Below are positions 1-64,000 of a DNA stretch of 64,000 nt, in pieces. The notes under the pieces are model-generated. The model was not told the origin of the DNA and did not search any database. It worked only from the letters and a program-made list of their open reading frames with translations. This DNA comes from an uncultured Bacilli bacterium (GTDB lineage: Bacteria; Bacillota_I; Bacilli_A; RF39; UBA660), in contig CAKPMY010000002.1 of assembly GCA_934168245.1 (NCBI GenBank), positions 78,237 through 142,236 of the forward strand. The letters are read 5' to 3'. The position numbers were made by a program, and so were the translations under genes. Within the stretch, counting starts at the first letter, position 1; each line of letters opens with the position of its first letter.

Positions 1-537
1 CTTAGTCTCTTTTAGATTCTGTACAATTCTTCCTTCACTTTCTTTTAAATGTCCATGAACAACAGCCACATACTCTCTTAAACTAACATAATTATTCCAA
101 TTTTCTTGTAATTGATTCTTAATCTTTTCGTTTTTAGCAAGTACTACAATACCAGATGTCTCTTTATCTAATCTATGTACTATAAATACTCTAGCACTTT
201 TATCTTTACTTTTTAAATATTCTGAAACAATATGATACAAAGTCTTTTCTTTCTCTTTTGCTGTTGCTATTGTTAAAAGCCCAGCTGGTTTATTAACAAC
301 AATAATATTATCATCTTCAAATAAAACTTCAAAAGGTAATACTTTCTTATTCTTACTATCAGTATCTATTACTATATCCATCCCATTAATTACTGGATAA
401 TTATATTGTCTAACTTTAACATTATTAACAAAAATAGATCCATGAGTCAAATATTGTTTAATTTTCTTCTTAGGCATATCTAAATTATTATATAAATAAT
501 CTAAAAGTTCCCCATTCTTATTAACCTTTATTTTCAT
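1..537 (-). CDS. RluA-family 23S rRNA pseudouridine synthase (partial; C-terminus lies beyond window start)
   Basis: Minus-strand frame translates MKIKVNKNGELLDYLYNNLDMPKKKIKQYLTHGSIFVNNVKVRQYNYPV...VVNKPAGLLTIATAKEKEKTLYHIVSEY...FIVHRLDKETSGIVVLAKNE. This is an S4-like N-terminus plus the RluA catalytic HRLD motif. ATG is at 537-535 and the frame stays open to position 1. Confidence 0.7.
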   Translation of the reverse strand, partial: MKIKVNKNGELLDYLYNNLDMPKKKIKQYLTHGSIFVNNVKVRQYNYPVINGMDIVIDTDSKNKKVLPFEVLFEDDNIIVVNKPAGLLTIATAKEKEKTLYHIVSEYLKSKDKSARVFIVHRLDKETSGIVVLAKNEKIKNQLQENWNNYVSLREYVAVVHGHLKESEGRIVQNLKETK

Positions 538-597
538 ATTACCGCCTCTCCTATACCAACAATTATAATACAATTATCAGTCATATCAAAGAAAAAT

Positions 598-1317
598 CTA
601 CTTAAATTTCTCCTCTATCCATTTATCCAAACTATTAGTCATAACTTCCTTAGAAACTTCTTTTACTTCTTTTATTCCTTTACTTGTAGAAACACCATAT
701 CCACTATCTCTAACTAATTCTATATCGTTATCTGAATCTCCTACAGAAATAACATCTCTAGTATCTATCTTTTTCTTATTACAAATAACTTCTACTCCCG
801 TAAATTTATTTATTTCTTCATGTACTATATCTACATAATATGTACTATTAATATAATTCTTTGTATAAGTAATTTTTAAATTCAACTTATCTAATCTAGA
901 AATAACTTCTTCTCTATCTGTATCGCTCTTACATACTATTTCTAATTTATATATATCTTTTATATCTTCTAAATTAACAAGTCTAAACTTCCTATCTTTT
1001 CTACAAGCATATATATCATAATCTTTAAAGGTATTATAAATTCTCTTAACATTAGAAACCAAAACACTCTTCTTAAATAATATCTTCTCTTTATTAACAT
1101 CATATACAACCGCCCCATTAGAAGCAACTACATAATCTAAAAATGAAAAGTCTCTATTATAATAAAGTATATCTCCTAAACATCTACTAGTCGCAATCGT
1201 AAATAATACTTTTTTCTCTCTTCTTATTTTATCTATTGCTAAAACTACTGGAAAACTTATTGCCAATTCTTCTCCTACTAAAGTCCCATCAAAATCACTA
1301 ACTAATAATTTATACAT
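598..1317 (-). CDS. Cof-type HAD-IIB family hydrolase (sugar phosphatase-like)
   Basis: N-terminal DFDGTL motif (MYKLLVSDFDGTLV) and C-terminal GDSDNDIEL motif, which are HAD motifs I and IV. Length 239 aa. Confidence 0.75.
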   Translation of the reverse strand: MYKLLVSDFDGTLVGEELAISFPVVLAIDKIRREKKVLFTIATSRCLGDILYYNRDFSFLDYVVASNGAVVYDVNKEKILFKKSVLVSNVKRIYNTFKDYDIYACRKDRKFRLVNLEDIKDIYKLEIVCKSDTDREEVISRLDKLNLKITYTKNYINSTYYVDIVHEEINKFTGVEVICNKKKIDTRDVISVGDSDNDIELVRDSGYGVSTSKGIKEVKEVSKEVMTNSLDKWIEEKFK

Positions 1318-1320
1318 ATC

Positions 1321-1929
1321 CTATTTCCCCTTACGTTTAATTAAATCTTCACATTGTATTAATAAAATTATCTCTATCCCTGCTAAAGCATATCCTGCTA
1401 TTATATCTGATGCATAATGTACTCCAACATATATTCTACTGATTCCAATTCCAAGTATTAAAAATCCCAGTACAAAACAACTTACCCATCTTAAATATTT
1501 ATTCTTTATTCTAACCATTGCTAAGTAGAATAAAAATCCATATACACAAACTGATATCATCGCATGTCCTGATGGAAATGAATATCCACTCTCACTAACA
1601 AGTCTTAATATATTAGGTCTATCTCGCCTAACTATATGTTTAATTATTGTATTTACTATTACTGAATCCAACGCTGATATAGTTAATAATAAACTATCTT
1701 TATTTCTAAATATAACAATAAATATAACTACTACTCCAACTATTGTTACTGGATTACCAAACCAAGTAATTGTTTTAAAAAACTTATCTAAAAAACTACA
1801 TCTAATTCCTATTAAAGCCTCATAAATACTACTATCAAAAACAAGATTCTTATCAAATAAGACTACTCCTAACATACTAAGAAATATTAATAGAAGTATA
1901 CTTATAATAATTAAATATTTCTTCTTCAT
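1321..1929 (-). CDS. PAP2 family membrane phosphatase (phosphatidic acid / undecaprenyl-PP phosphatase-like)
   Basis: Multi-TM protein with the PAP2 signature KX6RP (RRDRP), PSGH (PSGHA) and SRX5HX3D (SRIYVGVHYASD). Confidence 0.7.
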   Translation of the reverse strand: MKKKYLIIISILLLIFLSMLGVVLFDKNLVFDSSIYEALIGIRCSFLDKFFKTITWFGNPVTIVGVVVIFIVIFRNKDSLLLTISALDSVIVNTIIKHIVRRDRPNILRLVSESGYSFPSGHAMISVCVYGFLFYLAMVRIKNKYLRWVSCFVLGFLILGIGISRIYVGVHYASDIIAGYALAGIEIILLIQCEDLIKRKGK

Positions 1930-1930
1930 C

Positions 1931-3109
1931 TTATTCTTCTCCTAACTTATTTCTAACTAGATTTTTATAAACATCTACTCCTGGTTGATTAAAAGGCTCT
2001 ACATCGAATAAATATCCTGAATATGCTGCACTCATCATAAAAAATGCACTTAATTTACCAATATTTTCTTCATTTATCTTATCTATAGTTATAACATTAC
2101 AAAAAGTATTATGCGAAGAATGGGCTAACACTACTGAATCTAAAACTAAATTATTTATATCATCAAGTCTCCTACTCTTATATTTAAAATCAGTAACATC
2201 TAAAATCTTAATAAACGTCTCAAATATAATCGGATTTCCCTCTTGTATAAATTGTCCTAATGAATGTAAATCCCTTGTACCTATCGTAGAAACTGGAAAT
2301 ATACCCTTTTTATCCTTGCCTTCAGTCTCTCCAAATAATTGTTTTAACCATTCTAAATAATAATTAAACTTCTCTTCATACACTGAATAATTTTCTATAT
2401 ATTTTCCCATTTCAAATAAACTTCTTCTACTACAAGCATAAGTATAAGCCATATCTTTTAAAGTATTAAGTCCTTCTCTATAACCCATAATTAACTTTTT
2501 TATATCTAAAGAAAATGCCATTGGTAATAAATGTCCTGCTGTTATTAATGAATATCTTCCTCCTATATCATTATCTATTATAAACGATCTATATCCATAC
2601 TCTCTAACTTCTTCTCTTAACTTACCAGTATCACTATTAGTAGTAATAATTATTCTCTTCTTCATCTCTTCTAAACTATATTTACTCTGCATTAATTCTT
2701 TAACTAATTGATAATTAATATCTACTTCCATCGTAGTACCAGTCTTACTAATAACATTAACATAAAAATTCTTGTCTTTTAAATATTCCAAAGTCTCACT
2801 TATATATCCACTAGATAAATTATTACCCAAATATATTACTCTAAACTTATCTTTATAATAACCATTAAACAATCTATTTAAGGCACAACTTCCTAAATAA
2901 GAGCCCCCTATTCCAATAACAACTAAACAGTCAGAATTATTTTTTATCTCATCTCTAAGTTCTAAAATAGTTGAAACTAGTTTTTTATCTACATCCCTAG
3001 TCCACCCAATCATCTTACTATTATTAAACTTCTCATCAATTTCTTCTTTTCTCTTTATATTTTTATTAAAGATCTCATTATCTATTTTTGCTAAGTCAAT
3101 TTTAACCAT
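1931..3109 (-). CDS. pgi: Glucose-6-phosphate isomerase (short form)
   Basis: CLVVIGIGGSYLGSCA matches the PGI phosphate-binding motif. It is a SIS-fold protein of 392 aa, slightly shorter than the typical 450 aa. Confidence 0.6.
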   Translation of the reverse strand: MVKIDLAKIDNEIFNKNIKRKEEIDEKFNNSKMIGWTRDVDKKLVSTILELRDEIKNNSDCLVVIGIGGSYLGSCALNRLFNGYYKDKFRVIYLGNNLSSGYISETLEYLKDKNFYVNVISKTGTTMEVDINYQLVKELMQSKYSLEEMKKRIIITTNSDTGKLREEVREYGYRSFIIDNDIGGRYSLITAGHLLPMAFSLDIKKLIMGYREGLNTLKDMAYTYACSRRSLFEMGKYIENYSVYEEKFNYYLEWLKQLFGETEGKDKKGIFPVSTIGTRDLHSLGQFIQEGNPIIFETFIKILDVTDFKYKSRRLDDINNLVLDSVVLAHSSHNTFCNVITIDKINEENIGKLSAFFMMSAAYSGYLFDVEPFNQPGVDVYKNLVRNKLGEE

Positions 3110-3162
3110 TAAATCACCTTCAAAACTATTATATCAAAAAAAATAGCCGACCGGCTATTAAT

Positions 3163-3651
3163 TTAACGTTTTACTGCGACCTTCATTGGTTTTTTCTTTG
3201 CTTCTAAATCACGATCATATATACTATGTAATGCTTTAAAACACTCATCGGCTAATTCTACTCTATCAGCATATACAACTAATACTGATCTAGTAACTTT
3301 ATTTGATGCATATGTTCTAAAATCTCCAGCACCATATCTAAATCCACCAACATCTACTTTTTTTGGTCTACCATCTCTATCTTGTTCACAAACTGTTCCT
3401 AAGTAACAATCAAATGCTACTATAGAATTTCCTGCTCTTTTTATAATTTGTGCTCCAACGATACTATTATCTTTAAGAATTGCTTCTCCAATACTTATTG
3501 ATGGACATATTCCTGGCTCTTTTTCATATATTGAACGATCCTCTATTCTTCCTCCACCATCTTCATATATTGGTGTAACAATGCAATGTTCATTGCTTGT
3601 TCCTACAATAGTATAATATCTACTATCTAAACTATTATTATAAAAACTCAT
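3163..3651 (-). CDS. Conserved hypothetical protein (162 aa, Gly-rich; function not recognised)
   Basis: Intact ORF with a good coding look (IVGTSNEHCIVTPIYEDGGGRIEDRS...). No signal peptide or TM segment. I could not assign a family with confidence. Confidence 0.4.
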   Translation of the reverse strand: MSFYNNSLDSRYYTIVGTSNEHCIVTPIYEDGGGRIEDRSIYEKEPGICPSISIGEAILKDNSIVGAQIIKRAGNSIVAFDCYLGTVCEQDRDGRPKKVDVGGFRYGAGDFRTYASNKVTRSVLVVYADRVELADECFKALHSIYDRDLEAKKKPMKVAVKR

Positions 3652-3758
3652 CTAAATACCCCCTAAACGTTTCACTATTATATCACACTTCATTCGAAAA
3701 AGCAAAAAAAGTTGCTACAGCCGCAACTTTTCCCATAATTTTATAATAAAACTTAAAT

Positions 3759-4475
3759 TTATGCTTCAAAAATTCTCTTATCTTTATCAACATAATCTAC
3801 AACTGCATCTATTCCTAAGGATTTAAGTATTTCTACTAATTCTTTTTGTAATGCAATCACTTCTTCTTTATTAACATCACTAAATCCATCTATTGGTACA
3901 AATATATGACTAGTCTCTTCAGTAACTTTACTTTTCTCTCCTTGTCTCCATGTCCATCTTCTAGTTTTAACTTCATCACCTGAAACATATACTATTTCGC
4001 CAACTTCTGGATGTTCAACTTCTTCACTTCCAAAAGGAACAAATGTATCAGATTCTACTGCACCTCTTATTTCTAAATTCCCCTTAAAGTTATCAACATC
4101 ATGTACACCTACAGGTAAAATATATTTAATTGATAAAGCATTACATATATCTACAATAGGATTAATATGAGGTATTTCTCCTCCTTTAGAAATTCTAGTC
4201 ATTAATGCTTCTATTGAACACATAAACTTATTCGGATTAATTCCCAAATTTTTAAATGCTTCACGATAAGGAATGATTAATTGATTTTCTTTTACTCGCC
4301 CTTCACCAAGTCTTTCTCTAGCACTTTTAATAGATTCTTCTAACATTTTATCTGTAAAATCTAATTTAGTTTTATTATCAAAATTATTAAAATAAACTAT
4401 CCCAAAATATGCATTTGGAACCTTCTCAAAAAATTCTTCTGAAACTATAAATTTCATTTTAATCATCTCCCACAC
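3759..4475 (-). CDS. B3/B4 tRNA-binding domain protein (PheT-related)
   Basis: 238 aa. The central segment LIIPYREAFKNLGINPNKFMCSIEALMTRISKGGEIPHINPIVDICNALSIKYILPVGVHD resembles the B3/4 domain of the Phe-tRNA synthetase beta subunit. Confidence 0.5.
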   Translation of the reverse strand: MWEMIKMKFIVSEEFFEKVPNAYFGIVYFNNFDNKTKLDFTDKMLEESIKSARERLGEGRVKENQLIIPYREAFKNLGINPNKFMCSIEALMTRISKGGEIPHINPIVDICNALSIKYILPVGVHDVDNFKGNLEIRGAVESDTFVPFGSEEVEHPEVGEIVYVSGDEVKTRRWTWRQGEKSKVTEETSHIFVPIDGFSDVNKEEVIALQKELVEILKSLGIDAVVDYVDKDKRIFEA

Positions 4476-4506
4476 TAATTATAATGCAAAATAAAAAGAA
4501 AATCTA

Positions 4507-5994
4507 CTAATTAAGATTCTCTTTATTTTTCTCTTTCATAACTATCGTACTACCAATCGCAATTACAAGTATTATTCCAAGTACAATATAAGCCGCTGAC
4601 ACTGTATCTGGATTAACTATTCTATTATATATTGCACTAACAGTAACTTTACCCTCTGGCATTATAAAAGTTCCATCACTATTTACTTCAATCTCATTAC
4701 CATTCTCATCTTTAACAATAATTCTTTTTAAACTATACCCTTCTTTAACTGTTACGTTTACTTTTACTACTTCTCCTGGATAAGCATCAAATTTAACACT
4801 AATCGTTCCTTCTTCAGTAGCCTCTTTTATTACCGGATAATTTAGATACATGTATTTAGCAAGCATTAAAGGCTCGCAAGATATTTGTGTCTCAATCTCT
4901 TTCCTTGGGGCAGCCCAATTATCAACAGTAGAAAATAATAAATAGCCATTTCGTTTTCCATCACTATCATAATTATTTGTAATTTTAAAAGCAATTCTTC
5001 CAGTAACTGGATAATTAACTTCATATACTTTTTTACCATTAAAGTCATACTTAAAAACAGCAGTCTTATCATTAATAATAGCTGTAATTATATAGCCATC
5101 ATACCCATTTGGTGTATAATCACTTATCACATCATAATATACAGAATTAATACTAGCATCTTCATATTGAGCACTAAATACTACATTACCATCTAAGTCT
5201 AGTTTTACGATAGACCCTAATGAAGCACCGTGATTATTTTTTTCACCAACCACTACAATTCCATCTATTTTACCATTTTTATCATAACTGAACTTAAAGT
5301 TCAAAATACTAAAGTCAATATTCTTCGTCCAAATAACATTACTAGCAGAACCATCAAATTTAATAACATTAGCACCACCACTATTAAAGACAGCAGAAAC
5401 TTGATTATTTTCTATATATTTCAATCCATCTGTTTTTATATAATCTTTTACATCTTTTTCCCAAACTACATTTCCCTTTAAATCAAACTTTGTCATAACC
5501 CAAGGAGAATTAATACTTAAATCGGAAGATGTAGTTAAAAATACTATCAAGTATCCATCATGTGTTCCAGTATTATCATAACTATTATATTTTAAATGAT
5601 AAGTATCAGATCCATTTCCACCATATTGTTTCTTAAAAATTGCTGTTCCAGAAGCATCATAAACAGTAACTAAAAGATCTGAAGTACCATTGACAGTATA
5701 TCCTTGGTTATTCGTAGCGGTTAATTGTTCAACAGTAATATTAGAATAATTATCTTTAATATTATAAACAATCTTATTATCAAGACTATGTTTTAATATA
5801 CCACCAGAATATGGAAATAAAAATCCATCGATTATTCCTTTATTATTATAACTAGGAAAAACACGCACATCATTAAAACATCCTTCTACTTTCTCATTAT
5901 ACGTAAGAGTTAAATTCAAAGCCTCAACTCCACTAGGAAAAAATAAAAATCCCATTAGGAATAACAAAATAAAAATGCTTTTTCTTATCTTCAT
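4507..5994 (-). CDS. Surface repeat protein, paralog A (signal peptide, beta-propeller-like NYDxxGxxDGY repeats, Ig-like domain, C-terminal TM anchor)
   Basis: N-terminal signal peptide MKIRKSIFILLFLMGFLFFPSGVEA. Repeated DGY/DxxGN motifs. The C-terminus VKFDAYPGEVVKVNVTVKEGYSLKRIIVKDENGNEIEV...SAAYIVLGIILVIAIGSTIVMKEKNKE is near-identical to the C-termini of the two paralogs upstream. Confidence 0.6.
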   Translation of the reverse strand: MKIRKSIFILLFLMGFLFFPSGVEALNLTLTYNEKVEGCFNDVRVFPSYNNKGIIDGFLFPYSGGILKHSLDNKIVYNIKDNYSNITVEQLTATNNQGYTVNGTSDLLVTVYDASGTAIFKKQYGGNGSDTYHLKYNSYDNTGTHDGYLIVFLTTSSDLSINSPWVMTKFDLKGNVVWEKDVKDYIKTDGLKYIENNQVSAVFNSGGANVIKFDGSASNVIWTKNIDFSILNFKFSYDKNGKIDGIVVVGEKNNHGASLGSIVKLDLDGNVVFSAQYEDASINSVYYDVISDYTPNGYDGYIITAIINDKTAVFKYDFNGKKVYEVNYPVTGRIAFKITNNYDSDGKRNGYLLFSTVDNWAAPRKEIETQISCEPLMLAKYMYLNYPVIKEATEEGTISVKFDAYPGEVVKVNVTVKEGYSLKRIIVKDENGNEIEVNSDGTFIMPEGKVTVSAIYNRIVNPDTVSAAYIVLGIILVIAIGSTIVMKEKNKENLN

Positions 5995-6077
5995 AACTAC
6001 ACCTCTCCTATCTTATAAAAAGATTATACCAAAATAATAGAAACTATCAAACCCTAAGTCTGATAATTTCTATTTAT

Positions 6078-7550
6078 TTATACTTTTTCTTTATTTTTCT
6101 CTCTCATAACTATCGTACTACCTATCGCAATTACAAGTATTATTCCAAGTACAATATAACAAGCAGAAACTGTATCTGGATTAACTATTCTATTATATAT
6201 TGCACTAACAGTAACTTTTCCCTCTGGCATTATAAATGTCCCATCACTATTTACTTCTATCTCATTACCATCCTCATCTTTAACGATAATTCTTTTTAAA
6301 CTATATCCTTCTTTAACTGTTACATTTATTTTAACTACCTCTCCTGGATAAGCATCAGATTTAACAGTAATAGTACCACCAACAACTTCTTTCTTAGCTA
6401 CCGGAAACATATCATATGTGTATTTTAAAACTCTATAATAGCAATGATCTTTTCTAGAGTATATTTCAGTATTACTATCATCTTTTCTACTCTCAATACC
6501 TCGTTCATATAACAAATAGCCATTTTTTCTTCCACTACTATCATAATTATTAAAAATTGAAAAATTAATATTACTACTATCAGAAATAGTTTTTTCATAA
6601 ACTTTAATTCCTTCATAATTATACTTTAAAAGAAGCGTTTTATTATCAGATGTTACAGCAATAACTACATAGCCATCATATGTACCATCAGGAAGATAAC
6701 TAGCCTTTCCATCAGTAAAATAAGAATAAACATCACTTTTGTCATAAACAGTTGAAAAAATAATATTACCATCTAAATCATACTTTATTATTATACCAGT
6801 ATCATTATTTGCTCCAACAAGTATAACTCCATCAAAATTACCATTTTTATCATAACTATAGTCAAAAGAATAAAGGTCAATATTTGTATTTTTTTCCCAA
6901 CTTTGACTAATAATTCCCTTTTTTTCAAGAGATGAATTTTTAATATAAAAAATAGAATCAACTTTATTATCAACTACATAATATAAATCTCCACTATAAT
7001 AATCATTGATGTTTTTTTTCCAAACCACACCACCATTCAAATCAAACTTTACCATAACATAACCAGGAATAACATCCAAGTCAGAAGAATCAGTTCTAAA
7101 TACTACAATATTGCCATCATTAATTCCAAAATCATTATACGACTTAAAAGAAGAAATATATTCATCTTCACCATTACCACCATACTGCTTAATAAAAAGT
7201 TTGTTACCGTCTTTATCATAACCAGTTATCAACAAATCAGAAGAACCAGCAATATTATATTCACTATCAACATTTGAATATATATCTTTAACCCAAATTC
7301 TACCCAAATTAGAATCATAGTATTTTTTATAAATAAGTTTATTGTCTAAACCATACTTTATGTTCGTATCACCATCAAGAAATAAAAAGCCATCTATAGA
7401 ACCAGTATTATCATAACTAGGTAGCATCGTAAAACCACATCCATTAGATGCACTATAAGAAAGAGTTAACTCTAGTGCATTCGTCTTACATGGAAACAAA
7501 ATAGTAATGACTAAAATAATTAAGATAAAAATACATCTTTTTAACTTCAT
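6078..7550 (-). CDS. Surface repeat protein, paralog B
   Basis: Same architecture as 4507..5994. The 3' ~300 nt are about 90% identical at DNA level. It has its own TTGATA-16-TATAAT promoter and a GGAGAGG RBS. Confidence 0.6.
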   Translation of the reverse strand: MKLKRCIFILIILVITILFPCKTNALELTLSYSASNGCGFTMLPSYDNTGSIDGFLFLDGDTNIKYGLDNKLIYKKYYDSNLGRIWVKDIYSNVDSEYNIAGSSDLLITGYDKDGNKLFIKQYGGNGEDEYISSFKSYNDFGINDGNIVVFRTDSSDLDVIPGYVMVKFDLNGGVVWKKNINDYYSGDLYYVVDNKVDSIFYIKNSSLEKKGIISQSWEKNTNIDLYSFDYSYDKNGNFDGVILVGANNDTGIIIKYDLDGNIIFSTVYDKSDVYSYFTDGKASYLPDGTYDGYVVIAVTSDNKTLLLKYNYEGIKVYEKTISDSSNINFSIFNNYDSSGRKNGYLLYERGIESRKDDSNTEIYSRKDHCYYRVLKYTYDMFPVAKKEVVGGTITVKSDAYPGEVVKINVTVKEGYSLKRIIVKDEDGNEIEVNSDGTFIMPEGKVTVSAIYNRIVNPDTVSACYIVLGIILVIAIGSTIVMREKNKEKV

Positions 7551-7637
7551 AACTACACCTCTCCTATCTTATAAAAATATTATATCAAAATAAAAAGAAT
7601 TATCAAATACCAACATTCAATAATTCTTCTTAATAAT

Positions 7638-9146
7638 CTACATATCTTTATTATCTTTTTGTTTAACAACAATCAAACTACCAACTGCAATCAATAGTAC
7701 TACTCCAAGCACCATATAAGCAGCAGATACTGTATCCGGATTAGTTATTCTTTTATATATCGCACTAACAGTAACTTTTCCTTCTGGCATTACAAAAGTT
7801 CCATCACTATTAACTTCTATTTCTTTACCAGTCTCATCTTTAACGATAATTCTCTTTAAACTATATCCTTCTTTAACTGTTACATTTACTTTAACTACTT
7901 CTCCTGGATAAGCATCAGACTTAACACTAATAATTCCTTCTTCACTATTCTCTTTTACTACGGGATAGTTATCATACGTATACTTTGCAACCATTAAATC
8001 TTCACAAATAGTAATATCATATGTATCTACTGACTCTTGAATCCTACTTGGAATAAAGTCCTGATTTGAATTAAAAAACATTAAATATCCATTTTGTTTT
8101 TTATTGACATCATAGTTGTTAAAAACTTTACCACCAAAAGTACCTTGAGAATAAACAATCTCCCAATTCTTCTTGCCAGTATAATCATATTTTAGAATTA
8201 CAGTTTTTCTTCCTTCAGCATCAGCAGTAACTCCCGTAACTATATATCCATCAAAACTTCCATCTGGCAAATAACTACTTATAACATCATAGTATATAGC
8301 CCAAGTATCAGTTTTATCATAACCACTTCTAAAAATTTCATTACCTTCAAAATCATATTTAATTATTTCTGCAGTGTCGCCATCAGACTTAACAAATCCA
8401 GCAACCACAAATCCGTCTATCTTACCATTCTTATCATAACTATAATTAATATTATTAATAGAAATTCCTGTATTTATATTTAAAACTGTTTCATTCGTAT
8501 TTACGTTAGTAATATATAGTACAGAATCATCAGGATTAGTAACAGAAAAAGCCGTTTTATTTTTTGTAAAAAGAAGAACATTTCTAGTAAACTCATTTAT
8601 ATTTTTTTCCCAACGAACATTACCATTTAAGTCAATCTTTAACATGAAGAAACTTAATGCATCTGTAAATTCTGAAGAATTAGTCAAGAAAAACACTAAA
8701 TATCCATCATGTACACCTTTATTGTTATATGACTTCATACCCATTATGCCATAATCAATACCATCACCGCCATATTGAGTTTTAAAAAGTCCACTGTCAT
8801 CATCATTATAAGCAGTAATTAAAAGATCGGCCTCACCTTCAACCATATATCCATCACTATTAGAAGCCCTAATCGTTGAAACATCAACAGTATATACATC
8901 TTTTTCTTTTCCATCATATACTATCTTATTATTAAGATCCTGTTTAGTAATACCATTACTATCTATATATAATAATCCATCAATTTCCCCATTATTATCA
9001 TAGCTTGGTAATACAGCCAAATCGTCAAAACACTTTTGTAACTTCTCATTATATGTAAGTTTTAAATCTAGTGCCTGAACTCTACTAGGAAAAACCAAAA
9101 CACCTACTAAAGCCAGCACAATAAAAATACTTTTTCTTATCTTCAT
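7638..9146 (-). CDS. Surface repeat protein, paralog C (start moved to the internal Met)
   Basis: The ORF as listed starts at 9275 and would overlap the upstream gene's stop. The Met at 9146 (MKIRKSIFIVLALVG...) matches the N-termini of the paralogs and is preceded by a GGAGAAG RBS. The C-terminus is shared with the paralogs. Confidence 0.6.
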   Translation of the reverse strand: MKIRKSIFIVLALVGVLVFPSRVQALDLKLTYNEKLQKCFDDLAVLPSYDNNGEIDGLLYIDSNGITKQDLNNKIVYDGKEKDVYTVDVSTIRASNSDGYMVEGEADLLITAYNDDDSGLFKTQYGGDGIDYGIMGMKSYNNKGVHDGYLVFFLTNSSEFTDALSFFMLKIDLNGNVRWEKNINEFTRNVLLFTKNKTAFSVTNPDDSVLYITNVNTNETVLNINTGISINNINYSYDKNGKIDGFVVAGFVKSDGDTAEIIKYDFEGNEIFRSGYDKTDTWAIYYDVISSYLPDGSFDGYIVTGVTADAEGRKTVILKYDYTGKKNWEIVYSQGTFGGKVFNNYDVNKKQNGYLMFFNSNQDFIPSRIQESVDTYDITICEDLMVAKYTYDNYPVVKENSEEGIISVKSDAYPGEVVKVNVTVKEGYSLKRIIVKDETGKEIEVNSDGTFVMPEGKVTVSAIYKRITNPDTVSAAYMVLGVVLLIAVGSLIVVKQKDNKDM

Positions 9147-9237
9147 AACCACACTTCTCCTATCTTCTACCATAATTATACCAAAACAAAAAAAATTATC
9201 AAACCCTAAGTCTGATAATTTTCTTTTTCTTATAAAT

Positions 9238-12200
9238 TTACCTATACGCCACAACATGATGTGTCTTTTTATCATTAATTAACTCTACCACATCACTCTT
9301 TTGTACACGACCATCTACCATAGTTTTCCTTTTCTTATCCTTATGAACCTCTATTTCATAAATGGTTTCCTTAAATTTATAAGTAATCTTAAATGTAGTC
9401 CAACAATCTGGAATACTAGGCTCTACTCTTAACGTATTACTCTTCTTCTTCATACCTAAAATATCTCTAATACCTACATTATAGAACCATCCAGAAGAAC
9501 CAGTATACCAAGTCCATCCAGCCTTACCAGCAAAGTTTTCATTAGAAGAGATATCTGCTGCAATTACATAAGGCTCTGCTCCATACTTCATAACCGCCGA
9601 ATTATTCAAAGTCCTATTAATTGGATTTATCATCTGATAATACTTATAAGCCTTATCAGTATATCCCATCTTAATTAAAGCCATAATATACCAACTAACC
9701 GCATGTGTATATTGACCTCCATTTTCTCTAATACCTTTAGGATAATTCATAATATATCCAGGATTATTTAATGACTTACTAAAAGCCGGATTAAGTAACT
9801 TAATAATATCATTATCTCTATCGACTAACTTCTCTTCTACTTCTTCAATTACTTTTAAACTTCTTTCCTCATCCGCAACTCCAGATATAACTGAAAAACT
9901 CTGAGAAATTAAATCAATCTTACATTCACTATTATCTTTACTACCTAACTTATCTCCATTATCAAAATATGCTCTTAAATAATAATCTTTATCCCAACCA
10001 TACTTATTCAAATTACTCTTCAATTCATCATTAAATTTAACATACGAAGAAACATCTAACGCTACATTATTCTCCTCTACCAAAGCAACAAACTTATCAA
10101 TTATATTATACAAGAAGAATCCTAACCAAACACTTTCTCCCTTACCTTTAATACCTACTCTATTCATTCCATCATTCCAGTCACCTCCACCCATTAATGG
10201 TAACTTATGACTACCTAAATTAGACATAGATAATTTTAAAGACTTCAAACAATGATTAAGAATCGTATCACTACTACTAGAATAACTAAAATTCATCGTC
10301 TTCTCATACTCATAAACACTAAGTAAACTACCCGTAACATAAGGAACTTTTTCCCCTAAAATATCCTTATCCCCAGTAACTTCAATATAATTAATAACAG
10401 CATATACTAGCCATAAAAAATCATCCTTATAACGACTTCTAAGTCCAAACTTACTATCTTCATGCCACCAATGTAGAACATCACCTTCTCTAAATTGATG
10501 TGCCGCATTACAAATAATCTGCTCTCTCGTAAACTCCGGTTTTACTAAAACTATATTCATAGCATCCTGTAACTGATCTCTATATCCAAAAGCCCCAGAT
10601 ACTTGATAAAAACCAGCTCTAGCCATAATTCTAGAAGAAATAGTCTGATACAAATACCAATTATTAATCATATAATCAAAACTCTTATCTGGACTTTGAA
10701 CCTTAATAGTACCAAGAGTCTCATTCCAATACTTCTTAACTTTATCAAAAGCCATATCAACAAAATTAAGATCACTATATTTTCTAACTAATCCTTCTCC
10801 TATACATTCACTTCTATCAGCAACCAACATAAATACTATAGTCTTCTCTTCCTTAGCCTTCAAACTAATCTTACTATTAATACTCTTAACTAAGATTCTA
10901 TCACTACACCAAGAACTAATCTTTTCATTACAAGACATATATACACATACATCACTATAATTAATACTATAAGCATTACGTAGTTTTAATAAATTATCTT
11001 CCTCCATATACTCAGATAAAATATGTCTAGCTGTCTTCTCTTCAAAATTACCAAACGTTGGATTAATCCAAAAACAAGTATCAACATCCTGCTTTTTATT
11101 AGTCTTATTACTTAACTTAACCAAATATAATTTTACTGGTTCATTAATACTAACAAACTCTGTAATTTCTTTTCTTAACTCCAAAGATTCACTCTCTAAA
11201 ATACTATATCCCATACCATGAGTACACTTATCAGATACAAATAACTTATCATTAAACTTAAATCCCTCAGACCTGTCATTAACAACTAAATCATTAGTCC
11301 AAGACGTAATCTTAAACTCCGAAGAATTTTCAAAATAAGTAAATCCAGCCCCATTATTAGTAATAACAGTTCCAAACTCACTATTCGCAATAACATTACT
11401 CCAAGGAACAGGTGTCTTATTATTATAAATAACATACTCTTCCCCATTATTTATAAATCCACCAAAGCCATTATCAAACTCATACTCTCCCCGTTTCTTT
11501 ATCGCAACATTCTCTTCATACTTTTTCTCTTCATAATTACTAATCTTATTATTCTTCTGTAACTCACTAACTGCAACACTCAAACTAATATGATCTCTTA
11601 CGATAAATCTAAGTCTAGGTACAACTCCAAATAAATTCATCTCTTCTCTAGATAAACCACTTCCATCTATTACTTTAATAATACCTGGAGTATGATAAAA
11701 ACTATTAACTGAATATATTCTATATATCTCATCATCAATCTCTTTATTAATAACATCTCTATACTCATCTTCATTATTAATAATAACTATATCTACAAAA
11801 ATAGAATTATTCTTATAATACTCAAATGCTTTAAGTATACTAAATACAAAAGATAAATCACTAATATCATTAATATCCACTAAAATAATTGGTCTATCTC
11901 CACTAATTCCAAACTTCCACAACCCAGTCTGTGATAAACTATTTCTTCTTAATAAATCCATTCTCTCTTCATTAACTGATATTTTAGTAGTCTGATATAA
12001 ATAATTAAGCATTATATTATAAAGCCTTAACTCATCCCCCATAAGATCCATACTCTTATTATTTACAACACTTGCTAAAGAAGCTACTCTAAATATTTTA
12101 TTAATATCTCTTTTATTATTATAAGCATTAATAATTTCATCTATTTGTTCAGTACTTCTTCCAAAACCAACAACCACATAAACCGTTACTTCTCCATTAG

Positions 12201-15200
12201 GAACTATCTCTATCTTATTTCTAATACTACTAATTGGATCCAAGTTATCCCCCACATAGTTACTAAGTTTTGTAGAAAGACTAACTGGATTACTAGTTGT
12301 ATAACCCCTACCAATAAATCTACTTCTCTCAGTCTCATAACTATATTTATCAACAGGATTATCAATAATCAATCTACTAACCATATAATTATTAATACTA
12401 GAGTCTCCTCTACTTTTTCTCTTCATTATAAGAGCATTATTCTTATTATCCCATTCACTAGAAATAAACATATTATTAAATACCCTATGTGAAACATCAT
12501 CCATATTCTCGGATAATATAACCTCAGTATAAGTAGTTAGTTCTAAATTCTTATTAACATTACTATTATTTCTAAAAGAAATCTTTCTAATCTCAGCATT
12601 ATGATATGGACTAACTACAATCTCTGTAGTAGTCGTAATTAACCCATCAGTTCTTAAATACTTAATCCTATCAGATGCAAAAACAACTTCATAATTATCA
12701 CTATTCTTATTAATTGGAGCATAAGTATTAGACCAAACATAATTAGTATCTACATCTTTTATATACATAAATATTCCATAGTCTTGTTCTGTAACCTTAC
12801 GATATCTATTTAATTGTAAAGTTCTATATCTAGAAAAACTATTACCTCGATCATTCATAAGTAAAGCATATTTCTTATTCGATAAAACAGACACTTCTGG
12901 CATATAAGAAATATAATTAAATGTTCTAATATCATTCTCTATTCTTTCTTTTCTATAATCATACTTTTTATACTTAGCCATCTTCATATCTATATCAGTC
13001 TTTATCTGTACTTTTTCTTTAAGTAATATATCAAAAGTTCTAACTAATACATTTTCCTGGAAATAGTTCTTTACTGCTCCTAGTTTCAAATAATTAACTA
13101 TTCCTGCTAAAATCATTCCCTGATGATGTGCAAAGTAAGCTGACACAACACCAGTATTATCATAGTCATATGATTCATATAACCCATATTTACCAAACAT
13201 TTCTAAGTCTCTAAATTTCTCTATATTAGACATTACTTCTCTTGGAAATAACTCTAAAGCCATTATTGATGCATATGGAGAAAGAACTATTCTATTATCT
13301 TTATCTTCTTTTGCTTTTAAATACGGAGTTGAAAAAGCCCTATATTTATAATTTAGTGAATTATCTAACTCATTATAAGCAGCCTCACTAATACCCCATG
13401 GCAACTTCTTATTTATTTTTTCTATATAATCCTTCTGACAAAAATAAGCAAACTGATATGACTCATCCATCAATGTATTAGGATAATTCTTTAAAAATAA
13501 TAGCGGCATAAAATACTCAAAAGAAGTACCAGACCAAGAAATAAGTCCTTTACGTCCTTTATATGTAGTTAAAGATTTATCAAGAGAAAACCAATGTTTA
13601 ACAGGAACATCTCCCTTACAAATTGCTAAATAACTAGTAAGTCTAGCCTCACTCGCAAACTTATTATAGTTATATATTGAAAGTCTTCCCTCACTATCAT
13701 CATATCCAATACTAAATACATTCTTCTTTGTATATAACTTTGAAAAGTCAGCTTTTTTAATTAAACTATCACATCTTTTAACTAAATCTATAAACCCATG
13801 ACTATTTAAAAACTCTCTACAAACAACCAAACTAGAAACAAAATTACCTGAATCTACTAAAGATACAAATCTTGGGCTAAGAACTTCCATAGTCAAAATA
13901 TTATACCAGTTATATAAATGTCCATTCCACTTTTCTAACTTCTCTACTGTATCTAAAATATTAGAAATTAATGTCCTAGCCTCATCTTTTGTAATAAACT
14001 CCATCTCACAAGATGAAACTATACTAACTAATGAATACCCTATCGCTGTAGGACTAGTTCTCTTATCTAACTTTTCTTCTCTATTTTCCTGATAATTATC
14101 TGGTATTAAATAATTATATTTACTACATAAATTATCTGAAAAATACATCCAAGTATCATAAGCCAACCTAGTAAGATTCTCTTCTACCTCACCACTAATA
14201 CTATTCTTAGGTTTAATATCTAAACTAACAAAGTATAAAACAAATGGTGCCGTAATAAACATACCCGCTACTACATAAGAAATATATGACTTAAATATAA
14301 CTCCTAAAATAATAAAAATAATACCAAAAATATAATTAACTATAAAACTCTTCAAATACCCAACTAAACTCTTATTTAACTTCTTACTTGCCTCTTCTGC
14401 TGTAGTCCAATTAAGTAAATTCTTATGTGATACAAAAAGTCTATATAAAGTTCTAAAAAAAGCATCCATATAAACCCCAGTATAAAAAGGTATATTAATA
14501 AAAGTAATATAAGCCCTATATAATAAACTACGTCCCCCTACTAATAAATTCTTATAGTACACTGTCTTATTTTTATTTTTAAATTTAACTTTACTATACA
14601 AGAAAAATATAATTGAAATAGCAATCTCTAAAACTACAAATAAAATCCAAAGTACTGACTTAGTCCCATTAAATGACATTGCCAAAAGTAATATAAGTAA
14701 TAAACTAGGCATTAAAAACATTCTAAGAATATTATCTAATATTTTTAATTTTCCAAGTAAATTTATTGGATTTTTTACTTTAAGATTTTTTTTATTTTTA
14801 ACAGTATTTAAAAGCCACCCAATAATTTGTGTATCTCCTCTAGCCCATCTATGTTGTCTAGATACATCTGTTAAAAAGTCAGATGGCGCATCATCTATCA
14901 ATTCTACATCTGAAACATATCCAACTCTTAAATAATTACCTTCTAATAAGTCATGTGACAAAATCAAATTATCTGGAAAGGTATCTCCAAGTATTTTATC
15001 AAAACACTCTAAATCATATATTCCCTTACCTATAAAATTCCCTTCTCCAAAGAAATCTTGATATGTATTAAAAAGTGTTGCTGAATAAGTATCAAATCCA
15101 CCTACTCCAGCAAATATCTGACTATATAAACTCTTATTAGTAGCCTCTATTGAAGAACTAACTCTTGGTTGCATAATCCCATATCCAGAAATTACCTTAG

Positions 15201-16878
15201 TCTTCTCTTTATTTAAAACTGGTCTATTTAAAGGATGTGCCATTGCTCCTATTAAGTTTAAAGCCGTACTTAAAACAAGTCTAGTATCAGTATCTAATGT
15301 AATAACATATTTAATACCTAACTCTTTTCCCTGTAATGTATTAATAAAGAAATTCTTTTTACTAAGATTATCATTCATCTTACCAAGTAATACTTTATTA
15401 AACTGAACTAGTGCCCCTCTTTTTCTCTCATATCCTAAGTAACACTCTTCACTCTCATTCCATACTCTTCTTCTATAAATAAAATGAAATAATTCCTTAC
15501 CATATTTTTTATTTAAAGAAGAAACTATTTTTTCTCCTGCTTCAACTAATTCTTGATCATACTCCTCGTCTTTCTTAGAAGAGGCTTTAACATCCCCTAA
15601 TAAAGTAAAATATAAATTATTAGACTTATTAATTAAATAAAATGTCTCTAATACATCAAACATCTCTTTAATTTTCTCTGTACTACTAATAATAGTTGGA
15701 ATTACTACCATCGTTGTAGCACTCTTATCTAATCCATTAGAAAAATTAATTTTAGGCATAACCGTAATTGGTAAAATCTTACTAAAAATAACATCTACAA
15801 TTTTTATCAATACCTGACTAACTGGAATTAATAGAATTAAAAATCCTAAAGCCCTAAGTCCAATAAAATATTTAGACAAGAAAAAACTAATAATAAAAGT
15901 TCCTAAACACATAAAAACTAAATAAAGAATTGTTCTTAGTTTATAATTTTTATTTTTAAATAAATAAAATCCAATATGCTTCTCTTCTTTTAAACTAATA
16001 CTATAAAGTTTACCAAGTAATTCTAATTCACTACATCTTTTCCCTCTAGCAAGTCTAACTATCTGTTCCCTATACATCATCTTTGTATCAACAGTCATAC
16101 TCTTATATACTTTATCCATAAGTAATAGTTTTTCTGTTGCTGAAATATTTTTAAATAGTTCTTCTTCATTAAGCTCAAATAATAGTTTTAAATCTCCAAA
16201 TATATTAGAAATCAAAATATTATTATCAATTCTCTCTTGAAAAAAATCATTAATAATTTCTTTTAAACTAACATTCTTTGCTTCTAATAATTCATTTATC
16301 TCTTTAAATATATAATTACTTCTATTACCAAGTTTTTTTATCTGACTATTAACTTCATAAATATAATACTGATTCTCAGTAATATTAAACTTTTCATCTA
16401 TAAAATCATTTAATGTTACTTCATTCTTATCACAACTATTAATAATTTTACTAACTTTATTTTTTATTAATAATTTATCTTTCTCATCTTCACTAAGTAA
16501 ATACAACTTCTCTGTATAAATAAAGATCAAAAGATATTTAATTGCTAAAATCTCTCTATATGAAAAATCATAACTCTCATTTCTTTGATATTTTTTTAAT
16601 TCGGAAACTAATGTTTTAAAAGGAATATTATAATTATTCGCAACTGCTATTTGTCTAAGACAATAGTATAAACTTTTGGTATTTTTTATTAATTTACGTA
16701 TTTCTCTTTTGTTATGAACAATATTTGTTTTATGCTCTACTAACAAATAAAAATTATCAATTATCCATTCATTGTTAATTCCTACGTATGTTGCTTGTTT
16801 TGTTTTTTCTATTAAATAATTATAATATTTATTTATTTTTTTGAAGTTTGTAAAGAAATTAAAATACGTATCGTTCAT
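9238..16878 (-). CDS. Cyclic beta-1,2-glucan synthase-like giant protein (2546 aa): N-terminal cytoplasmic region, TM segments, GT84-like glycosyltransferase, C-terminal GH94 glycoside-phosphorylase-like domain
   Basis: The processive GT motif QHRWARGD and the DTDTRL (DxD) region lie in the middle. The C-terminal region carries the GH94 signature FGYRDQLQD plus HWWHEDSKFGLRSRYKDD. Several TM helices cover roughly aa 300-900 (one example starts LGTFIISFFLSKYFIG...). The architecture is that of Cgs/NdvB/ChvB. Confidence 0.75.
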   Translation of the reverse strand: MNDTYFNFFTNFKKINKYYNYLIEKTKQATYVGINNEWIIDNFYLLVEHKTNIVHNKREIRKLIKNTKSLYYCLRQIAVANNYNIPFKTLVSELKKYQRNESYDFSYREILAIKYLLIFIYTEKLYLLSEDEKDKLLIKNKVSKIINSCDKNEVTLNDFIDEKFNITENQYYIYEVNSQIKKLGNRSNYIFKEINELLEAKNVSLKEIINDFFQERIDNNILISNIFGDLKLLFELNEEELFKNISATEKLLLMDKVYKSMTVDTKMMYREQIVRLARGKRCSELELLGKLYSISLKEEKHIGFYLFKNKNYKLRTILYLVFMCLGTFIISFFLSKYFIGLRALGFLILLIPVSQVLIKIVDVIFSKILPITVMPKINFSNGLDKSATTMVVIPTIISSTEKIKEMFDVLETFYLINKSNNLYFTLLGDVKASSKKDEEYDQELVEAGEKIVSSLNKKYGKELFHFIYRRRVWNESEECYLGYERKRGALVQFNKVLLGKMNDNLSKKNFFINTLQGKELGIKYVITLDTDTRLVLSTALNLIGAMAHPLNRPVLNKEKTKVISGYGIMQPRVSSSIEATNKSLYSQIFAGVGGFDTYSATLFNTYQDFFGEGNFIGKGIYDLECFDKILGDTFPDNLILSHDLLEGNYLRVGYVSDVELIDDAPSDFLTDVSRQHRWARGDTQIIGWLLNTVKNKKNLKVKNPINLLGKLKILDNILRMFLMPSLLLILLLAMSFNGTKSVLWILFVVLEIAISIIFFLYSKVKFKNKNKTVYYKNLLVGGRSLLYRAYITFINIPFYTGVYMDAFFRTLYRLFVSHKNLLNWTTAEEASKKLNKSLVGYLKSFIVNYIFGIIFIILGVIFKSYISYVVAGMFITAPFVLYFVSLDIKPKNSISGEVEENLTRLAYDTWMYFSDNLCSKYNYLIPDNYQENREEKLDKRTSPTAIGYSLVSIVSSCEMEFITKDEARTLISNILDTVEKLEKWNGHLYNWYNILTMEVLSPRFVSLVDSGNFVSSLVVCREFLNSHGFIDLVKRCDSLIKKADFSKLYTKKNVFSIGYDDSEGRLSIYNYNKFASEARLTSYLAICKGDVPVKHWFSLDKSLTTYKGRKGLISWSGTSFEYFMPLLFLKNYPNTLMDESYQFAYFCQKDYIEKINKKLPWGISEAAYNELDNSLNYKYRAFSTPYLKAKEDKDNRIVLSPYASIMALELFPREVMSNIEKFRDLEMFGKYGLYESYDYDNTGVVSAYFAHHQGMILAGIVNYLKLGAVKNYFQENVLVRTFDILLKEKVQIKTDIDMKMAKYKKYDYRKERIENDIRTFNYISYMPEVSVLSNKKYALLMNDRGNSFSRYRTLQLNRYRKVTEQDYGIFMYIKDVDTNYVWSNTYAPINKNSDNYEVVFASDRIKYLRTDGLITTTTEIVVSPYHNAEIRKISFRNNSNVNKNLELTTYTEVILSENMDDVSHRVFNNMFISSEWDNKNNALIMKRKSRGDSSINNYMVSRLIIDNPVDKYSYETERSRFIGRGYTTSNPVSLSTKLSNYVGDNLDPISSIRNKIEIVPNGEVTVYVVVGFGRSTEQIDEIINAYNNKRDINKIFRVASLASVVNNKSMDLMGDELRLYNIMLNYLYQTTKISVNEERMDLLRRNSLSQTGLWKFGISGDRPIILVDINDISDLSFVFSILKAFEYYKNNSIFVDIVIINNEDEYRDVINKEIDDEIYRIYSVNSFYHTPGIIKVIDGSGLSREEMNLFGVVPRLRFIVRDHISLSVAVSELQKNNKISNYEEKKYEENVAIKKRGEYEFDNGFGGFINNGEEYVIYNNKTPVPWSNVIANSEFGTVITNNGAGFTYFENSSEFKITSWTNDLVVNDRSEGFKFNDKLFVSDKCTHGMGYSILESESLELRKEITEFVSINEPVKLYLVKLSNKTNKKQDVDTCFWINPTFGNFEEKTARHILSEYMEEDNLLKLRNAYSINYSDVCVYMSCNEKISSWCSDRILVKSINSKISLKAKEEKTIVFMLVADRSECIGEGLVRKYSDLNFVDMAFDKVKKYWNETLGTIKVQSPDKSFDYMINNWYLYQTISSRIMARAGFYQVSGAFGYRDQLQDAMNIVLVKPEFTREQIICNAAHQFREGDVLHWWHEDSKFGLRSRYKDDFLWLVYAVINYIEVTGDKDILGEKVPYVTGSLLSVYEYEKTMNFSYSSSSDTILNHCLKSLKLSMSNLGSHKLPLMGGGDWNDGMNRVGIKGKGESVWLGFFLYNIIDKFVALVEENNVALDVSSYVKFNDELKSNLNKYGWDKDYYLRAYFDNGDKLGSKDNSECKIDLISQSFSVISGVADEERSLKVIEEVEEKLVDRDNDIIKLLNPAFSKSLNNPGYIMNYPKGIRENGGQYTHAVSWYIMALIKMGYTDKAYKYYQMINPINRTLNNSAVMKYGAEPYVIAADISSNENFAGKAGWTWYTGSSGWFYNVGIRDILGMKKKSNTLRVEPSIPDCWTTFKITYKFKETIYEIEVHKDKKRKTMVDGRVQKSDVVELINDKKTHHVVAYR

Positions 16879-16952
16879 GACATCAACTCTCCTATTTAAA
16901 TTATATCATAAATGATTGTAAATAGAATATCAAAATAAGTCGAAAAAGTCGT

Positions 16953-16979
16953 AAAAAAAAACCTTGTCTAAACAAGGTT
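16953..16979 (-). terminator. Rho-independent terminator after tRNA-Ser
   Basis: Hairpin AACCTTG-TCTAAA-CAAGGTT at 16960-16979. On the minus strand it is followed by T8 (plus-strand A-run 16953-16960). Confidence 0.6.
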
Positions 16980-16989
16980 ACTTTTCTTA

Positions 16990-17080
16990 TGGCGGAGTAG
17001 GAGAGATTTGAACTCTCGCGCCAGTTGCCCGACCTACACCCTTAGCAGGGGCGCCTCTTCAGCCTCTTGAGTACTACTCC
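16990..17080 (-). tRNA. tRNA-Ser (GCT)
   Basis: Reverse complement GGAGTAGTACTCAAGAGGCTGAAGAGGCGCCCCTGCTAAGGG...GGTTCAAATCTCTCCTACTCCGCCA. Anticodon loop CTGCTAA. Long variable arm. 91 nt with encoded CCA. Confidence 0.85.
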
Positions 17081-17107
17081 ATTTCCTCTTGTGCGTCCGC
17101 ATATATA

Positions 17108-17136
17108 ATATTACACGAATTACCCTTACTTGTCAA
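17108..17136 (-). promoter_or_regulatory. Sigma-A promoter for tRNA-Ser (TTGACA-17-TAATAT)
   Basis: The minus strand reads TTGACA agtaagggtaattcgtg TAATAT, about 20 nt upstream of the mature tRNA-Ser 5' end. Confidence 0.55.
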
Positions 17137-17137
17137 T

Positions 17138-17165
17138 AACAAAATAAAAGACCTTCGAAAAGGTC
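17138..17165 (-). terminator. Rho-independent terminator after the tRNA Ile-Asn-Glu operon
   Basis: Hairpin GACCTT-CGAA-AAGGTC at 17150-17165, followed on the minus strand by TTTTATTTT. Confidence 0.55.
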
Positions 17166-17201
17166 AAATAAAAATCCAACATGCTGGAATTATATTCAAT
17201 A

Positions 17202-17278
17202 TGGTGACGAGTACGGAATTCGAATCCGTGAATGCTGCCGTGAAAGGGCAGTGTGTTAAGCCACTTCACCAACTCGCC
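17202..17278 (-). tRNA. tRNA-Glu (TTC)
   Basis: Reverse complement GGCGAGTTGGTGAAGTGGCTTAACACACTGCCCTTTCACGGCAG...TTCGAATTCCGTACTCGTCACCA. Anticodon loop CTTTCAC. Confidence 0.8.
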
Positions 17279-17281
17279 ATA

Positions 17282-17358
17282 TGGCGCCCCAACTAGGACT
17301 TGAACCTAGGACCCCTTGATTAACAGTCAAGTGCTCTAACCGACTGAGCTATTGAGGC
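17282..17358 (-). tRNA. tRNA-Asn (GTT)
   Basis: Reverse complement GCCTCAATAGCTCAGTCGGTTAGAGCACTTGACTGTTAATCAAGGGGTCCTAGGTTCAAGTCCTAGTTGGGGCGCCA. Anticodon loop CTGTTAA. Confidence 0.85.
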
Positions 17359-17365
17359 AAATTAA

Positions 17366-17442
<77 letters not shown>

Positions 17443-17571
17443 ATTAATTAACTGACTTCTTAAGTTTACAATACTTTTTTAAATTTTGCAAGAGAAAATT
17501 CACATTTTTAAATATATTTCTCAACTGCAATAATAGAATACTATAGAAAAAGTAAGAAAGTCAAGTATTTT

Positions 17572-19890
17572 TTACTCTTTTCTTACTTTTAATTCTAAAT
17601 AATTAATTGTTTTCTCAAACGTATAATACATAAAGTGTGCAAATGCAATACATATCGCAATAATTACAACCATTCTAAAGTTCAATGTTGAGAATGAGAA
17701 TAATGTTCTAAATCCAAAGAAACCAGTAATATATAATGATACCATGGCTACAAATAAACAAGATCTTAAAGGATTAAATGGTAAACAAGTCTTAAATAAT
17801 AACATAAAAGCAACATACCCTGTAACAACAGCCGATAAGGTGGAAGTTTGTTCGTACGTAAAATTAAATATTCTACTAGCAATAAATACTACTAAAATAT
17901 TTAAAATTATTGTAAATGCCGGTGGTACTGCTCTTTTCAAAACTCGCTTCAAGAAATGTTTTTGTACTAAATCATAATTATCTTGTAATGCCAAAATAAA
18001 TGATGGTATTCCGACTGTTACCGTACTAGCAAGTGATAATTGAATTGGTATAAATGGATATGGCATATCAATAAAGATAAAGATAATTGCAAGTAAGGTA
18101 GCATATATTGTCTTAACTAAAAATAATGATGAACTCTTCTCTATATTATTAATAGTTCTTCTACCCTCTGCCACTACATAAGGCATAGATGAAAAGTTTG
18201 AATCCAATAAAACTAGTTGACTAACATTTTTAGTCGCATCAGATCCAGATGCCATTGCTACTGAACAGTCTGCTTTCTTTAAAGCCAAGACATCATTAAC
18301 ACCATCCCCTGTCATCGCAACCGTATGACCTAAATGTTGTAGTGCCAAGACAATAGTTTTTTTCTGTTCTGGAGTAACTCTACCAAAAATATCATACTTC
18401 TCTACAGCATTTAATATATCTTCATCACTCTTTAAAGTAGTTGCATCAACTAATTTAGCCTCTTCTGAAAAACCAGCCCTACAAGCAATACCATAAACCG
18501 TATTAGGATTGTCCCCTGAAATAATTTTCAAAGTAACACCTTGCTCTTTAAAATATTGTAACGTCTCATTAGCATCACTTCTAATTTTATCTTGTAATAA
18601 AAGTAAAGCAATCGGTTTAACATCTTCTAAATCTTTAGTCTTAGCCTCTCCTAACAAAATAACTCTATATTCATTAGTATATTCCTCTACCTTCTTCATA
18701 ATAGAATCATTTTTCTTTAAAATAAACTCCGCTGCTCCTACAACATAAACCTTATCTTTCAAGACTATCCCTGAATACTTCTTTGCTGAAGAAAAAGGCA
18801 AAGTCTTAACAACTTCAAAATTATCTCTTTTCCCATACTTATCTAATAAAGCAATCGCAGTCGGATTATTCTCACCTAAACTATTATTAATATTGCCAAT
18901 AATCTCTCCAATATCATCATCAGTAAATAAAACTTCAGCCGCCACTTCCATCTTACCTTCTGTAATTGTTCCTGTCTTATCTAAACATAAAGTATCAACC
19001 CTAGCCAAAGTCTCTATACAATATAAATCTTGTACCAATACTTTTCGCTGTGAAAGTCTAATTACACTAACCGCTAAAACTGTACTAGTAAGTAAAACTA
19101 ATCCTTCTGGAATCATTCCAATTAAAGCCGCAACCGTTGAAACAACAGCCTGTGAAACAGTATTTCCCTCTATATACATCTGTCTACTAAATAAAAGTAC
19201 TCCAACTGGTACAATTAAAAATGAAATTGTCGAAATAATCTTATTTAAACTTCGCATAATCTCTGAAGAAACTGCTTTTATATACTTAGTATCACTAGAA
19301 ATCTTAGCCGTATAATTATCATATCCAATATGTTCAACCTGACAAACGGCTTTCCCAGATACTATAAAACTTCCTGATAATAACATATCTCCTTTTTTCT
19401 TAAATATAGTATCAGCCTCTCCCGTAATAAATGACTCATCAACTTCAACCTCTCCATCCCTAATTACAGAATCAACTACTATCTGATTACCTATCTCTAC
19501 TTTTATAATATCATCTAAAACAACTTCATTAATACCTATTTCTTTTTCTATTGAATCTCTAACAACATGTATTTTAGAAGCCGCTACTACCTTTAACTTA
19601 TCCAAAGTCCTCTTACTTCTAAGTTCCTGAATAATACTAATCAATGTATTAATAGTAATTATTATGATAAATGTCAAATTCTTAAATGATCCAACACATA
19701 TAACCGCAACAGCCAATATTATATTGATTATATTGAATAAAGTTATAACATTTTCTCTAACTATTTCAGAAACTATCTTAGTACCCACTTCAGTATCTAT
19801 ATTTACTAACTTGTCTTCTACTCTTTTATTGACTTCATAATTAGTTAAGCCAACTTTTATATCTGGATTATATCTTTCAACTTTCTTCAT
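17572..19890 (-). CDS. P-type cation-transporting ATPase (E1-E2, HAD superfamily)
   Basis: Phosphorylation motif DKTGTIT, hinge MTGDGVNDVLALKKADCSVAM, and about 8 TM segments. 772 aa. Confidence 0.8.
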   Translation of the reverse strand: MKKVERYNPDIKVGLTNYEVNKRVEDKLVNIDTEVGTKIVSEIVRENVITLFNIINIILAVAVICVGSFKNLTFIIIITINTLISIIQELRSKRTLDKLKVVAASKIHVVRDSIEKEIGINEVVLDDIIKVEIGNQIVVDSVIRDGEVEVDESFITGEADTIFKKKGDMLLSGSFIVSGKAVCQVEHIGYDNYTAKISSDTKYIKAVSSEIMRSLNKIISTISFLIVPVGVLLFSRQMYIEGNTVSQAVVSTVAALIGMIPEGLVLLTSTVLAVSVIRLSQRKVLVQDLYCIETLARVDTLCLDKTGTITEGKMEVAAEVLFTDDDIGEIIGNINNSLGENNPTAIALLDKYGKRDNFEVVKTLPFSSAKKYSGIVLKDKVYVVGAAEFILKKNDSIMKKVEEYTNEYRVILLGEAKTKDLEDVKPIALLLLQDKIRSDANETLQYFKEQGVTLKIISGDNPNTVYGIACRAGFSEEAKLVDATTLKSDEDILNAVEKYDIFGRVTPEQKKTIVLALQHLGHTVAMTGDGVNDVLALKKADCSVAMASGSDATKNVSQLVLLDSNFSSMPYVVAEGRRTINNIEKSSSLFLVKTIYATLLAIIFIFIDMPYPFIPIQLSLASTVTVGIPSFILALQDNYDLVQKHFLKRVLKRAVPPAFTIILNILVVFIASRIFNFTYEQTSTLSAVVTGYVAFMLLFKTCLPFNPLRSCLFVAMVSLYITGFFGFRTLFSFSTLNFRMVVIIAICIAFAHFMYYTFEKTINYLELKVRKE

Positions 19891-20045
19891 TTTTGCCTCA
19901 CCTACATTACTTAAAATATATCATAAATATAACGATTAGTCTATCAACACAACTTAACAAAATGTCAACTATTTAAAACTTTTCTTAAAAAAAGACTTGT
20001 CAACTGTCAATTTTTAGTATAAAATAAATTATGCAATCAGGAAAT

Positions 20046-20121
20046 GGGCTGTTAGCTCAGTTGGTAGAGCAACTGACTCTTAATCAGTGGGTCTAGGGTT
20101 CGAATCCCTAACAGCCCACCA
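20046..20121 (+). tRNA. tRNA-Lys (CTT)
   Basis: GGGCTGTTAGCTCAGTTGGTAGAGCAACTGACTCTTAATCAGTGGGTCTAGGGTTCGAATCCCTAACAGCCCACCA. Anticodon loop CTCTTAA. Confidence 0.85.
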
Positions 20122-20140
20122 TTTATATTGATTGCATAAG

Positions 20141-20172
20141 TCTAACAAATACATTTTGTTAGATTTTTTTGT
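20141..20172 (+). terminator. Rho-independent terminator after tRNA-Lys
   Basis: Hairpin TCTAACAAA-tacat-TTTGTTAGA followed by T7. Confidence 0.7.
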
Positions 20173-20309
20173 TTATATATAAGGGCTTCTCTCATTACAT
20201 CATTCAAAAATCAAAGACTAAAACAATAAGTATTATCATATCGCCCAGTAACAATACTAAACACTAAAACCTTTCAAAACAAAAAAACGGCACCTTTTCG
20301 GCACCTTTT

Positions 20310-21047
20310 TTATCCTTCAATACACGTATAACCATTATTTCTCATATTATTTAAAAAATCATTATACTCAGTATGTGAAGTTATCATTTCTAGTAATTTT
20401 TCATTTTCTTTAACATTATAATTTGCTGTAAAATATGTAATATTATTTTTTATTTCTACCCCTCCACTAATTCCTTTTGTATTAGAATTTTCTATAGCCT
20501 CTTTATTAGAAATTGTCCAATCATCATCCTCCGCTTTATAATTATTTTTAAATTTCTTTTCAATATATAATGTATGATATACTATTGAACCATTTTCAAA
20601 TGTCGTAGTACTCCTAATAAAGCCATCATATTTATTACTAGTTTCCGTCATTGAACAAACAACTATTTTTTTATTATTTGTATTTTCTTGTTGCTGATTG
20701 CCATTATCTTCATTTTGTCCACTTTGATTATTATTTTGGCCTTGGTTGTTATTTTGACCTTGATTACTATCTTGATTTTGATTATTATTTTGGCTCTGAT
20801 TGTTTTCTATTTGGCTATTATTTTGTTCTGTACTAACCTCTTGAGGCTTATTTTCATTTTGATCAGTTTCATCTTGTACTTTTTCATCATCATTTTTCTG
20901 TGCTGCATTACCAGTACTATCAGTTATTTCTTGTACCTCATCACTATTTTTTTTATTGGCTACATCATTATTAGTACTCTTCTTACCACATCCATAAACA
21001 CATAATAAAATCATAAAAATAATTACTAAAAACCTTATTTTCTTCAT
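20310..21047 (-). CDS. Lipoprotein with N/Q-rich low-complexity linker
   Basis: Signal peptide plus Cys (MKKIRFLVIIFMILLCVYGCGKKS), a long QNNNQ low-complexity region and a C-terminal globular part. Confidence 0.55.
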   Translation of the reverse strand: MKKIRFLVIIFMILLCVYGCGKKSTNNDVANKKNSDEVQEITDSTGNAAQKNDDEKVQDETDQNENKPQEVSTEQNNSQIENNQSQNNNQNQDSNQGQNNNQGQNNNQSGQNEDNGNQQQENTNNKKIVVCSMTETSNKYDGFIRSTTTFENGSIVYHTLYIEKKFKNNYKAEDDDWTISNKEAIENSNTKGISGGVEIKNNITYFTANYNVKENEKLLEMITSHTEYNDFLNNMRNNGYTCIEG

Positions 21048-21175
21048 ACTTCAACAACTCCTAACATTATTATATCACATCTAAAAAGATTATATAATAA
21101 CAATCATACCACCCAAAAATTATTCAAGTCCTTTTTTGCTACCTTTTGCATACACTTAAAAAGAAAGGAGAATTT

Positions 21176-21784
21176 ATGTATCAATTACCAATATTACCTT
21201 ATGCTTTCCAAGACTTTGAACCATTTATCGATACTCATACCATGGGTCTTCACTATCACAAACACCAACAAACCTACCTAAACAATCTAAATAACCTACT
21301 AATGCAAAATAACTATCCATACAACTATAAAGAAGAAGAACTAATAAATCATATCAACAACTTTCCAAAATCCGATCAAGAAGACATCCTCTTTAATCTT
21401 GGCGGTGTAATAAACCATAATCTATACTGGAAAAGTATAAAACCAAAAAATAATCAATTACCAACTGCTGCCCTAAAAAACCAACTCGAAAGACAATATA
21501 AAACTTACGATAACTTCTTACAAAATCTAAAAGACCAAGCCCTAAAAGTAAAAGGTTCTGGCTATACCTTCCTAGTAATTGGTAACGACCACAATCTAGA
21601 AATTCTAAATACTAAAAATCAAGATTCCCCATATCTCTATGGCTACACTCCTATTCTAGCAATCGATCTCTGGGAACATGCCTATTACTTAAACTATGAA
21701 AATGAACGTTCTAGATACTTAGATAATCTTCTAAAACTTCTAGACTTCACTTATGCTAATGAAATCTATAACAAAAGACAATAA
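21176..21784 (+). CDS. sodA: Fe/Mn superoxide dismutase
   Basis: YQLPILPYAFQDFEPFIDTHTMGLHYHKHQQTY and DLWEHAYY motifs. The start is placed at the ATG at 21176 behind an AAAGGAG RBS. The ORF listed from 21146 has no RBS. Confidence 0.85.
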   Translation: MYQLPILPYAFQDFEPFIDTHTMGLHYHKHQQTYLNNLNNLLMQNNYPYNYKEEELINHINNFPKSDQEDILFNLGGVINHNLYWKSIKPKNNQLPTAALKNQLERQYKTYDNFLQNLKDQALKVKGSGYTFLVIGNDHNLEILNTKNQDSPYLYGYTPILAIDLWEHAYYLNYENERSRYLDNLLKLLDFTYANEIYNKRQ

Positions 21785-21813
21785 CGATTAACTATATCAT
21801 TATTGTCTTTTTA
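21777..21813. terminator. Bidirectional terminator hairpin between sodA and the convergent amidotransferase gene
   Basis: AGACAATAA-N14-TTATTGTCT followed by TTTTT. It overlaps the sodA stop codon. Confidence 0.5.
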
Positions 21814-21841
21814 TTATTCCCTACCAAACTACTAACAAAAC

Positions 21842-22432
21842 TTATTCATCCTTAACAAATCTTTCTAGTAACTTTCGACTTCCTTCATCATACTCAAGCA
21901 TTCTCTCTGGATGCCATTGTACTCCTACTTGAAACACATCATTATCCCCTTCTACTGCTTCAATTAATAAATCATCACTATAACCAACCACTCTAAATAA
22001 ACAACTCTTACTAACAGTTTGTAAATGATGTGAATTAACCATGATCCTAGAACTACCAAATATACTCTTTAATATCCCATCACTTAAAGTAACTCCATGT
22101 ACATATCCTTCATCCTTCTTATGACTATCATTTCCAATAGAAATTAGTCCAAGAGAACTACCATATAAACACATTGATTGCATTCCTTGACAAATACCAA
22201 GTAACTTCAACTTATTCTCTAAAGCATATGAAATCAAATAAAAATCAATCGGACCAACATCATCTCCACCCGTAAGTAAAATACCATCTACTTTACTCAC
22301 CTTCCTATCAATTTCATCTCTTGAATCATTATCATTAATTAAAATGACTTTTCCACCAAATTTCTCTATTCCCTTAACATAATACTCATTAGCAACATCC
22401 GAGTTTTCTCTTCTAATTAAAACACCTATCAT
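21842..22432 (-). CDS. Class I glutamine amidotransferase-like / gamma-glutamyl hydrolase (peptidase C26) family protein
   Basis: Catalytic Cys context LLGICQGMQ. His/Glu near the C-terminus (VQWHPE). 196 aa. Confidence 0.65.
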   Translation of the reverse strand: MIGVLIRRENSDVANEYYVKGIEKFGGKVILINDNDSRDEIDRKVSKVDGILLTGGDDVGPIDFYLISYALENKLKLLGICQGMQSMCLYGSSLGLISIGNDSHKKDEGYVHGVTLSDGILKSIFGSSRIMVNSHHLQTVSKSCLFRVVGYSDDLLIEAVEGDNDVFQVGVQWHPERMLEYDEGSRKLLERFVKDE

Positions 22433-22447
22433 AACAAAAAAGAAAAG

Positions 22448-23668
22448 TTATCTTAACTTTCCTTTAACTCCTTTCATACCTTTAACTCCACCATTAGCAG
22501 CAAATCCTTGTAAAATATTAGAATCAAACGAATGAGTCTTACTAATTCTCTTCTTATACTCTTTAATTCCAATATTAATCATTTCATCTAACATACTAGT
22601 AAAGTCAACTCCTTTAGCCTCCCATAAGTAGAAAGCTAAACTTCCAGGAATAGAATTAATCTCATTTATATATACTTTCTTTGCCTTATCATCTATTAAA
22701 AAGTCAATTCTAGAGTTTCCCGCAGATCCTAAAGCCTTAAATGCTCTAACTGCCACATCTTCTACTTCTTTTCTCATCTTCTCACTAATATCAGCAGGTA
22801 ACTTTCTATTAGTAGAAGCCATACCCTTAGAAGTCTTAACTGCTCCTTTTCCTTTTAACTTACCATTCTTACCTCCACCAATATATTTATCAGTATAAGT
22901 TAAGAATTTATTACCAGATAATACCTCTTCAATTTCACTAACTTTTTGATGTTCAAAATTACCCATAACAGCAATATTAACTTCTACTAAGTTTTTAACA
23001 ACTTCTTCTACTACAATCTTTGAATCATATTGAATAGCCTCATCTATTCCTTCAATTAAACTAGCCTCATCTTCACATACACTAATACCAACAGAAGATC
23101 CTGTAGTAGCCGGTTTAACTATAACTGGATATTTAAGTTTAGCAATTTTCTTAATAACTTCCTCTTTATCATGTTTATAATCTATATCATAAAACCATAC
23201 ATAATCAGTCATTGGAAGTCCAGCACTAGCCCATACATCCTTCATAAAAGCCTTATCTTGTCCCACAACTGCTGCATATACATTAGGTCCAACAAATGGA
23301 ATACCTATAGTTTGTAAATATCCTTGTAATACTCCATCCTCAACATTAGTACCATGTACTATTGGAAATGCAATATCAATCTCTTTAACTATAGTTCTAG
23401 GAAATTTCTTTTTTTGTAATACATAAGCCCCATTCTTATAATATAAAACTACATTCTTTGCATACTTTTTAATCAAAGACAAATCTTGATATACATCAAT
23501 ATCCTTTAACATATCCCCTGTATACCATTCTCTATCTTTAGTAACATAAATTGGAATAACTTCATATTTTTCTTGATCCATTTTATTCATGGCTTGAATC
23601 GCTGAAATAATACTTACCTCATGTTCAACTGTTTCTCCCCCAAAAATAACACCAACTTTAATTCTCAT
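22448..23668 (-). CDS. ddl: D-alanine--D-alanine ligase (long form with Lys/Gly-rich insertions)
   Basis: Hallmark N-terminus KVGVIFGGETVEHEVSIISA, an ATP-grasp fold and the C-terminal NEINSIPG motif. It lies directly upstream of the murF-like gene. Confidence 0.75.
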   Translation of the reverse strand: MRIKVGVIFGGETVEHEVSIISAIQAMNKMDQEKYEVIPIYVTKDREWYTGDMLKDIDVYQDLSLIKKYAKNVVLYYKNGAYVLQKKKFPRTIVKEIDIAFPIVHGTNVEDGVLQGYLQTIGIPFVGPNVYAAVVGQDKAFMKDVWASAGLPMTDYVWFYDIDYKHDKEEVIKKIAKLKYPVIVKPATTGSSVGISVCEDEASLIEGIDEAIQYDSKIVVEEVVKNLVEVNIAVMGNFEHQKVSEIEEVLSGNKFLTYTDKYIGGGKNGKLKGKGAVKTSKGMASTNRKLPADISEKMRKEVEDVAVRAFKALGSAGNSRIDFLIDDKAKKVYINEINSIPGSLAFYLWEAKGVDFTSMLDEMINIGIKEYKKRISKTHSFDSNILQGFAANGGVKGMKGVKGKLR

Positions 23669-23682
23669 TTTTAAAAATCCTC

Positions 23683-25296
23683 CTACTCATTATATGTATC
23701 AGGCAAATCATTTTCAAACAATGCAAATATATCTTGCTTGCCATTATATATACTATTAATAAAAGCATACGCTTCTCTAACATCATTAAATACTATTATT
23801 TTATCTTTGTCAAATCCTTGCATTAATAATCCTTCATATATTGGTTTAGTTCTTTTCTCTCCAATAAGTATGGCATAATCAGCAACAAATGCAATTTCTT
23901 CTCCAAACTGCTTATTATAAAATTCTTCCTTCTCCCCAAGTTCTACCATTCCTGGAGTAACAACTATTTTTATACCTTTCATCATTTCTAAAACACGACA
24001 AGCATTCTTTGCTCCAATCGGATTAGAATTATAAGCATCATCTATTTGATAAAAATTACCAATCTTCTTAAGTTCCAATCTATGCTCTATTGGTCTAATC
24101 AACTTAACAGCCTCAACTAACTCATCTAATGAAATACCAAATTCCATTCCACAAGCAATACCAGCTAGAATATTATAAACATTATGTTCTCCAAGTAACT
24201 TAGTCTCAAAATGATATGTATTTTTATCTTTCTTAAATGTAACATCAAAATTAGTACCTTTATAAGTATATTCTATATTAACAGCCTTAACATCTGCATC
24301 ACTATTATTAATACCAATCCAAATAGTTTTAACTTTATTTTTCAATTTATAACTAACTTGTTTAGGATCATCAGCATTAAGTATCGCAAATCCATCACTA
24401 GGTAATGACTCAATCAACTCAAACTTAGCCTTAACAATATTCTCTTCACTTCCAAACGACTCTAAATGTGCCGTTCCAATAGTTGTAAGAATACCATACT
24501 TTGGTTTAACAAAATCACAAAGTGCTTTTATTTCTCCTCTAACATAAGCTCCCATCTCTGCTATAAAAACATCAGTAAATATATCTAAATGATTATTAAT
24601 AGCCATCATTAATCCATAATCAGTATTTAAATTCTTGGGAGTTGCAAAAGCATTATACTTAACATTTAAAATATCACTCAATATATTCTTAGAACTAGTC
24701 TTACCATAACTACCAGTAATACCAATTACCTTTAAATTATTCATAGATCTAAGTCTACGTTTAGCCTTATTTTTATAATAGAAATATACTAATTTTTCTA
24801 TTGGCTTATTAATAATATTAGCAATAAATACAACTAAAGTATTCAAATACATCATAACAGATATAACAAGAACCATTTTCCAAGTAAGTACTACATCATT
24901 AATATTTAATCCTAAAATAACTACTGGTATTAAATATAAAACACTACTCGTAAAAATAAGTCTCTTAATTCTCTTTGTAACAACTAACGGTTTCTTATTC
25001 TGATCTGTATCTATTCTCTTCTTCCATTTCATACCTAAGTATAAATTCAACAATATAACAACAACACTAACTATAACTGCTGAATATTTTATATCATAAA
25101 GTACCAAACTTTCTACTAACAAAATACCTATAATTACTAAATCTAAATCTAAAAACTGATTCTTATTTTTTACTAGCCATTTTAAATATCTATTATTTTC
25201 ATTATAAAGATTTTGTTGAATCATATGTAATGTTCTTTTCATCTTATAAAATAATAAAAATAGAAATGACAAAAGTAACAATATTTTTATAACCAT
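23683..25296 (-). CDS. murF: Mur ligase family protein, MurF-like (UDP-MurNAc-tripeptide--D-Ala-D-Ala ligase) with an N-terminal 4-TM segment
   Basis: Central P-loop VIGITGSYGKTSSKNIL and C-terminal DDAYNSNP motif, typical of MurF. The first ~150 aa contain about four hydrophobic helices where the usual MurF N-terminal domain should be. Confidence 0.65.
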   Translation of the reverse strand: MVIKILLLLSFLFLLFYKMKRTLHMIQQNLYNENNRYLKWLVKNKNQFLDLDLVIIGILLVESLVLYDIKYSAVIVSVVVILLNLYLGMKWKKRIDTDQNKKPLVVTKRIKRLIFTSSVLYLIPVVILGLNINDVVLTWKMVLVISVMMYLNTLVVFIANIINKPIEKLVYFYYKNKAKRRLRSMNNLKVIGITGSYGKTSSKNILSDILNVKYNAFATPKNLNTDYGLMMAINNHLDIFTDVFIAEMGAYVRGEIKALCDFVKPKYGILTTIGTAHLESFGSEENIVKAKFELIESLPSDGFAILNADDPKQVSYKLKNKVKTIWIGINNSDADVKAVNIEYTYKGTNFDVTFKKDKNTYHFETKLLGEHNVYNILAGIACGMEFGISLDELVEAVKLIRPIEHRLELKKIGNFYQIDDAYNSNPIGAKNACRVLEMMKGIKIVVTPGMVELGEKEEFYNKQFGEEIAFVADYAILIGEKRTKPIYEGLLMQGFDKDKIIVFNDVREAYAFINSIYNGKQDIFALFENDLPDTYNE

Positions 25297-25299
25297 AAT

Positions 25300-26025
25300 C
25301 TAACCTCCTAAAAAACTATTTAATATATTAACAACTTGTCCTAAATTCTCTAAATAAGCATAATGTGTCCCCGGCAATACTATAAGTGCCGCATCTATCA
25401 TTATTTTTTCTAATTCTTGTGCTTCCTGCACTGGCACAGCCTCATCATGCTCCCCCCATATTAATAACGTTGGCTCCTCTATTCTTCTCGCGAACCCTGC
25501 TAAATCTTCATTAACTACATTTACTAATGTCTGTCTCATTATTGGACTAGCCATTCTATAATCAGGAGAACCAATATATTGCTTCATAAACTCTCCTAAT
25601 TTATCCATTCCTGGTAATTTTTTTATTGCTTTCAAAATTTTAACTGATAATGATAAGTTTTCTTTTTCTTTCATACAAGGACTGCCAAACAAAACTAATT
25701 TTTCTATAGGATTATCCGCCGAAAAGTATATTGCTACCCTTCCTCCAAAAGAATGACCTATAACAGTTGGCTTTTTAATATCTAATTTGTCTACCAATTT
25801 TTCTACCAAAACTGCATAATCTTTCACAGTCCAAGCCCGATCTGGTTCATCACTTTCTCCAAAGCCTGGAAAATCAATAATTGTAATTCTATGATTACTA
25901 CATAAATTATCACCCAACGGCTTCATCATCTGAATATTTTGACCCCATCCATGTAAAAGTAAAACATCTTTGCCTTCACCATATTGTATGTAATTAACAC
26001 TTATATTGCCTATTTTAATTTTCAT
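25300..26025 (-). CDS. Alpha/beta hydrolase fold esterase
   Basis: Nucleophile elbow GHSFGG, and the HGWG oxyanion region. Confidence 0.7.
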   Translation of the reverse strand: MKIKIGNISVNYIQYGEGKDVLLLHGWGQNIQMMKPLGDNLCSNHRITIIDFPGFGESDEPDRAWTVKDYAVLVEKLVDKLDIKKPTVIGHSFGGRVAIYFSADNPIEKLVLFGSPCMKEKENLSLSVKILKAIKKLPGMDKLGEFMKQYIGSPDYRMASPIMRQTLVNVVNEDLAGFARRIEEPTLLIWGEHDEAVPVQEAQELEKIMIDAALIVLPGTHYAYLENLGQVVNILNSFLGG

Positions 26026-26121
26026 GCTTCCATCACCTATACAAAAATTATATCATAAATAGTACTATACAATAGAAAAAATCAACATTTCAGAGTAAAA
26101 TACTGTAAAAAAAAAAGCGAA

Positions 26122-26733
26122 TTATTTTTCACTCTTTTTATAAACCTTTTCTTTTTCAGTTGTAAGAGAAACCATACCTTCTGCTTTTTCTCCATTTAAA
26201 ATTTTTGTCTTAACATCATTAAAACTACTAATTCCTTCTAATTCAAAACCAATTTTATTTAAACCAATAACAAAATCACTAAAATTAGTAATAAATAAAT
26301 GACCATCAAGTACTTCTGTGCCCTTATCTCTTGCTATAACAGAGAAAGGTTTAGTGCCATTTTCTTCTCCTCCAACACTATAATGACCAGATATATTATC
26401 GATTATAACAGAAACCTTATCATCATAAATACTAGGCTCTCCTATGAAATAACCTTCTTCATTAAGTGAATCAACATCCGCAAAAATACTGAAGTTTAAT
26501 CCTAAATTAATATCTTCAATTACTCTACCATTATTATTTAGTTTTTCAATAACATCTCCAAACGTTTCTACAACATCAACTGAAACATCATCATTATGTC
26601 TAAATAAAAATGCTTCTGTATAAGAATCCCAAACTGGGCCATCTTCAAAAGTAAATAAAGTATATTTTTTTCCTCTTTCTGTTATCTCTTTAAAAGTAAG
26701 TAAACTGTTTTTATCGCAAATTCCTTTTTTCAT
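26122..26733 (-). CDS. Hypothetical protein
   Basis: 203-aa ORF with coding-like composition. No recognised motifs. Confidence 0.4.
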   Translation of the reverse strand: MKKGICDKNSLLTFKEITERGKKYTLFTFEDGPVWDSYTEAFLFRHNDDVSVDVVETFGDVIEKLNNNGRVIEDINLGLNFSIFADVDSLNEEGYFIGEPSIYDDKVSVIIDNISGHYSVGGEENGTKPFSVIARDKGTEVLDGHLFITNFSDFVIGLNKIGFELEGISSFNDVKTKILNGEKAEGMVSLTTEKEKVYKKSEK

Positions 26734-26965
26734 ATTTATCTATCTCCTTTTTATCTAAAATTCATAACAAAAATATATGTACATCTAAACTTTTTTAGAA
26801 CATAATTCGTACTAAAAAAGGTTCTCATATTATATCACAAATAAATAGAAAGTGCAAGTTACCAGTAAAAACAATTTCAAAGAAAAATCCAATAAAAAAG
26901 AGCCCAGCATTTCACTGTCTCTAAACTAATTCTAACTTCACTATCTAGTCACTTTAAAATTCCAC

Positions 26966-28081
26966 TTATTTTAATAAATTATCAAAAAATTGTACTCTTT
27001 CAGTAGAACCATTACTCTTAACTGCCGTATTTTTCTTCAAAGTCGTAACAAAGTTAATAATCGTAGTTAAATCATCTGCTGAAGCATAAGCTCCTTCACT
27101 TCCAAAAATACCAGTTCCATCTGCCAAGTATAAAACATGATAGTTATTACCATTAAATATTCCATCAAGCAACACATACTCAACACCATTTTTCTTATCT
27201 TTCTTAGCCTCTATATCTGAAAACCCAGCATTTTCTAACTTTACTTTCATTGTATACATATTAGCCTTAACTTCTGCAAAACCAATATCAGCATTACTCA
27301 TAATACAAGCAAGGGAATCTTGTGAATCTTTTATTAAAACAGACTCATAATCATTCAAATTATATTCCATTCCTGATACAAAACTCCATCCCTTAGGAAC
27401 TTTACCTGTTCTACCATTTACCGTAACATCAGAAGTATCAGTAGCAACAACACCTGGATCATCTTTACTAGGACTAGCACTCTTCTTATCTCCAGATGTC
27501 ATAAGATAACAAACCCCAACCGTAATAATTGCAATAACAACTACAAATCCCAAAGTTATTAAATTACTAGACTTAGTAATCTTTACAATAGATGCTGCAT
27601 TGTTCTTATTAGATAAATCTGTAGCATCCATAGAAATAGTCGAATTATTAGGAACAGTATTGTTACCATTACCATTCATATTGTTATTATTCATATTATT
27701 AGGAACAGTATTGTTATTTACCATACCGTTATTATTAATCACACCATTATTACTTGGCACAATATTCATAATAGTAGAATTATCACCAACTCCATTATTC
27801 GCCATAACAGGAGTAGAAGAATTATTACTAATGTCACTTATATTACTATTTGTATCATTACTATTATTTACATTTGTAGCAACCATACTAGAATTAGCAC
27901 TATCAACACTTGTTGACACATCAGTCAAAATCTCTGTAGTATCATCAGCAACCGAAATATTATTAATTATTGCCTCTTGATTACTAGGAGTAACCGCAAC
28001 AGTATTATCAAACCTAGTTCCACAATTAGAACAAAATAAACTTCCATTATCAACAGGACTATTACACTTTGGACAATTCAT
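26966..28081 (-). CDS. Zinc-ribbon domain membrane protein (N-terminal CxxC-x10-CxxC, N/S-rich linker, one TM, C-terminal extracytoplasmic domain)
   Basis: CPKCNSPVDNGSLFCSNCG zinc ribbon, and the TM helix LITLGFVVVIAIITVGVCYL. Start placed at the second ATG (28081), which has an AAAGGAGGG RBS 6 nt upstream. Confidence 0.55.
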   Translation of the reverse strand: MNCPKCNSPVDNGSLFCSNCGTRFDNTVAVTPSNQEAIINNISVADDTTEILTDVSTSVDSANSSMVATNVNNSNDTNSNISDISNNSSTPVMANNGVGDNSTIMNIVPSNNGVINNNGMVNNNTVPNNMNNNNMNGNGNNTVPNNSTISMDATDLSNKNNAASIVKITKSSNLITLGFVVVIAIITVGVCYLMTSGDKKSASPSKDDPGVVATDTSDVTVNGRTGKVPKGWSFVSGMEYNLNDYESVLIKDSQDSLACIMSNADIGFAEVKANMYTMKVKLENAGFSDIEAKKDKKNGVEYVLLDGIFNGNNYHVLYLADGTGIFGSEGAYASADDLTTIINFVTTLKKNTAVKSNGSTERVQFFDNLLK

Positions 28082-28177
28082 TAAAAGCCCTCCTTTATTA
28101 TACATAAATTATAGCAATATAAAAGAATAAAATCAATATTTTATTCCTGACACATCATTATCAAATTACTCATAAAA

Positions 28178-28681
28178 TCACTTAACTTTTACAAAAGAAT
28201 TAATAATCAAATCAAAATCATCATTAAACTCTTCTGCCCTATCTTTATCACAAATAAGCCTATAACTAAAAACATTCTCCTCATTAAACTCAACAGCCGT
28301 AGTAATTTGTTTCTTGTCATTTTCATAAACACCCATACAAATATGATCTAAACAATTAAATGATTCTCTCTTATAATCATCATCTACTAAACCATCCGAT
28401 ATAGAACTAGCCCTATTTTTATTATTATCAGAATCCATACCTTCTGTATTTTCTGTAACATCTATTGTAATTTTCGTATTTCCTTCCTTCTCACTAATTG
28501 TATAACTCCCATTCTTCTTATTAACCTTAAATCCAGTACCATAATTAAATCCAAACTCCTCATCACGATACTTCAAAAACTTCACTTTATTAAAAAATAC
28601 AAAGTAAATAACAAATAATACTATAATTAAGGCTAAAAATATTCCTAACCATAAAATAATCTTCTTATACTTCTTATCCAT
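28178..28681 (-). CDS. Hypothetical membrane-anchored protein
   Basis: N-terminal TM helix ILWLGIFLALIIVLFVIYFVFF. Start placed at the Met at 28681, after a GAGG RBS. Confidence 0.45.
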   Translation of the reverse strand: MDKKYKKIILWLGIFLALIIVLFVIYFVFFNKVKFLKYRDEEFGFNYGTGFKVNKKNGSYTISEKEGNTKITIDVTENTEGMDSDNNKNRASSISDGLVDDDYKRESFNCLDHICMGVYENDKKQITTAVEFNEENVFSYRLICDKDRAEEFNDDFDLIINSFVKVK

Positions 28682-28758
28682 AACATCAACCTCAAAAAAA
28701 TAATACCATAAAAACAAATAAATAGAAATATCTAAGAATAATATATACTGGTGATAAT

Positions 28759-29427
28759 ATGAAAACTAAGCAGGTTATTTCTCTTTTCTTAATAATAAAT
28801 ATCATTTTCTTTACTCATATTCTAAATATAAATGCTTTCAAATCAAAAACAAATAATGAAGAATACAAAATATCAGCAATAGAAAAAAACTATAAAATCC
28901 AAGTTTACTATCCAATAACTAAGTATAAAAAATTAAATACTACCATTAACAAGCAAATCACGAATTATATAAAAGAATTTAAAAACGATGTTAAAAACTC
29001 AACCATTCCTATAAATCAATACTACGATTTAATCATTTTATATGAAAAGTATGAATATTCCAATTATTTGTCTTTTATTTTTAGAATTGAAGATTTTACT
29101 GGTGGGGCTCATCCCAATCATCGTATTTATACCGTTGTTTATAACAAAGAAACTAACAGTTTTGAAACTTTAGAAAATTTAATTATGAAAAATAAAGATA
29201 CTTTAAATATCATCTCCGAAATAAGCAGAAATGAATTAAAAACTAACAAACGAATTACCGATATTTCCATGTTATATGAAGGAACCAAGCCAATTAAAGA
29301 AAACTTTCAAAACTTTGTCTTTTCTAAAGATGGTATAATTTTCTTTTTTCCTCAATACCAAGTTGCTCCTTACAGTCAAGGCGAATTTAATGTAACAATT
29401 CCATATTCAAAATTACTCAATCAATGA
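28759..29427 (+). CDS. DUF4163/DUF3298 domain protein (RsiV/PdaC-like extracytoplasmic domain)
   Basis: Signal/anchor N-terminus. YYPITKYKKLNTTINKQITNYIKEF resembles DUF4163, and FTGGAHPNHRIYTVVYNKETN...PQYQVAPYSQGEFNVTIPYSKL resembles DUF3298. Confidence 0.55.
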   Translation: MKTKQVISLFLIINIIFFTHILNINAFKSKTNNEEYKISAIEKNYKIQVYYPITKYKKLNTTINKQITNYIKEFKNDVKNSTIPINQYYDLIILYEKYEYSNYLSFIFRIEDFTGGAHPNHRIYTVVYNKETNSFETLENLIMKNKDTLNIISEISRNELKTNKRITDISMLYEGTKPIKENFQNFVFSKDGIIFFFPQYQVAPYSQGEFNVTIPYSKLLNQ

Positions 29428-29469
29428 TATAATTATCTAAAAATAAAAGTAACAAAAGAGGTGTAAAAA

Positions 29470-30066
29470 ATGAATACAATAAAATGTCCTTATTGTAGCC
29501 ATGAAAATTCAAATACAAACGATAAATGTGAACACTGCAACAAACAACTAATAATTGATGCGAAACAGTCAAATATAGATTTATCAACAGCTAATAATCA
29601 AAATTATATCCATTATACAAAACAACTAATAGAAATAATTAGTGGTATAATATTCACTGTTATAGGTATAGTCGTTATTATTCCTACATCTAAAACTGTA
29701 TTTAAAGCAACTGATACCATTAACATTATTGTTAGTGCATACTTTTCACTTATTGGTATTATAATAGCAATCTATGGAATTTCAAGAGTAATCAAAGGAA
29801 TCAAAAGAACCTTTGCCTATTACAATGGCAACCTAAATGTCGAAGAAAGAGAAGAAAATAGAAATATTTTTGGAAAAGATGGAGAGTTTGCTACCACTAT
29901 GCAGGCCGGTGCTTGGTATGCCTCATGGATTGGAATTACAATATTTCTTATCACAATGACCTATGAAGATCCAGATTCTAGTTTTAACATAGTATTCTAT
30001 ATTATTATCATAATTTATTTTATTATAGCCGTTCGTAGAATAATCACAAGAAGAAAAAAGAAATAA
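29470..30066 (+). CDS. Zinc-ribbon domain membrane protein
   Basis: CPYCSHENSNTNDKCEHCNK zinc ribbon followed by about 4 TM helices. 198 aa. See the finding on a possible frameshifted extension. Confidence 0.55.
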   Translation: MNTIKCPYCSHENSNTNDKCEHCNKQLIIDAKQSNIDLSTANNQNYIHYTKQLIEIISGIIFTVIGIVVIIPTSKTVFKATDTINIIVSAYFSLIGIIIAIYGISRVIKGIKRTFAYYNGNLNVEEREENRNIFGKDGEFATTMQAGAWYASWIGITIFLITMTYEDPDSSFNIVFYIIIIIYFIIAVRRIITRRKKK

Positions 30067-30404
30067 TCCTGACCTACCCAACATAATTAAAAATAACTCT
30101 AATAATGTTGAAAATTCAATAACTAATACTGAAAACATAAACAATGAAACCGATTTAACTAATTTAGTATCTCAAGGTAAATTATATTACCCTGCTTTAC
30201 CGGCTGACTTAGAGGAAAGATTAAAACCTCTATCTCAAACAGTATCAACTCAAATCATTGAAAACTGGCAAGAAAAAGATAAGAAATCAGCTCAAATATT
30301 TACAGTCCGTAGCGAAAAAGATACAAATAAGCAAATGTAAACATTAAAATGTTTGCATTTTTTTAACAGTTCCTGTACACTAGAAAGTCAAGGAGTAGAT
30401 ATTA

Positions 30405-31214
30405 ATGAAAAAAGTAGAGTTAAAAAATGCTAAAGAGAAATTTGCTAATGCCCGAGAACTTTGTCCAGGAATGTCTGAAGAAATGTATATAGTAACAGAT
30501 TATTTAGCAACCGTCATTAAAGACACAGTAATACCCGAAAAACTTATCCTAACAGTCTTAGATATCCTTGCTGATATTGATAAAGGTAAAACAAGTTACA
30601 AAGAAAAACCATTTCCTGAATTTTTTATAAAAGATACCAAGGCCACAACTATCAGAATGCTAGCCCTTCCAAAATATATCGATGAAATTGCTGATGAAGA
30701 ATTTGCTAAACAATATCGTAAAGTAAGTAAAGAAATTTTTAATCTTGCACCACCAAAATCAATAAAAACAGAACTTGGCGAAGAATATCCTGAATATGCC
30801 AAAGTTGCTGCTAACTATTGGGCTAATGCTATTCAAGCACCTAAACTTAATAACGGTGATGGTTTTACTTCATTCATCGCAACTGCCGCCGCAGGTCCTG
30901 TAAAAAAATATACTGATGAAGAAATAAAAACTTTCCAAGACAACCTTACAGAAAGCATTTATGAATTAACAGAAACATATGGAGAATGTTTACTATATGT
31001 AGATTATGGACCATGCCCTATTCTAGCCAATGCCGGTAGTTTAATCGGTGTTAATCAAATGTTTGGTTATCCTTGGAAAACTAGAATGTACATTACAAAA
31101 AAATCAGTTGAAGTAAAAGAAGGCTATGGTGCCAATAGAAAAGTTATATATTCAAAATTAGATGTTCTAAAAAACGGAGTCAAAAAGGTTCTTAATATAA
31201 AACCAAAACAATAA
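30405..31214 (+). CDS. Hypothetical protein, tandem paralog 1 (269 aa)
   Basis: MKKVELKNAKEKFANARELCPGMSEEMYIVTDYLATVIKDTVIP... The AGGAG RBS sits 7 nt upstream. Confidence 0.55.
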   Translation: MKKVELKNAKEKFANARELCPGMSEEMYIVTDYLATVIKDTVIPEKLILTVLDILADIDKGKTSYKEKPFPEFFIKDTKATTIRMLALPKYIDEIADEEFAKQYRKVSKEIFNLAPPKSIKTELGEEYPEYAKVAANYWANAIQAPKLNNGDGFTSFIATAAAGPVKKYTDEEIKTFQDNLTESIYELTETYGECLLYVDYGPCPILANAGSLIGVNQMFGYPWKTRMYITKKSVEVKEGYGANRKVIYSKLDVLKNGVKKVLNIKPKQ

Positions 31215-31279
31215 TTTATATAAAGTTATCATTTAGATAATAAACGTAATAATTATATAGACTAAGGAGGATGTTATCA

Positions 31280-32077
31280 ATGGAAATACCAAAATTAAAA
31301 AATGCTAAAGAAAAATTTGCTAAAGCAAGAGAACTTTGTCCAGGCATGGAAGAAGAAATGTATGTTATGACTGATTATTTAGCAACTGCCATCAAAGATA
31401 CAGTAATACCAGCAAGACTTATCCTAACTGTATCTAGTATTGAAAATGCTATAAAAAAAGGAAAAAGCAATTATAAAGAAAGTCCGTTTCCTGAACTTTT
31501 TATAAAAGATCCTTGGCGTGCATCAGTAGCAATAACAGCACTTTCTCAATGTGTTGATGAAATTGCTGATAAAGACTTTGCTGACGAATATCGAAAACTA
31601 GGTAATGACTTTTTTGGTGCTGTACTGCCAAAAAAAATAAATACTGCAAATGGTGAAGATTATCCAGAATACGCCAAAGTTGCTGCTGAATATTGGGCAA
31701 ACACACTTCAAACAAGAAACTTTAATAATGGCGATGAACTTACCTCAATCTTTGCCATGGCTATAGCAGGTTCAAAAAGAGAATATACAGAAGAGGAACT
31801 AAAAATATTTAAAGAAAGTTTAGCCGAAAATGTTTACGAAAAAGTAGAAACCTATGGAACATGTACTATAGATGTAGATTATGGACCATGCTACCTTCTA
31901 GCCAAAGCCGGAAAATTAATTGATGTAGATCCTTTTGATTATCCATGGAAAACTAGTATGATTGCTACTAAAGAAAAAGTTACAGTACGTGCCGGCTATG
32001 GTGCAGACAGAAAAGTTTTATATCAACAAAATAGTAATGAAAAATCAAAGAAATTAACAAAAGATACCACCAACTAA
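31280..32077 (+). CDS. Hypothetical protein, tandem paralog 2 (about 266 aa)
   Basis: MEIPKLKNAKEKFAKARELCPGMEEEMYVMTDYLATAIKDTVIP..., colinear with the upstream gene. Start placed at the ATG at 31280, 10 nt after an AAGGAGG RBS. Confidence 0.55.
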   Translation: MEIPKLKNAKEKFAKARELCPGMEEEMYVMTDYLATAIKDTVIPARLILTVSSIENAIKKGKSNYKESPFPELFIKDPWRASVAITALSQCVDEIADKDFADEYRKLGNDFFGAVLPKKINTANGEDYPEYAKVAAEYWANTLQTRNFNNGDELTSIFAMAIAGSKREYTEEELKIFKESLAENVYEKVETYGTCTIDVDYGPCYLLAKAGKLIDVDPFDYPWKTSMIATKEKVTVRAGYGADRKVLYQQNSNEKSKKLTKDTTN

Positions 32078-32105
32078 AAAAGAAACATCTTTAACATAAG
32101 TAAAT

Positions 32106-32141
32106 AAAAAGACTTCAAAAATAACATTAAGAAGTCTTTTT
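32106..32141. terminator. Bidirectional rho-independent terminator
   Basis: AAAAAGACTTC-N14-GAAGTCTTTTT between convergent genes. Confidence 0.6.
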
Positions 32142-32178
32142 ATTTACTTAAAAATATTAAACAGTTAATGTAAGTTTT

Positions 32179-32883
32179 TTACTTTTTCTTAACAAACTTT
32201 TTATCTACGCCTACTAAAACAGCATTAGGTAATGGTGGTCTTAAACTCAAACTAGTTGGATACCATATATCTAATCCAGTCCGTTTACTATTTCCACTTG
32301 CCATAAACTGAAATGCAGCCTCCTCTTCCCCAAATGCAATTTCTTTAGCCTTACACATCACATTCCAAGTAGGACTACTTTTGATTAATCTACCATCTTT
32401 AGTAAAACAATTCACTCTTGCTACTTGCCATCCATCAGTATTACCAATTTTAATTTTTACAGTAATACCATCATGTTCAAATTCTAGATTACTACTTAAT
32501 TCATCTTCATTAACAGAATGTAATGGTGGAATGTTCATATTATAATTATTTGGTCTCCATAAATGAAGGCAATAAGGATGAGTATTAATATAGTCTTCTT
32601 CTCTTGGATGAAGTTGAAATACAACCTCTTCTTCCGCAAATAACTTTTCTTTTATCATCTGCATTTCTTCAAATGAAGGACATCTTTTAATATTTGCCCC
32701 ATTCTTTCTATGCAAAGAAACACTTACATGATCCCAGCCAAAACCATTTGATGCAACTAAAAAAAAGAATTCTCCATCTTTATGTCTATCAATAACAAAA
32801 GCACCATTGTGTTCATCACCAACAACACCATCACCATATAAGTCTACTCTTACAAGACCACATACCATATCTAAATTTTTCAT
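32179..32883 (-). CDS. Hypothetical protein (234 aa), higher GC than surroundings, internal two-lobed repeat
   Basis: GC is about 35% against about 27% nearby. Motifs GFGWDHVSVSL, FAEEEVVFQLHP...HLWRP and FGEEEAAFQFM...DIWYP. It has its own TTGACA-17-TAGAAT promoter and is followed by a terminator. Confidence 0.5.
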   Translation of the reverse strand: MKNLDMVCGLVRVDLYGDGVVGDEHNGAFVIDRHKDGEFFFLVASNGFGWDHVSVSLHRKNGANIKRCPSFEEMQMIKEKLFAEEEVVFQLHPREEDYINTHPYCLHLWRPNNYNMNIPPLHSVNEDELSSNLEFEHDGITVKIKIGNTDGWQVARVNCFTKDGRLIKSSPTWNVMCKAKEIAFGEEEAAFQFMASGNSKRTGLDIWYPTSLSLRPPLPNAVLVGVDKKFVKKK

Positions 32884-33060
32884 AAAAATTCCCCACTTAC
32901 TAGTGGATTATTCTATACTGTAAAAGAAAGCTTGTCAACCACAACAAAACATCGCGAAAAAAAATATTTACATGAAATTTATTTTAAAATTAACATCATC
33001 CTGAGATTTTCCTCGTTCGTTCATATATAACAGAAATAAAGTCGGAGTAAAAAGCAGAGT

Positions 33061-33093
33061 AAAAAAAGAAAAATCGTTGATATCCAACGATTT
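33061..33093 (-). terminator. Rho-independent terminator after tRNA-Gly
   Basis: AATCGTTG-atatc-CAACGATT followed on the minus strand by a T-run. Confidence 0.6.
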
Positions 33094-33105
33094 TGATAAC
33101 ATATT

Positions 33106-33180
33106 TGGAGCGAACGAGGGGAATCGAACCCCCATCACAGCCTTGGCAAGGCCGTATTCTAACCATTAAACCACATTCGC
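33106..33180 (-). tRNA. tRNA-Gly (GCC)
   Basis: Reverse complement GCGAATGTGGTTTAATGGTTAGAATACGGCCTTGCCAAGGCTGTGATGGGGGTTCGATTCCCCTCGTTCGCTCCA. Anticodon loop TTGCCAA. Confidence 0.85.
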
Positions 33181-33183
33181 AAT

Positions 33184-33257
33184 TGGAGGGGCCTACCGGA
33201 TTTGAACCGGTGATCAGGGTGTTGCAGACCCACGCCTTACCACTTGGCTAAAACCCC
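33184..33257 (-). tRNA. tRNA-Cys (GCA)
   Basis: Reverse complement GGGGTTTTAGCCAAGTGGTAAGGCGTGGGTCTGCAACACCCTGATCACCGGTTCAAATCCGGTAGGCCCCTCCA. Anticodon loop CTGCAAC. Confidence 0.8.
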
Positions 33258-33269
33258 ATTGCATTTAAA

Positions 33270-33298
33270 ATTATAACAGATGATTTTAAAAATTTCAA
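33270..33298 (-). promoter_or_regulatory. Sigma-A promoter for the tRNA Cys-Gly pair (TTGAAA-17-TATAAT)
   Basis: The minus strand reads TTGAAA tttttaaaatcatctgt TATAAT, about 12 nt upstream of the tRNA-Cys 5' end. Confidence 0.6.
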
Positions 33299-33347
33299 CA
33301 AAATTGTATCATTTTTATAATTTTATGCTAAAAAAGAAGCAATATTA

Positions 33348-34607
33348 CTACTGCTTCACTACAAAATCACAAATATTTTTAAAATTATACCTAAATTCAT
33401 TGTTACTAACAATAGGCACAAGTCCAATAACTTCATTATAATAATACATTGTATCATCAGAAACTACCATTACATTTCCATCTTTAACCTTCCATTCAGA
33501 AACAGAATCAAAACGAAATAACAGAGCTGCCTTATCCAAATCAGTTTTGAAAACCTTATAAAAATCTCCTTTATCCGTAACAAAATAATACATATCATTA
33601 TCTTTCTGAACTAACTTTGCTCCATACTTTTCCTTTAACCTATTATTAACAACAACATTAGTCCAAATTTTCTTATCATCCAAATACTCCTTAGCCGAAA
33701 CTGTTACTAAATTTCTTCCAGAAATATTCTTAAATCCCTTCTTAACATTACCAACTTCTTTAACAGTCTCCTGATCAGCATTTAACACATACTGCTTCTT
33801 TTTATCTAAATCTGTAAAATAAAACTTTCCATCATACTGTCCATTAATATACATATTAAATGATATATGTTCATCTAAATCTATTCTACCTTTACCTCCA
33901 TCAACAACATCATATAAATAAAAGGCTGCATACTCATTACCAGAATTCATATCCGTATTAATTGAAACATAATAATGCCCAGTAAGTAAAGATAGTTTGT
34001 TCTCATACTGATCAACATTTAAAAAATCTTTTTTCACAAAATTACCGCTCTTTAATATATAAAATCCACGATAAGCCCAAACCGTAAAAAATGTCTTTTC
34101 TGGAATATTATTCAAATAAAATTTATAATTACCATCCTCAGTCGCAACAGTATCACTCTTCCAAGAAAGGGCCGTATACTTTTTCTTTTTTAGTTCTCCA
34201 ATAATTTTATTAAATGATGGACTATTAACCTGTTTCAAATAACTATAACTTGCTTGAACATTATTATAATTACAATAAATATCACTAGTTTTATCATTCT
34301 TATAAATTGGATAAATACACTTTAAATCATCTTCTTTAAAAAACTTTACATCCTTAATTATTCTATCCTGACCATTATAATTATGATCGAAATAAAAGAA
34401 ATACGTATCTTTATTATCATCGACCACTTTAAATGAATAAGTATTTTTCTTACCCACAATCTTCATTTTTTCAATAATTAAATACGAATTATCTTTTGTA
34501 ATAATAGAATACTCCACCTCATGATGCTTAATTAAAACTTGTACAACAACTTGCAAGGCCAAGCCTGCAACACCCAAAAGTAATAAAATAGGAAGTAACT
34601 TTTTCAT
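33348..34607 (-). CDS. Secreted hypothetical protein (419 aa)
   Basis: Signal peptide MKKLLPILLLLGVAGLALQ, rich in Y/K/D. A terminator hairpin GAAGCA-N10-TGCTTC plus a T-run lies at the stop. Confidence 0.5.
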   Translation of the reverse strand: MKKLLPILLLLGVAGLALQVVVQVLIKHHEVEYSIITKDNSYLIIEKMKIVGKKNTYSFKVVDDNKDTYFFYFDHNYNGQDRIIKDVKFFKEDDLKCIYPIYKNDKTSDIYCNYNNVQASYSYLKQVNSPSFNKIIGELKKKKYTALSWKSDTVATEDGNYKFYLNNIPEKTFFTVWAYRGFYILKSGNFVKKDFLNVDQYENKLSLLTGHYYVSINTDMNSGNEYAAFYLYDVVDGGKGRIDLDEHISFNMYINGQYDGKFYFTDLDKKKQYVLNADQETVKEVGNVKKGFKNISGRNLVTVSAKEYLDDKKIWTNVVVNNRLKEKYGAKLVQKDNDMYYFVTDKGDFYKVFKTDLDKAALLFRFDSVSEWKVKDGNVMVVSDDTMYYYNEVIGLVPIVSNNEFRYNFKNICDFVVKQ

Positions 34608-34664
34608 ACTATCACCATCTTCATTATAGCAAAAAAAAAAGTCTAAATAAAGACTTTAATTTTT

Positions 34665-35126
34665 CTAATCCTCTTCATCTTCATCATCATCATGACTATG
34701 AGAATAATATTTCTTTTTCATTTCCATCATATAACTACTAATTTCAGTTTCAATCTCTGGTAAAGCCTCTACTCCAATATTAGAAAGAGTAATAAATTCC
34801 TTTACTGTATCAATGTAAACTTTACCCCAAATTAATCCACCTTTGACTTTTAAATCATTAAATAAATCAGGAGTTACTGAATCCAAAAAGTATCCAAATA
34901 CTACTCTCTTACGTCCAATAAGAATTCTCTTATCAGTAAGAGCAACAACTGCCGTACCTAAAATATCTAACGGATTATCATTCTTTTGAGCCACAAATAC
35001 ATACAAAACCTTTTCTCCTGGATTTAAGTGTTTCTCTACGATTGATGCATTCTGTTTTAGACGCCATCCTATTGTAGAAGGATGCGCCTCTTTAAATTTT
35101 AATGCCTTTTTATAAACTATGCCCAT
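34665..35126 (-). CDS. Bacterial PH-domain (YokE/bPH) protein with acidic tail
   Basis: GWRLKQNASIVEKHLNPGEKVLYVFVAQKNDNP...ALTDKRILIGRKRVV fits the bPH pattern. Start placed at the Met at 35126, 5 nt after a GGAGG RBS. C-terminus is DDDEDEED. Confidence 0.5.
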   Translation of the reverse strand: MGIVYKKALKFKEAHPSTIGWRLKQNASIVEKHLNPGEKVLYVFVAQKNDNPLDILGTAVVALTDKRILIGRKRVVFGYFLDSVTPDLFNDLKVKGGLIWGKVYIDTVKEFITLSNIGVEALPEIETEISSYMMEMKKKYYSHSHDDDEDEED

Positions 35127-35322
35127 ATTGACCTCCAAACTAACTGTAGCAATTTACTAAAATTATTATAACATACTTAAAATAAACTGCAAAATAATTT
35201 TTCTAAAGAACCAACACTAATAGTAAAATTGTGTACTATTAAAAAATTATGTCTTATCTTGTCGACAGAAAAAGAAATAGTAAAAAACTAGCCATCATAT
35301 TCTTAAATGAGGACGTGATACT

Positions 35323-36237
35323 ATCAAAAAAACTATTGGATTACCAAGAGCATTACTCTACTATTATGACAAAGACTTCTGGCAAGCCTTCTTTACTGAC
35401 CTAGGCTTCGATACAATTATAAGCTCCAAAAGTAACAAAAAAATCCTACAAAATGGCACAACTTTTGCCAATTCTGAAAGTTGTCTAGCCATAAAAATAT
35501 ATCTAGGTCATATCCTAGACTTAAAAGATAAATGTGACTATATTCTAGTACCCAGAATGTATTCAATAAAGAAAAATGAACAGGTTTGTACAAATTTCAA
35601 CTGCCTATACGATCTCGTAAACAATCTTTTCGACGTAAAAATATTAAACTACAATATCGACCTAACTAAAGGAAAAACTAAACTAATAGCCTTTCTAAAA
35701 CTAGGTGAAGACTTAGGTATATCATATATAGAAACCTACAATGCTTTTAAACGTGCCGAAAAAAAAGCGCAAGAACAAAGAAAAATCAATGAAGAAGCCC
35801 AGCGTCAACTCCTAGAAACAAGTAACCTAAAAATACTTCTTGCTGGCCACCCTTACAATTTATATGATGACCTAATCGGAAAAGCCATAACCGACTTTCT
35901 AACCCAAAATAACATTTCAGTTCTCTACAGTGACAAAATAGATAACACAATAATTGATACCGAGTGTCAACAACTATCAACAGACATTCACTGGACTCAT
36001 AGTAAAGAAGTAGTTGCCAGTATCAATTACTATCATGATAAAGTTGACGGAATCATTATAATATCTTCATTTCCATGTGGACCAGACTCCCTAAGTAATG
36101 AACTAGTAACCAGAAAAATAAAAAACATTCCTATCATTACTCTAGTATTTGAAGACCTAAACAGTGAGTCTGGCATCATCACTAGACTTGAAAGTTTTAT
36201 AGATATCCTAGAAAGGAGAAATCTATGTCAAAAATAA
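35323..36237 (+). CDS. 2-hydroxyacyl-CoA dehydratase/activase-associated DUF2229-like protein, N-terminal half. Homology begins at an ATC codon (35323); the first in-frame ATG is at 35557
   Basis: The frame is open from 35311 and encodes (I)KKTIGLPRALLYYYDKDFWQAFFTDLGFDTIISS..., the family-typical N-terminus (MKIGIPRALLYY...). A GAGGA RBS lies 9 nt upstream of ATC at 35323. The listed ORF from 35557 lacks 78 conserved residues. Confidence 0.5.
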   Translation: MKKTIGLPRALLYYYDKDFWQAFFTDLGFDTIISSKSNKKILQNGTTFANSESCLAIKIYLGHILDLKDKCDYILVPRMYSIKKNEQVCTNFNCLYDLVNNLFDVKILNYNIDLTKGKTKLIAFLKLGEDLGISYIETYNAFKRAEKKAQEQRKINEEAQRQLLETSNLKILLAGHPYNLYDDLIGKAITDFLTQNNISVLYSDKIDNTIIDTECQQLSTDIHWTHSKEVVASINYYHDKVDGIIIISSFPCGPDSLSNELVTRKIKNIPIITLVFEDLNSESGIITRLESFIDILERRNLCQK

Positions 36238-37292
36238 TTAGTTTTCCACATCTAGGTGACTACTATATCCCAATCGAAACCTTTTTAAAAAGAACAACTC
36301 ATTTAAAAGTTAAACCTTCTCCACCTATCACAAAAAAAACAATTGAACTCGGTGCCAAATATTCACCAGACTCAGTCTGTCTCCCATTCAAATACAACCT
36401 TGGTAACTTCATAGAATCTCTAAATCAAGGCGCAACCGTACTCTTTACTGCCGGTGGAGGTTGTCGTTACCGCTACTATGCCGAAGTAACCAAAACAATT
36501 CTAAAAGACCTAGGCTTTGACTTTGAATTTTACAATCTAATCGAAAATGGCAAACTAAATCTCCTAAAAGTCTATAAAAACTTTAAAAAACTAAATCCAA
36601 ACCTAAACTTAATCTATTTTATTCATCAACTACTATACACAGTCTTCTTCATCTGGCACATGGATAAAATTGACAAAATAATCAGAACAAGAATCGGTTT
36701 TGAAATTGAAAATAACTCCTTTCTAAAAATTAAAAATAAAATGCTAACATCCTTCAAAAAAACAAAATCCATTACCAAACTATCCTACCGCTATTTTAAA
36801 TACAAACACCTCATCAAAAAAATTCCTATCGCAAAACCAAAAAACTGTCTAAAAGTCGGTATAATTGGTGAACTATACACTGCCATGGAACCATTCGCAA
36901 CCTATTTTCTTGAAAAAGAATTGGCCAAAATGCATATTGAAATAAAAAGATACACCAATCTAAGTTACCTCCTTTGGCAAAAAAAATATCTAACACCTCA
37001 CATGTTAAAAGTAACAAAGCCCTACTGTAAATACACTCTAGGTGCTGACGGACTAGATAACGTTTACCGAACTATAAAACTCATAAATAAAAAATATGAC
37101 GGTATTATTCATACTAAACCATTTGGTTGTACCCCAGAAATAGGCGCCATTCCCATAATTCAAAAAATATGTAACGACCATGAAATGCCTATAATTTTCT
37201 TTTCATACGATGTTGAAACTTCCGATGAAGGAATAAAAACTAGATTAGAAGCCTTTGAAGACTTAATAAGAATAAGGAGAGATAAAAAATGA
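36225..37292 (+). CDS. 2-hydroxyacyl-CoA dehydratase/activase-associated protein, second subunit-like
   Basis: MSKIISFPHLGDYYIPIETFLKRTTHLKVKPSPPITKKTIELGAKYSPDSVCLPFKYNLGNFIESLNQGATVLFTAGGGCRYRYYAE resembles the conserved partner of BadF/BadG-type activases. It overlaps both the upstream and downstream genes, suggesting translational coupling. Confidence 0.55.
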   Translation: MSKIISFPHLGDYYIPIETFLKRTTHLKVKPSPPITKKTIELGAKYSPDSVCLPFKYNLGNFIESLNQGATVLFTAGGGCRYRYYAEVTKTILKDLGFDFEFYNLIENGKLNLLKVYKNFKKLNPNLNLIYFIHQLLYTVFFIWHMDKIDKIIRTRIGFEIENNSFLKIKNKMLTSFKKTKSITKLSYRYFKYKHLIKKIPIAKPKNCLKVGIIGELYTAMEPFATYFLEKELAKMHIEIKRYTNLSYLLWQKKYLTPHMLKVTKPYCKYTLGADGLDNVYRTIKLINKKYDGIIHTKPFGCTPEIGAIPIIQKICNDHEMPIIFFSYDVETSDEGIKTRLEAFEDLIRIRRDKK

Positions 37293-38239
37293 TTAAAGGT
37301 TACCTAGGAATTGATATTGGTTCAATATCTACAAAAGGAGTCATAATAGACAAAAATAACACCATTCTAGCAAGTACCTATCTATGGACTAAAGGAAATC
37401 CAATAAATGCCGTAAAAGAAGTCCTAAAAGATCTACAAACTCAAATAAAAAACAAAAATATAAAAATAGTTTCAGTCGGTACCACTGGTTCAGCCAGAAA
37501 ACTAATTGGCACTATGTTAAATGCCACAATCATAAAAAATGAAATCACTGCTCATGCTATTGGAACCTTATCAAGATATCCAAATATCAGAACCATTATC
37601 GAAATTGGAGGCCAAGACTCTAAAATAATTCTCATTAAAGATGGAATCGTAATAGACTATGCCATGAATACCTTGTGTGCCGCTGGTACAGGTGCTTTTT
37701 TAACTAGTCAGGCCAAACGTCTAGAGATTCCTATCGAAGAATTTGGCAAAATTGCCTTAACTAGTACCAATCCTGCCTCTATTGCTGCTAGATGCACAGT
37801 CTTTGCTGAAAGTGACTTAGTTCATAAAGCCCAACTAGGCTATGAAAAAAAAGATATAGTCGCTGGTCTTTGTCGAAGCATTGCCTTAAACTACCTAAAC
37901 AACGTTGCCAAAGGTAAAAAAATAGAAGACCCAATCATCTTTCAAGGTGGAGTATCTAAAAATATAGCCGTCAAAAAAGCCTTTGAAGACATTTTAAATA
38001 CCAAAATAATTACTGATAAAGACGGACATCTAATGGGTGCCCTAGGTGTAGCCATTCTCTCTAAAGAAAAAGAAGAAATAAACTTCTCCTTTAACATCAT
38101 TACCGATAGTTTTAAAACAACCAGTAAAAACTGTGAAAACTGTCCTAATAATTGTGAAATAATCTGTATCGAGAAAAATAACCATCTAATTGACTCTTGG
38201 GGCAATCGTTGTGAACGAGGCAAAGTAAAAACTTCTTAA
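37289..38239 (+). CDS. BadF/BadG/BcrA/BcrD-type ATPase (CoA-substrate-specific enzyme activase, HgdC-like) with Cys-rich C-terminus
   Basis: ASKHA-fold N-terminus LGIDIGSISTKGVIIDKNN. GTTGSAR and GGQDSK motifs. The C-terminus CENCPNNCEIICIEKN...WGNRCERG is a putative metal/FeS-binding region. Confidence 0.65.
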   Translation: MIKGYLGIDIGSISTKGVIIDKNNTILASTYLWTKGNPINAVKEVLKDLQTQIKNKNIKIVSVGTTGSARKLIGTMLNATIIKNEITAHAIGTLSRYPNIRTIIEIGGQDSKIILIKDGIVIDYAMNTLCAAGTGAFLTSQAKRLEIPIEEFGKIALTSTNPASIAARCTVFAESDLVHKAQLGYEKKDIVAGLCRSIALNYLNNVAKGKKIEDPIIFQGGVSKNIAVKKAFEDILNTKIITDKDGHLMGALGVAILSKEKEEINFSFNIITDSFKTTSKNCENCPNNCEIICIEKNNHLIDSWGNRCERGKVKTS

Positions 38240-38249
38240 CCGTCTATCA

Positions 38250-38300
38250 AATAATCAAACAAAAAAAAGATAATATAGTTAGAACACTTCTCAACTATCT
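38250..38300. terminator. Bidirectional terminator hairpin between the convergent activase and ABC-F genes
   Basis: AAGATAATATAGTT-N13-AACTATCTTATCTT followed by T-runs on both strands. Confidence 0.5.
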
Positions 38301-38307
38301 TATCTTT

Positions 38308-39891
38308 TTATTTTTTTTCAATATACTCTTCGTATGGAACACATCTATCTATAATAGTTCCATCATCTAATATCTCAATTATTCTATTCGCAACTGTACT
38401 ATTAAGTTCATAGTCTCTAGAAGTAAATAGAACTTCTCCTTGGAAATTAATTAGTCCTTTATTTAATGATGTAATACTTTCCAAATCCAAATGGTTAGTA
38501 GGTTCATCTAATATTAAGAAATTAGGTCCTTCTAACATCATCTTAGATAACATACATCTCATCCTTTCTCCACCAGATAATACATTTACTTTCTTAAATA
38601 CATCATCTCCAGAAAATAACATTCTACCTAAGAAACCTCTAAGTACTGTTTCATCCTTAATATCATAATATTGTCCAATCCACTCAATAATATTCTTATC
38701 AACATCAAAATACTCTGTATTATCTTGTGGTAAATAGCCAGGTACAATAGTCTTACCCCATTCAATACTACCCTTATCATATTTACCCTTACCAGATAAA
38801 ATATTAAACAACGTCGTCTTAACCATATCGTTATTAGCAAGTATCGCAATCTTATCACCTTTAAGTACTGTAAATGATACCTTATCTAAAATTTTCTTAC
38901 CATCAACTACTTTAGTTAGGTTTTCTACTTTTAATATTTCCTTACCAGCAGGCTTTTCTATCTTAAAATCAATATAAGGATATTTTCTAGAAGAAGGAAC
39001 TATCTCATCTAATTGAATCTTATCAAGCATTTTTTTTCTAGAAGTTGCTTGTTTTGACTTTGAAGCATTAGCCGAGAATCTCGCAATAAAGGCTTGTAAT
39101 TCTTTAATTTTCTCTTCTTTTTTCTTATTAGAATCTCTCATCTGTTTCTGTAGCAATTCACTAGATTCATACCAGAAATCATAGTTACCAACATAAAGTT
39201 TAATCTTACCATAATCAATATCCGCAATATGTGTACATACTTTGTTTAAGAAATGTCTATCATGTGAAACAATAATAACTGTATTATTAAAATTAATTAA
39301 AAACTCTTCTAACCATTTAATAGCCTCAATATCCAAACTGTTAGTAGGCTCATCTAAAAGTAATATATCTGGATTTCCAAATAATGCTTGAGCAAGTAAA
39401 ACCTTAACTCTAAGTTTTACTGGTAACTCGCCCATTAAAACATAATGATACTCTTCCTTAACACCTAAATTATTTAAAAGTGTACTAGCATCAGACTCTG
39501 CATTCCAGCCATCTAAGTCCATAAATTCAGCCTCTAAATTGGCTAACTTCATACCATCTTCTTCACTAAACTCAGTCTGCTCATACATCTTATTCTTCTC
39601 TTCCATTATTTCATATAGTTTACTATTTCCCATAATAACTACATCAATAACTCTCTTATCATCAAACTCATAATGATCTTGCTTCAAAATAGAAAGTCTT
39701 TCATTTTTAGAAATAACAACTTCTCCAGTCGTTGTTTCAATCTCACCTGATAATATTTTTAAAAATGTTGATTTACCAGAACCATTTGCCCCAATCAAAC
39801 CATAACAATTACCATTAGTAAATTTTATATTAACATCTTCAAATAAGACTCTCTTTCCAAATTTTAAACTAACATTATTTACTTGTATCAT
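38308..39891 (-). CDS. ABC-F family ATPase (tandem ABC domains, no TM domain; translation-factor/ribosome-associated type)
   Basis: Two Walker A motifs (GANGSGKST, GRNG-like in the second domain) and two ABC signatures (LSGG). 527 aa with inter-domain linker. Confidence 0.75.
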   Translation of the reverse strand: MIQVNNVSLKFGKRVLFEDVNIKFTNGNCYGLIGANGSGKSTFLKILSGEIETTTGEVVISKNERLSILKQDHYEFDDKRVIDVVIMGNSKLYEIMEEKNKMYEQTEFSEEDGMKLANLEAEFMDLDGWNAESDASTLLNNLGVKEEYHYVLMGELPVKLRVKVLLAQALFGNPDILLLDEPTNSLDIEAIKWLEEFLINFNNTVIIVSHDRHFLNKVCTHIADIDYGKIKLYVGNYDFWYESSELLQKQMRDSNKKKEEKIKELQAFIARFSANASKSKQATSRKKMLDKIQLDEIVPSSRKYPYIDFKIEKPAGKEILKVENLTKVVDGKKILDKVSFTVLKGDKIAILANNDMVKTTLFNILSGKGKYDKGSIEWGKTIVPGYLPQDNTEYFDVDKNIIEWIGQYYDIKDETVLRGFLGRMLFSGDDVFKKVNVLSGGERMRCMLSKMMLEGPNFLILDEPTNHLDLESITSLNKGLINFQGEVLFTSRDYELNSTVANRIIEILDDGTIIDRCVPYEEYIEKK

Positions 39892-39948
39892 TCTTCTTCA
39901 CCACCGCTCCTTAATTCTACTATAAATAAAAAAATAAGGCAAGTATAA

Positions 39949-40554
39949 CTACTTAACCTTATAAAATATTGAAATCACTTTAGCAAACTCATAAAGTATA
40001 ATATTACTTTTATTTATCGCAAAACCTTTACCTAAAGCCTTACCACCTATCGTAAGTGCCGCCACTATTGCTGCTATAGATAATCCCGTAAACAAGATAC
40101 TGAAATTAAACTTTTCCGCAACAACTGCCGCTATTGTCGTAGCCGCTGTACCAGAAATAATTCCACATACATCCCCGACTACATCACAACAAAAGTTAGA
40201 TACCTTAGAAGCATTTTTCTTAAACTTAACTGCCACATCTGCACCTTTAACTTTTCTAGAATTCATTGAATGAAAAACTTTTTCATCACTACTAGTAACC
40301 GCTACACCTACTATATCAAATAAAATACCAATGCCCACAAAGAGTAACGTTACAAGTATTCCACCAACTATTGATAATTTAGGTAAAGTAACCTGTGATA
40401 CATAAGAAAGTCCAAAGGATAATGTAAAGGCAATTATAATAATCTTAACAATCCATCTCATATCGGCTTTCTTTTTATTAATTCTTTCTTTTCTCTTAGT
40501 TTCAATAACTAATCCTTGAAATTCATCTTTTTCTAATTTCTTCTTACTATTCAT
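39949..40554 (-). CDS. Small four-TM membrane protein with DxxxD motif. Candidate OapA (OLE-associated protein A)
   Basis: 201 aa. Basic N-terminus, then four hydrophobic helices. CCDVVGDVCG contains DVVGD. RBS AGGAAAGGGT. It lies immediately downstream of the 600-nt ncRNA and is co-oriented with it. Confidence 0.5.
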   Translation of the reverse strand: MNSKKKLEKDEFQGLVIETKRKERINKKKADMRWIVKIIIIAFTLSFGLSYVSQVTLPKLSIVGGILVTLLFVGIGILFDIVGVAVTSSDEKVFHSMNSRKVKGADVAVKFKKNASKVSNFCCDVVGDVCGIISGTAATTIAAVVAEKFNFSILFTGLSIAAIVAALTIGGKALGKGFAINKSNIILYEFAKVISIFYKVK

Positions 40555-40599
40555 ATACCCTTTCCTATAGAAAAAATAGTATAAAATACTATTTTCAAT

Positions 40600-41196
40600 T
40601 AAAAAAAACTAATGGCTCTAAACATAGTAAACTTTGAATCTTAGGTCAAGTAGGATTTCCCTTATCTCTACGTATCCGTTACCAGATACATGGTTCCCCT
40701 TTAAAGAGATAAGTATGATGTTACCATTCATACGACTTGATTACCACTTAGTATCCACTGCAATCCTATGTAAAGCGCACTCTAGGAGATTTCCTCACCA
40801 ACACTTTATTATTTATTCTTTTTTGCAAGAGCAATTTCATAAAGCAATATTTATTAAAGTTGGCCTGTTCTAATAAACAAGTTCTTTAATCCCAATACTC
40901 TCACTCAAGACAAGCTACACTGTACATAACTTTCGCCACAATACAGGTTCCTAGCCTACCTCGTAACAAGTCCATCAGTATAAAACGTATAGGCTTATCA
41001 CAAATAATAGGTCTCCACGGATAATGGGTCGTTTGTCGTATGCCATTACGAGCGCCCATTCTCCTCATCTTCAGCATCCACCCTACACTGGGCGTATAAA
41101 GCAAACACCAAAGGTTTCACAGATATGCTCGATAACGGTTGTTTAATCCCGTCTTCCTAATAAAGTAACTGACTAGAATAATGTGCCATCAATTAC
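40600..41196 (-). ncRNA. Large structured ncRNA candidate (about 600 nt), consistent with OLE RNA
   Basis: ORF-free. GC is locally raised. The minus-strand transcript is purine-rich. A near-consensus promoter lies just upstream. Length and the downstream oapA-like gene fit the OLE locus. I found no tRNA-like end (so not tmRNA), no GAGGAAAGTCC (so not RNase P) and no group II domain V. Confidence 0.5.
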
Positions 41197-41202
41197 ATCC
41201 CT

Positions 41203-41231
41203 AGTATATCATATGTCTTAGGAACTGTCAA
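41203..41231 (-). promoter_or_regulatory. Sigma-A promoter (TTGACA-17-TATACT) driving the ncRNA
   Basis: The minus strand reads TTGACA gttcctaagacatatga TATACT. A second overlapping TTGACA (GTCAACTTGACAG) is present. Confidence 0.6.
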
Positions 41232-41429
41232 GTTGACACACTTTTTCAAAAAAACTCAAAAACTACCACTATACTAAAATAAACAAGCAATAAATGATAC
41301 ATAGAAACAAACTTAATAGATTGATCTATAAAATTATAAAAGTAAAATCTAAATCGCCTCATATAATCCCAATCAAAAAGAAGAGTCGTCTCAAAATAAC
41401 TCTTCCTTCTAAATCATACTTCTTATCTC

Positions 41430-42116
41430 TTAACTATTTCTAATCTTATTAACAAAATAATTAATTTTACCAGCCCAAGTATTACCTTCAGCATATCTAG
41501 GAGCAATCTTTTCAACTGTATCTAATCCTACACTATAATAATTCTTATATAAATTATTAATAAGACCCATAATACCATCTTCTAAAGTATCAAACTTCTT
41601 ATATTTACCCCCATTACAACCAGGACTTCCCTTCTGACCACTAACATTAAAACAACTTCTTGCTAGATTAGAACACTTAGAGCCACAGCCAGTCTCATGT
41701 AAGATAATAGCCGTCGCAACATACGGATCAACTCCCTTTTCAAGGCAATTAACCGCAATAAAATACCCTTTTCCAGCCATAATATCCGTACCTAAATTCT
41801 TATCAAGTTTAAGTGTAAGCTCTTCTATTGTAAGCCCATCAAAAACCTCAATCCTAGGTGGAATTAATACTGATGCTGGAGCAGTCTCCATATCAATAGC
41901 CGTAATAGAAGCATCATCAACTCTATACTCCTCCATATTCTTACAAAGAGCACTATCAGATGCCATAATATTATTCGTATTTATTTCATTAAATGAAAGA
42001 TAATCATTCTTTTCTAAATTAGCCTTTTCTTGTAACTTTATTCCTAAAGAAACCATTAAAACTGAAATTATAATTAAAAGACAACTAACAATCTTAGTCT
42101 TTTTCATTAAATTCAC
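41430..42116 (-). CDS. Secreted peptidoglycan hydrolase, glucosaminidase (FlgJ/LytD-like) domain
   Basis: N-terminal TM/signal. PYVATAIILHETGCGSKCSNLARSCFNVSG...FDTLEDGIMGLINNLYKNYYSVG resembles the mannosyl-glycoprotein endo-beta-N-acetylglucosaminidase domain. Confidence 0.55.
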   Translation of the reverse strand: MNLMKKTKIVSCLLIIISVLMVSLGIKLQEKANLEKNDYLSFNEINTNNIMASDSALCKNMEEYRVDDASITAIDMETAPASVLIPPRIEVFDGLTIEELTLKLDKNLGTDIMAGKGYFIAVNCLEKGVDPYVATAIILHETGCGSKCSNLARSCFNVSGQKGSPGCNGGKYKKFDTLEDGIMGLINNLYKNYYSVGLDTVEKIAPRYAEGNTWAGKINYFVNKIRNS

Positions 42117-42170
42117 CTCAACTATATAAATTAATTTTATATTATTGTTTGCAAAAAGTCAAACTTCTAT

Positions 42171-43751
42171 CTAATTCTTAATTCTAAACGTATAAGGTGC
42201 CCTCTTATAAACTAATTTTAAAGCAACTGCTATATATATCACTGTAAATACTATTCCAAATACTGAAAAATAGAAAAAAGAAGTTCTAACACTAATAAGT
42301 GAATATAAAATGAAATAAGTAATTATCGAAACAATTGTATAAGAATACTCTTTCATTTCTAAATTTTTATTATAAGGCTGTAACAAATAATAAATAACCA
42401 AGTAATGCACTGAGAAAAATACACTAAGTATAATTATAAATAAAGCAATCGTAACATAATTAATAATACTAGTACCTCCAGTTACAAAAATCACAGCCAA
42501 AGTACTTAGTGCCATAACTAAAGCCGGTACTAAATTAATCCTAATAATAGTCTCTAATCTCTTCTTAAACAAATTAAGTATTACATTACTCTCTCTATAA
42601 AAATTATATGTAAGCATTGCATGATCACAATTATAAAACATAGCCTGTGTAACTACTGCTCCTCGATTAATAAAATACATAATAAATAAAAAGCAGCCAG
42701 GTTTATTAAGCATAAAATCATGAATTCCTTTAAATGACTTCTCACTAGAAAGTGCAAAAACAATTAAAAGTATCGCCAACCCAACAATAATTACACAAAT
42801 TCTCTTAGCACTTCTCATTAATATTTCTCTATGTCGTTCAAAAAATATTGTATTAAATAAATCATACCCTTTCTTATCCTTAATCTTCTTCTCCTCAATT
42901 ACCTTATCTTTATCTTTTATTCTAACCATTTCCTGTCTAGCATAACTAGCCGCTTCACTAGAATTCATTGCTGCCTTAAGTGTATTAAGTTTTTTATAAA
43001 TAAGTTTATAATCATCTATTCTAAGTAAATATCTATAACAAAAGATACTAAAAATCCCAAACACCAAAGTACCAATATAAACAACTACATCTGGTAAAAC
43101 AATCCCAAAATAAGGAAGTGCCGAAACACCAAGTAAAACTCCAAGCACAACTAAAGTATTTCTATAATCAGCCGTAAATACATAACCCTTTTTCCTATAA
43201 AAGAAAACCGTAAAAGCCTCTCCCACTATTCTAGTCAGAAAACTAAATAGAATAAGGAAAATACATTCAAGCACTGAATAATCTAACACAAATGAAAAAA
43301 CAAAGAATCCTAACGAATTAAGTACTAAAGATAATCCCAAAGTCCAATACAAAGTCGCCTTCATAAATTTTTTAGCATCCATATTAAACAAAATAATACT
43401 TAGATACTTTTTCGGATTAACATTCAAAATATTCCCATTAATAAACATTCCAATAATAGTAAAAATAAAATAAATATGGATAAATGTCGCTGTAACATTC
43501 TTAGGACTAATAATCTCACTAATATAAAACAATACAAAAAAATATAATAATCTATACCCAATAAATCTAAGCACAGATATACCTATACTAAATACTCTAG
43601 CAAACTTCTTTAATCCTTGTCCCTTATATACATCATCATTTAATAAATCCCTAAGTATTGGTAACTTCTTAAAGAAATATATATTTGCATTAATAGCATA
43701 AGTCAAATCTATCTTTAAAGACATCTTCAAAGTATTAAGCATTTTTCTCAT
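42171..43751 (-). CDS. Large polytopic membrane protein, putative ABC exporter permease partner (526 aa)
   Basis: At least 10 hydrophobic helices. It overlaps the upstream ABC ATPase stop by 17 nt, which suggests an operon. Confidence 0.5.
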   Translation of the reverse strand: MRKMLNTLKMSLKIDLTYAINANIYFFKKLPILRDLLNDDVYKGQGLKKFARVFSIGISVLRFIGYRLLYFFVLFYISEIISPKNVTATFIHIYFIFTIIGMFINGNILNVNPKKYLSIILFNMDAKKFMKATLYWTLGLSLVLNSLGFFVFSFVLDYSVLECIFLILFSFLTRIVGEAFTVFFYRKKGYVFTADYRNTLVVLGVLLGVSALPYFGIVLPDVVVYIGTLVFGIFSIFCYRYLLRIDDYKLIYKKLNTLKAAMNSSEAASYARQEMVRIKDKDKVIEEKKIKDKKGYDLFNTIFFERHREILMRSAKRICVIIVGLAILLIVFALSSEKSFKGIHDFMLNKPGCFLFIMYFINRGAVVTQAMFYNCDHAMLTYNFYRESNVILNLFKKRLETIIRINLVPALVMALSTLAVIFVTGGTSIINYVTIALFIIILSVFFSVHYLVIYYLLQPYNKNLEMKEYSYTIVSIITYFILYSLISVRTSFFYFSVFGIVFTVIYIAVALKLVYKRAPYTFRIKN

Positions 43752-44460
43752 CCCTTAAACAACTAATAATCTTATCTTTATATTTCTTTGTATTTAGATT
43801 TTTCTTTTCCACAAGTTCTAGTTTTTTATTATTAAGTATTATAATCTCATCACATAAATCCATTGCTATTTCTAAAATATGTGTTGAAAATATAATAATA
43901 TGTTCATTCTTTAAAGACTTTAATAACTTCTTCATCTCATCTTGAACTACAACATCTAAAGATGTCAATGGCTCATCTAATAAAATTACTTTAGGATGAT
44001 TAATTATATTAATTAAAATCTGCATCTTATTCTTCATACCATGTGAATAGTCTTTCAATAACTTATCTTGGTCTTCTCTTTTTATATCAACCATTTTAAA
44101 GTAATCATCTATTGTTTTATCACTATCTATTCGTTCTTTATTAATTTCCATAAAAAAACTTAAGAATTCCCTTGCTGTTAAAAACTCCGGTACTATTGGT
44201 GTAGAAACAACATACCCTATATCATTAGTAGAAAGTCTCTCTTTACCAAATTCATTTTCTAAATAAAAACTTCCTCCATCAATAGAAATGTCATTATTTA
44301 AAGAGTTAAAAAAAGTTGTCTTTCCTACCCCATTACGTCCAATCAATCCATAAATTTTACCTGACTCAAATGTAAAGTCAATGTCTTTTAAAACTTCTTT
44401 TTCTCCAAAACTTTTAGTTAATCCCACTACTTCAAGTCGCACAAAAACCACCTCTAGCAA
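43735..44460 (-). CDS. ABC transporter ATP-binding protein
   Basis: Walker A GRNGVGKTT, signature LSHGMKNKM, Walker B ILLDEPLTSLD. The true start is possibly the GTG at 44442 after a GAGGTGG RBS. Confidence 0.75.
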   Translation of the reverse strand: MLEVVFVRLEVVGLTKSFGEKEVLKDIDFTFESGKIYGLIGRNGVGKTTFFNSLNNDISIDGGSFYLENEFGKERLSTNDIGYVVSTPIVPEFLTAREFLSFFMEINKERIDSDKTIDDYFKMVDIKREDQDKLLKDYSHGMKNKMQILINIINHPKVILLDEPLTSLDVVVQDEMKKLLKSLKNEHIIIFSTHILEIAMDLCDEIIILNNKKLELVEKKNLNTKKYKDKIISCLRDEKNA

Positions 44461-44498
44461 TTATTATATCAAGAAAAAAGAATAAATGCCATCAACAC

Positions 44499-45530
44499 TT
44501 ATTCTTTTGGTAGTTTGAAATCTTTAAATCCATTTACATAGTTCTGTTCATATTTATATGCATCTCTACACATATCTTCAATACCAAGTTCTGCCCTCCA
44601 ACCTAATTCTTCATAAGCCTTAGTAGGTTCCGCATAACAAGCATCTATATCTCCTGGTCTTCTTCCCACAATTTTTCTTGGTACTTTTACATTATTAATT
44701 CTCTCATATGCATCGGCAAGTTCTAAAACGCTATATCCATTACCAGTACCTAAATTATAATATTTAATACCTGTATTATTAACAGCCTTTTCGATAGCCT
44801 TTAAATGTCCCTTTGCCAAATCAACAACGTGAATGTAATCTCTAACACCAGTACCATCTACTGTATTATAGTCATTTCCAAAGACACTTAATATTTCAAG
44901 TTCTCCTGTCGCAACTTTCATTATATAAGGCATTAAATTATTTGGAATTCCATTAGGAGATTCTCCAATTAATCCTGAACTATGTGCTCCAATTGGATTA
45001 AAATAACGTAAAATTATTGCTGAGAAATCCTTATCAGAAACACATATATCTTTTAATATTTGTTCATTAAATAATTTTGTTGTACCATACGGATTTGTTG
45101 TAGATAAAGGAAAATCTTCACGGATTGGTAAACTCTTTGGTGAACCATAAACCGTAGCACTAGATGAAAAGACAAATGCCTTAACTCCATGCTTTTCCAT
45201 AACCTTACAAAGTTTAATAGTAGAAAGCAAATTATTCTCATAATAATTAATTGGTAAAGAAACAGATTCCCCTACAGCCTTGTATCCTGCAAAATGAATA
45301 ACTGCATCAATCTTATTTTCTGAAAAGATCTTATCAAGTATCTCCTCATCACAAACATCTTCTTGATAAAACTTAAAATCTTTACCTGTAATATATTTTA
45401 TCTTATTCTTAACAGAAATATCTGCATTATATAAATTATCAACCACAACGATATCATAGCCTGCATTTAATAGTTCAACGCAAGTATGACTACCAATATA
45501 CCCTAATCCTCCAGTAACTAATATATTCAT
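44499..45530 (-). CDS. galE: UDP-glucose 4-epimerase
   Basis: NAD-binding GGLGYIGSH, catalytic YGTTK (YxxxK). 343 aa SDR-extended fold. Confidence 0.8.
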   Translation of the reverse strand: MNILVTGGLGYIGSHTCVELLNAGYDIVVVDNLYNADISVKNKIKYITGKDFKFYQEDVCDEEILDKIFSENKIDAVIHFAGYKAVGESVSLPINYYENNLLSTIKLCKVMEKHGVKAFVFSSSATVYGSPKSLPIREDFPLSTTNPYGTTKLFNEQILKDICVSDKDFSAIILRYFNPIGAHSSGLIGESPNGIPNNLMPYIMKVATGELEILSVFGNDYNTVDGTGVRDYIHVVDLAKGHLKAIEKAVNNTGIKYYNLGTGNGYSVLELADAYERINNVKVPRKIVGRRPGDIDACYAEPTKAYEELGWRAELGIEDMCRDAYKYEQNYVNGFKDFKLPKE

Positions 45531-46048
45531 TACATACCTCCATAGAATTTATTATATTCTTCCAAAACCAGTAGCATTTCTCTACCGATATCTACACTTA
45601 TTGTACCATTTTTCAAGCAATTTTGCAAGAAGCCCTCTAGGTCATCAAAATGTATATAAAATAACCCAAATTCTGATAATCTTTCCAACTCATCATAATT
45701 AGTCTCCTCAAAATTGGGCTCTTCATCACATAACACTGTATAATAGAAAATACTATTATAAACATTTTTATCAGTATTCATATAATTTTTAGCATACGTA
45801 ACAATCTGTAAAAAAGGCCCATCTATTGTCTCTATCCTAATCCCAGTCTCTTCCTTTATTTCTCTAAGTAAAGCCTCCCGCATATCCTCATTTTTCTGAA
45901 CATGTCCTCCTGGAAATTGATATGTATTATTATTATAAGCAATTAAAATTTCATTCTTACTATTTATTATCAATCCTTTAACCCTAGTAACTTCATAATC
46001 TAAATCACTTATATCTAACTTATCATCATTAATAAATATCTGTTTCAT
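45530..46048 (-). CDS. NUDIX hydrolase
   Basis: Nudix box GGHVQKNEDMREALLREIKEETGI (GX5EX7REUXEEXGU). Confidence 0.7.
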   Translation of the reverse strand: MKQIFINDDKLDISDLDYEVTRVKGLIINSKNEILIAYNNNTYQFPGGHVQKNEDMREALLREIKEETGIRIETIDGPFLQIVTYAKNYMNTDKNVYNSIFYYTVLCDEEPNFEETNYDELERLSEFGLFYIHFDDLEGFLQNCLKNGTISVDIGREMLLVLEEYNKFYGGM

Positions 46049-46059
46049 CTAACTCTCCT

Positions 46060-47220
46060 CTAGTAAATATATCTTTCCCAATAATCAATAACTGACGAAC
46101 TAACAGTATTAAAATAAGTCTCAATCATAGTTGAAAGATAATTAGATTTCTTCCATATTGGATACTCATTAGAATCATAACAGCTATATCTAACTGTTGC
46201 TGTCATATATTCAAATGTCGAAGCCCGATCTTCATTAGCACTAGTCTGGGCATAATTATTAACAAAATACGAACCTGGAGTACCAGTCTTACTATATGAA
46301 TATGAACTATTCTCACTTCCATATGTAAAGTCCACAGGATTAAAACTATTCCATGCTGTAAACTTTCCTCCTGCACTCTCTATATAATGTTCTATATAAT
46401 GTAACATTTCATGATGAAAACTATCTGCAAATGGAAAATCCATCGCAATAGAAATAATTGCCTTCCTAGGTGAAAAGTCTGTAACACCCGTAACATTATC
46501 TGAAGTATAATTTTTAATAAGATAAACATTTAACGTCATATTCTGTTTAGAAAATTCTCTAAAAAACCCGACCGGATACATAGCAAGTGCCGAATTAAGT
46601 TGCTCTAAAGAGGATTTCATAACATTCGTATCTGTAATAGAATTAGTTCCAATATTCCCAACTACATAACCATTAGTCTCACTACCATATAAAACTTTAA
46701 TTCCATAAGTATCCTCTATTTGCTTACGATAAGTAACTAACGGATCAACTACCGGAGTAGGATCTGGTTCAGGTGTTGGAATCGGAGTTGGTGTAGGAAT
46801 TACCTCAGTTTTACTAGAATTACCATTACTAGGCTGTTGTGTATTATTACCAGTATTATTATTAGGAACATTACTAGAACCAGAATTACTACTAGAACTA
46901 TTATTACCGATATTATCATTACTACCAGTAGTACCATTACTATTATTATCAGTACTATTAGAATCACCAGTAGTAGTATTATCACCAGTAGTAACATTAT
47001 CCCCGTCATCACTATTATCTGGCTTCGCCGGAGGATTACCATCATTAGTAGTTATAATAACCTCACCAGTATCAGGATTGCTCTTCTTTATATCTTTAAT
47101 CGGATCTAGCGTATTTTCCGCCGAAAAATTCATATAAAGGCCCGTCATTATTAAAAGAATAGCCAAAAATATCATAGCCGAAGCAATTCTATTAATCGTC
47201 TTATTATTCATTCCTATCAC
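46060..47220 (-). CDS. Membrane-anchored secreted protein with G/D/N/T/S low-complexity linker, P/T-rich segment and C-terminal HExxH domain (putative zinc metallopeptidase)
   Basis: N-terminal TM IASAMIFLAILLIMTGLY. PTPTPIPTPEPDPTP linker. HHEMLHYIEH motif. Confidence 0.45.
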   Translation of the reverse strand: MIGMNNKTINRIASAMIFLAILLIMTGLYMNFSAENTLDPIKDIKKSNPDTGEVIITTNDGNPPAKPDNSDDGDNVTTGDNTTTGDSNSTDNNSNGTTGSNDNIGNNSSSSNSGSSNVPNNNTGNNTQQPSNGNSSKTEVIPTPTPIPTPEPDPTPVVDPLVTYRKQIEDTYGIKVLYGSETNGYVVGNIGTNSITDTNVMKSSLEQLNSALAMYPVGFFREFSKQNMTLNVYLIKNYTSDNVTGVTDFSPRKAIISIAMDFPFADSFHHEMLHYIEHYIESAGGKFTAWNSFNPVDFTYGSENSSYSYSKTGTPGSYFVNNYAQTSANEDRASTFEYMTATVRYSCYDSNEYPIWKKSNYLSTMIETYFNTVSSSVIDYWERYIY

Positions 47221-47305
47221 CTTATCATAAATTGATTATAACAAAGTAGAAAAAAAAAAGAAAGCCTAAGCCACTTCCTTTACAAATTAAACAAGTAAAG
47301 TAGTC

Positions 47306-48535
47306 TTAAGCTGCCCTTTTAACTAAAACATTTGCTTTATTCATTTCACTAATTTTATTATATAACTCTTGCGCCTCTTCTTTTTTTCCTTCTCGGTATA
47401 ATTGTCCTGCTCTATTCATCATTGCTTCTATTTCCATTTGATTAGAAGAACTCTGTACTTGTTCAAAGCCTAATAAACCTTTTTGTTGTGCAAGAGAATT
47501 ACTTAGTCTCTCTATTTGTCCTTTATTAACTAAAATAGCCTTTACCCTATCCTCACTTAATTTACGTATCTGCATAACTCCATTTGAAGAAACTACAGGA
47601 GTCTGTGCTACTGGAACAAGGGTATTATTTGAATATGCCGCTACTAAAGGAGAAACATTACTATCATTTGGTCTAGGTGCAGGGATACTTAAAATATTAT
47701 CATTAACTACAGGTGCAACAGGTTCAACTTCAGAAACAGAAGTAGTACCAGCCTCAGGAACAGTAGAAATAACTGTCGAAATAGGAATAACTTCTTCAGG
47801 CTTTATAACCGGTGTCACTACATTATGATAATCAACTTCTCCATTCAAATTATTAGTTGCATTATTCTTTTCTACCTCAGGCTTTTTCTCTTCTTTTTCT
47901 ACAACTGCCGTTTCTTCAACCCCTTGTTTAGAAGTAGAATCGTCCTTTGTCTCTTCTGCCTTTTTATCTTCATTATTATTAAAAATACCTTCAAATATAT
48001 TAGGAATTTTAGGTAAAGCCGGAGCATCAATTTTAATAGTAGGTGCTAATCCATTACCTATAATATTAGACTTATTCTCTGGTAAAATTGATTTAATAGG
48101 GCCATTACTAATTGTTTCCTTAACTGGTTTATTACCTTGAACAGATTCTTTCTTTTTAGAAGTATCATCTACTTTTAAAGGGGAATCTCCTTTAATTACT
48201 TCATTCTTTGCAACAGTATCAACATTTTTTTCTTTAACAATTTCATTTTTTACAATAGGAACTGTACTCTTTTCTTCAACTACTTCGTCAACTTTTACTT
48301 TCTTCTGTACATTTTCTTTTCCTGAAGCAACCACTGAAAAACTCTCAAACTGCTCAAAACTATCGGTTAAATTATCAGCCCCTTCTGCTGCTTTAACCAA
48401 ACACTCTATATATTTTTCCCTTTCTTCATCGTCTTCTATACTAGCCATAGCCTTTATCTTATCGCAAAAGAAATCGCATAAAAATATTTTTAAGTCTTTA
48501 ACAGCACTATCATCAACATTATCTAGTCCCATCAT
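47306..48535 (-). CDS. Hypothetical protein (409 aa; acidic N-terminus, K/E/V-rich low-complexity middle, helical C-terminus)
   Basis: ORF with no recognised motifs. The C-terminal 90 aa look like a coiled coil. Confidence 0.4.
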   Translation of the reverse strand: MMGLDNVDDSAVKDLKIFLCDFFCDKIKAMASIEDDEEREKYIECLVKAAEGADNLTDSFEQFESFSVVASGKENVQKKVKVDEVVEEKSTVPIVKNEIVKEKNVDTVAKNEVIKGDSPLKVDDTSKKKESVQGNKPVKETISNGPIKSILPENKSNIIGNGLAPTIKIDAPALPKIPNIFEGIFNNNEDKKAEETKDDSTSKQGVEETAVVEKEEKKPEVEKNNATNNLNGEVDYHNVVTPVIKPEEVIPISTVISTVPEAGTTSVSEVEPVAPVVNDNILSIPAPRPNDSNVSPLVAAYSNNTLVPVAQTPVVSSNGVMQIRKLSEDRVKAILVNKGQIERLSNSLAQQKGLLGFEQVQSSSNQMEIEAMMNRAGQLYREGKKEEAQELYNKISEMNKANVLVKRAA

Positions 48536-48543
48536 CTCACCAC

Positions 48544-48816
48544 CTAAACATTAGCAATTTTCTTTAGAAGACGTTGTACTTCAGCCCATTCAGCATCATC
48601 GGTAATTTCTTGAATTTTAAGGCCTTCATTATCTTTAAATAATCTCGAAATATATATAATTTGCTCCCCTTCGGCACCTCTAATTTCATTCTTTGTATAT
48701 ACAATATATTGCTTTAAGTTATCATCGGAAACTAAATAAGTAACAAGAAAAACTTCATTCTTATTACCTTGAGCATCAATAATTTCAATTTTCCTATCTT
48801 CACCCACAGCAAACAC
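48544..48816 (-). CDS. DUF1292-like small acidic protein
   Basis: 90 aa. IEIIDAQGNKNEVFLVTYLVSDDNLKQYIVYTKNE...ITDDAEWAEVQRLL fits the DUF1292 pattern. Confidence 0.45.
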   Translation of the reverse strand: MFAVGEDRKIEIIDAQGNKNEVFLVTYLVSDDNLKQYIVYTKNEIRGAEGEQIIYISRLFKDNEGLKIQEITDDAEWAEVQRLLKKIANV

Positions 48817-48862
48817 CCTCTATTCTAATCATAATTATAGCCGATTTTAAACCATAAGTAAA

Positions 48863-49987
48863 CTATTTTTTATAAACTAAACTACTAAGTTTACTCAAAT
48901 TTTTCTCAAATGAAACAAAAAATTTATCTAATTCTTCAAACGTCGTAAGATAAGATAAACTAATTCTTATACTATGACTTGCTCTTTCCATATCATTAGT
49001 AACCGCAAGTACCGCCAAAGAATAATTACCTGTAGAACAAGCAGTCTGCGTTGAAATATATATATCATCTGCTTCTAAAGCATGTAACATAGTCTCAGGC
49101 TTTATTCCTGGTAAACTAACATTAACTATATATGGCAAACAAAATTCATTACTATTAATTGAAACATCTAATAATTCTAACTTATCAAGTAAGTATTTAT
49201 GTAACTCTACAACATGTTCATTCTTCTTATCAAAATCTTCATATGCTAATCTTAAAGCCTTAGAAAAAGAAACAATCAATGGCGTTGCTGGTGTACCAGA
49301 TCTAAATACAGTTGTAGATTTACCTCCATGAATTAAAGGCTCTATACTAATTTTACTTTTTTTAATTAAACATCCAATACCCTTCATTCCATAAAATTTT
49401 TGTCCTGATATACTGGCTAAATCAACTACACTTAAATCGACTTTCATCTTACCAATACACTGTGTCATATCACTATGAAAAAATACTTTCGGATGTTTTT
49501 TTACAATCTCACTAATAGCCTTCAAATCTTGTACTACTCCAACTTCACTATTAACCGCAGCTATAGTTACTAAAACAGTATCATCTCTAATTAGTTTTTC
49601 TAAGTCTTCTAAATCGACTAATCCCTTACTATCTAACTTAACATAACTAACTTCATATCCTAAAGTTTCCAAGTATTTAACTGTAACACTAACTGAAGAA
49701 TGTTCAAGTTCTGTTGTTATTATATGTTTCCCAGTATGTTTACCACAAATTCCTTTAATTGCTAAATTATTAGCCTCACTTGCACCCGACGTATAAATCA
49801 CTTCATCTCTATTAACTCCAAGTATTGAAGCAATTTGATTAGTCGCAGCATCAATTAACTGTTTAGCCTCTACTCCTAACTTATGTAATGAATTAGGATT
49901 ACCAATATATTTCTTTGTAACTTCCACATAAGTATTTAAAACATCAGCATTAACTGGTGTTGTTGCACTATAATCTAAATAAACCAT
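48863..49987 (-). CDS. Cysteine desulfurase (class V aminotransferase, NifS/IscS family)
   Basis: LDYSATTPV N-terminus. PLP-lysine region ISGQKFYGMKGIG. Active-site Cys near the C-terminus (TQTACSTGN). Confidence 0.7.
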   Translation of the reverse strand: MVYLDYSATTPVNADVLNTYVEVTKKYIGNPNSLHKLGVEAKQLIDAATNQIASILGVNRDEVIYTSGASEANNLAIKGICGKHTGKHIITTELEHSSVSVTVKYLETLGYEVSYVKLDSKGLVDLEDLEKLIRDDTVLVTIAAVNSEVGVVQDLKAISEIVKKHPKVFFHSDMTQCIGKMKVDLSVVDLASISGQKFYGMKGIGCLIKKSKISIEPLIHGGKSTTVFRSGTPATPLIVSFSKALRLAYEDFDKKNEHVVELHKYLLDKLELLDVSINSNEFCLPYIVNVSLPGIKPETMLHALEADDIYISTQTACSTGNYSLAVLAVTNDMERASHSIRISLSYLTTFEELDKFFVSFEKNLSKLSSLVYKK

Positions 49988-50002
49988 CCTGACACCTCTT
50001 TT

Positions 50003-50185
50003 TTACTCATCACTATCTCCAGAAATATGATAAAGATCATAATTGATTCTAGCAACCGCTAACTCTATTGTCATAAGTTTTTCACTATTATCTAACTTCT
50101 CATCATCTTCTAATAATCTTACTATTTCCTCAGCAATTTTAATAATTTCATCTTTATTTTTATGCAAATTAATTTTATCCATCAT
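50003..50185 (-). CDS. Small hypothetical protein (about 60 aa)
   Basis: Short acidic ORF. The start is uncertain and the RBS is weak. Confidence 0.3.
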   Translation of the reverse strand: MMDKINLHKNKDEIIKIAEEIVRLLEDDEKLDNSEKLMTIELAVARINYDLYHISGDSDE

Positions 50186-50231
50186 ATAATTCAAAAAAAT
50201 CACCTCTTCAAAATATTATACTATAAATTTA

Positions 50232-50849
50232 TCAATCTTTATATTCTTTTATAATATCATATAACTTCTGCATTTTTAAGTCTAATTTTTCTATATCCGA
50301 AGCACATGCTACTAACTCATCTTTTATATTTTTAGGAATTTCTTTAGGCAACTTATAATCTAATTTATGTTCCAAACTAGCCCAACAATCCATCGCTACT
50401 GTCCTAATCTGTATCTCTGCCTCTACATACTCTGTAATTTCTTCTAGATGTAATGGTATTAATACATTCAAATGATAACTACTATATCCCGAATCCTTAG
50501 GATTCTTAATATAATCAGTTTCTTCTTTTATAATAAATTCATTAGAAGACTTAATAATATTAACAATATCATAAACATCAGAAATAAATGAACATACTAT
50601 TCTAATTCCTATCATATCATGAACATATCTAACTAAATTATAAGTATTAAATTTTTGTTTCTTCTTCTTTAATTTATTAGAGGCACTCTCTATACTCTTA
50701 ATCCTAGCTTTTACATGTTCCACTGGATTATAATTACATTTAAACTCATGTTCTTTAAGTAAAATATCTATCTCTGTTTCCAACTTCTTTTTAGCAAACT
50801 CATACTTCAACATTATCTCTCTAAATTCTCTATCTTCTCTAAAATCCAT
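50232..50849 (-). CDS. Small alarmone synthetase (RelQ/RelP-like (p)ppGpp synthetase)
   Basis: RelA/SpoT synthetase domain motifs IGIRIVCSF, YSSYHLNV, EIQIRTVAMDCWASLEHKLDYK. 205 aa. Confidence 0.75.
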   Translation of the reverse strand: MDFREDREFREIMLKYEFAKKKLETEIDILLKEHEFKCNYNPVEHVKARIKSIESASNKLKKKKQKFNTYNLVRYVHDMIGIRIVCSFISDVYDIVNIIKSSNEFIIKEETDYIKNPKDSGYSSYHLNVLIPLHLEEITEYVEAEIQIRTVAMDCWASLEHKLDYKLPKEIPKNIKDELVACASDIEKLDLKMQKLYDIIKEYKD

Positions 50850-50857
50850 TATACCTC

Positions 50858-51127
50858 CTATTTATTAGTATTTTGATAATAATCCCTCTCCGCAATAGAT
50901 GAAGAAACAGTATCTAATTCTTCATAATCTAAAACATCATCATAATTAAACACATCTTCTATCAAGTAAAGTATCTCTTTTAAACTAGCACACTTCTTAT
51001 AATCAATTCCATTTCTCTCAAGTACTTCCATCTCATAATTAGTTAAAGAAAGTCCATTCTCTAAATTAACTAACTCTAAAGATTTAAAGTCCATATTCTT
51101 AACAATATCTTCTATATTATATTCCAT
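50858..51127 (-). CDS. Small acidic hypothetical protein (89 aa)
   Basis: The ORF ends 8 nt upstream of the alarmone synthetase start and is co-oriented with it. Confidence 0.4.
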   Translation of the reverse strand: MEYNIEDIVKNMDFKSLELVNLENGLSLTNYEMEVLERNGIDYKKCASLKEILYLIEDVFNYDDVLDYEELDTVSSSIAERDYYQNTNK

Positions 51128-51177
51128 TACTCAGTAAATCCTTTCAAAACATTAAAAATAGAACTTGTCAAAAAGCC

Positions 51178-51711
51178 CTATTTACATACATAACCATTAT
51201 TCTTTAAATGAGTCATTAATTCCCCTTCAGTATATTTATCATTAATACTTAAAGTAACTACATCACTACTTTTAGTATTGGGATTAATCTTTATCTTTAA
51301 TCCATCATTATCATAAAACTCAATATTATTAAGTATAATAGTCTCATTACTTAAAGCATTAACTGTAACAACCAAGTAGTTATCACCCTTAGTCACTTTA
51401 ACACTATCTTCATCTAAATAAGCATAAGATTTTTCTAAAGCAAACTTAAAAGCCTCCAAATACTTATCATCTTCCAAATACTTATCTGGAAAAATAATTG
51501 TCTTTGTAAGTGTCATCTTACTAATCTTATTACTATCTAAAGAGGTTTTTAAGTTTTCTCTAATAGTAATACCTAACTCATCAGTACTTTTTCTACTACA
51601 TTCTACATACGGTTGTTTCGCTGTCGCAACTAAATAGAAGATAATAACAATCATAATTGCTACAATAACAACTGGAAAAACTCTAGTTTTCTTCCTACTC
51701 ACTATAACCAC
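51178..51711 (-). CDS. Hypothetical membrane-anchored protein
   Basis: N-terminal TM VFPVVIVAIMIVIIFYLVA. 177 aa. Confidence 0.45.
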   Translation of the reverse strand: MVIVSRKKTRVFPVVIVAIMIVIIFYLVATAKQPYVECSRKSTDELGITIRENLKTSLDSNKISKMTLTKTIIFPDKYLEDDKYLEAFKFALEKSYAYLDEDSVKVTKGDNYLVVTVNALSNETIILNNIEFYDNDGLKIKINPNTKSSDVVTLSINDKYTEGELMTHLKNNGYVCK

Positions 51712-51790
51712 CTCTCACCATTATTATATCAATAACAAAATAATAGTCAAGGAAAAGAAAAGTACCTTAAACATAAGGTACTTATATAAT

Positions 51791-52186
51791 TTATTTAATT
51801 TCAATAATTTTTTTATTTTCTTCTTCAGTTTTCTTTGGAACAGTAATTTTTAAGCATCCATCAGTAAATGTAGCATCGATCTTATCTTGATCCAAATCAC
51901 CTAGATAAAATGATCTCTCATATTTACCATAAACTCTCTCACGACGAATATAATTCTTCTTTTCATCTTCTTCGTCATTTTCACTATTCTTAGAAGCAGT
52001 AATTGTTAAATAACCATTCTTAGCCTCTACTGAAATATCATTTTTTGAAAAACCAGGAACATCCATCTCAATATGGTAATTTCCATCTTTTTCATAAATA
52101 TCACATTTCATATTTTGTTCCTTCTTAGTTGTTAAAAAATCATCAAAAACATCATCTAAATAAAATTTTCTTGGAATTAAATCCAT
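51791..52186 (-). CDS. Hsp20/alpha-crystallin family small heat-shock protein
   Basis: The alpha-crystallin domain spans roughly DIYEKDGNYHIEMDVPGFSKNDISVE...GKYERSF...ATFTDGCLKITVPK. Start placed at the Met at 52186, because the ATG at 52252 is listed in the ORF track but lies upstream of the mapped promoter. Confidence 0.75.
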   Translation of the reverse strand: MDLIPRKFYLDDVFDDFLTTKKEQNMKCDIYEKDGNYHIEMDVPGFSKNDISVEAKNGYLTITASKNSENDEEDEKKNYIRRERVYGKYERSFYLGDLDQDKIDATFTDGCLKITVPKKTEEENKKIIEIK

Positions 52187-52217
52187 ACTTATCATCTTCC
52201 TTTCATTTACAATATAT

Positions 52218-52259
52218 ATTATACTCCTATTTTTAGCACTTGTCAATAGCAAGTGCTAA
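52218..52259 (-). promoter_or_regulatory. Sigma-A promoter (TTGACA-17-TATAAT) with CIRCE-like HrcA operator overlapping the -35
   Basis: The minus strand reads TTAGCACTTGCTATTGACAAGTGCTAA, i.e. TTAGCACTT-N9-AAGTGCTAA, against the CIRCE consensus TTAGCACTC-N9-GAGTGCTAA. The TTGACA lies inside the spacer and the TATAAT lies 17 nt downstream. Confidence 0.6.
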
Positions 52260-52348
52260 TTATTATTAATATTTTCAAAAAAATAATTAAATATTCCAAA
52301 AACTTATGTTATACTATATATAAATAGAATAAAGGTGAGGTAAAAACA

Positions 52349-53059
52349 ATGAATAATATAGGAAAAGAAAGAAAAAAAATAGAATTAGCCGACGTAATTA
52401 TTATCAGTGCAATTATAGTTGCTATAATAATTGCTATAATCGGAACAATAATTTGGGTAAGGTATAATCATAGTAAGGAACAAAAGAAAGAACAGTCAAC
52501 ATATACGACCATTCCAAACAATGAAAAATACAAATATAAAATAGATAATAATAAAATAAGTTTCTACAATGGTAAAAAAGTAGTAGACACATATACCTGT
52601 ATAAGTGATTGTTCTATTAGAAAAACAGCAGTAGATCAATTCATAATTGATTATGATGCATTTATACCAATATATGATAACAATAAATATATAATTTATA
52701 ATATTGATATAAAATCTACATACTATACTTTTGATACCTATCCAGAAAAAACTCTTAATGAAAATATTGGTATAATAACAAAAAATAATAAAAAAGGTGC
52801 TATTAAGAGAAATGGTGGTCTAGTTCTAAATACTGACTTCGATGCTATTGAAGTAACTAATAATTATATGGTTACTCTTCAAAACGGAATAGTAAATATT
52901 TATAATAGTTCAAATGTAAAATTAACAAACAACGAAATAATAAACATGTATGAAGTTATGCCATTAGAAAAAGATAATAAATTATACTTATATCTTACTG
53001 ATCTAAATGGTTCAAAAACTGTATTAGAATATAATCCAATCGCTAGAACATTTAATTAA
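52349..53059 (+). CDS. Hypothetical membrane-anchored protein (236 aa)
   Basis: N-terminal TM IIISAIIVAIIIAIIGTIIWV. The extracytoplasmic domain is N/Y/K-rich. Confidence 0.45.
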   Translation: MNNIGKERKKIELADVIIISAIIVAIIIAIIGTIIWVRYNHSKEQKKEQSTYTTIPNNEKYKYKIDNNKISFYNGKKVVDTYTCISDCSIRKTAVDQFIIDYDAFIPIYDNNKYIIYNIDIKSTYYTFDTYPEKTLNENIGIITKNNKKGAIKRNGGLVLNTDFDAIEVTNNYMVTLQNGIVNIYNSSNVKLTNNEIINMYEVMPLEKDNKLYLYLTDLNGSKTVLEYNPIARTFN

Positions 53060-53135
53060 GAAGGTTAACCCTTCTTTTTTTTATTTAGTATTACTTCCAA
53101 CAGAAAAGGAACAGCCTATAAACTGTTCCTTTTAA

Positions 53136-56100
53136 TTATTCTTGTTTTAATTCAAATCTTGCTAAATACTCATTAACTAATTTCATAGTCTTATTGTATT
53201 CAACTGTTAACTCTTCAAAGTTAGCATTAACAAAGTCTTTATCTTCTTCTTTACTCTTTAATTCATGTTGATAACTAATATCTGCTAACTTCATAAATCC
53301 TAAGTACTTACAATCACTCTTTAGAGAATGAACTTCTATTGCATAATCATGCATATTAGCCTCTTCCTTATACTGATTAATTCTACCCCATTTAGCAGGA
53401 ACATCAGCAACGAAATCTCCTAATGTCATATTATACATTTCCATATCACCAAGTAATTCTAATGACTTATCCATGTCAACATTATTATCTCTTAAGAACT
53501 TCTCCATAGCCTCATCACTCTTATCAGTAGCAACTTCTACAGGAGCAGGAGTCTCTTCTTTTACTTCAGCAGGTTTCTCTGCAACTGGTTCTTCAACCTT
53601 AGTCTCAGGAACTTCTACCTTTTCCTCAGCAGGTTTCTCTGTAACTGGTTCTTCAGTCTTAGTCTCAGGAGTCTCTTCTTTTACTTCAGCAGGTTTCTCT
53701 GTAACTGGTTCTTCAGCCTTAGTCTCAGGAGCCTCTTCTTTTACCTCAGCAGGTTTCTCTGTAACTGGTTCTTCAGCCTTAGTCTCAGGAGCCTCTTCTT
53801 TTACCTCAGCAGGTTTCTCCGCAACCGGTTCTTCAGTCTTAGTCTCTGGAGTTTCTACCTTTTCTTCAGCAGACTTCTCTGCAACTGGTTCTTCAACCTT
53901 AGTCTCTGGAGTCTCTTCTTTTACCTCAGCAGGTTTCTCCGCAACCGGTTCTTCAGTCTTAGTCTCTGGAGTTTCTACCTTTTCTTCAGCTGACTTCTCT
54001 GCAACTGGTTCTTCAACCTTAGTCTCTGGAGTCTCTTCTTTTACCTCAGCAGGTTTCTCTGCAACTGGTTCTTCAGCCTTAGTCTCAGGAGCCTCTTCTT
54101 TTACCTCAGCAGGTTTCTCTGTAACTGGTTCTTCAACTTTAGTTTCAGAAACTTCTACTTTCTCTTCAGCAGGCTTTTCTGTAACTGGTTCTTCAACTTT
54201 AGTTTCAGAACCTTCTACTTTTTCTTCAGCAGGTTTCTCTGCAACTGGTTCTTCAGCCTTTGTCTCAGGAGCCTCTTCTTTTACCTCAGCAGGTTTCTCT
54301 GCAACTGGTTCTTCAGCCTTTGTCTCAGGAACCTCTTCTTTTACCTCAGCAGGCTTCTCTGCAACTGGTTCTTCAACCTTAGTCTCAGAGACTTCTACCT
54401 TCTCCTCAGCAGGCTTCTCTGCAACTGGTTCTTCTACCTTAGTCTCAGGAGCCACATCTTTTTCTTCTACAGGTTTCTCTGTAACAGTTTCCTCAACCTT
54501 AGCCTCAGGAGCCTCTTTCTTTATTTCAATAACATCTTTCTTTTCCTCTACTGGTGCATCTTTTAACACACTCTCTCTACCAGGAAGTACATTAGAAGTT
54601 CTTCTTTCCCCTACTACTCCAAGTGTTTTACCATCAAAGAACTTATGAATAATCTTATCAAGTTCTATTGTATCGATTGGCATTGGTAAATAACTATCAA
54701 AGCCTTCTGCTAAATACTTCTCTCCCATACCATTCATAACATTTGCTGTTAAAGCAACTATTGGTGGTATTTCATAATCATCCAATCTACGAAGAATTCT
54801 AATCGTTTCAATACCGTCCATACCTGTCATCATATGATCTAGGAAAATAATATCATAATGATTACCATACTTGAATTTATAAATACAATCTTTACCAGAT
54901 TCAGCAGTATCTACATTAAAGTTATACTTCTTTAATAATCTCTCTGAAACTTTTAAATTCAAAGGACTATCATCAACTACTAATGCCGTAAAGTCTGTAC
55001 AATCTAAGAAATCTTTTACTCTTGTCGTCGTATTAGTTTGAGTAACACTACCTATCGGTGTAGGATCAATTACTTTTAATGGTAAATCTACAAAGAAAGT
55101 AGTACCAACTTCAAACTCACTTTCAAACCAAATTTTACCACCCATCAAGTCTACGAACTTTTTAGTAATAACAAGTCCTAATCCAGTACCCTCTATTTCA
55201 TTAGAAACAGCACTGTCAAGTCTTGAGAACTTTTCAAATAACTTATTAAAGTCTTCTTTCTTAATACCATATCCAGTATCTGAAATTTTAATATGTAAAA
55301 GTACAGAATCAACACCAGTCTTTTCAGATACCATAGCAACTTTAATTTTACCAACCTCAGTATACTTAACTGCATTATTAGTAATATTTAATAATACTTG
55401 ATATACCTTAGTAGCATCTGCATAAACTTTAGAAGGAATTTGTTCATCCATTTCTATATAAAGTTTAACTGGACTATTTCCAAGTCTTGCTTCTATAACA
55501 CTAGATAAGTCTCTTACAATCTTAGTAAGACTACATTCTCTATTAGCAAGTGTATCATTACCAGACTCAATTTTAGAAATATCCAAAATATTATTAATTA
55601 TATCAACCAAATTTGTACCAGCAGTCGCAATACTTTGAATATCATTACGAGCCGCTGTTTCATCAAATACATTACTATTAAGAAGCGAATCACTAAATCC
55701 TATAATAGCATTCATTGGAGTTCTAATTTCATGTGACATATTTGATAAGAAATCTGTCTTAGATCTATTAGATTTATCAATATCTGATTTTAAACTATCT
55801 ATTTCATTAACTAAATGAATATCTGGATTCTCAATAATGAAATATAAGAAGAATACTTGTAATGAACAACAAATTACATAAATACTAACTTTATTAAGTA
55901 AAATCTGCGCTGTAAGCATAACTGCCATAACAAACATTATCAATGTAATAGCAACTCTTCTTTTTAGTGCATACTGTTTACAAGTTGTATGAGTAGCAAC
56001 TAAAACACAAGTACACATAATTGTTAAACATGCAAGTACAATATATTCATTTGTACCGGCAATAAATCCTGTACTAACAGTCTCAAAATTTGATTTAGGT

Positions 56101-56519
56101 AAAATTAAGTACCCAACAAATATTAAGATTGAGGAAATCATAATAATTCTCGTTCTATGACTTCCTTTAAATAAATCTTTGAACGAATTAAATTTTAAAT
56201 CACATAAATATACAAAACAATATACACAGTATAGACTTACCCATAAAATGAAGCCCAACCAGTGAAGAATTGAAATAACATTCGAAACTACAGGTGAATT
56301 AAAATAACCTAATGAAAGTACATATAATAATTCAGAAATTAAAATATAAAGTACTGAAATTAATATAGCTGCATATATTTTACTTCTTAAACCTGATTGT
56401 CTAGCCTTAGAGTAATATATCGTAATAAGGAAGCCAGTGAACATTAAACAAGTAAATACAAGGAAAAAACTAGTTGAAAGATTTTCTTGTATATTAAATA
56501 TACTAGTCATTAAAATCAT
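53136..56519 (-). CDS. Unorthodox hybrid sensor histidine kinase: multi-TM sensor, HisKA, HATPase_c, receiver, long PEVK-like repeat linker, C-terminal HPt domain
   Basis: H-box SHEIRTPMNAIIGFS. G-boxes GTGLGL. Receiver ALVVDDSPLN...DIIFLDHMMTGMDG. About 17 x 20-aa repeats (EEPVAEKPAEVKEEAPETKA). C-terminal HPt H-box HSLKSDCKYLG. Confidence 0.75.
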   Translation of the reverse strand: MILMTSIFNIQENLSTSFFLVFTCLMFTGFLITIYYSKARQSGLRSKIYAAILISVLYILISELLYVLSLGYFNSPVVSNVISILHWLGFILWVSLYCVYCFVYLCDLKFNSFKDLFKGSHRTRIIMISSILIFVGYLILPKSNFETVSTGFIAGTNEYIVLACLTIMCTCVLVATHTTCKQYALKRRVAITLIMFVMAVMLTAQILLNKVSIYVICCSLQVFFLYFIIENPDIHLVNEIDSLKSDIDKSNRSKTDFLSNMSHEIRTPMNAIIGFSDSLLNSNVFDETAARNDIQSIATAGTNLVDIINNILDISKIESGNDTLANRECSLTKIVRDLSSVIEARLGNSPVKLYIEMDEQIPSKVYADATKVYQVLLNITNNAVKYTEVGKIKVAMVSEKTGVDSVLLHIKISDTGYGIKKEDFNKLFEKFSRLDSAVSNEIEGTGLGLVITKKFVDLMGGKIWFESEFEVGTTFFVDLPLKVIDPTPIGSVTQTNTTTRVKDFLDCTDFTALVVDDSPLNLKVSERLLKKYNFNVDTAESGKDCIYKFKYGNHYDIIFLDHMMTGMDGIETIRILRRLDDYEIPPIVALTANVMNGMGEKYLAEGFDSYLPMPIDTIELDKIIHKFFDGKTLGVVGERRTSNVLPGRESVLKDAPVEEKKDVIEIKKEAPEAKVEETVTEKPVEEKDVAPETKVEEPVAEKPAEEKVEVSETKVEEPVAEKPAEVKEEVPETKAEEPVAEKPAEVKEEAPETKAEEPVAEKPAEEKVEGSETKVEEPVTEKPAEEKVEVSETKVEEPVTEKPAEVKEEAPETKAEEPVAEKPAEVKEETPETKVEEPVAEKSAEEKVETPETKTEEPVAEKPAEVKEETPETKVEEPVAEKSAEEKVETPETKTEEPVAEKPAEVKEEAPETKAEEPVTEKPAEVKEEAPETKAEEPVTEKPAEVKEETPETKTEEPVTEKPAEEKVEVPETKVEEPVAEKPAEVKEETPAPVEVATDKSDEAMEKFLRDNNVDMDKSLELLGDMEMYNMTLGDFVADVPAKWGRINQYKEEANMHDYAIEVHSLKSDCKYLGFMKLADISYQHELKSKEEDKDFVNANFEELTVEYNKTMKLVNEYLARFELKQE
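53521..54540 (-). repeat. Tandem 60-nt repeat array (about 17 units, 120-nt higher-order periodicity) inside the hybrid kinase gene
   Basis: Consecutive 60-nt stretches are near-identical, e.g. 53701-53760 vs 53761-53820, and 53821-53880 vs 53941-54000. Confidence 0.85.
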
Positions 56520-58390
56520 TCACCATCACCTCCTAAATACCTCTCTAAGATTTTATGTAAATCTTTATACTTAAATGGTTTTGCTAAGTAATCCGTAAAT
56601 CCTTCACTTATGTATCTATCTCTAGATCCAGAATAAGAATTTGCTGTTAATGCAATAACTGGAACTGTACAACCATCATCTCTTAAAATATGAACAGTAG
56701 CAATACCATCTAAATCAGGCATCATATGATCTAGGAATATAATGTCATAATGATTTTTCTTAACCAATTCAATACAATCTCTACCATTAGATGTACTACT
56801 TAAATCTAAGTTAAATTGCTCTAATAATCTTGTAGCAAGTTTAATGTTAACTATATTATCATCAACTACTAATGCTTTCTTACCTGCTAAGTTAAGTAGT
56901 TTTCTCTCAACAACGCCAGAGTTATCAAATGAAATAGCTCCGACTTTCATATCATCAACAACTACTTGATCAAGACTTATAAGGTATCTTGTACCCTTAC
57001 CTTTTTCATTTTTAAAATCAATGGTACCACCCATAATTTCAATAAGTCTTTTAGCAACAATCAAACCTAACTTAACACTATCAGTACCAATTGAAGAGCC
57101 TTCCTCAGAGAAATCTTCAAAACTTCTATTAAATTCAGCCTCTGTCATTTCATGACCTGTATTAGCAACAATCAAACTCAACTTGTAATTATCACCAACG
57201 TAAGCACCACCAACATCTAATGATACACTACCAAATTTCGTATGACTAATAGCATTAGCCAAAACATTAACTAATATTTTATATATCTTATCAGAGTCAC
57301 CCTTAAACTTCGTAGGAATATTACCATCAACATTAATCTTAAAGTCTAAAACATCACGACTTACTTTTGCTGATGTAACACTATTTATCTCTAATAATAA
57401 ATCTTCAATTCGATACTCTTTACTATCAGTTTTTTCTTTACCAGACTCAATTCTTGAAATATCAAGAATATTATTTATAAGTTCAAGTAAATCCCCAGAT
57501 GCTTGTTTAATATCTTTAACATCACGTTTTACAAGATCTTGTGTCAATTCTTTTTCTTCTAATAAAGCCTGACTAAAGCCTAAAATTGTATTCATTGGAG
57601 TTCTAATTTCATGAGAAATACTTGCCAAGAAATCACTCTTTGCCTTATTAGCAGCCTCAGCCTCTTTTCTACTTTCCTCTGCTTGAGAAAGTAATTTTGT
57701 ATCCTGACTCTCAATCGTAAAGAACAAAGCATTAAATAAGAATACATACATTATATAAACCATATTGAAACGATAATTAAATATTACAAAAACCAGTATT
57801 GAAAAGAACATAAATACAATACTAAAGTAAAGTACTGGAGCATTCAATTCCTTTGGATTAGTCTTTCTATATCTCCAAATCATGATAGTAGATGCAATAG
57901 CCCCAATCAAAGACATAAAGAATATTATATACATACCTTGTCCACCAATTAATAAATAACGAGGATTAATATTTGTATGATATGCAATTGGTAACATAAA
58001 TGTAACCACATATATTAAAGCATCAATAATTATTAAAGCAACACCTAATACTCTTCTAGTTTTAGTATAATTAGTAATAAGTGTTTCATTAATAGTAACT
58101 GAATAAATATAAACTAATGCTACAGAAGTAAATACTATATCCGCCAAAACATGAACACGACATAACACTTCCGTAAAGATTGGATGTTTATCCATATTTG
58201 CTATAGCAAAAACACAACCTATATCAAGAATACCTAACACTACTAAGAAAATAACTAAAATTGTAAAGAACAGGTTTGCAAGCCGCCGTTCATCTTTAGC
58301 CTTTTTCTTCCAGAAATATAAACACATAATAACGATTGAATAACACAATCCAACTAAACTTATTGCAGAACTAAATAACACAAAGCACAC
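56516..58390 (-). CDS. Hybrid sensor histidine kinase (multi-TM sensor, HisKA, HATPase_c, receiver)
   Basis: H-box SHEIRTPMNTILGFS. Receiver ALVVDDNIVN...DIIFLDHMMPDLDG. A 4-nt ATGA overlap with the downstream kinase gene. Confidence 0.75.
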   Translation of the reverse strand: MCFVLFSSAISLVGLCYSIVIMCLYFWKKKAKDERRLANLFFTILVIFLVVLGILDIGCVFAIANMDKHPIFTEVLCRVHVLADIVFTSVALVYIYSVTINETLITNYTKTRRVLGVALIIIDALIYVVTFMLPIAYHTNINPRYLLIGGQGMYIIFFMSLIGAIASTIMIWRYRKTNPKELNAPVLYFSIVFMFFSILVFVIFNYRFNMVYIMYVFLFNALFFTIESQDTKLLSQAEESRKEAEAANKAKSDFLASISHEIRTPMNTILGFSQALLEEKELTQDLVKRDVKDIKQASGDLLELINNILDISRIESGKEKTDSKEYRIEDLLLEINSVTSAKVSRDVLDFKINVDGNIPTKFKGDSDKIYKILVNVLANAISHTKFGSVSLDVGGAYVGDNYKLSLIVANTGHEMTEAEFNRSFEDFSEEGSSIGTDSVKLGLIVAKRLIEIMGGTIDFKNEKGKGTRYLISLDQVVVDDMKVGAISFDNSGVVERKLLNLAGKKALVVDDNIVNIKLATRLLEQFNLDLSSTSNGRDCIELVKKNHYDIIFLDHMMPDLDGIATVHILRDDGCTVPVIALTANSYSGSRDRYISEGFTDYLAKPFKYKDLHKILERYLGGDGE

Positions 58391-58512
58391 TCCCTTTACG
58401 ACTCGTTAGTATAAGGCACCCTAACTAGCCATCTTCTATTATCTAAAGTTAATTTTACAATAAATGTTAAAAAAAAACAACACAATAAAGAAAAAAGAGT
58501 GACAAATTCACT

Positions 58513-60861
58513 CTAATTATTAACATCCCATTTCCAGTTTTTAATATATGGCATATCCTCACCATATTCACTGATATAGTCTTTATGTTTTGAAAGCATA
58601 TCCAAGCACCAATCAACAAGTGCCTTAGATGTATCTGCATATCTTGGAATCTCTTTCAATACTGCAATTACTAAATGGAATCTATCTATTTCATTTTGTA
58701 CTCTTATATCGAAAGTAGTTGTTATTGTACCTTCTTCTTTATATCCATGTACATGCATATTACGATTTTCTCTTTTATATGTCAACTGATGAATCAAAGA
58801 AGGATAACCATGGAAGTTAAATATAATTGGCTTATTCTTTGTAAATATAGCATTATATTCTTGATCACTCATACCATGTGGATGTGTCTCTGGAGATTGT
58901 AATTTCATTAAATCTACTACATTAACTACTCTAATTTTAATACCCTTAACTGTTTTTCTTAATATGTCAACTGCTGCTAATGTCTCAAGTGTTGGAGTCT
59001 CCCCACAACAAGCCATTATAACATCAGGATTTCCTCCATCATTACTAGCAAAATCCCAAACTCCAAGTCCCTTAGTACAATGTTCTTTTGCTTGCTCTTT
59101 TGTTAACCATTGTGGTCTTGGATGTTTAGAAGCAACTATTACATTTACATAATTTTTAGTTCTAATACAATGTTCAAAACAAGAAAGTAAACAGTTTGTA
59201 TCTGGAGGTAAATACATTCTAACAACATCAGCCTTTTTCGTAACTAAATGATTTAAGAAGCCTGGATCTTGATGTGTATATCCATTATGATCCTGTTGAA
59301 AAACATGCGATACAAGTAAATAATTCAATGATGCTATTGGTGCCCTCCAAGGAATCTGATTACATACTTTTAACCATTTAGCATGTTGACTAGCCATAGA
59401 ATCAACTATTCTAATAAAAGCCTCATAACTATGAATAAAACCATGTCTACCCGTAAGTAAATATCCCTCTAGCATACCCTGACATAAATGTTCAGACAAG
59501 TATGAATCCATTACTCTACCAGTATTAGATAAATATTCATCCTCTGGTTTAATTGTCTTATAATTCCAAGTTCTATTTTCAACTTCAAATACATGATTAA
59601 ATCTATTAGATAATGCCTCATCTGGTCCAAATATTCTAAAGTTTTTATTTTCTTTATTTAAAACAAATACATCTCTTATATACTTACCAAGTTCCATCGT
59701 GTCTTGTCCAACTATACAACCCGGAGTCTTAACATCAACTGCATAATCTTGCCAATTAGGTGTATTAATATCTTTTAATAATAATCCCCCATTTGCATAA
59801 TTACTTGCTCCCATACATTTACTTGGAGCAGGACATAACTCTCTAAGTTCTTTTATAAGTCTACCATTTGCATCAAATAACTCTTCTGGATGATAACTTA
59901 GTAACCATTTTTCTATTACTTTAATATTTTCAGGATTATCTCTTGTTATTGGAATTGGTACTTGATGTGCTCTAAAACTTCCTTCCATTCTCTTAGCCCC
60001 TACTTCTTTAGGACCAGTCCATCCCTTAGGAGTAGTTAAAATTATCATTGGATAATTCCCAGTTCCAGTTTTCTTAATCTTCTTTATATCTTTAACAACC
60101 TTTTCTAAAACTTCAGCCATCTTCTCATGCATTTTCATTGGATCTGTTCCTGTTACAAAATATGGCTTCCAACTAAGTCCATAGAAAAAGTCTTCCATCT
60201 CTTCTACACTCATTCTTCCAAATATAGTAGGATTTGCTATTTTAAATCCATTACGATGTAAAATTGGTAATACAACACCATCAGTCTTAGGATTTAAAAA
60301 TTTATTAATATTCCAAGAAGTTGCTAAAGGCCCAGTCTCAGCCTCTCCATCTCCTACAACACATGCCGCTATTAGATCAGGATTATCTAAAACGGCTCCT
60401 GCTGCATGTGATAAACTATATCCCAATTCTCCACCTTCATGAATAGATCCTGGAGTCTCAGGAGCAACATGTGAAGATACCCCTCCTGGAAAACTAAACT
60501 GTTTACATAACTTTTTAAGTCCTGCTTCATCCTCAGTTATTTCTGGATAAAACTTAGTATATACTCCCTCTAAATAATTATTAGCAATCATCGCCTGACC
60601 ACCATGTCCAGGTCCTGATAAATATATCATTTTTAAATCATATTTCTTTATAATTCTATTCAAATGCATATAAATAAAATTTTGTCCTGGAGCAGTACCC
60701 CAATGCCCAACTACATTAGGTTTAATATCTGTTATAACAAGTCCTCTTCTAACTAAAGGATTATCTAACAAATATAATTGAGCAACAGACAAATAATTTA
60801 ATGCCCTAAAATACTTATTCATTAAATTTAATTCTTTTCTAGATAACACCGGCATAAACAC
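58513..60861 (-). CDS. xfp: Xylulose-5-phosphate/fructose-6-phosphate phosphoketolase
   Basis: 782 aa. N-terminus LSVAQLYLLDNPL...GHWGTAPGQNFIYMHLNR...GPGHGG. The thiamine-PP motif region GDGEAETGP is conserved. Confidence 0.85.
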   Translation of the reverse strand: MFMPVLSRKELNLMNKYFRALNYLSVAQLYLLDNPLVRRGLVITDIKPNVVGHWGTAPGQNFIYMHLNRIIKKYDLKMIYLSGPGHGGQAMIANNYLEGVYTKFYPEITEDEAGLKKLCKQFSFPGGVSSHVAPETPGSIHEGGELGYSLSHAAGAVLDNPDLIAACVVGDGEAETGPLATSWNINKFLNPKTDGVVLPILHRNGFKIANPTIFGRMSVEEMEDFFYGLSWKPYFVTGTDPMKMHEKMAEVLEKVVKDIKKIKKTGTGNYPMIILTTPKGWTGPKEVGAKRMEGSFRAHQVPIPITRDNPENIKVIEKWLLSYHPEELFDANGRLIKELRELCPAPSKCMGASNYANGGLLLKDINTPNWQDYAVDVKTPGCIVGQDTMELGKYIRDVFVLNKENKNFRIFGPDEALSNRFNHVFEVENRTWNYKTIKPEDEYLSNTGRVMDSYLSEHLCQGMLEGYLLTGRHGFIHSYEAFIRIVDSMASQHAKWLKVCNQIPWRAPIASLNYLLVSHVFQQDHNGYTHQDPGFLNHLVTKKADVVRMYLPPDTNCLLSCFEHCIRTKNYVNVIVASKHPRPQWLTKEQAKEHCTKGLGVWDFASNDGGNPDVIMACCGETPTLETLAAVDILRKTVKGIKIRVVNVVDLMKLQSPETHPHGMSDQEYNAIFTKNKPIIFNFHGYPSLIHQLTYKRENRNMHVHGYKEEGTITTTFDIRVQNEIDRFHLVIAVLKEIPRYADTSKALVDWCLDMLSKHKDYISEYGEDMPYIKNWKWDVNN

Positions 60862-60940
60862 CCTCCTATTCTTAATCTATTATAGCCTAAACACAAAAAA
60901 AGATAAAGATATTTTTCAATCTTTATCTTATTAATTTTAC

Positions 60941-62005
60941 CTAAATAGTTGCTCCATCATCTTTAGAAACAGTAGGAGTAACATTGTCACTATTTACTAT
61001 ATTTTCTTTGGCTTCTGGAATATTTTTCAATGAAACAGACTCAGTACTATCAACACTTGTATTAGTATTTACTGCCTCATCTTTACTACTAGTATCCATA
61101 GTTGCATTAACTGCAACCCCAGTATTTACTGCTGGAAAAGTAGTTATACCATTAGGATTATTATTTACAGGTTCATTAACAGTATTGTTAACTAAAGCAG
61201 TTTCACCTTTATTTTTTTTCTTTCTATTAACTATAAAGAATACAACTCCTCCAATAATTACAACCCCTACAACAACAAGTATAATTATATTAGTAGTATT
61301 ATATAATGTAAATGCAAATTCTATATTTTTAAAATCTTTAGTCTTAGTTAAATCCCAAGCCAAATCCTTACCATCATTATTTACACTAGTAGCATTATTA
61401 CTAATTGCTTTATATGGTAATTTTACTGTAAATTTCATATCCATATTACTCATATATTGTTCTAATAATGCACTATCATCACTTGATATACCAAAATCAT
61501 CATCTGTAGTAGTATCATCTTCTTCTCTACTATAAGAAGTCTCAGTATCATCTGTATTATCCATTTCAGGAATACTAGAATTATCAAACTTAAATGTCGC
61601 TGTATAAGTATTCTTTAAAAAACCTTTTTTAACTTTAAATATTTTACTAATTTCTTCAGCATCTCCTGCTGTTCCCATCATATTTGATAATTCATAAGAA
61701 ACATCATCTTTCTCACTACTATAAGTATTAATATCAAGGTTGTTAGCATAAATTTTAACACCCTTCATAGTATCTTCTTTATAATCTTCTACTTTAAAGC
61801 CTCTACTCTCTATTTCTTTTTTATCAGCATCATCTAGTATTTCTTTTCCTTCTAGAAAACTTTCATCTATTGCATAAATAATAGTATAATTAAACTTTCC
61901 ATTCTTTGTAATTTCCATTGTTGCATTAAATTTCATACATCCTGTCAACATAAATGCTATTATTGCCACAAATAGCACTTTTAAAATTTTAACACTTCTC
62001 TTCAT
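60941..62005 (-). CDS. Lipoprotein with C-terminal TM anchor, tandem paralog 1 (354 aa)
   Basis: Lipobox LTGC. Shares MKFNATMEI / VKKGFLKNTY / FTVKLPYKAISNNAT / TM helix with the upstream paralog. The C-terminal tail is Asn/Thr/Val-rich. Confidence 0.5.
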   Translation of the reverse strand: MKRSVKILKVLFVAIIAFMLTGCMKFNATMEITKNGKFNYTIIYAIDESFLEGKEILDDADKKEIESRGFKVEDYKEDTMKGVKIYANNLDINTYSSEKDDVSYELSNMMGTAGDAEEISKIFKVKKGFLKNTYTATFKFDNSSIPEMDNTDDTETSYSREEDDTTTDDDFGISSDDSALLEQYMSNMDMKFTVKLPYKAISNNATSVNNDGKDLAWDLTKTKDFKNIEFAFTLYNTTNIIILVVVGVVIIGGVVFFIVNRKKKNKGETALVNNTVNEPVNNNPNGITTFPAVNTGVAVNATMDTSSKDEAVNTNTSVDSTESVSLKNIPEAKENIVNSDNVTPTVSKDDGATI

Positions 62006-62092
62006 AACTCTCTCCTCTATCTTACTATGAGTATAATCTATATAAGAGTTTTATTCAAGAAAAAAAACAGGAAATCCTGTTTTTATTGTAAA

Positions 62093-62890
62093 TTATTTTT
62101 TGCTATGAACATTATTCTTAGTAACATTATAGTTCTTTTTCATTATTATAAATACAACTACTACAATAACAACTATTGCTAAAAGAACTATCATAAATAT
62201 ATTTGTTATATTATACAAGGAAAATTCAAAATTGATAGTTCCGAATTCATCCGCTTTTAATAAGTTCCAAGATAATTCCTTACCATCATTTTTACTATCA
62301 GTAGCATTATTACTAATTGCTTTATATGGTAATTTTACTGTAAAAGTTACTTCTTCTGTACCTTTATATTTTTCTAATTTTTCTAGTAACTCAGCACTTT
62401 CTTCATCTTCTGTTGCATTAAGATAATTTGCTAAATTACTTAAATCATCAAGTGAATAATCTCCAAGATCAAATTTAGCACTATAAGTATTCTTAAAGAA
62501 TCCCTTTTTTACTTTAAATAATTTTGCTTCTTCATCATTATTAATTACTGCTGAAAGATCATAATTATCAGTTTCTTTATCACTACTTACATCTCTAATT
62601 TTAAGATCTTTAATAGCAAGATTAACACCTTTCATTCCTTTAGCATTATAATTTGTAACTGTTATTCCTGCTTGATTTAACGCTGAAATCTTATCTGCTG
62701 AAAGTATTTCATTATCTCCTACAACTTCTTCTTTAAAAGCAAGTAACGAACTATATGAAATTACTCCATTAGGTTGAATCTCCATTACTGCATTAATCTT
62801 TGTACAACCTGATAATACAAATACCATTAGCATAACAAATACTACTTTTAAAGTCTTTTCCATTTTTTTCACAAACTTCTCCCCTTTCAT
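62093..62890 (-). CDS. Lipoprotein with C-terminal TM anchor, tandem paralog 2 (265 aa)
   Basis: Lipobox LSGC. The same conserved blocks as 60941..62005. Confidence 0.5.
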   Translation of the reverse strand: MKGEKFVKKMEKTLKVVFVMLMVFVLSGCTKINAVMEIQPNGVISYSSLLAFKEEVVGDNEILSADKISALNQAGITVTNYNAKGMKGVNLAIKDLKIRDVSSDKETDNYDLSAVINNDEEAKLFKVKKGFFKNTYSAKFDLGDYSLDDLSNLANYLNATEDEESAELLEKLEKYKGTEEVTFTVKLPYKAISNNATDSKNDGKELSWNLLKADEFGTINFEFSLYNITNIFMIVLLAIVVIVVVVFIIMKKNYNVTKNNVHSKK

Positions 62891-63055
62891 TGCGCATATT
62901 ATACATCAAAAAAGGTTTTAAATCAATAATAATTTTACACAGATTGCATTTAACTATTTAACTAACCCTAATTTTACACAGCCAACATATAAGTAACCAT
63001 ATTTATCCATAGAAAAAGCAAATAATCATCAAATCATTTGCTTTCTATTCTGTCT

Positions 63056-64000
63056 CTATTTAGCAATTACTTCACAAATTAATGAACTAATCTCTGTTGG
63101 ATTATCTATTGGAAGTCCGGCTATCATTTTAGCCTCTGCATATAAAATCTTTGTATATTTATCAAACTCTTCTTTATTACTTGCATACAAATCTTTTAAT
63201 TTATCAGCGATTGGATGCTTCTCATTTACTTCAAGTACTTGTTGTGCTTTAATTCCCATATCATTAGGCATTGCATCAAATACTTTTTGCATCTCTATTG
63301 AAACATCTCCCTTAGTAGTTAAACATACTGGATGTTTCTTTAATTTATTACTAAATTTAACCTCACTAACATCTCCAATAAGTTCCTTCATATGTTTTAA
63401 TAAGTCAACATTATCTTCATTTACTTTCTTTAATTCTTCTTTTTCTTCATCACTTTCAAGGCCTAAGTCCTCATTTTCAACATTAGCAAACTTCTTACCT
63501 TCATATTCTTGAATAGCCGTAATTGCAAACTCATCTACATAATCAGTTAAGTATAAAATATCAAAGTCATGATCTTTTACTTGTTCAACATTAGGCATAG
63601 CATCAATTTTCTTAATAGATGAACCAGCTGCATAATAAATCTTTTCTTGTCCATCTTTCATACTATCAACATATTCTTTTAAAGTAACAAGTTTTTCTTC
63701 TTTAGCTGAATAAAACATAACTAAGTCTTTTAACTTATCTTTATCAGCACCAAAGTTATTATAAACTCCGTACTTTAATTGAACACCAAATGTCTTAAAG
63801 AATGAAATATAATTTTCTCGATCATTCTTTAACATATCTTCTAATTCTTTACGAATCTTACTTTCAATATTTTTAGCAATCAATTTCAAGTTATGACTTT
63901 CTTGTAATACTTCTCTTGAAATATTTAATGATAAATCTTCACTATCTACAACACCTTTAACAAAACTAAAGTAATCTGGCAATAGATCAGCACATCTATC
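63056..64000 (-). CDS. htpG: Hsp90 chaperone HtpG (C-terminal part; the gene start lies beyond the window end)
   Basis: YFSFVKGVVDSEDLSLNISREVLQ and C-terminal dimerisation-domain homology. The frame stays open to position 64000. Confidence 0.8.
   Translation of the reverse strand, partial: DRCADLLPDYFSFVKGVVDSEDLSLNISREVLQESHNLKLIAKNIESKIRKELEDMLKNDRENYISFFKTFGVQLKYGVYNNFGADKDKLKDLVMFYSAKEEKLVTLKEYVDSMKDGQEKIYYAAGSSIKKIDAMPNVEQVKDHDFDILYLTDYVDEFAITAIQEYEGKKFANVENEDLGLESDEEKEELKKVNEDNVDLLKHMKELIGDVSEVKFSNKLKKHPVCLTTKGDVSIEMQKVFDAMPNDMGIKAQQVLEVNEKHPIADKLKDLYASNKEEFDKYTKILYAEAKMIAGLPIDNPTEISSLICEVIAK

Follow-up and report, generated by a model that had tools for sequence, protein, structure and literature searches.

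The 64-kb window, by which we mean the whole 64,000-nt stretch of DNA analyzed here, encodes an 1127-aa membrane-bound hybrid histidine kinase in which a long tandem-repeat segment separates the receiver (REC) domain from a C-terminal HPt domain. This segment is predicted to be disordered, is located on the cytoplasmic side of the membrane, and differs in copy number between conspecific alleles. We consider it reasonably probable that it serves as an acidic tether holding a swinging HPt carrier on the membrane kinase, with its composition under selection and its length drifting.

According to Pfam and an AF2 model of the full-length protein, the kinase comprises, in order, seven transmembrane (TM) helices, HisKA, HATPase_c, REC, the repeat linker, and HPt (Table 1), as the initial annotation had proposed in placing the repeat spacer between REC and HPt. 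The sensor helices were modeled at residues 14-37, 44-73, 76-105, 121-139, 156-178, 185-207, and 214-230; a Pfam search with this region at E<=10 gave nothing meaningful and no family match, and hydropathy analysis found no TM-like segment beyond aa 229 of the kinase. The phospho-acceptors His263 (codon 55731..55733), within SHEIRTP of HisKA, and Asp561 (codon 54837..54839), within IIFLDHMM of REC, are both invariant across 24 homologues. By architecture, then, this is an unorthodox hybrid kinase, with HisKA/DHp and its His, HATPase_c, REC and its Asp, and a C-terminal HPt all present. The same HisKA-HATPase_c-REC-HPt order is found in single membrane proteins such as ArcB, BvgS, EvgS, BarA/GacS, and TorS, and it implies a His-Asp-His-Asp relay. 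The earlier designation as ArcB/BvgS-type is therefore apt for domain order; it does not extend to orthology with the named members, as the kinase reached none of the NCBIfam equivalog cut-offs (ArcB, BarA, TorS, EvgS, and others). Its kinase-REC core scored best with the models of TorS (299 bits; cut-off 676), BarA (293; 890), and ArcB (253; 838), yet far below these cut-offs, and the matches spanned that core only, without the HPt region. Two further differences from ArcB/BvgS-type kinases are the sensor, an uncharacterized 7-TM module, and the connection between REC and HPt, which is a repetitive, polyanionic tether of polymorphic copy number. The linkers of ArcB, BvgS, EvgS, BarA/GacS, and TorS measure a few tens of residues.

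Table 1. Features of the hybrid kinase locus, with positions in the window
Feature	Position	Strand	Basis
Palindromic hairpin, 3' of the kinase stop, between convergent genes	53104..53133	.	Terminator-like scan
Hybrid ("unorthodox") histidine kinase gene, 1127 aa	53136..56519	-	ORF translation, Pfam, AF2 full-length model
HPt four-helix bundle, aa 1002-1121	53157..53516	-	AF2 + Foldseek
60-nt x 16.3 tandem array, 20-aa units	53546..54522	-	TRF, unit table, unit identity matrix
Predicted disordered linker, aa 640-991 (352 aa)	53547..54602	-	AF2 pLDDT <50, composition
REC, aa 513-624	54648..54983	-	Pfam Response_reg E=9.5e-20
HATPase_c catalytic domain, aa 368-482	55074..55418	-	Pfam E=1.6e-24
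HisKA (DHp), aa 254-320	55560..55760	-	Pfam HisKA E=3.2e-16
N-terminal membrane sensor, aa 1-230, seven predicted TM helices	55830..56519	-	AF2
Upstream paralogous hybrid kinase, 624 aa: TM, HisKA, HATPase_c, REC	56516..58390	-	Pfam

The C-terminal module fell below the gathering threshold of Pfam PF01627 (17.6 bits versus 24.6, E=0.0046), and a profile search of PDB sequences with the module retrieved no HPt, giving an irrelevant match only (E=0.16). Its AF2 model is a four-helix bundle (pLDDT 87.8), and when the model was compared with the PDB by Foldseek, the top 19 matches were all HPt proteins, with a probability of ~1 and TM scores of 0.5-0.73; these included HptB, AHPs, a Shewanella HPt, and the BarA HPt. 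The putative phospho-acceptor His1064 (codon 53328..53330), within VHSLKSDCKYLG, is placed by AF2 on the central helix (residues 1056-1073) in the motif H-S-L-K-S, a His plus K/G-type motif, and H[SA]LKSDCKYLG is invariant among homologues. By tblastn (4e-23), the module shares 35% identity with a free-standing HPt of the uncultured Bacilli bacterium BRZ_GH__bin20 (hereafter L004), which scores above the Pfam cut-off at 32.5 bits, as does the HPt of a further homologue, L019, at 30.7 bits. On its modeled fold, motif, and homology, the module is a true HPt, although fold comparison was needed to recognize it. The case also calls for caution in annotation. In public records, the homologues carry no more than the name "ATP-binding protein" or "hybrid sensory kinase," and Hpt is absent from their precomputed Pfam lists; as a result, this lineage's relay architecture is under-called.

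Tandem Repeats Finder (TRF) resolved a single 60-nt array of 16.3 copies, with 85% matches, 0% indels, and a score of 1278; no other repeat in the window approaches it in strength. Self-identity reached 0.85 at lag 60, compared with 0.24-0.37 at lags that are not multiples of 60. The tandem repeat first reported at 53521-54540 is thus real, with its limits redrawn as in Table 1, and its 60-nt periodicity, described at first as near-perfect, is exact; the copies themselves are only ~85% identical. The array holds 16 complete 20-aa units (aa 667-986) and a partial one, not the ~17 counted at first; the units are of the types KEEAPETKAEEPVAEKPAEV / KVEVSETKVEEPVAEKPAEE, in agreement with the unit sequence originally given. 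A 120-nt super-period had also been proposed; identity at lag 120 is 0.853 versus 0.852 at lag 60, and we rejected an array-wide super-period in favor of a local 120-nt duplication confined to units 9-12, in which unit 10 equals unit 12 at 60/60 positions and unit 9 matches unit 11 at 59/60. In correction of the earlier record, the coding strand of the array is the minus strand, within the kinase ORF; of the three minus-strand frames, two contain 56 and 17 stops and only one remains open across the array, and this frame runs intact from one conserved domain into the other.

Glutamate makes up 33.0% of the linker (aa 640-991), followed by K (15.1%), V (13.9%), P (12.8%), A (11%), and T (9%). 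P+E+V+K amounts to 74.8%, past the ~70% mark for PEVK-type composition, and the initial description of a Pro/Glu/Val/Lys-rich spacer is borne out. Disorder is predicted throughout, with AF2 pLDDT block means of 22-34 and no secondary structure. Over aa 633-1000, the fraction of charged residues (FCR) is 0.49, the net charge per residue (NCPR) -0.18, and the net charge -65, with 12.5% Pro. The repeat core is free of I/L/M/F/W/Y/C, its charges are well mixed (kappa ~0.06), and each 20-aa unit holds three prolines spaced 5-8 residues apart.

Such a composition had invited comparison with the entropic spring of titin, according to which the PEVK-like segment would bear or sense mechanical force, as it might if stretched from the membrane to an anchor in the cytoplasm. 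The likeness in composition holds: both segments are ~75% P/E/V/K, disordered, repetitive, and length-variable, and an expanded chain is predicted here. The titin PPAK repeat is ~28 aa long. The window segment differs in having a 20-aa unit, one free end, and a bacterial, cytoplasmic setting, and a Pfam search with the linker alone at E<=10 found no PPAK/PEVK or other repeat family, its sole match being HC2 (E=0.15, 12.6 bits versus a cut-off of 40). A load-bearing role is likewise not upheld; the C terminus is a free 125-aa HPt followed by no TM segment or anchoring domain, which together with the lack of either after aa 229 leaves no apparent load path through the linker, and the HPt of L004 is a free soluble protein. 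We consider a titin-like spring highly unlikely.

The absence of a TM segment beyond aa 229 also places the linker in the cytoplasm. This location, between cytoplasmic REC and HPt, together with the absence of a signal or sorting motif, makes it scarcely credible that the array is a surface-exposed variable repeat of the kind found in Gram-positive or mycoplasma antigens and used in immune or phage evasion, even though such antigens typically have E/K/P-rich repeats that vary in copy number without loss of frame and public records label the host lineage Mycoplasma/Tenericutes/Bacilli.

The initial annotation had also predicted that copy number varies between strains. When related assemblies were compared, conspecific alleles carried 8, 9, 13, 14, or 16 units, in frame throughout, between flanks identical at 623-625/625 and 124/124 residues. 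Neither frame-shifting nor on/off phase variation was observed, the length changes being whole 20-aa or 17-aa units. The array thus has the properties of a coding VNTR, with a unit that is a multiple of 3 and a conspecific polymorphism seen in short-read assemblies only. Slippage and unequal recombination between units fit this variation equally well.

The public alleles were all assembled from short metagenomic reads (MEGAHIT k141 or SPAdes; an 898-kb contig is a SPAdes short-read product, and the remaining very long contigs are MEGAHIT k141), which raises the question of whether the array, or its length, was created by misassembly. Moreover, the 13-, 9-, and 8-unit alleles resemble clean internal deletions of the 16-unit allele, as collapse would also produce, and in some cases they could be collapsed assemblies of a longer allele. 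However, exact repeats inside the array reach 78 nt at most, so that every 141-mer of the array is unique at the k of 141 read from the name of contig k141_781952, which encodes the exact protein. Three public contigs, drawn from NCBI and ENA, encode the identical 1127-aa protein (the same as record P0122). In the 14-unit allele P0001, units that match those of the window at no more than 56/60 positions lie between flanks that are 99-100% identical; with near-identical flanks and no near-identical counterparts for these units, P0001 is a genuinely different allele. The intact frame joining two conserved domains and the occurrence of comparable arrays in hundreds of homologues further argue against an artefact, which we regard as very improbable.

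Across 119 homologues, the linker ranged from 24 to 455 aa (median, 232), with a period of 20, 17, 18, 39, 29, 21, or 11 aa or with none, and with length steps of 20 or 17 aa in other species clusters; the short 24-45-aa linkers of orthologues are devoid of proline. In a clade at 33-35% identity, L007 has a short linker and L019 a 16-aa TEPVTEPKTEVETTPK expansion at the same REC-HPt junction; this expansion is unrelated to the 20-aa unit and independent of it. Between the units of the window array, pS was 0.35 and pN 0.10 (dN/dS 0.23), and all Lys/Glu positions and Val13 were invariant. The GC content of the array is 45%, compared with 29% in the rest of the gene; this difference comes from codon position 1 and indicates that the composition opposes the mutational bias of the genome. 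The best reading of these sequence patterns is that the composition of the linker is probably under selection and its length loosely constrained; the two-fold length variation within the species argues against a finely tuned length.

It is possible, though we think it unlikely, that the linker is a neutral passenger. The REC-HPt junction would then tolerate inserts, a 60-nt unit prone to slippage or recombination would drift without effect on signaling, and the composition would be merely what leaves a long insert soluble and harmless. The wide range of linker lengths between conserved flanks, the 8-16 units within one species, the relatives with a short linker or a split HPt, and the nearly aperiodic, decayed repeats of some lineages are consistent with such drift. 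Against it stand the low dN/dS between units with invariant charged positions, the retention of long acidic P/E/V/K/T linkers in most lineages, the independent origin of different units at the same junction, and the GC-rich composition on a 29% GC background. These signals weaken the neutral explanation only, since purifying selection for "harmlessness" predicts identical ones. A neutral insert would still provide a clean example of the tolerance of a signaling junction for disorder.

The upstream paralogous kinase lacks an HPt. Its gene and that of the HPt-bearing kinase share 4 nt (ATGA), where the stop codon of the former meets the start codon of the latter, and terminator-like hairpins found by a scan flank this two-kinase unit. 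The palindrome downstream of the pair is likely a bidirectional terminator ending the unit, as judged from its consensus match only. A promoter scan gave 31 matches versus 26.3 +/- 4.8 in shuffled sequences and thus showed no enrichment. The two-kinase pairing is kept in L001-L004 and L054-L058 and is common to the long-linker, short-linker, and split versions of the system. In L004, which represents the split version, two tandem hybrid kinases are homologous to the window pair; the second kinase stops directly after REC, and just upstream lie genes for the free HPt (122 aa) and for a REC-HD_5 response regulator. No terminal response regulator, further REC, or second HPt was found in a search of the window, which leaves the downstream half of the relay model unanchored.

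In the favored reading of the linker as a tether, phosphate would pass from His263 to Asp561 and His1064 and on to a response regulator, and the tether would make the HPt a "swinging" phosphocarrier held to the kinase. Attachment to the kinase would feed the HPt at a local concentration that is still high, in the region of 0.01-0.2 mM. That partners in hybrid kinases reach higher local concentrations through tethering is reviewed in PMC12189002, which cites Capra et al. (2012). A random-coil estimate for 368 aa gives an end-to-end distance (R_ee) of ~13.6 nm and an effective concentration (c_eff) of ~0.2 mM, and the corresponding values for 24 aa are 3.3 nm and ~16 mM. With a reach of some 14-35 nm, the tethered HPt may meet the REC domain of the co-transcribed paralogous kinase, as well as a soluble response regulator; that both kinases share this HPt is suggested by the gene arrangement. 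Selection would favor charged residues and proline and exclude hydrophobic residues, rather than fix a precise length, and since 60-nt units are gained, lost, and replaced in frame, length would drift between strains. This proposed function draws on sequence and polymer scaling. A long tether is not needed for the relay, since orthologues presumably work with a 24-45-aa linker or, as in L004, with none.

Each change in unit number may in turn alter the effective concentration of the HPt and hence the flux through the relay. In a more ambitious form of this idea, which we regard as doubtful, in-frame gain and loss of units would act as a tuning knob that sets the effective concentration of an HPt shared by two kinases. 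In these uncultured gut Bacilli with small genomes, the gain, speed, or cross-talk of the relay would then vary between strains in a heritable and reversible way, and selection on tether length would be recorded in the progression from a free HPt, via short linkers, to tethers of 455 aa. As a possible addition, cytoplasmic Mg2+, polyamines, or ionic strength may alter the dimensions of the polyanionic chain, and the linker would then itself be a second input to the pathway.

The closest mechanistic analogues are the lipoyl domains of 2-oxo-acid dehydrogenase E2 and the P1 HPt domain of CheA on its P1-P2 linker, in which a small domain shuttles a covalent intermediate on a flexible, proline-punctuated, hydrophobic-free tether. 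The window tether has no sequence relationship to the E2 and CheA linkers, is about ten times longer than a single one of them, and consists of recent, strain-variable tandem repeats. It also resembles the C-terminal linker of FtsZ, the P/Q linker of ZipA, and the Pro-rich spacer of TonB, all of which are low-complexity, proline- and charge-rich flexible tethers; their length varies widely between species, with composition kept. Those tethers operate in division or envelope energy transduction, whereas the window tether would operate in a phosphorelay, and VNTR-like copy-number variation within a species is prominent in the latter. Unlike TonB, with its X-Pro dipeptide runs, the window tether has a proline every 5-8 residues, and the unit table contains no Glu-Pro/Lys-Pro runs of the TonB type.

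Tethering of partners is believed to make hybrid kinases faster and better insulated, and the dependence of phosphotransfer flux on tether length and sequence has been studied mostly with engineered linkers. The present family offers a natural series on conserved domains, from a free HPt through 24-45-aa linkers to repeat tethers of 150-455 aa, and the 8-16 units found within one species make the question of tether length directly testable. A full-text literature search for disordered, PEVK-like, or proline-rich repeat linkers between REC and HPt found no such linker described.

A blastn search of a plasmid collection with the array gave no match. We read a plus-strand ORF at 53473..54648 (391 aa, rich in Ser/Gly/Thr/Phe) as no more than the repeat's antisense shadow and rejected it, because it is restricted to the array and the minus-strand frame continues into the conserved REC and HPt domains. 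A similar antisense shadow ORF lies over the repeat of L019.

The tandem array outscores every other repeat in the 64-kb window by far, with self-identity of 0.85 at a lag of 60 nt and its multiples, versus 0.24-0.37 at the remaining lags. The initial annotation had described about 17 copies of near-perfect 60-nt periodicity with a 120-nt super-period and had given no strand. The 60-nt period without indels stood, but the array in register contains 16 whole units of 20 aa (aa 667-986) and one incomplete unit, the copies share 85% matches, and the coding strand is the minus strand, where one of three frames is open throughout. This frame lies within a single continuous ORF of 1127 aa (53136..56519, minus), in agreement with an unbroken reading frame. 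The super-period proved not to be general: identity at lag 120 is 0.853 versus 0.852 at lag 60, and units 9-12 form the sole recent 120-nt duplication. Two unit flavours, KEEAPETKAEEPVAEKPAEV and KVEVSETKVEEPVAEKPAEE, are interspersed in the array. The array has 45% GC versus 29% for the gene, with the excess at codon position 1, indicating that amino-acid composition drives the high GC. A 391-aa Ser/Gly/Thr/Phe-rich ORF antisense to the array (53473-54648, plus) was judged a shadow ORF arising from repeat codon composition; a similar ORF also lies opposite the repeat of the homologue at locus L019.

Coordinates of the kinase gene features, its domains and related loci
Feature	Location	Strand	Description
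Tandem array	53546..54522	-	Tandem Repeats Finder: period 60, 16.3 copies, 85% matches, no indels, score 1278
HisKA	aa 254-320	-	Pfam
HATPase_c	aa 368-482	-	Pfam
Response_reg	aa 513-624	-	Pfam
Hpt, sub-threshold	aa 1033-1094	-	Pfam 17.6 bits, cut-off 24.6
Paralogous hybrid kinase	56516..58390	-	624 aa, without HPt; upstream of window kinase, its stop overlapping the start codon of the latter in ATGA
Palindromic hairpin	53104-53133		11-bp stem; between convergent window kinase gene and ORF 52349..53059
L004 split version	3936-9677		Free 122-aa HPt, 536-aa REC-HD_5 response regulator, then two tandem hybrid kinases
L007 homologue	5974-8244		756 aa, distant clade (33-35% identity); linker of ~50 aa
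L019 homologue	3718-6951		1077 aa, distant clade (33-35% identity), same architecture; ~330-aa linker with unrelated 16-aa TEPVTEPKTEVETTPK repeats

A full-length AlphaFold2 model of the window protein, with 24 homologues in the input, displays seven N-terminal TM helices, a DHp/CA core, REC and a helical C-terminal module; aa 640-991 (352 residues) have pLDDT of 22-34 and no secondary structure. No hydrophobic segment was found past aa 229 of the protein, placing the linker in the cytoplasm. Profile search of PDB sequences with the C-terminal module returned nothing relevant; thus, the HPt call needed evidence beyond Pfam, and four such lines support it. When modeled by AlphaFold2, the last 139 residues form a helical bundle (pLDDT 87.8), and the 19 best Foldseek matches to PDB entries are without exception HPt proteins, among them HptB (7c1i), plant AHPs, Shewanella 3myf and BarA (3iqt), with probability of ~1 and TM-scores of 0.5-0.73 at weak E-values (0.08-1.3). 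Across the homologues, H[SA]LKSDCKYLG is an invariant motif, and the module is 35% identical to the free-standing HPt of L004 (tblastn 4e-23), and both the L004 HPt and the L019 homologue exceed the Pfam Hpt threshold. The relay residues implied by sequence would be His263, Asp561 and His1064. Altogether, the domain order of REC, linker and HPt by Pfam and AlphaFold2 upholds the spacer position proposed initially. Of the ArcB/BvgS-type designation, the architecture common to the ArcB/BvgS/BarA/TorS class was retained but not orthology: in NCBIfam only the kinase-REC core falls near TorS, BarA and ArcB, with scores far under their cut-offs, so the protein shares the 'unorthodox' architecture yet is the orthologue of no named kinase.

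The linker (aa 640-991) consists of 33% E, 15% K, 14% V, 13% P, 11% A and 9% T, and its repeat core contains zero I/L/M/F/W/Y/C, with well-mixed charges (kappa about 0.06). Over aa 633-1000, the charged fraction is 0.49 and net charge per residue -0.18, giving a net charge of -65; these values, the proline content and the low pLDDT are consistent with the extended, acidic, proline-punctuated linker described before. In model linkers, maximal expansion (nu ~0.7) was measured near 0.2 net charge per residue, and a proline fraction of at least 0.1 gives nu ~0.57 (Sorensen and Kjaergaard, 10.1101/577536). By conservative random-coil scaling, 368 residues span about 13.6 nm end to end at an effective concentration of about 0.2 mM, versus about 3.3 nm and 16 mM for a 24-residue linker; extrapolation to nu of 0.6-0.7 would extend the reach to some 20-35 nm and lower the effective concentration further. 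The proposed resemblance to titin PEVK holds in composition (75% P/E/V/K) but not beyond it, as the linker has neither the PPAK motif nor a load path. The initial observation is confirmed once strand, unit count and super-period are corrected, and its interpretation is supported apart from the titin analogy. A TonB-type spacer was ruled out, X-Pro runs being absent. Full-text literature searches found no description of a REC-HPt linker of such kind.

The exact 1127-aa protein (P0122) is present on three public contigs and clusters at 90% identity with alleles of 1087, 1067, 987 and 967 aa, with 14, 13, 9 and 8 units, respectively, that are identical to the window protein at 623-625 of 625 N-terminal and all 124 C-terminal residues. 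With the 16 units of the window, this agrees with the predicted strain-to-strain variation in repeat number between near-identical flanks. Upstream of the array, L055, the locus of the 14-unit strain, differs from the window DNA at 11 of 1998 positions, and the 426 positions downstream show no difference; the first seven L055 units match those of the window exactly, and units 9-13 have best counterparts of at most 56/60, which indicates much faster turnover in the distal half of the array than in the sequence flanking it. Because every observed length change keeps frame, the array is a coding VNTR and not an on/off phase-variation locus. Every source sequence is a short-read metagenome assembly. 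The longest exact internal repeat, 78 nt, is well under the k=141 in the name of public contig k141_781952, which carries the exact protein; the identical allele occurs on three contigs; and the 14-unit allele has different units, not fewer of the same. These three points argue for a correct assembly of the window array and for a polymorphism that is real at least in part. The 13-, 9- and 8-unit alleles resemble clean internal deletions and could be collapsed assemblies.

Sister species clusters vary in 20-aa steps (886 to 1006; 897 to 997) or 17-aa steps (823 to 1112). Among 119 of the 120 listed homologues, linkers of 24 to 455 aa were measured (median 232), with repeat periods of 20, 17, 18, 39, 29, 21 or 11 aa or no clear one, and the shortest linkers (24-45 aa) lack proline. 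The differing units across lineages show that the REC-HPt junction expanded repeatedly and independently, always with acidic P/T/V/K-rich material. In public records, relatives are labelled as 'Bacilli bacterium', 'Mycoplasma sp. CAG:877', 'Tenericutes' and 'Mycoplasmatota' gut MAGs. The homologue without a measured linker, P0104 (1517 aa; 6 member sequences; on a 280-kb contig), has about four units after REC, then about 800 aa of unrelated sequence and no HPt; it may be a genuine fusion or truncation, or else a chimera assembled through a shared repeat. At locus L009, two HPt-coding matches of equal percent identity 5 kb apart (3055-3393 and 8065-8403) suggest that a kinase gene was duplicated or that part of the contig is repeated.

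The window kinase and its upstream paralogue form a pair flanked by terminator-like hairpins, of which the one between the convergent genes is likely a bidirectional terminator. The pair is kept in long-linker loci L001-L003 and L054-L057, in short-linker L058 and in L004, and at 51791-63982 (minus) of the window and in L054-L057 the gene order around it is conserved among relatives of 53-100% identity: HtpG-like HSP90, LppM-like membrane proteins (one or two), XFP phosphoketolase, the kinase pair and small HSP20. L004 is the most informative locus compared: its second kinase stops immediately past REC, and genes for the free HPt and for a response regulator that combines REC and HD_5 domains and has an HD-GYP-like motif (HENYDGTGYPKGL) lie just upstream of its kinase pair. 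Together with the short- and long-linker relatives, the same kinase pair is thus sampled with a free, closely tethered or distantly tethered HPt. No response regulator gene was found in the 64-kb window.

Between units, pS is 0.35 and pN 0.10 (dN/dS 0.23); none of the eight Lys/Glu positions varies, nor does Val13, and substitutions are limited to A/V/T/G and P/S exchanges plus two E/V positions. The peptide composition is accordingly under purifying selection, and the low dN/dS and invariant charged positions led us to reject the repeat as untranslated junk. The main rival explanation takes the repeat for a tolerated passenger that leaves signalling unaffected, and is favoured by the wide range of linker length and the existence of short-linker and split versions; the low dN/dS, and the persistence and independent recurrence of long linkers, make it less probable. 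The best-supported reading is that the linker serves as a disordered, expanded, non-sticky tether and the HPt as a swinging phosphocarrier. Held on the membrane kinase, the HPt would be loaded at sub-millimolar local concentration and would be free to reach the receiver of the neighbouring paralogue and a soluble regulator; composition is selected, with length loosely constrained and drifting by unit gain, loss and replacement. The proposed mechanism is closest to that of swinging-arm carriers, for example the lipoyl domains of E2 and P1 of CheA. In hybrid kinases, tethering is an established way of raising local concentration (PMC12189002, citing Capra et al. 2012). The kinase family represents a natural tether-length series for a phosphorelay rather than, as yet, a demonstrated new principle.

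Elsewhere in the window, two adjacent ORFs at 46060-48535 (minus) match no Pfam family and have long low-complexity regions: one of 386 aa contains a tract rich in Asn/Ser/Gly/Thr, a stretch of PTPTPIPTPEPDPTP and, at 46885-46984, a weak repeat of 33 nt, and one of 409 aa has stretches rich in Glu/Lys/Val. At 9238-16878 (minus) lies a very long ORF, of 2546 aa.
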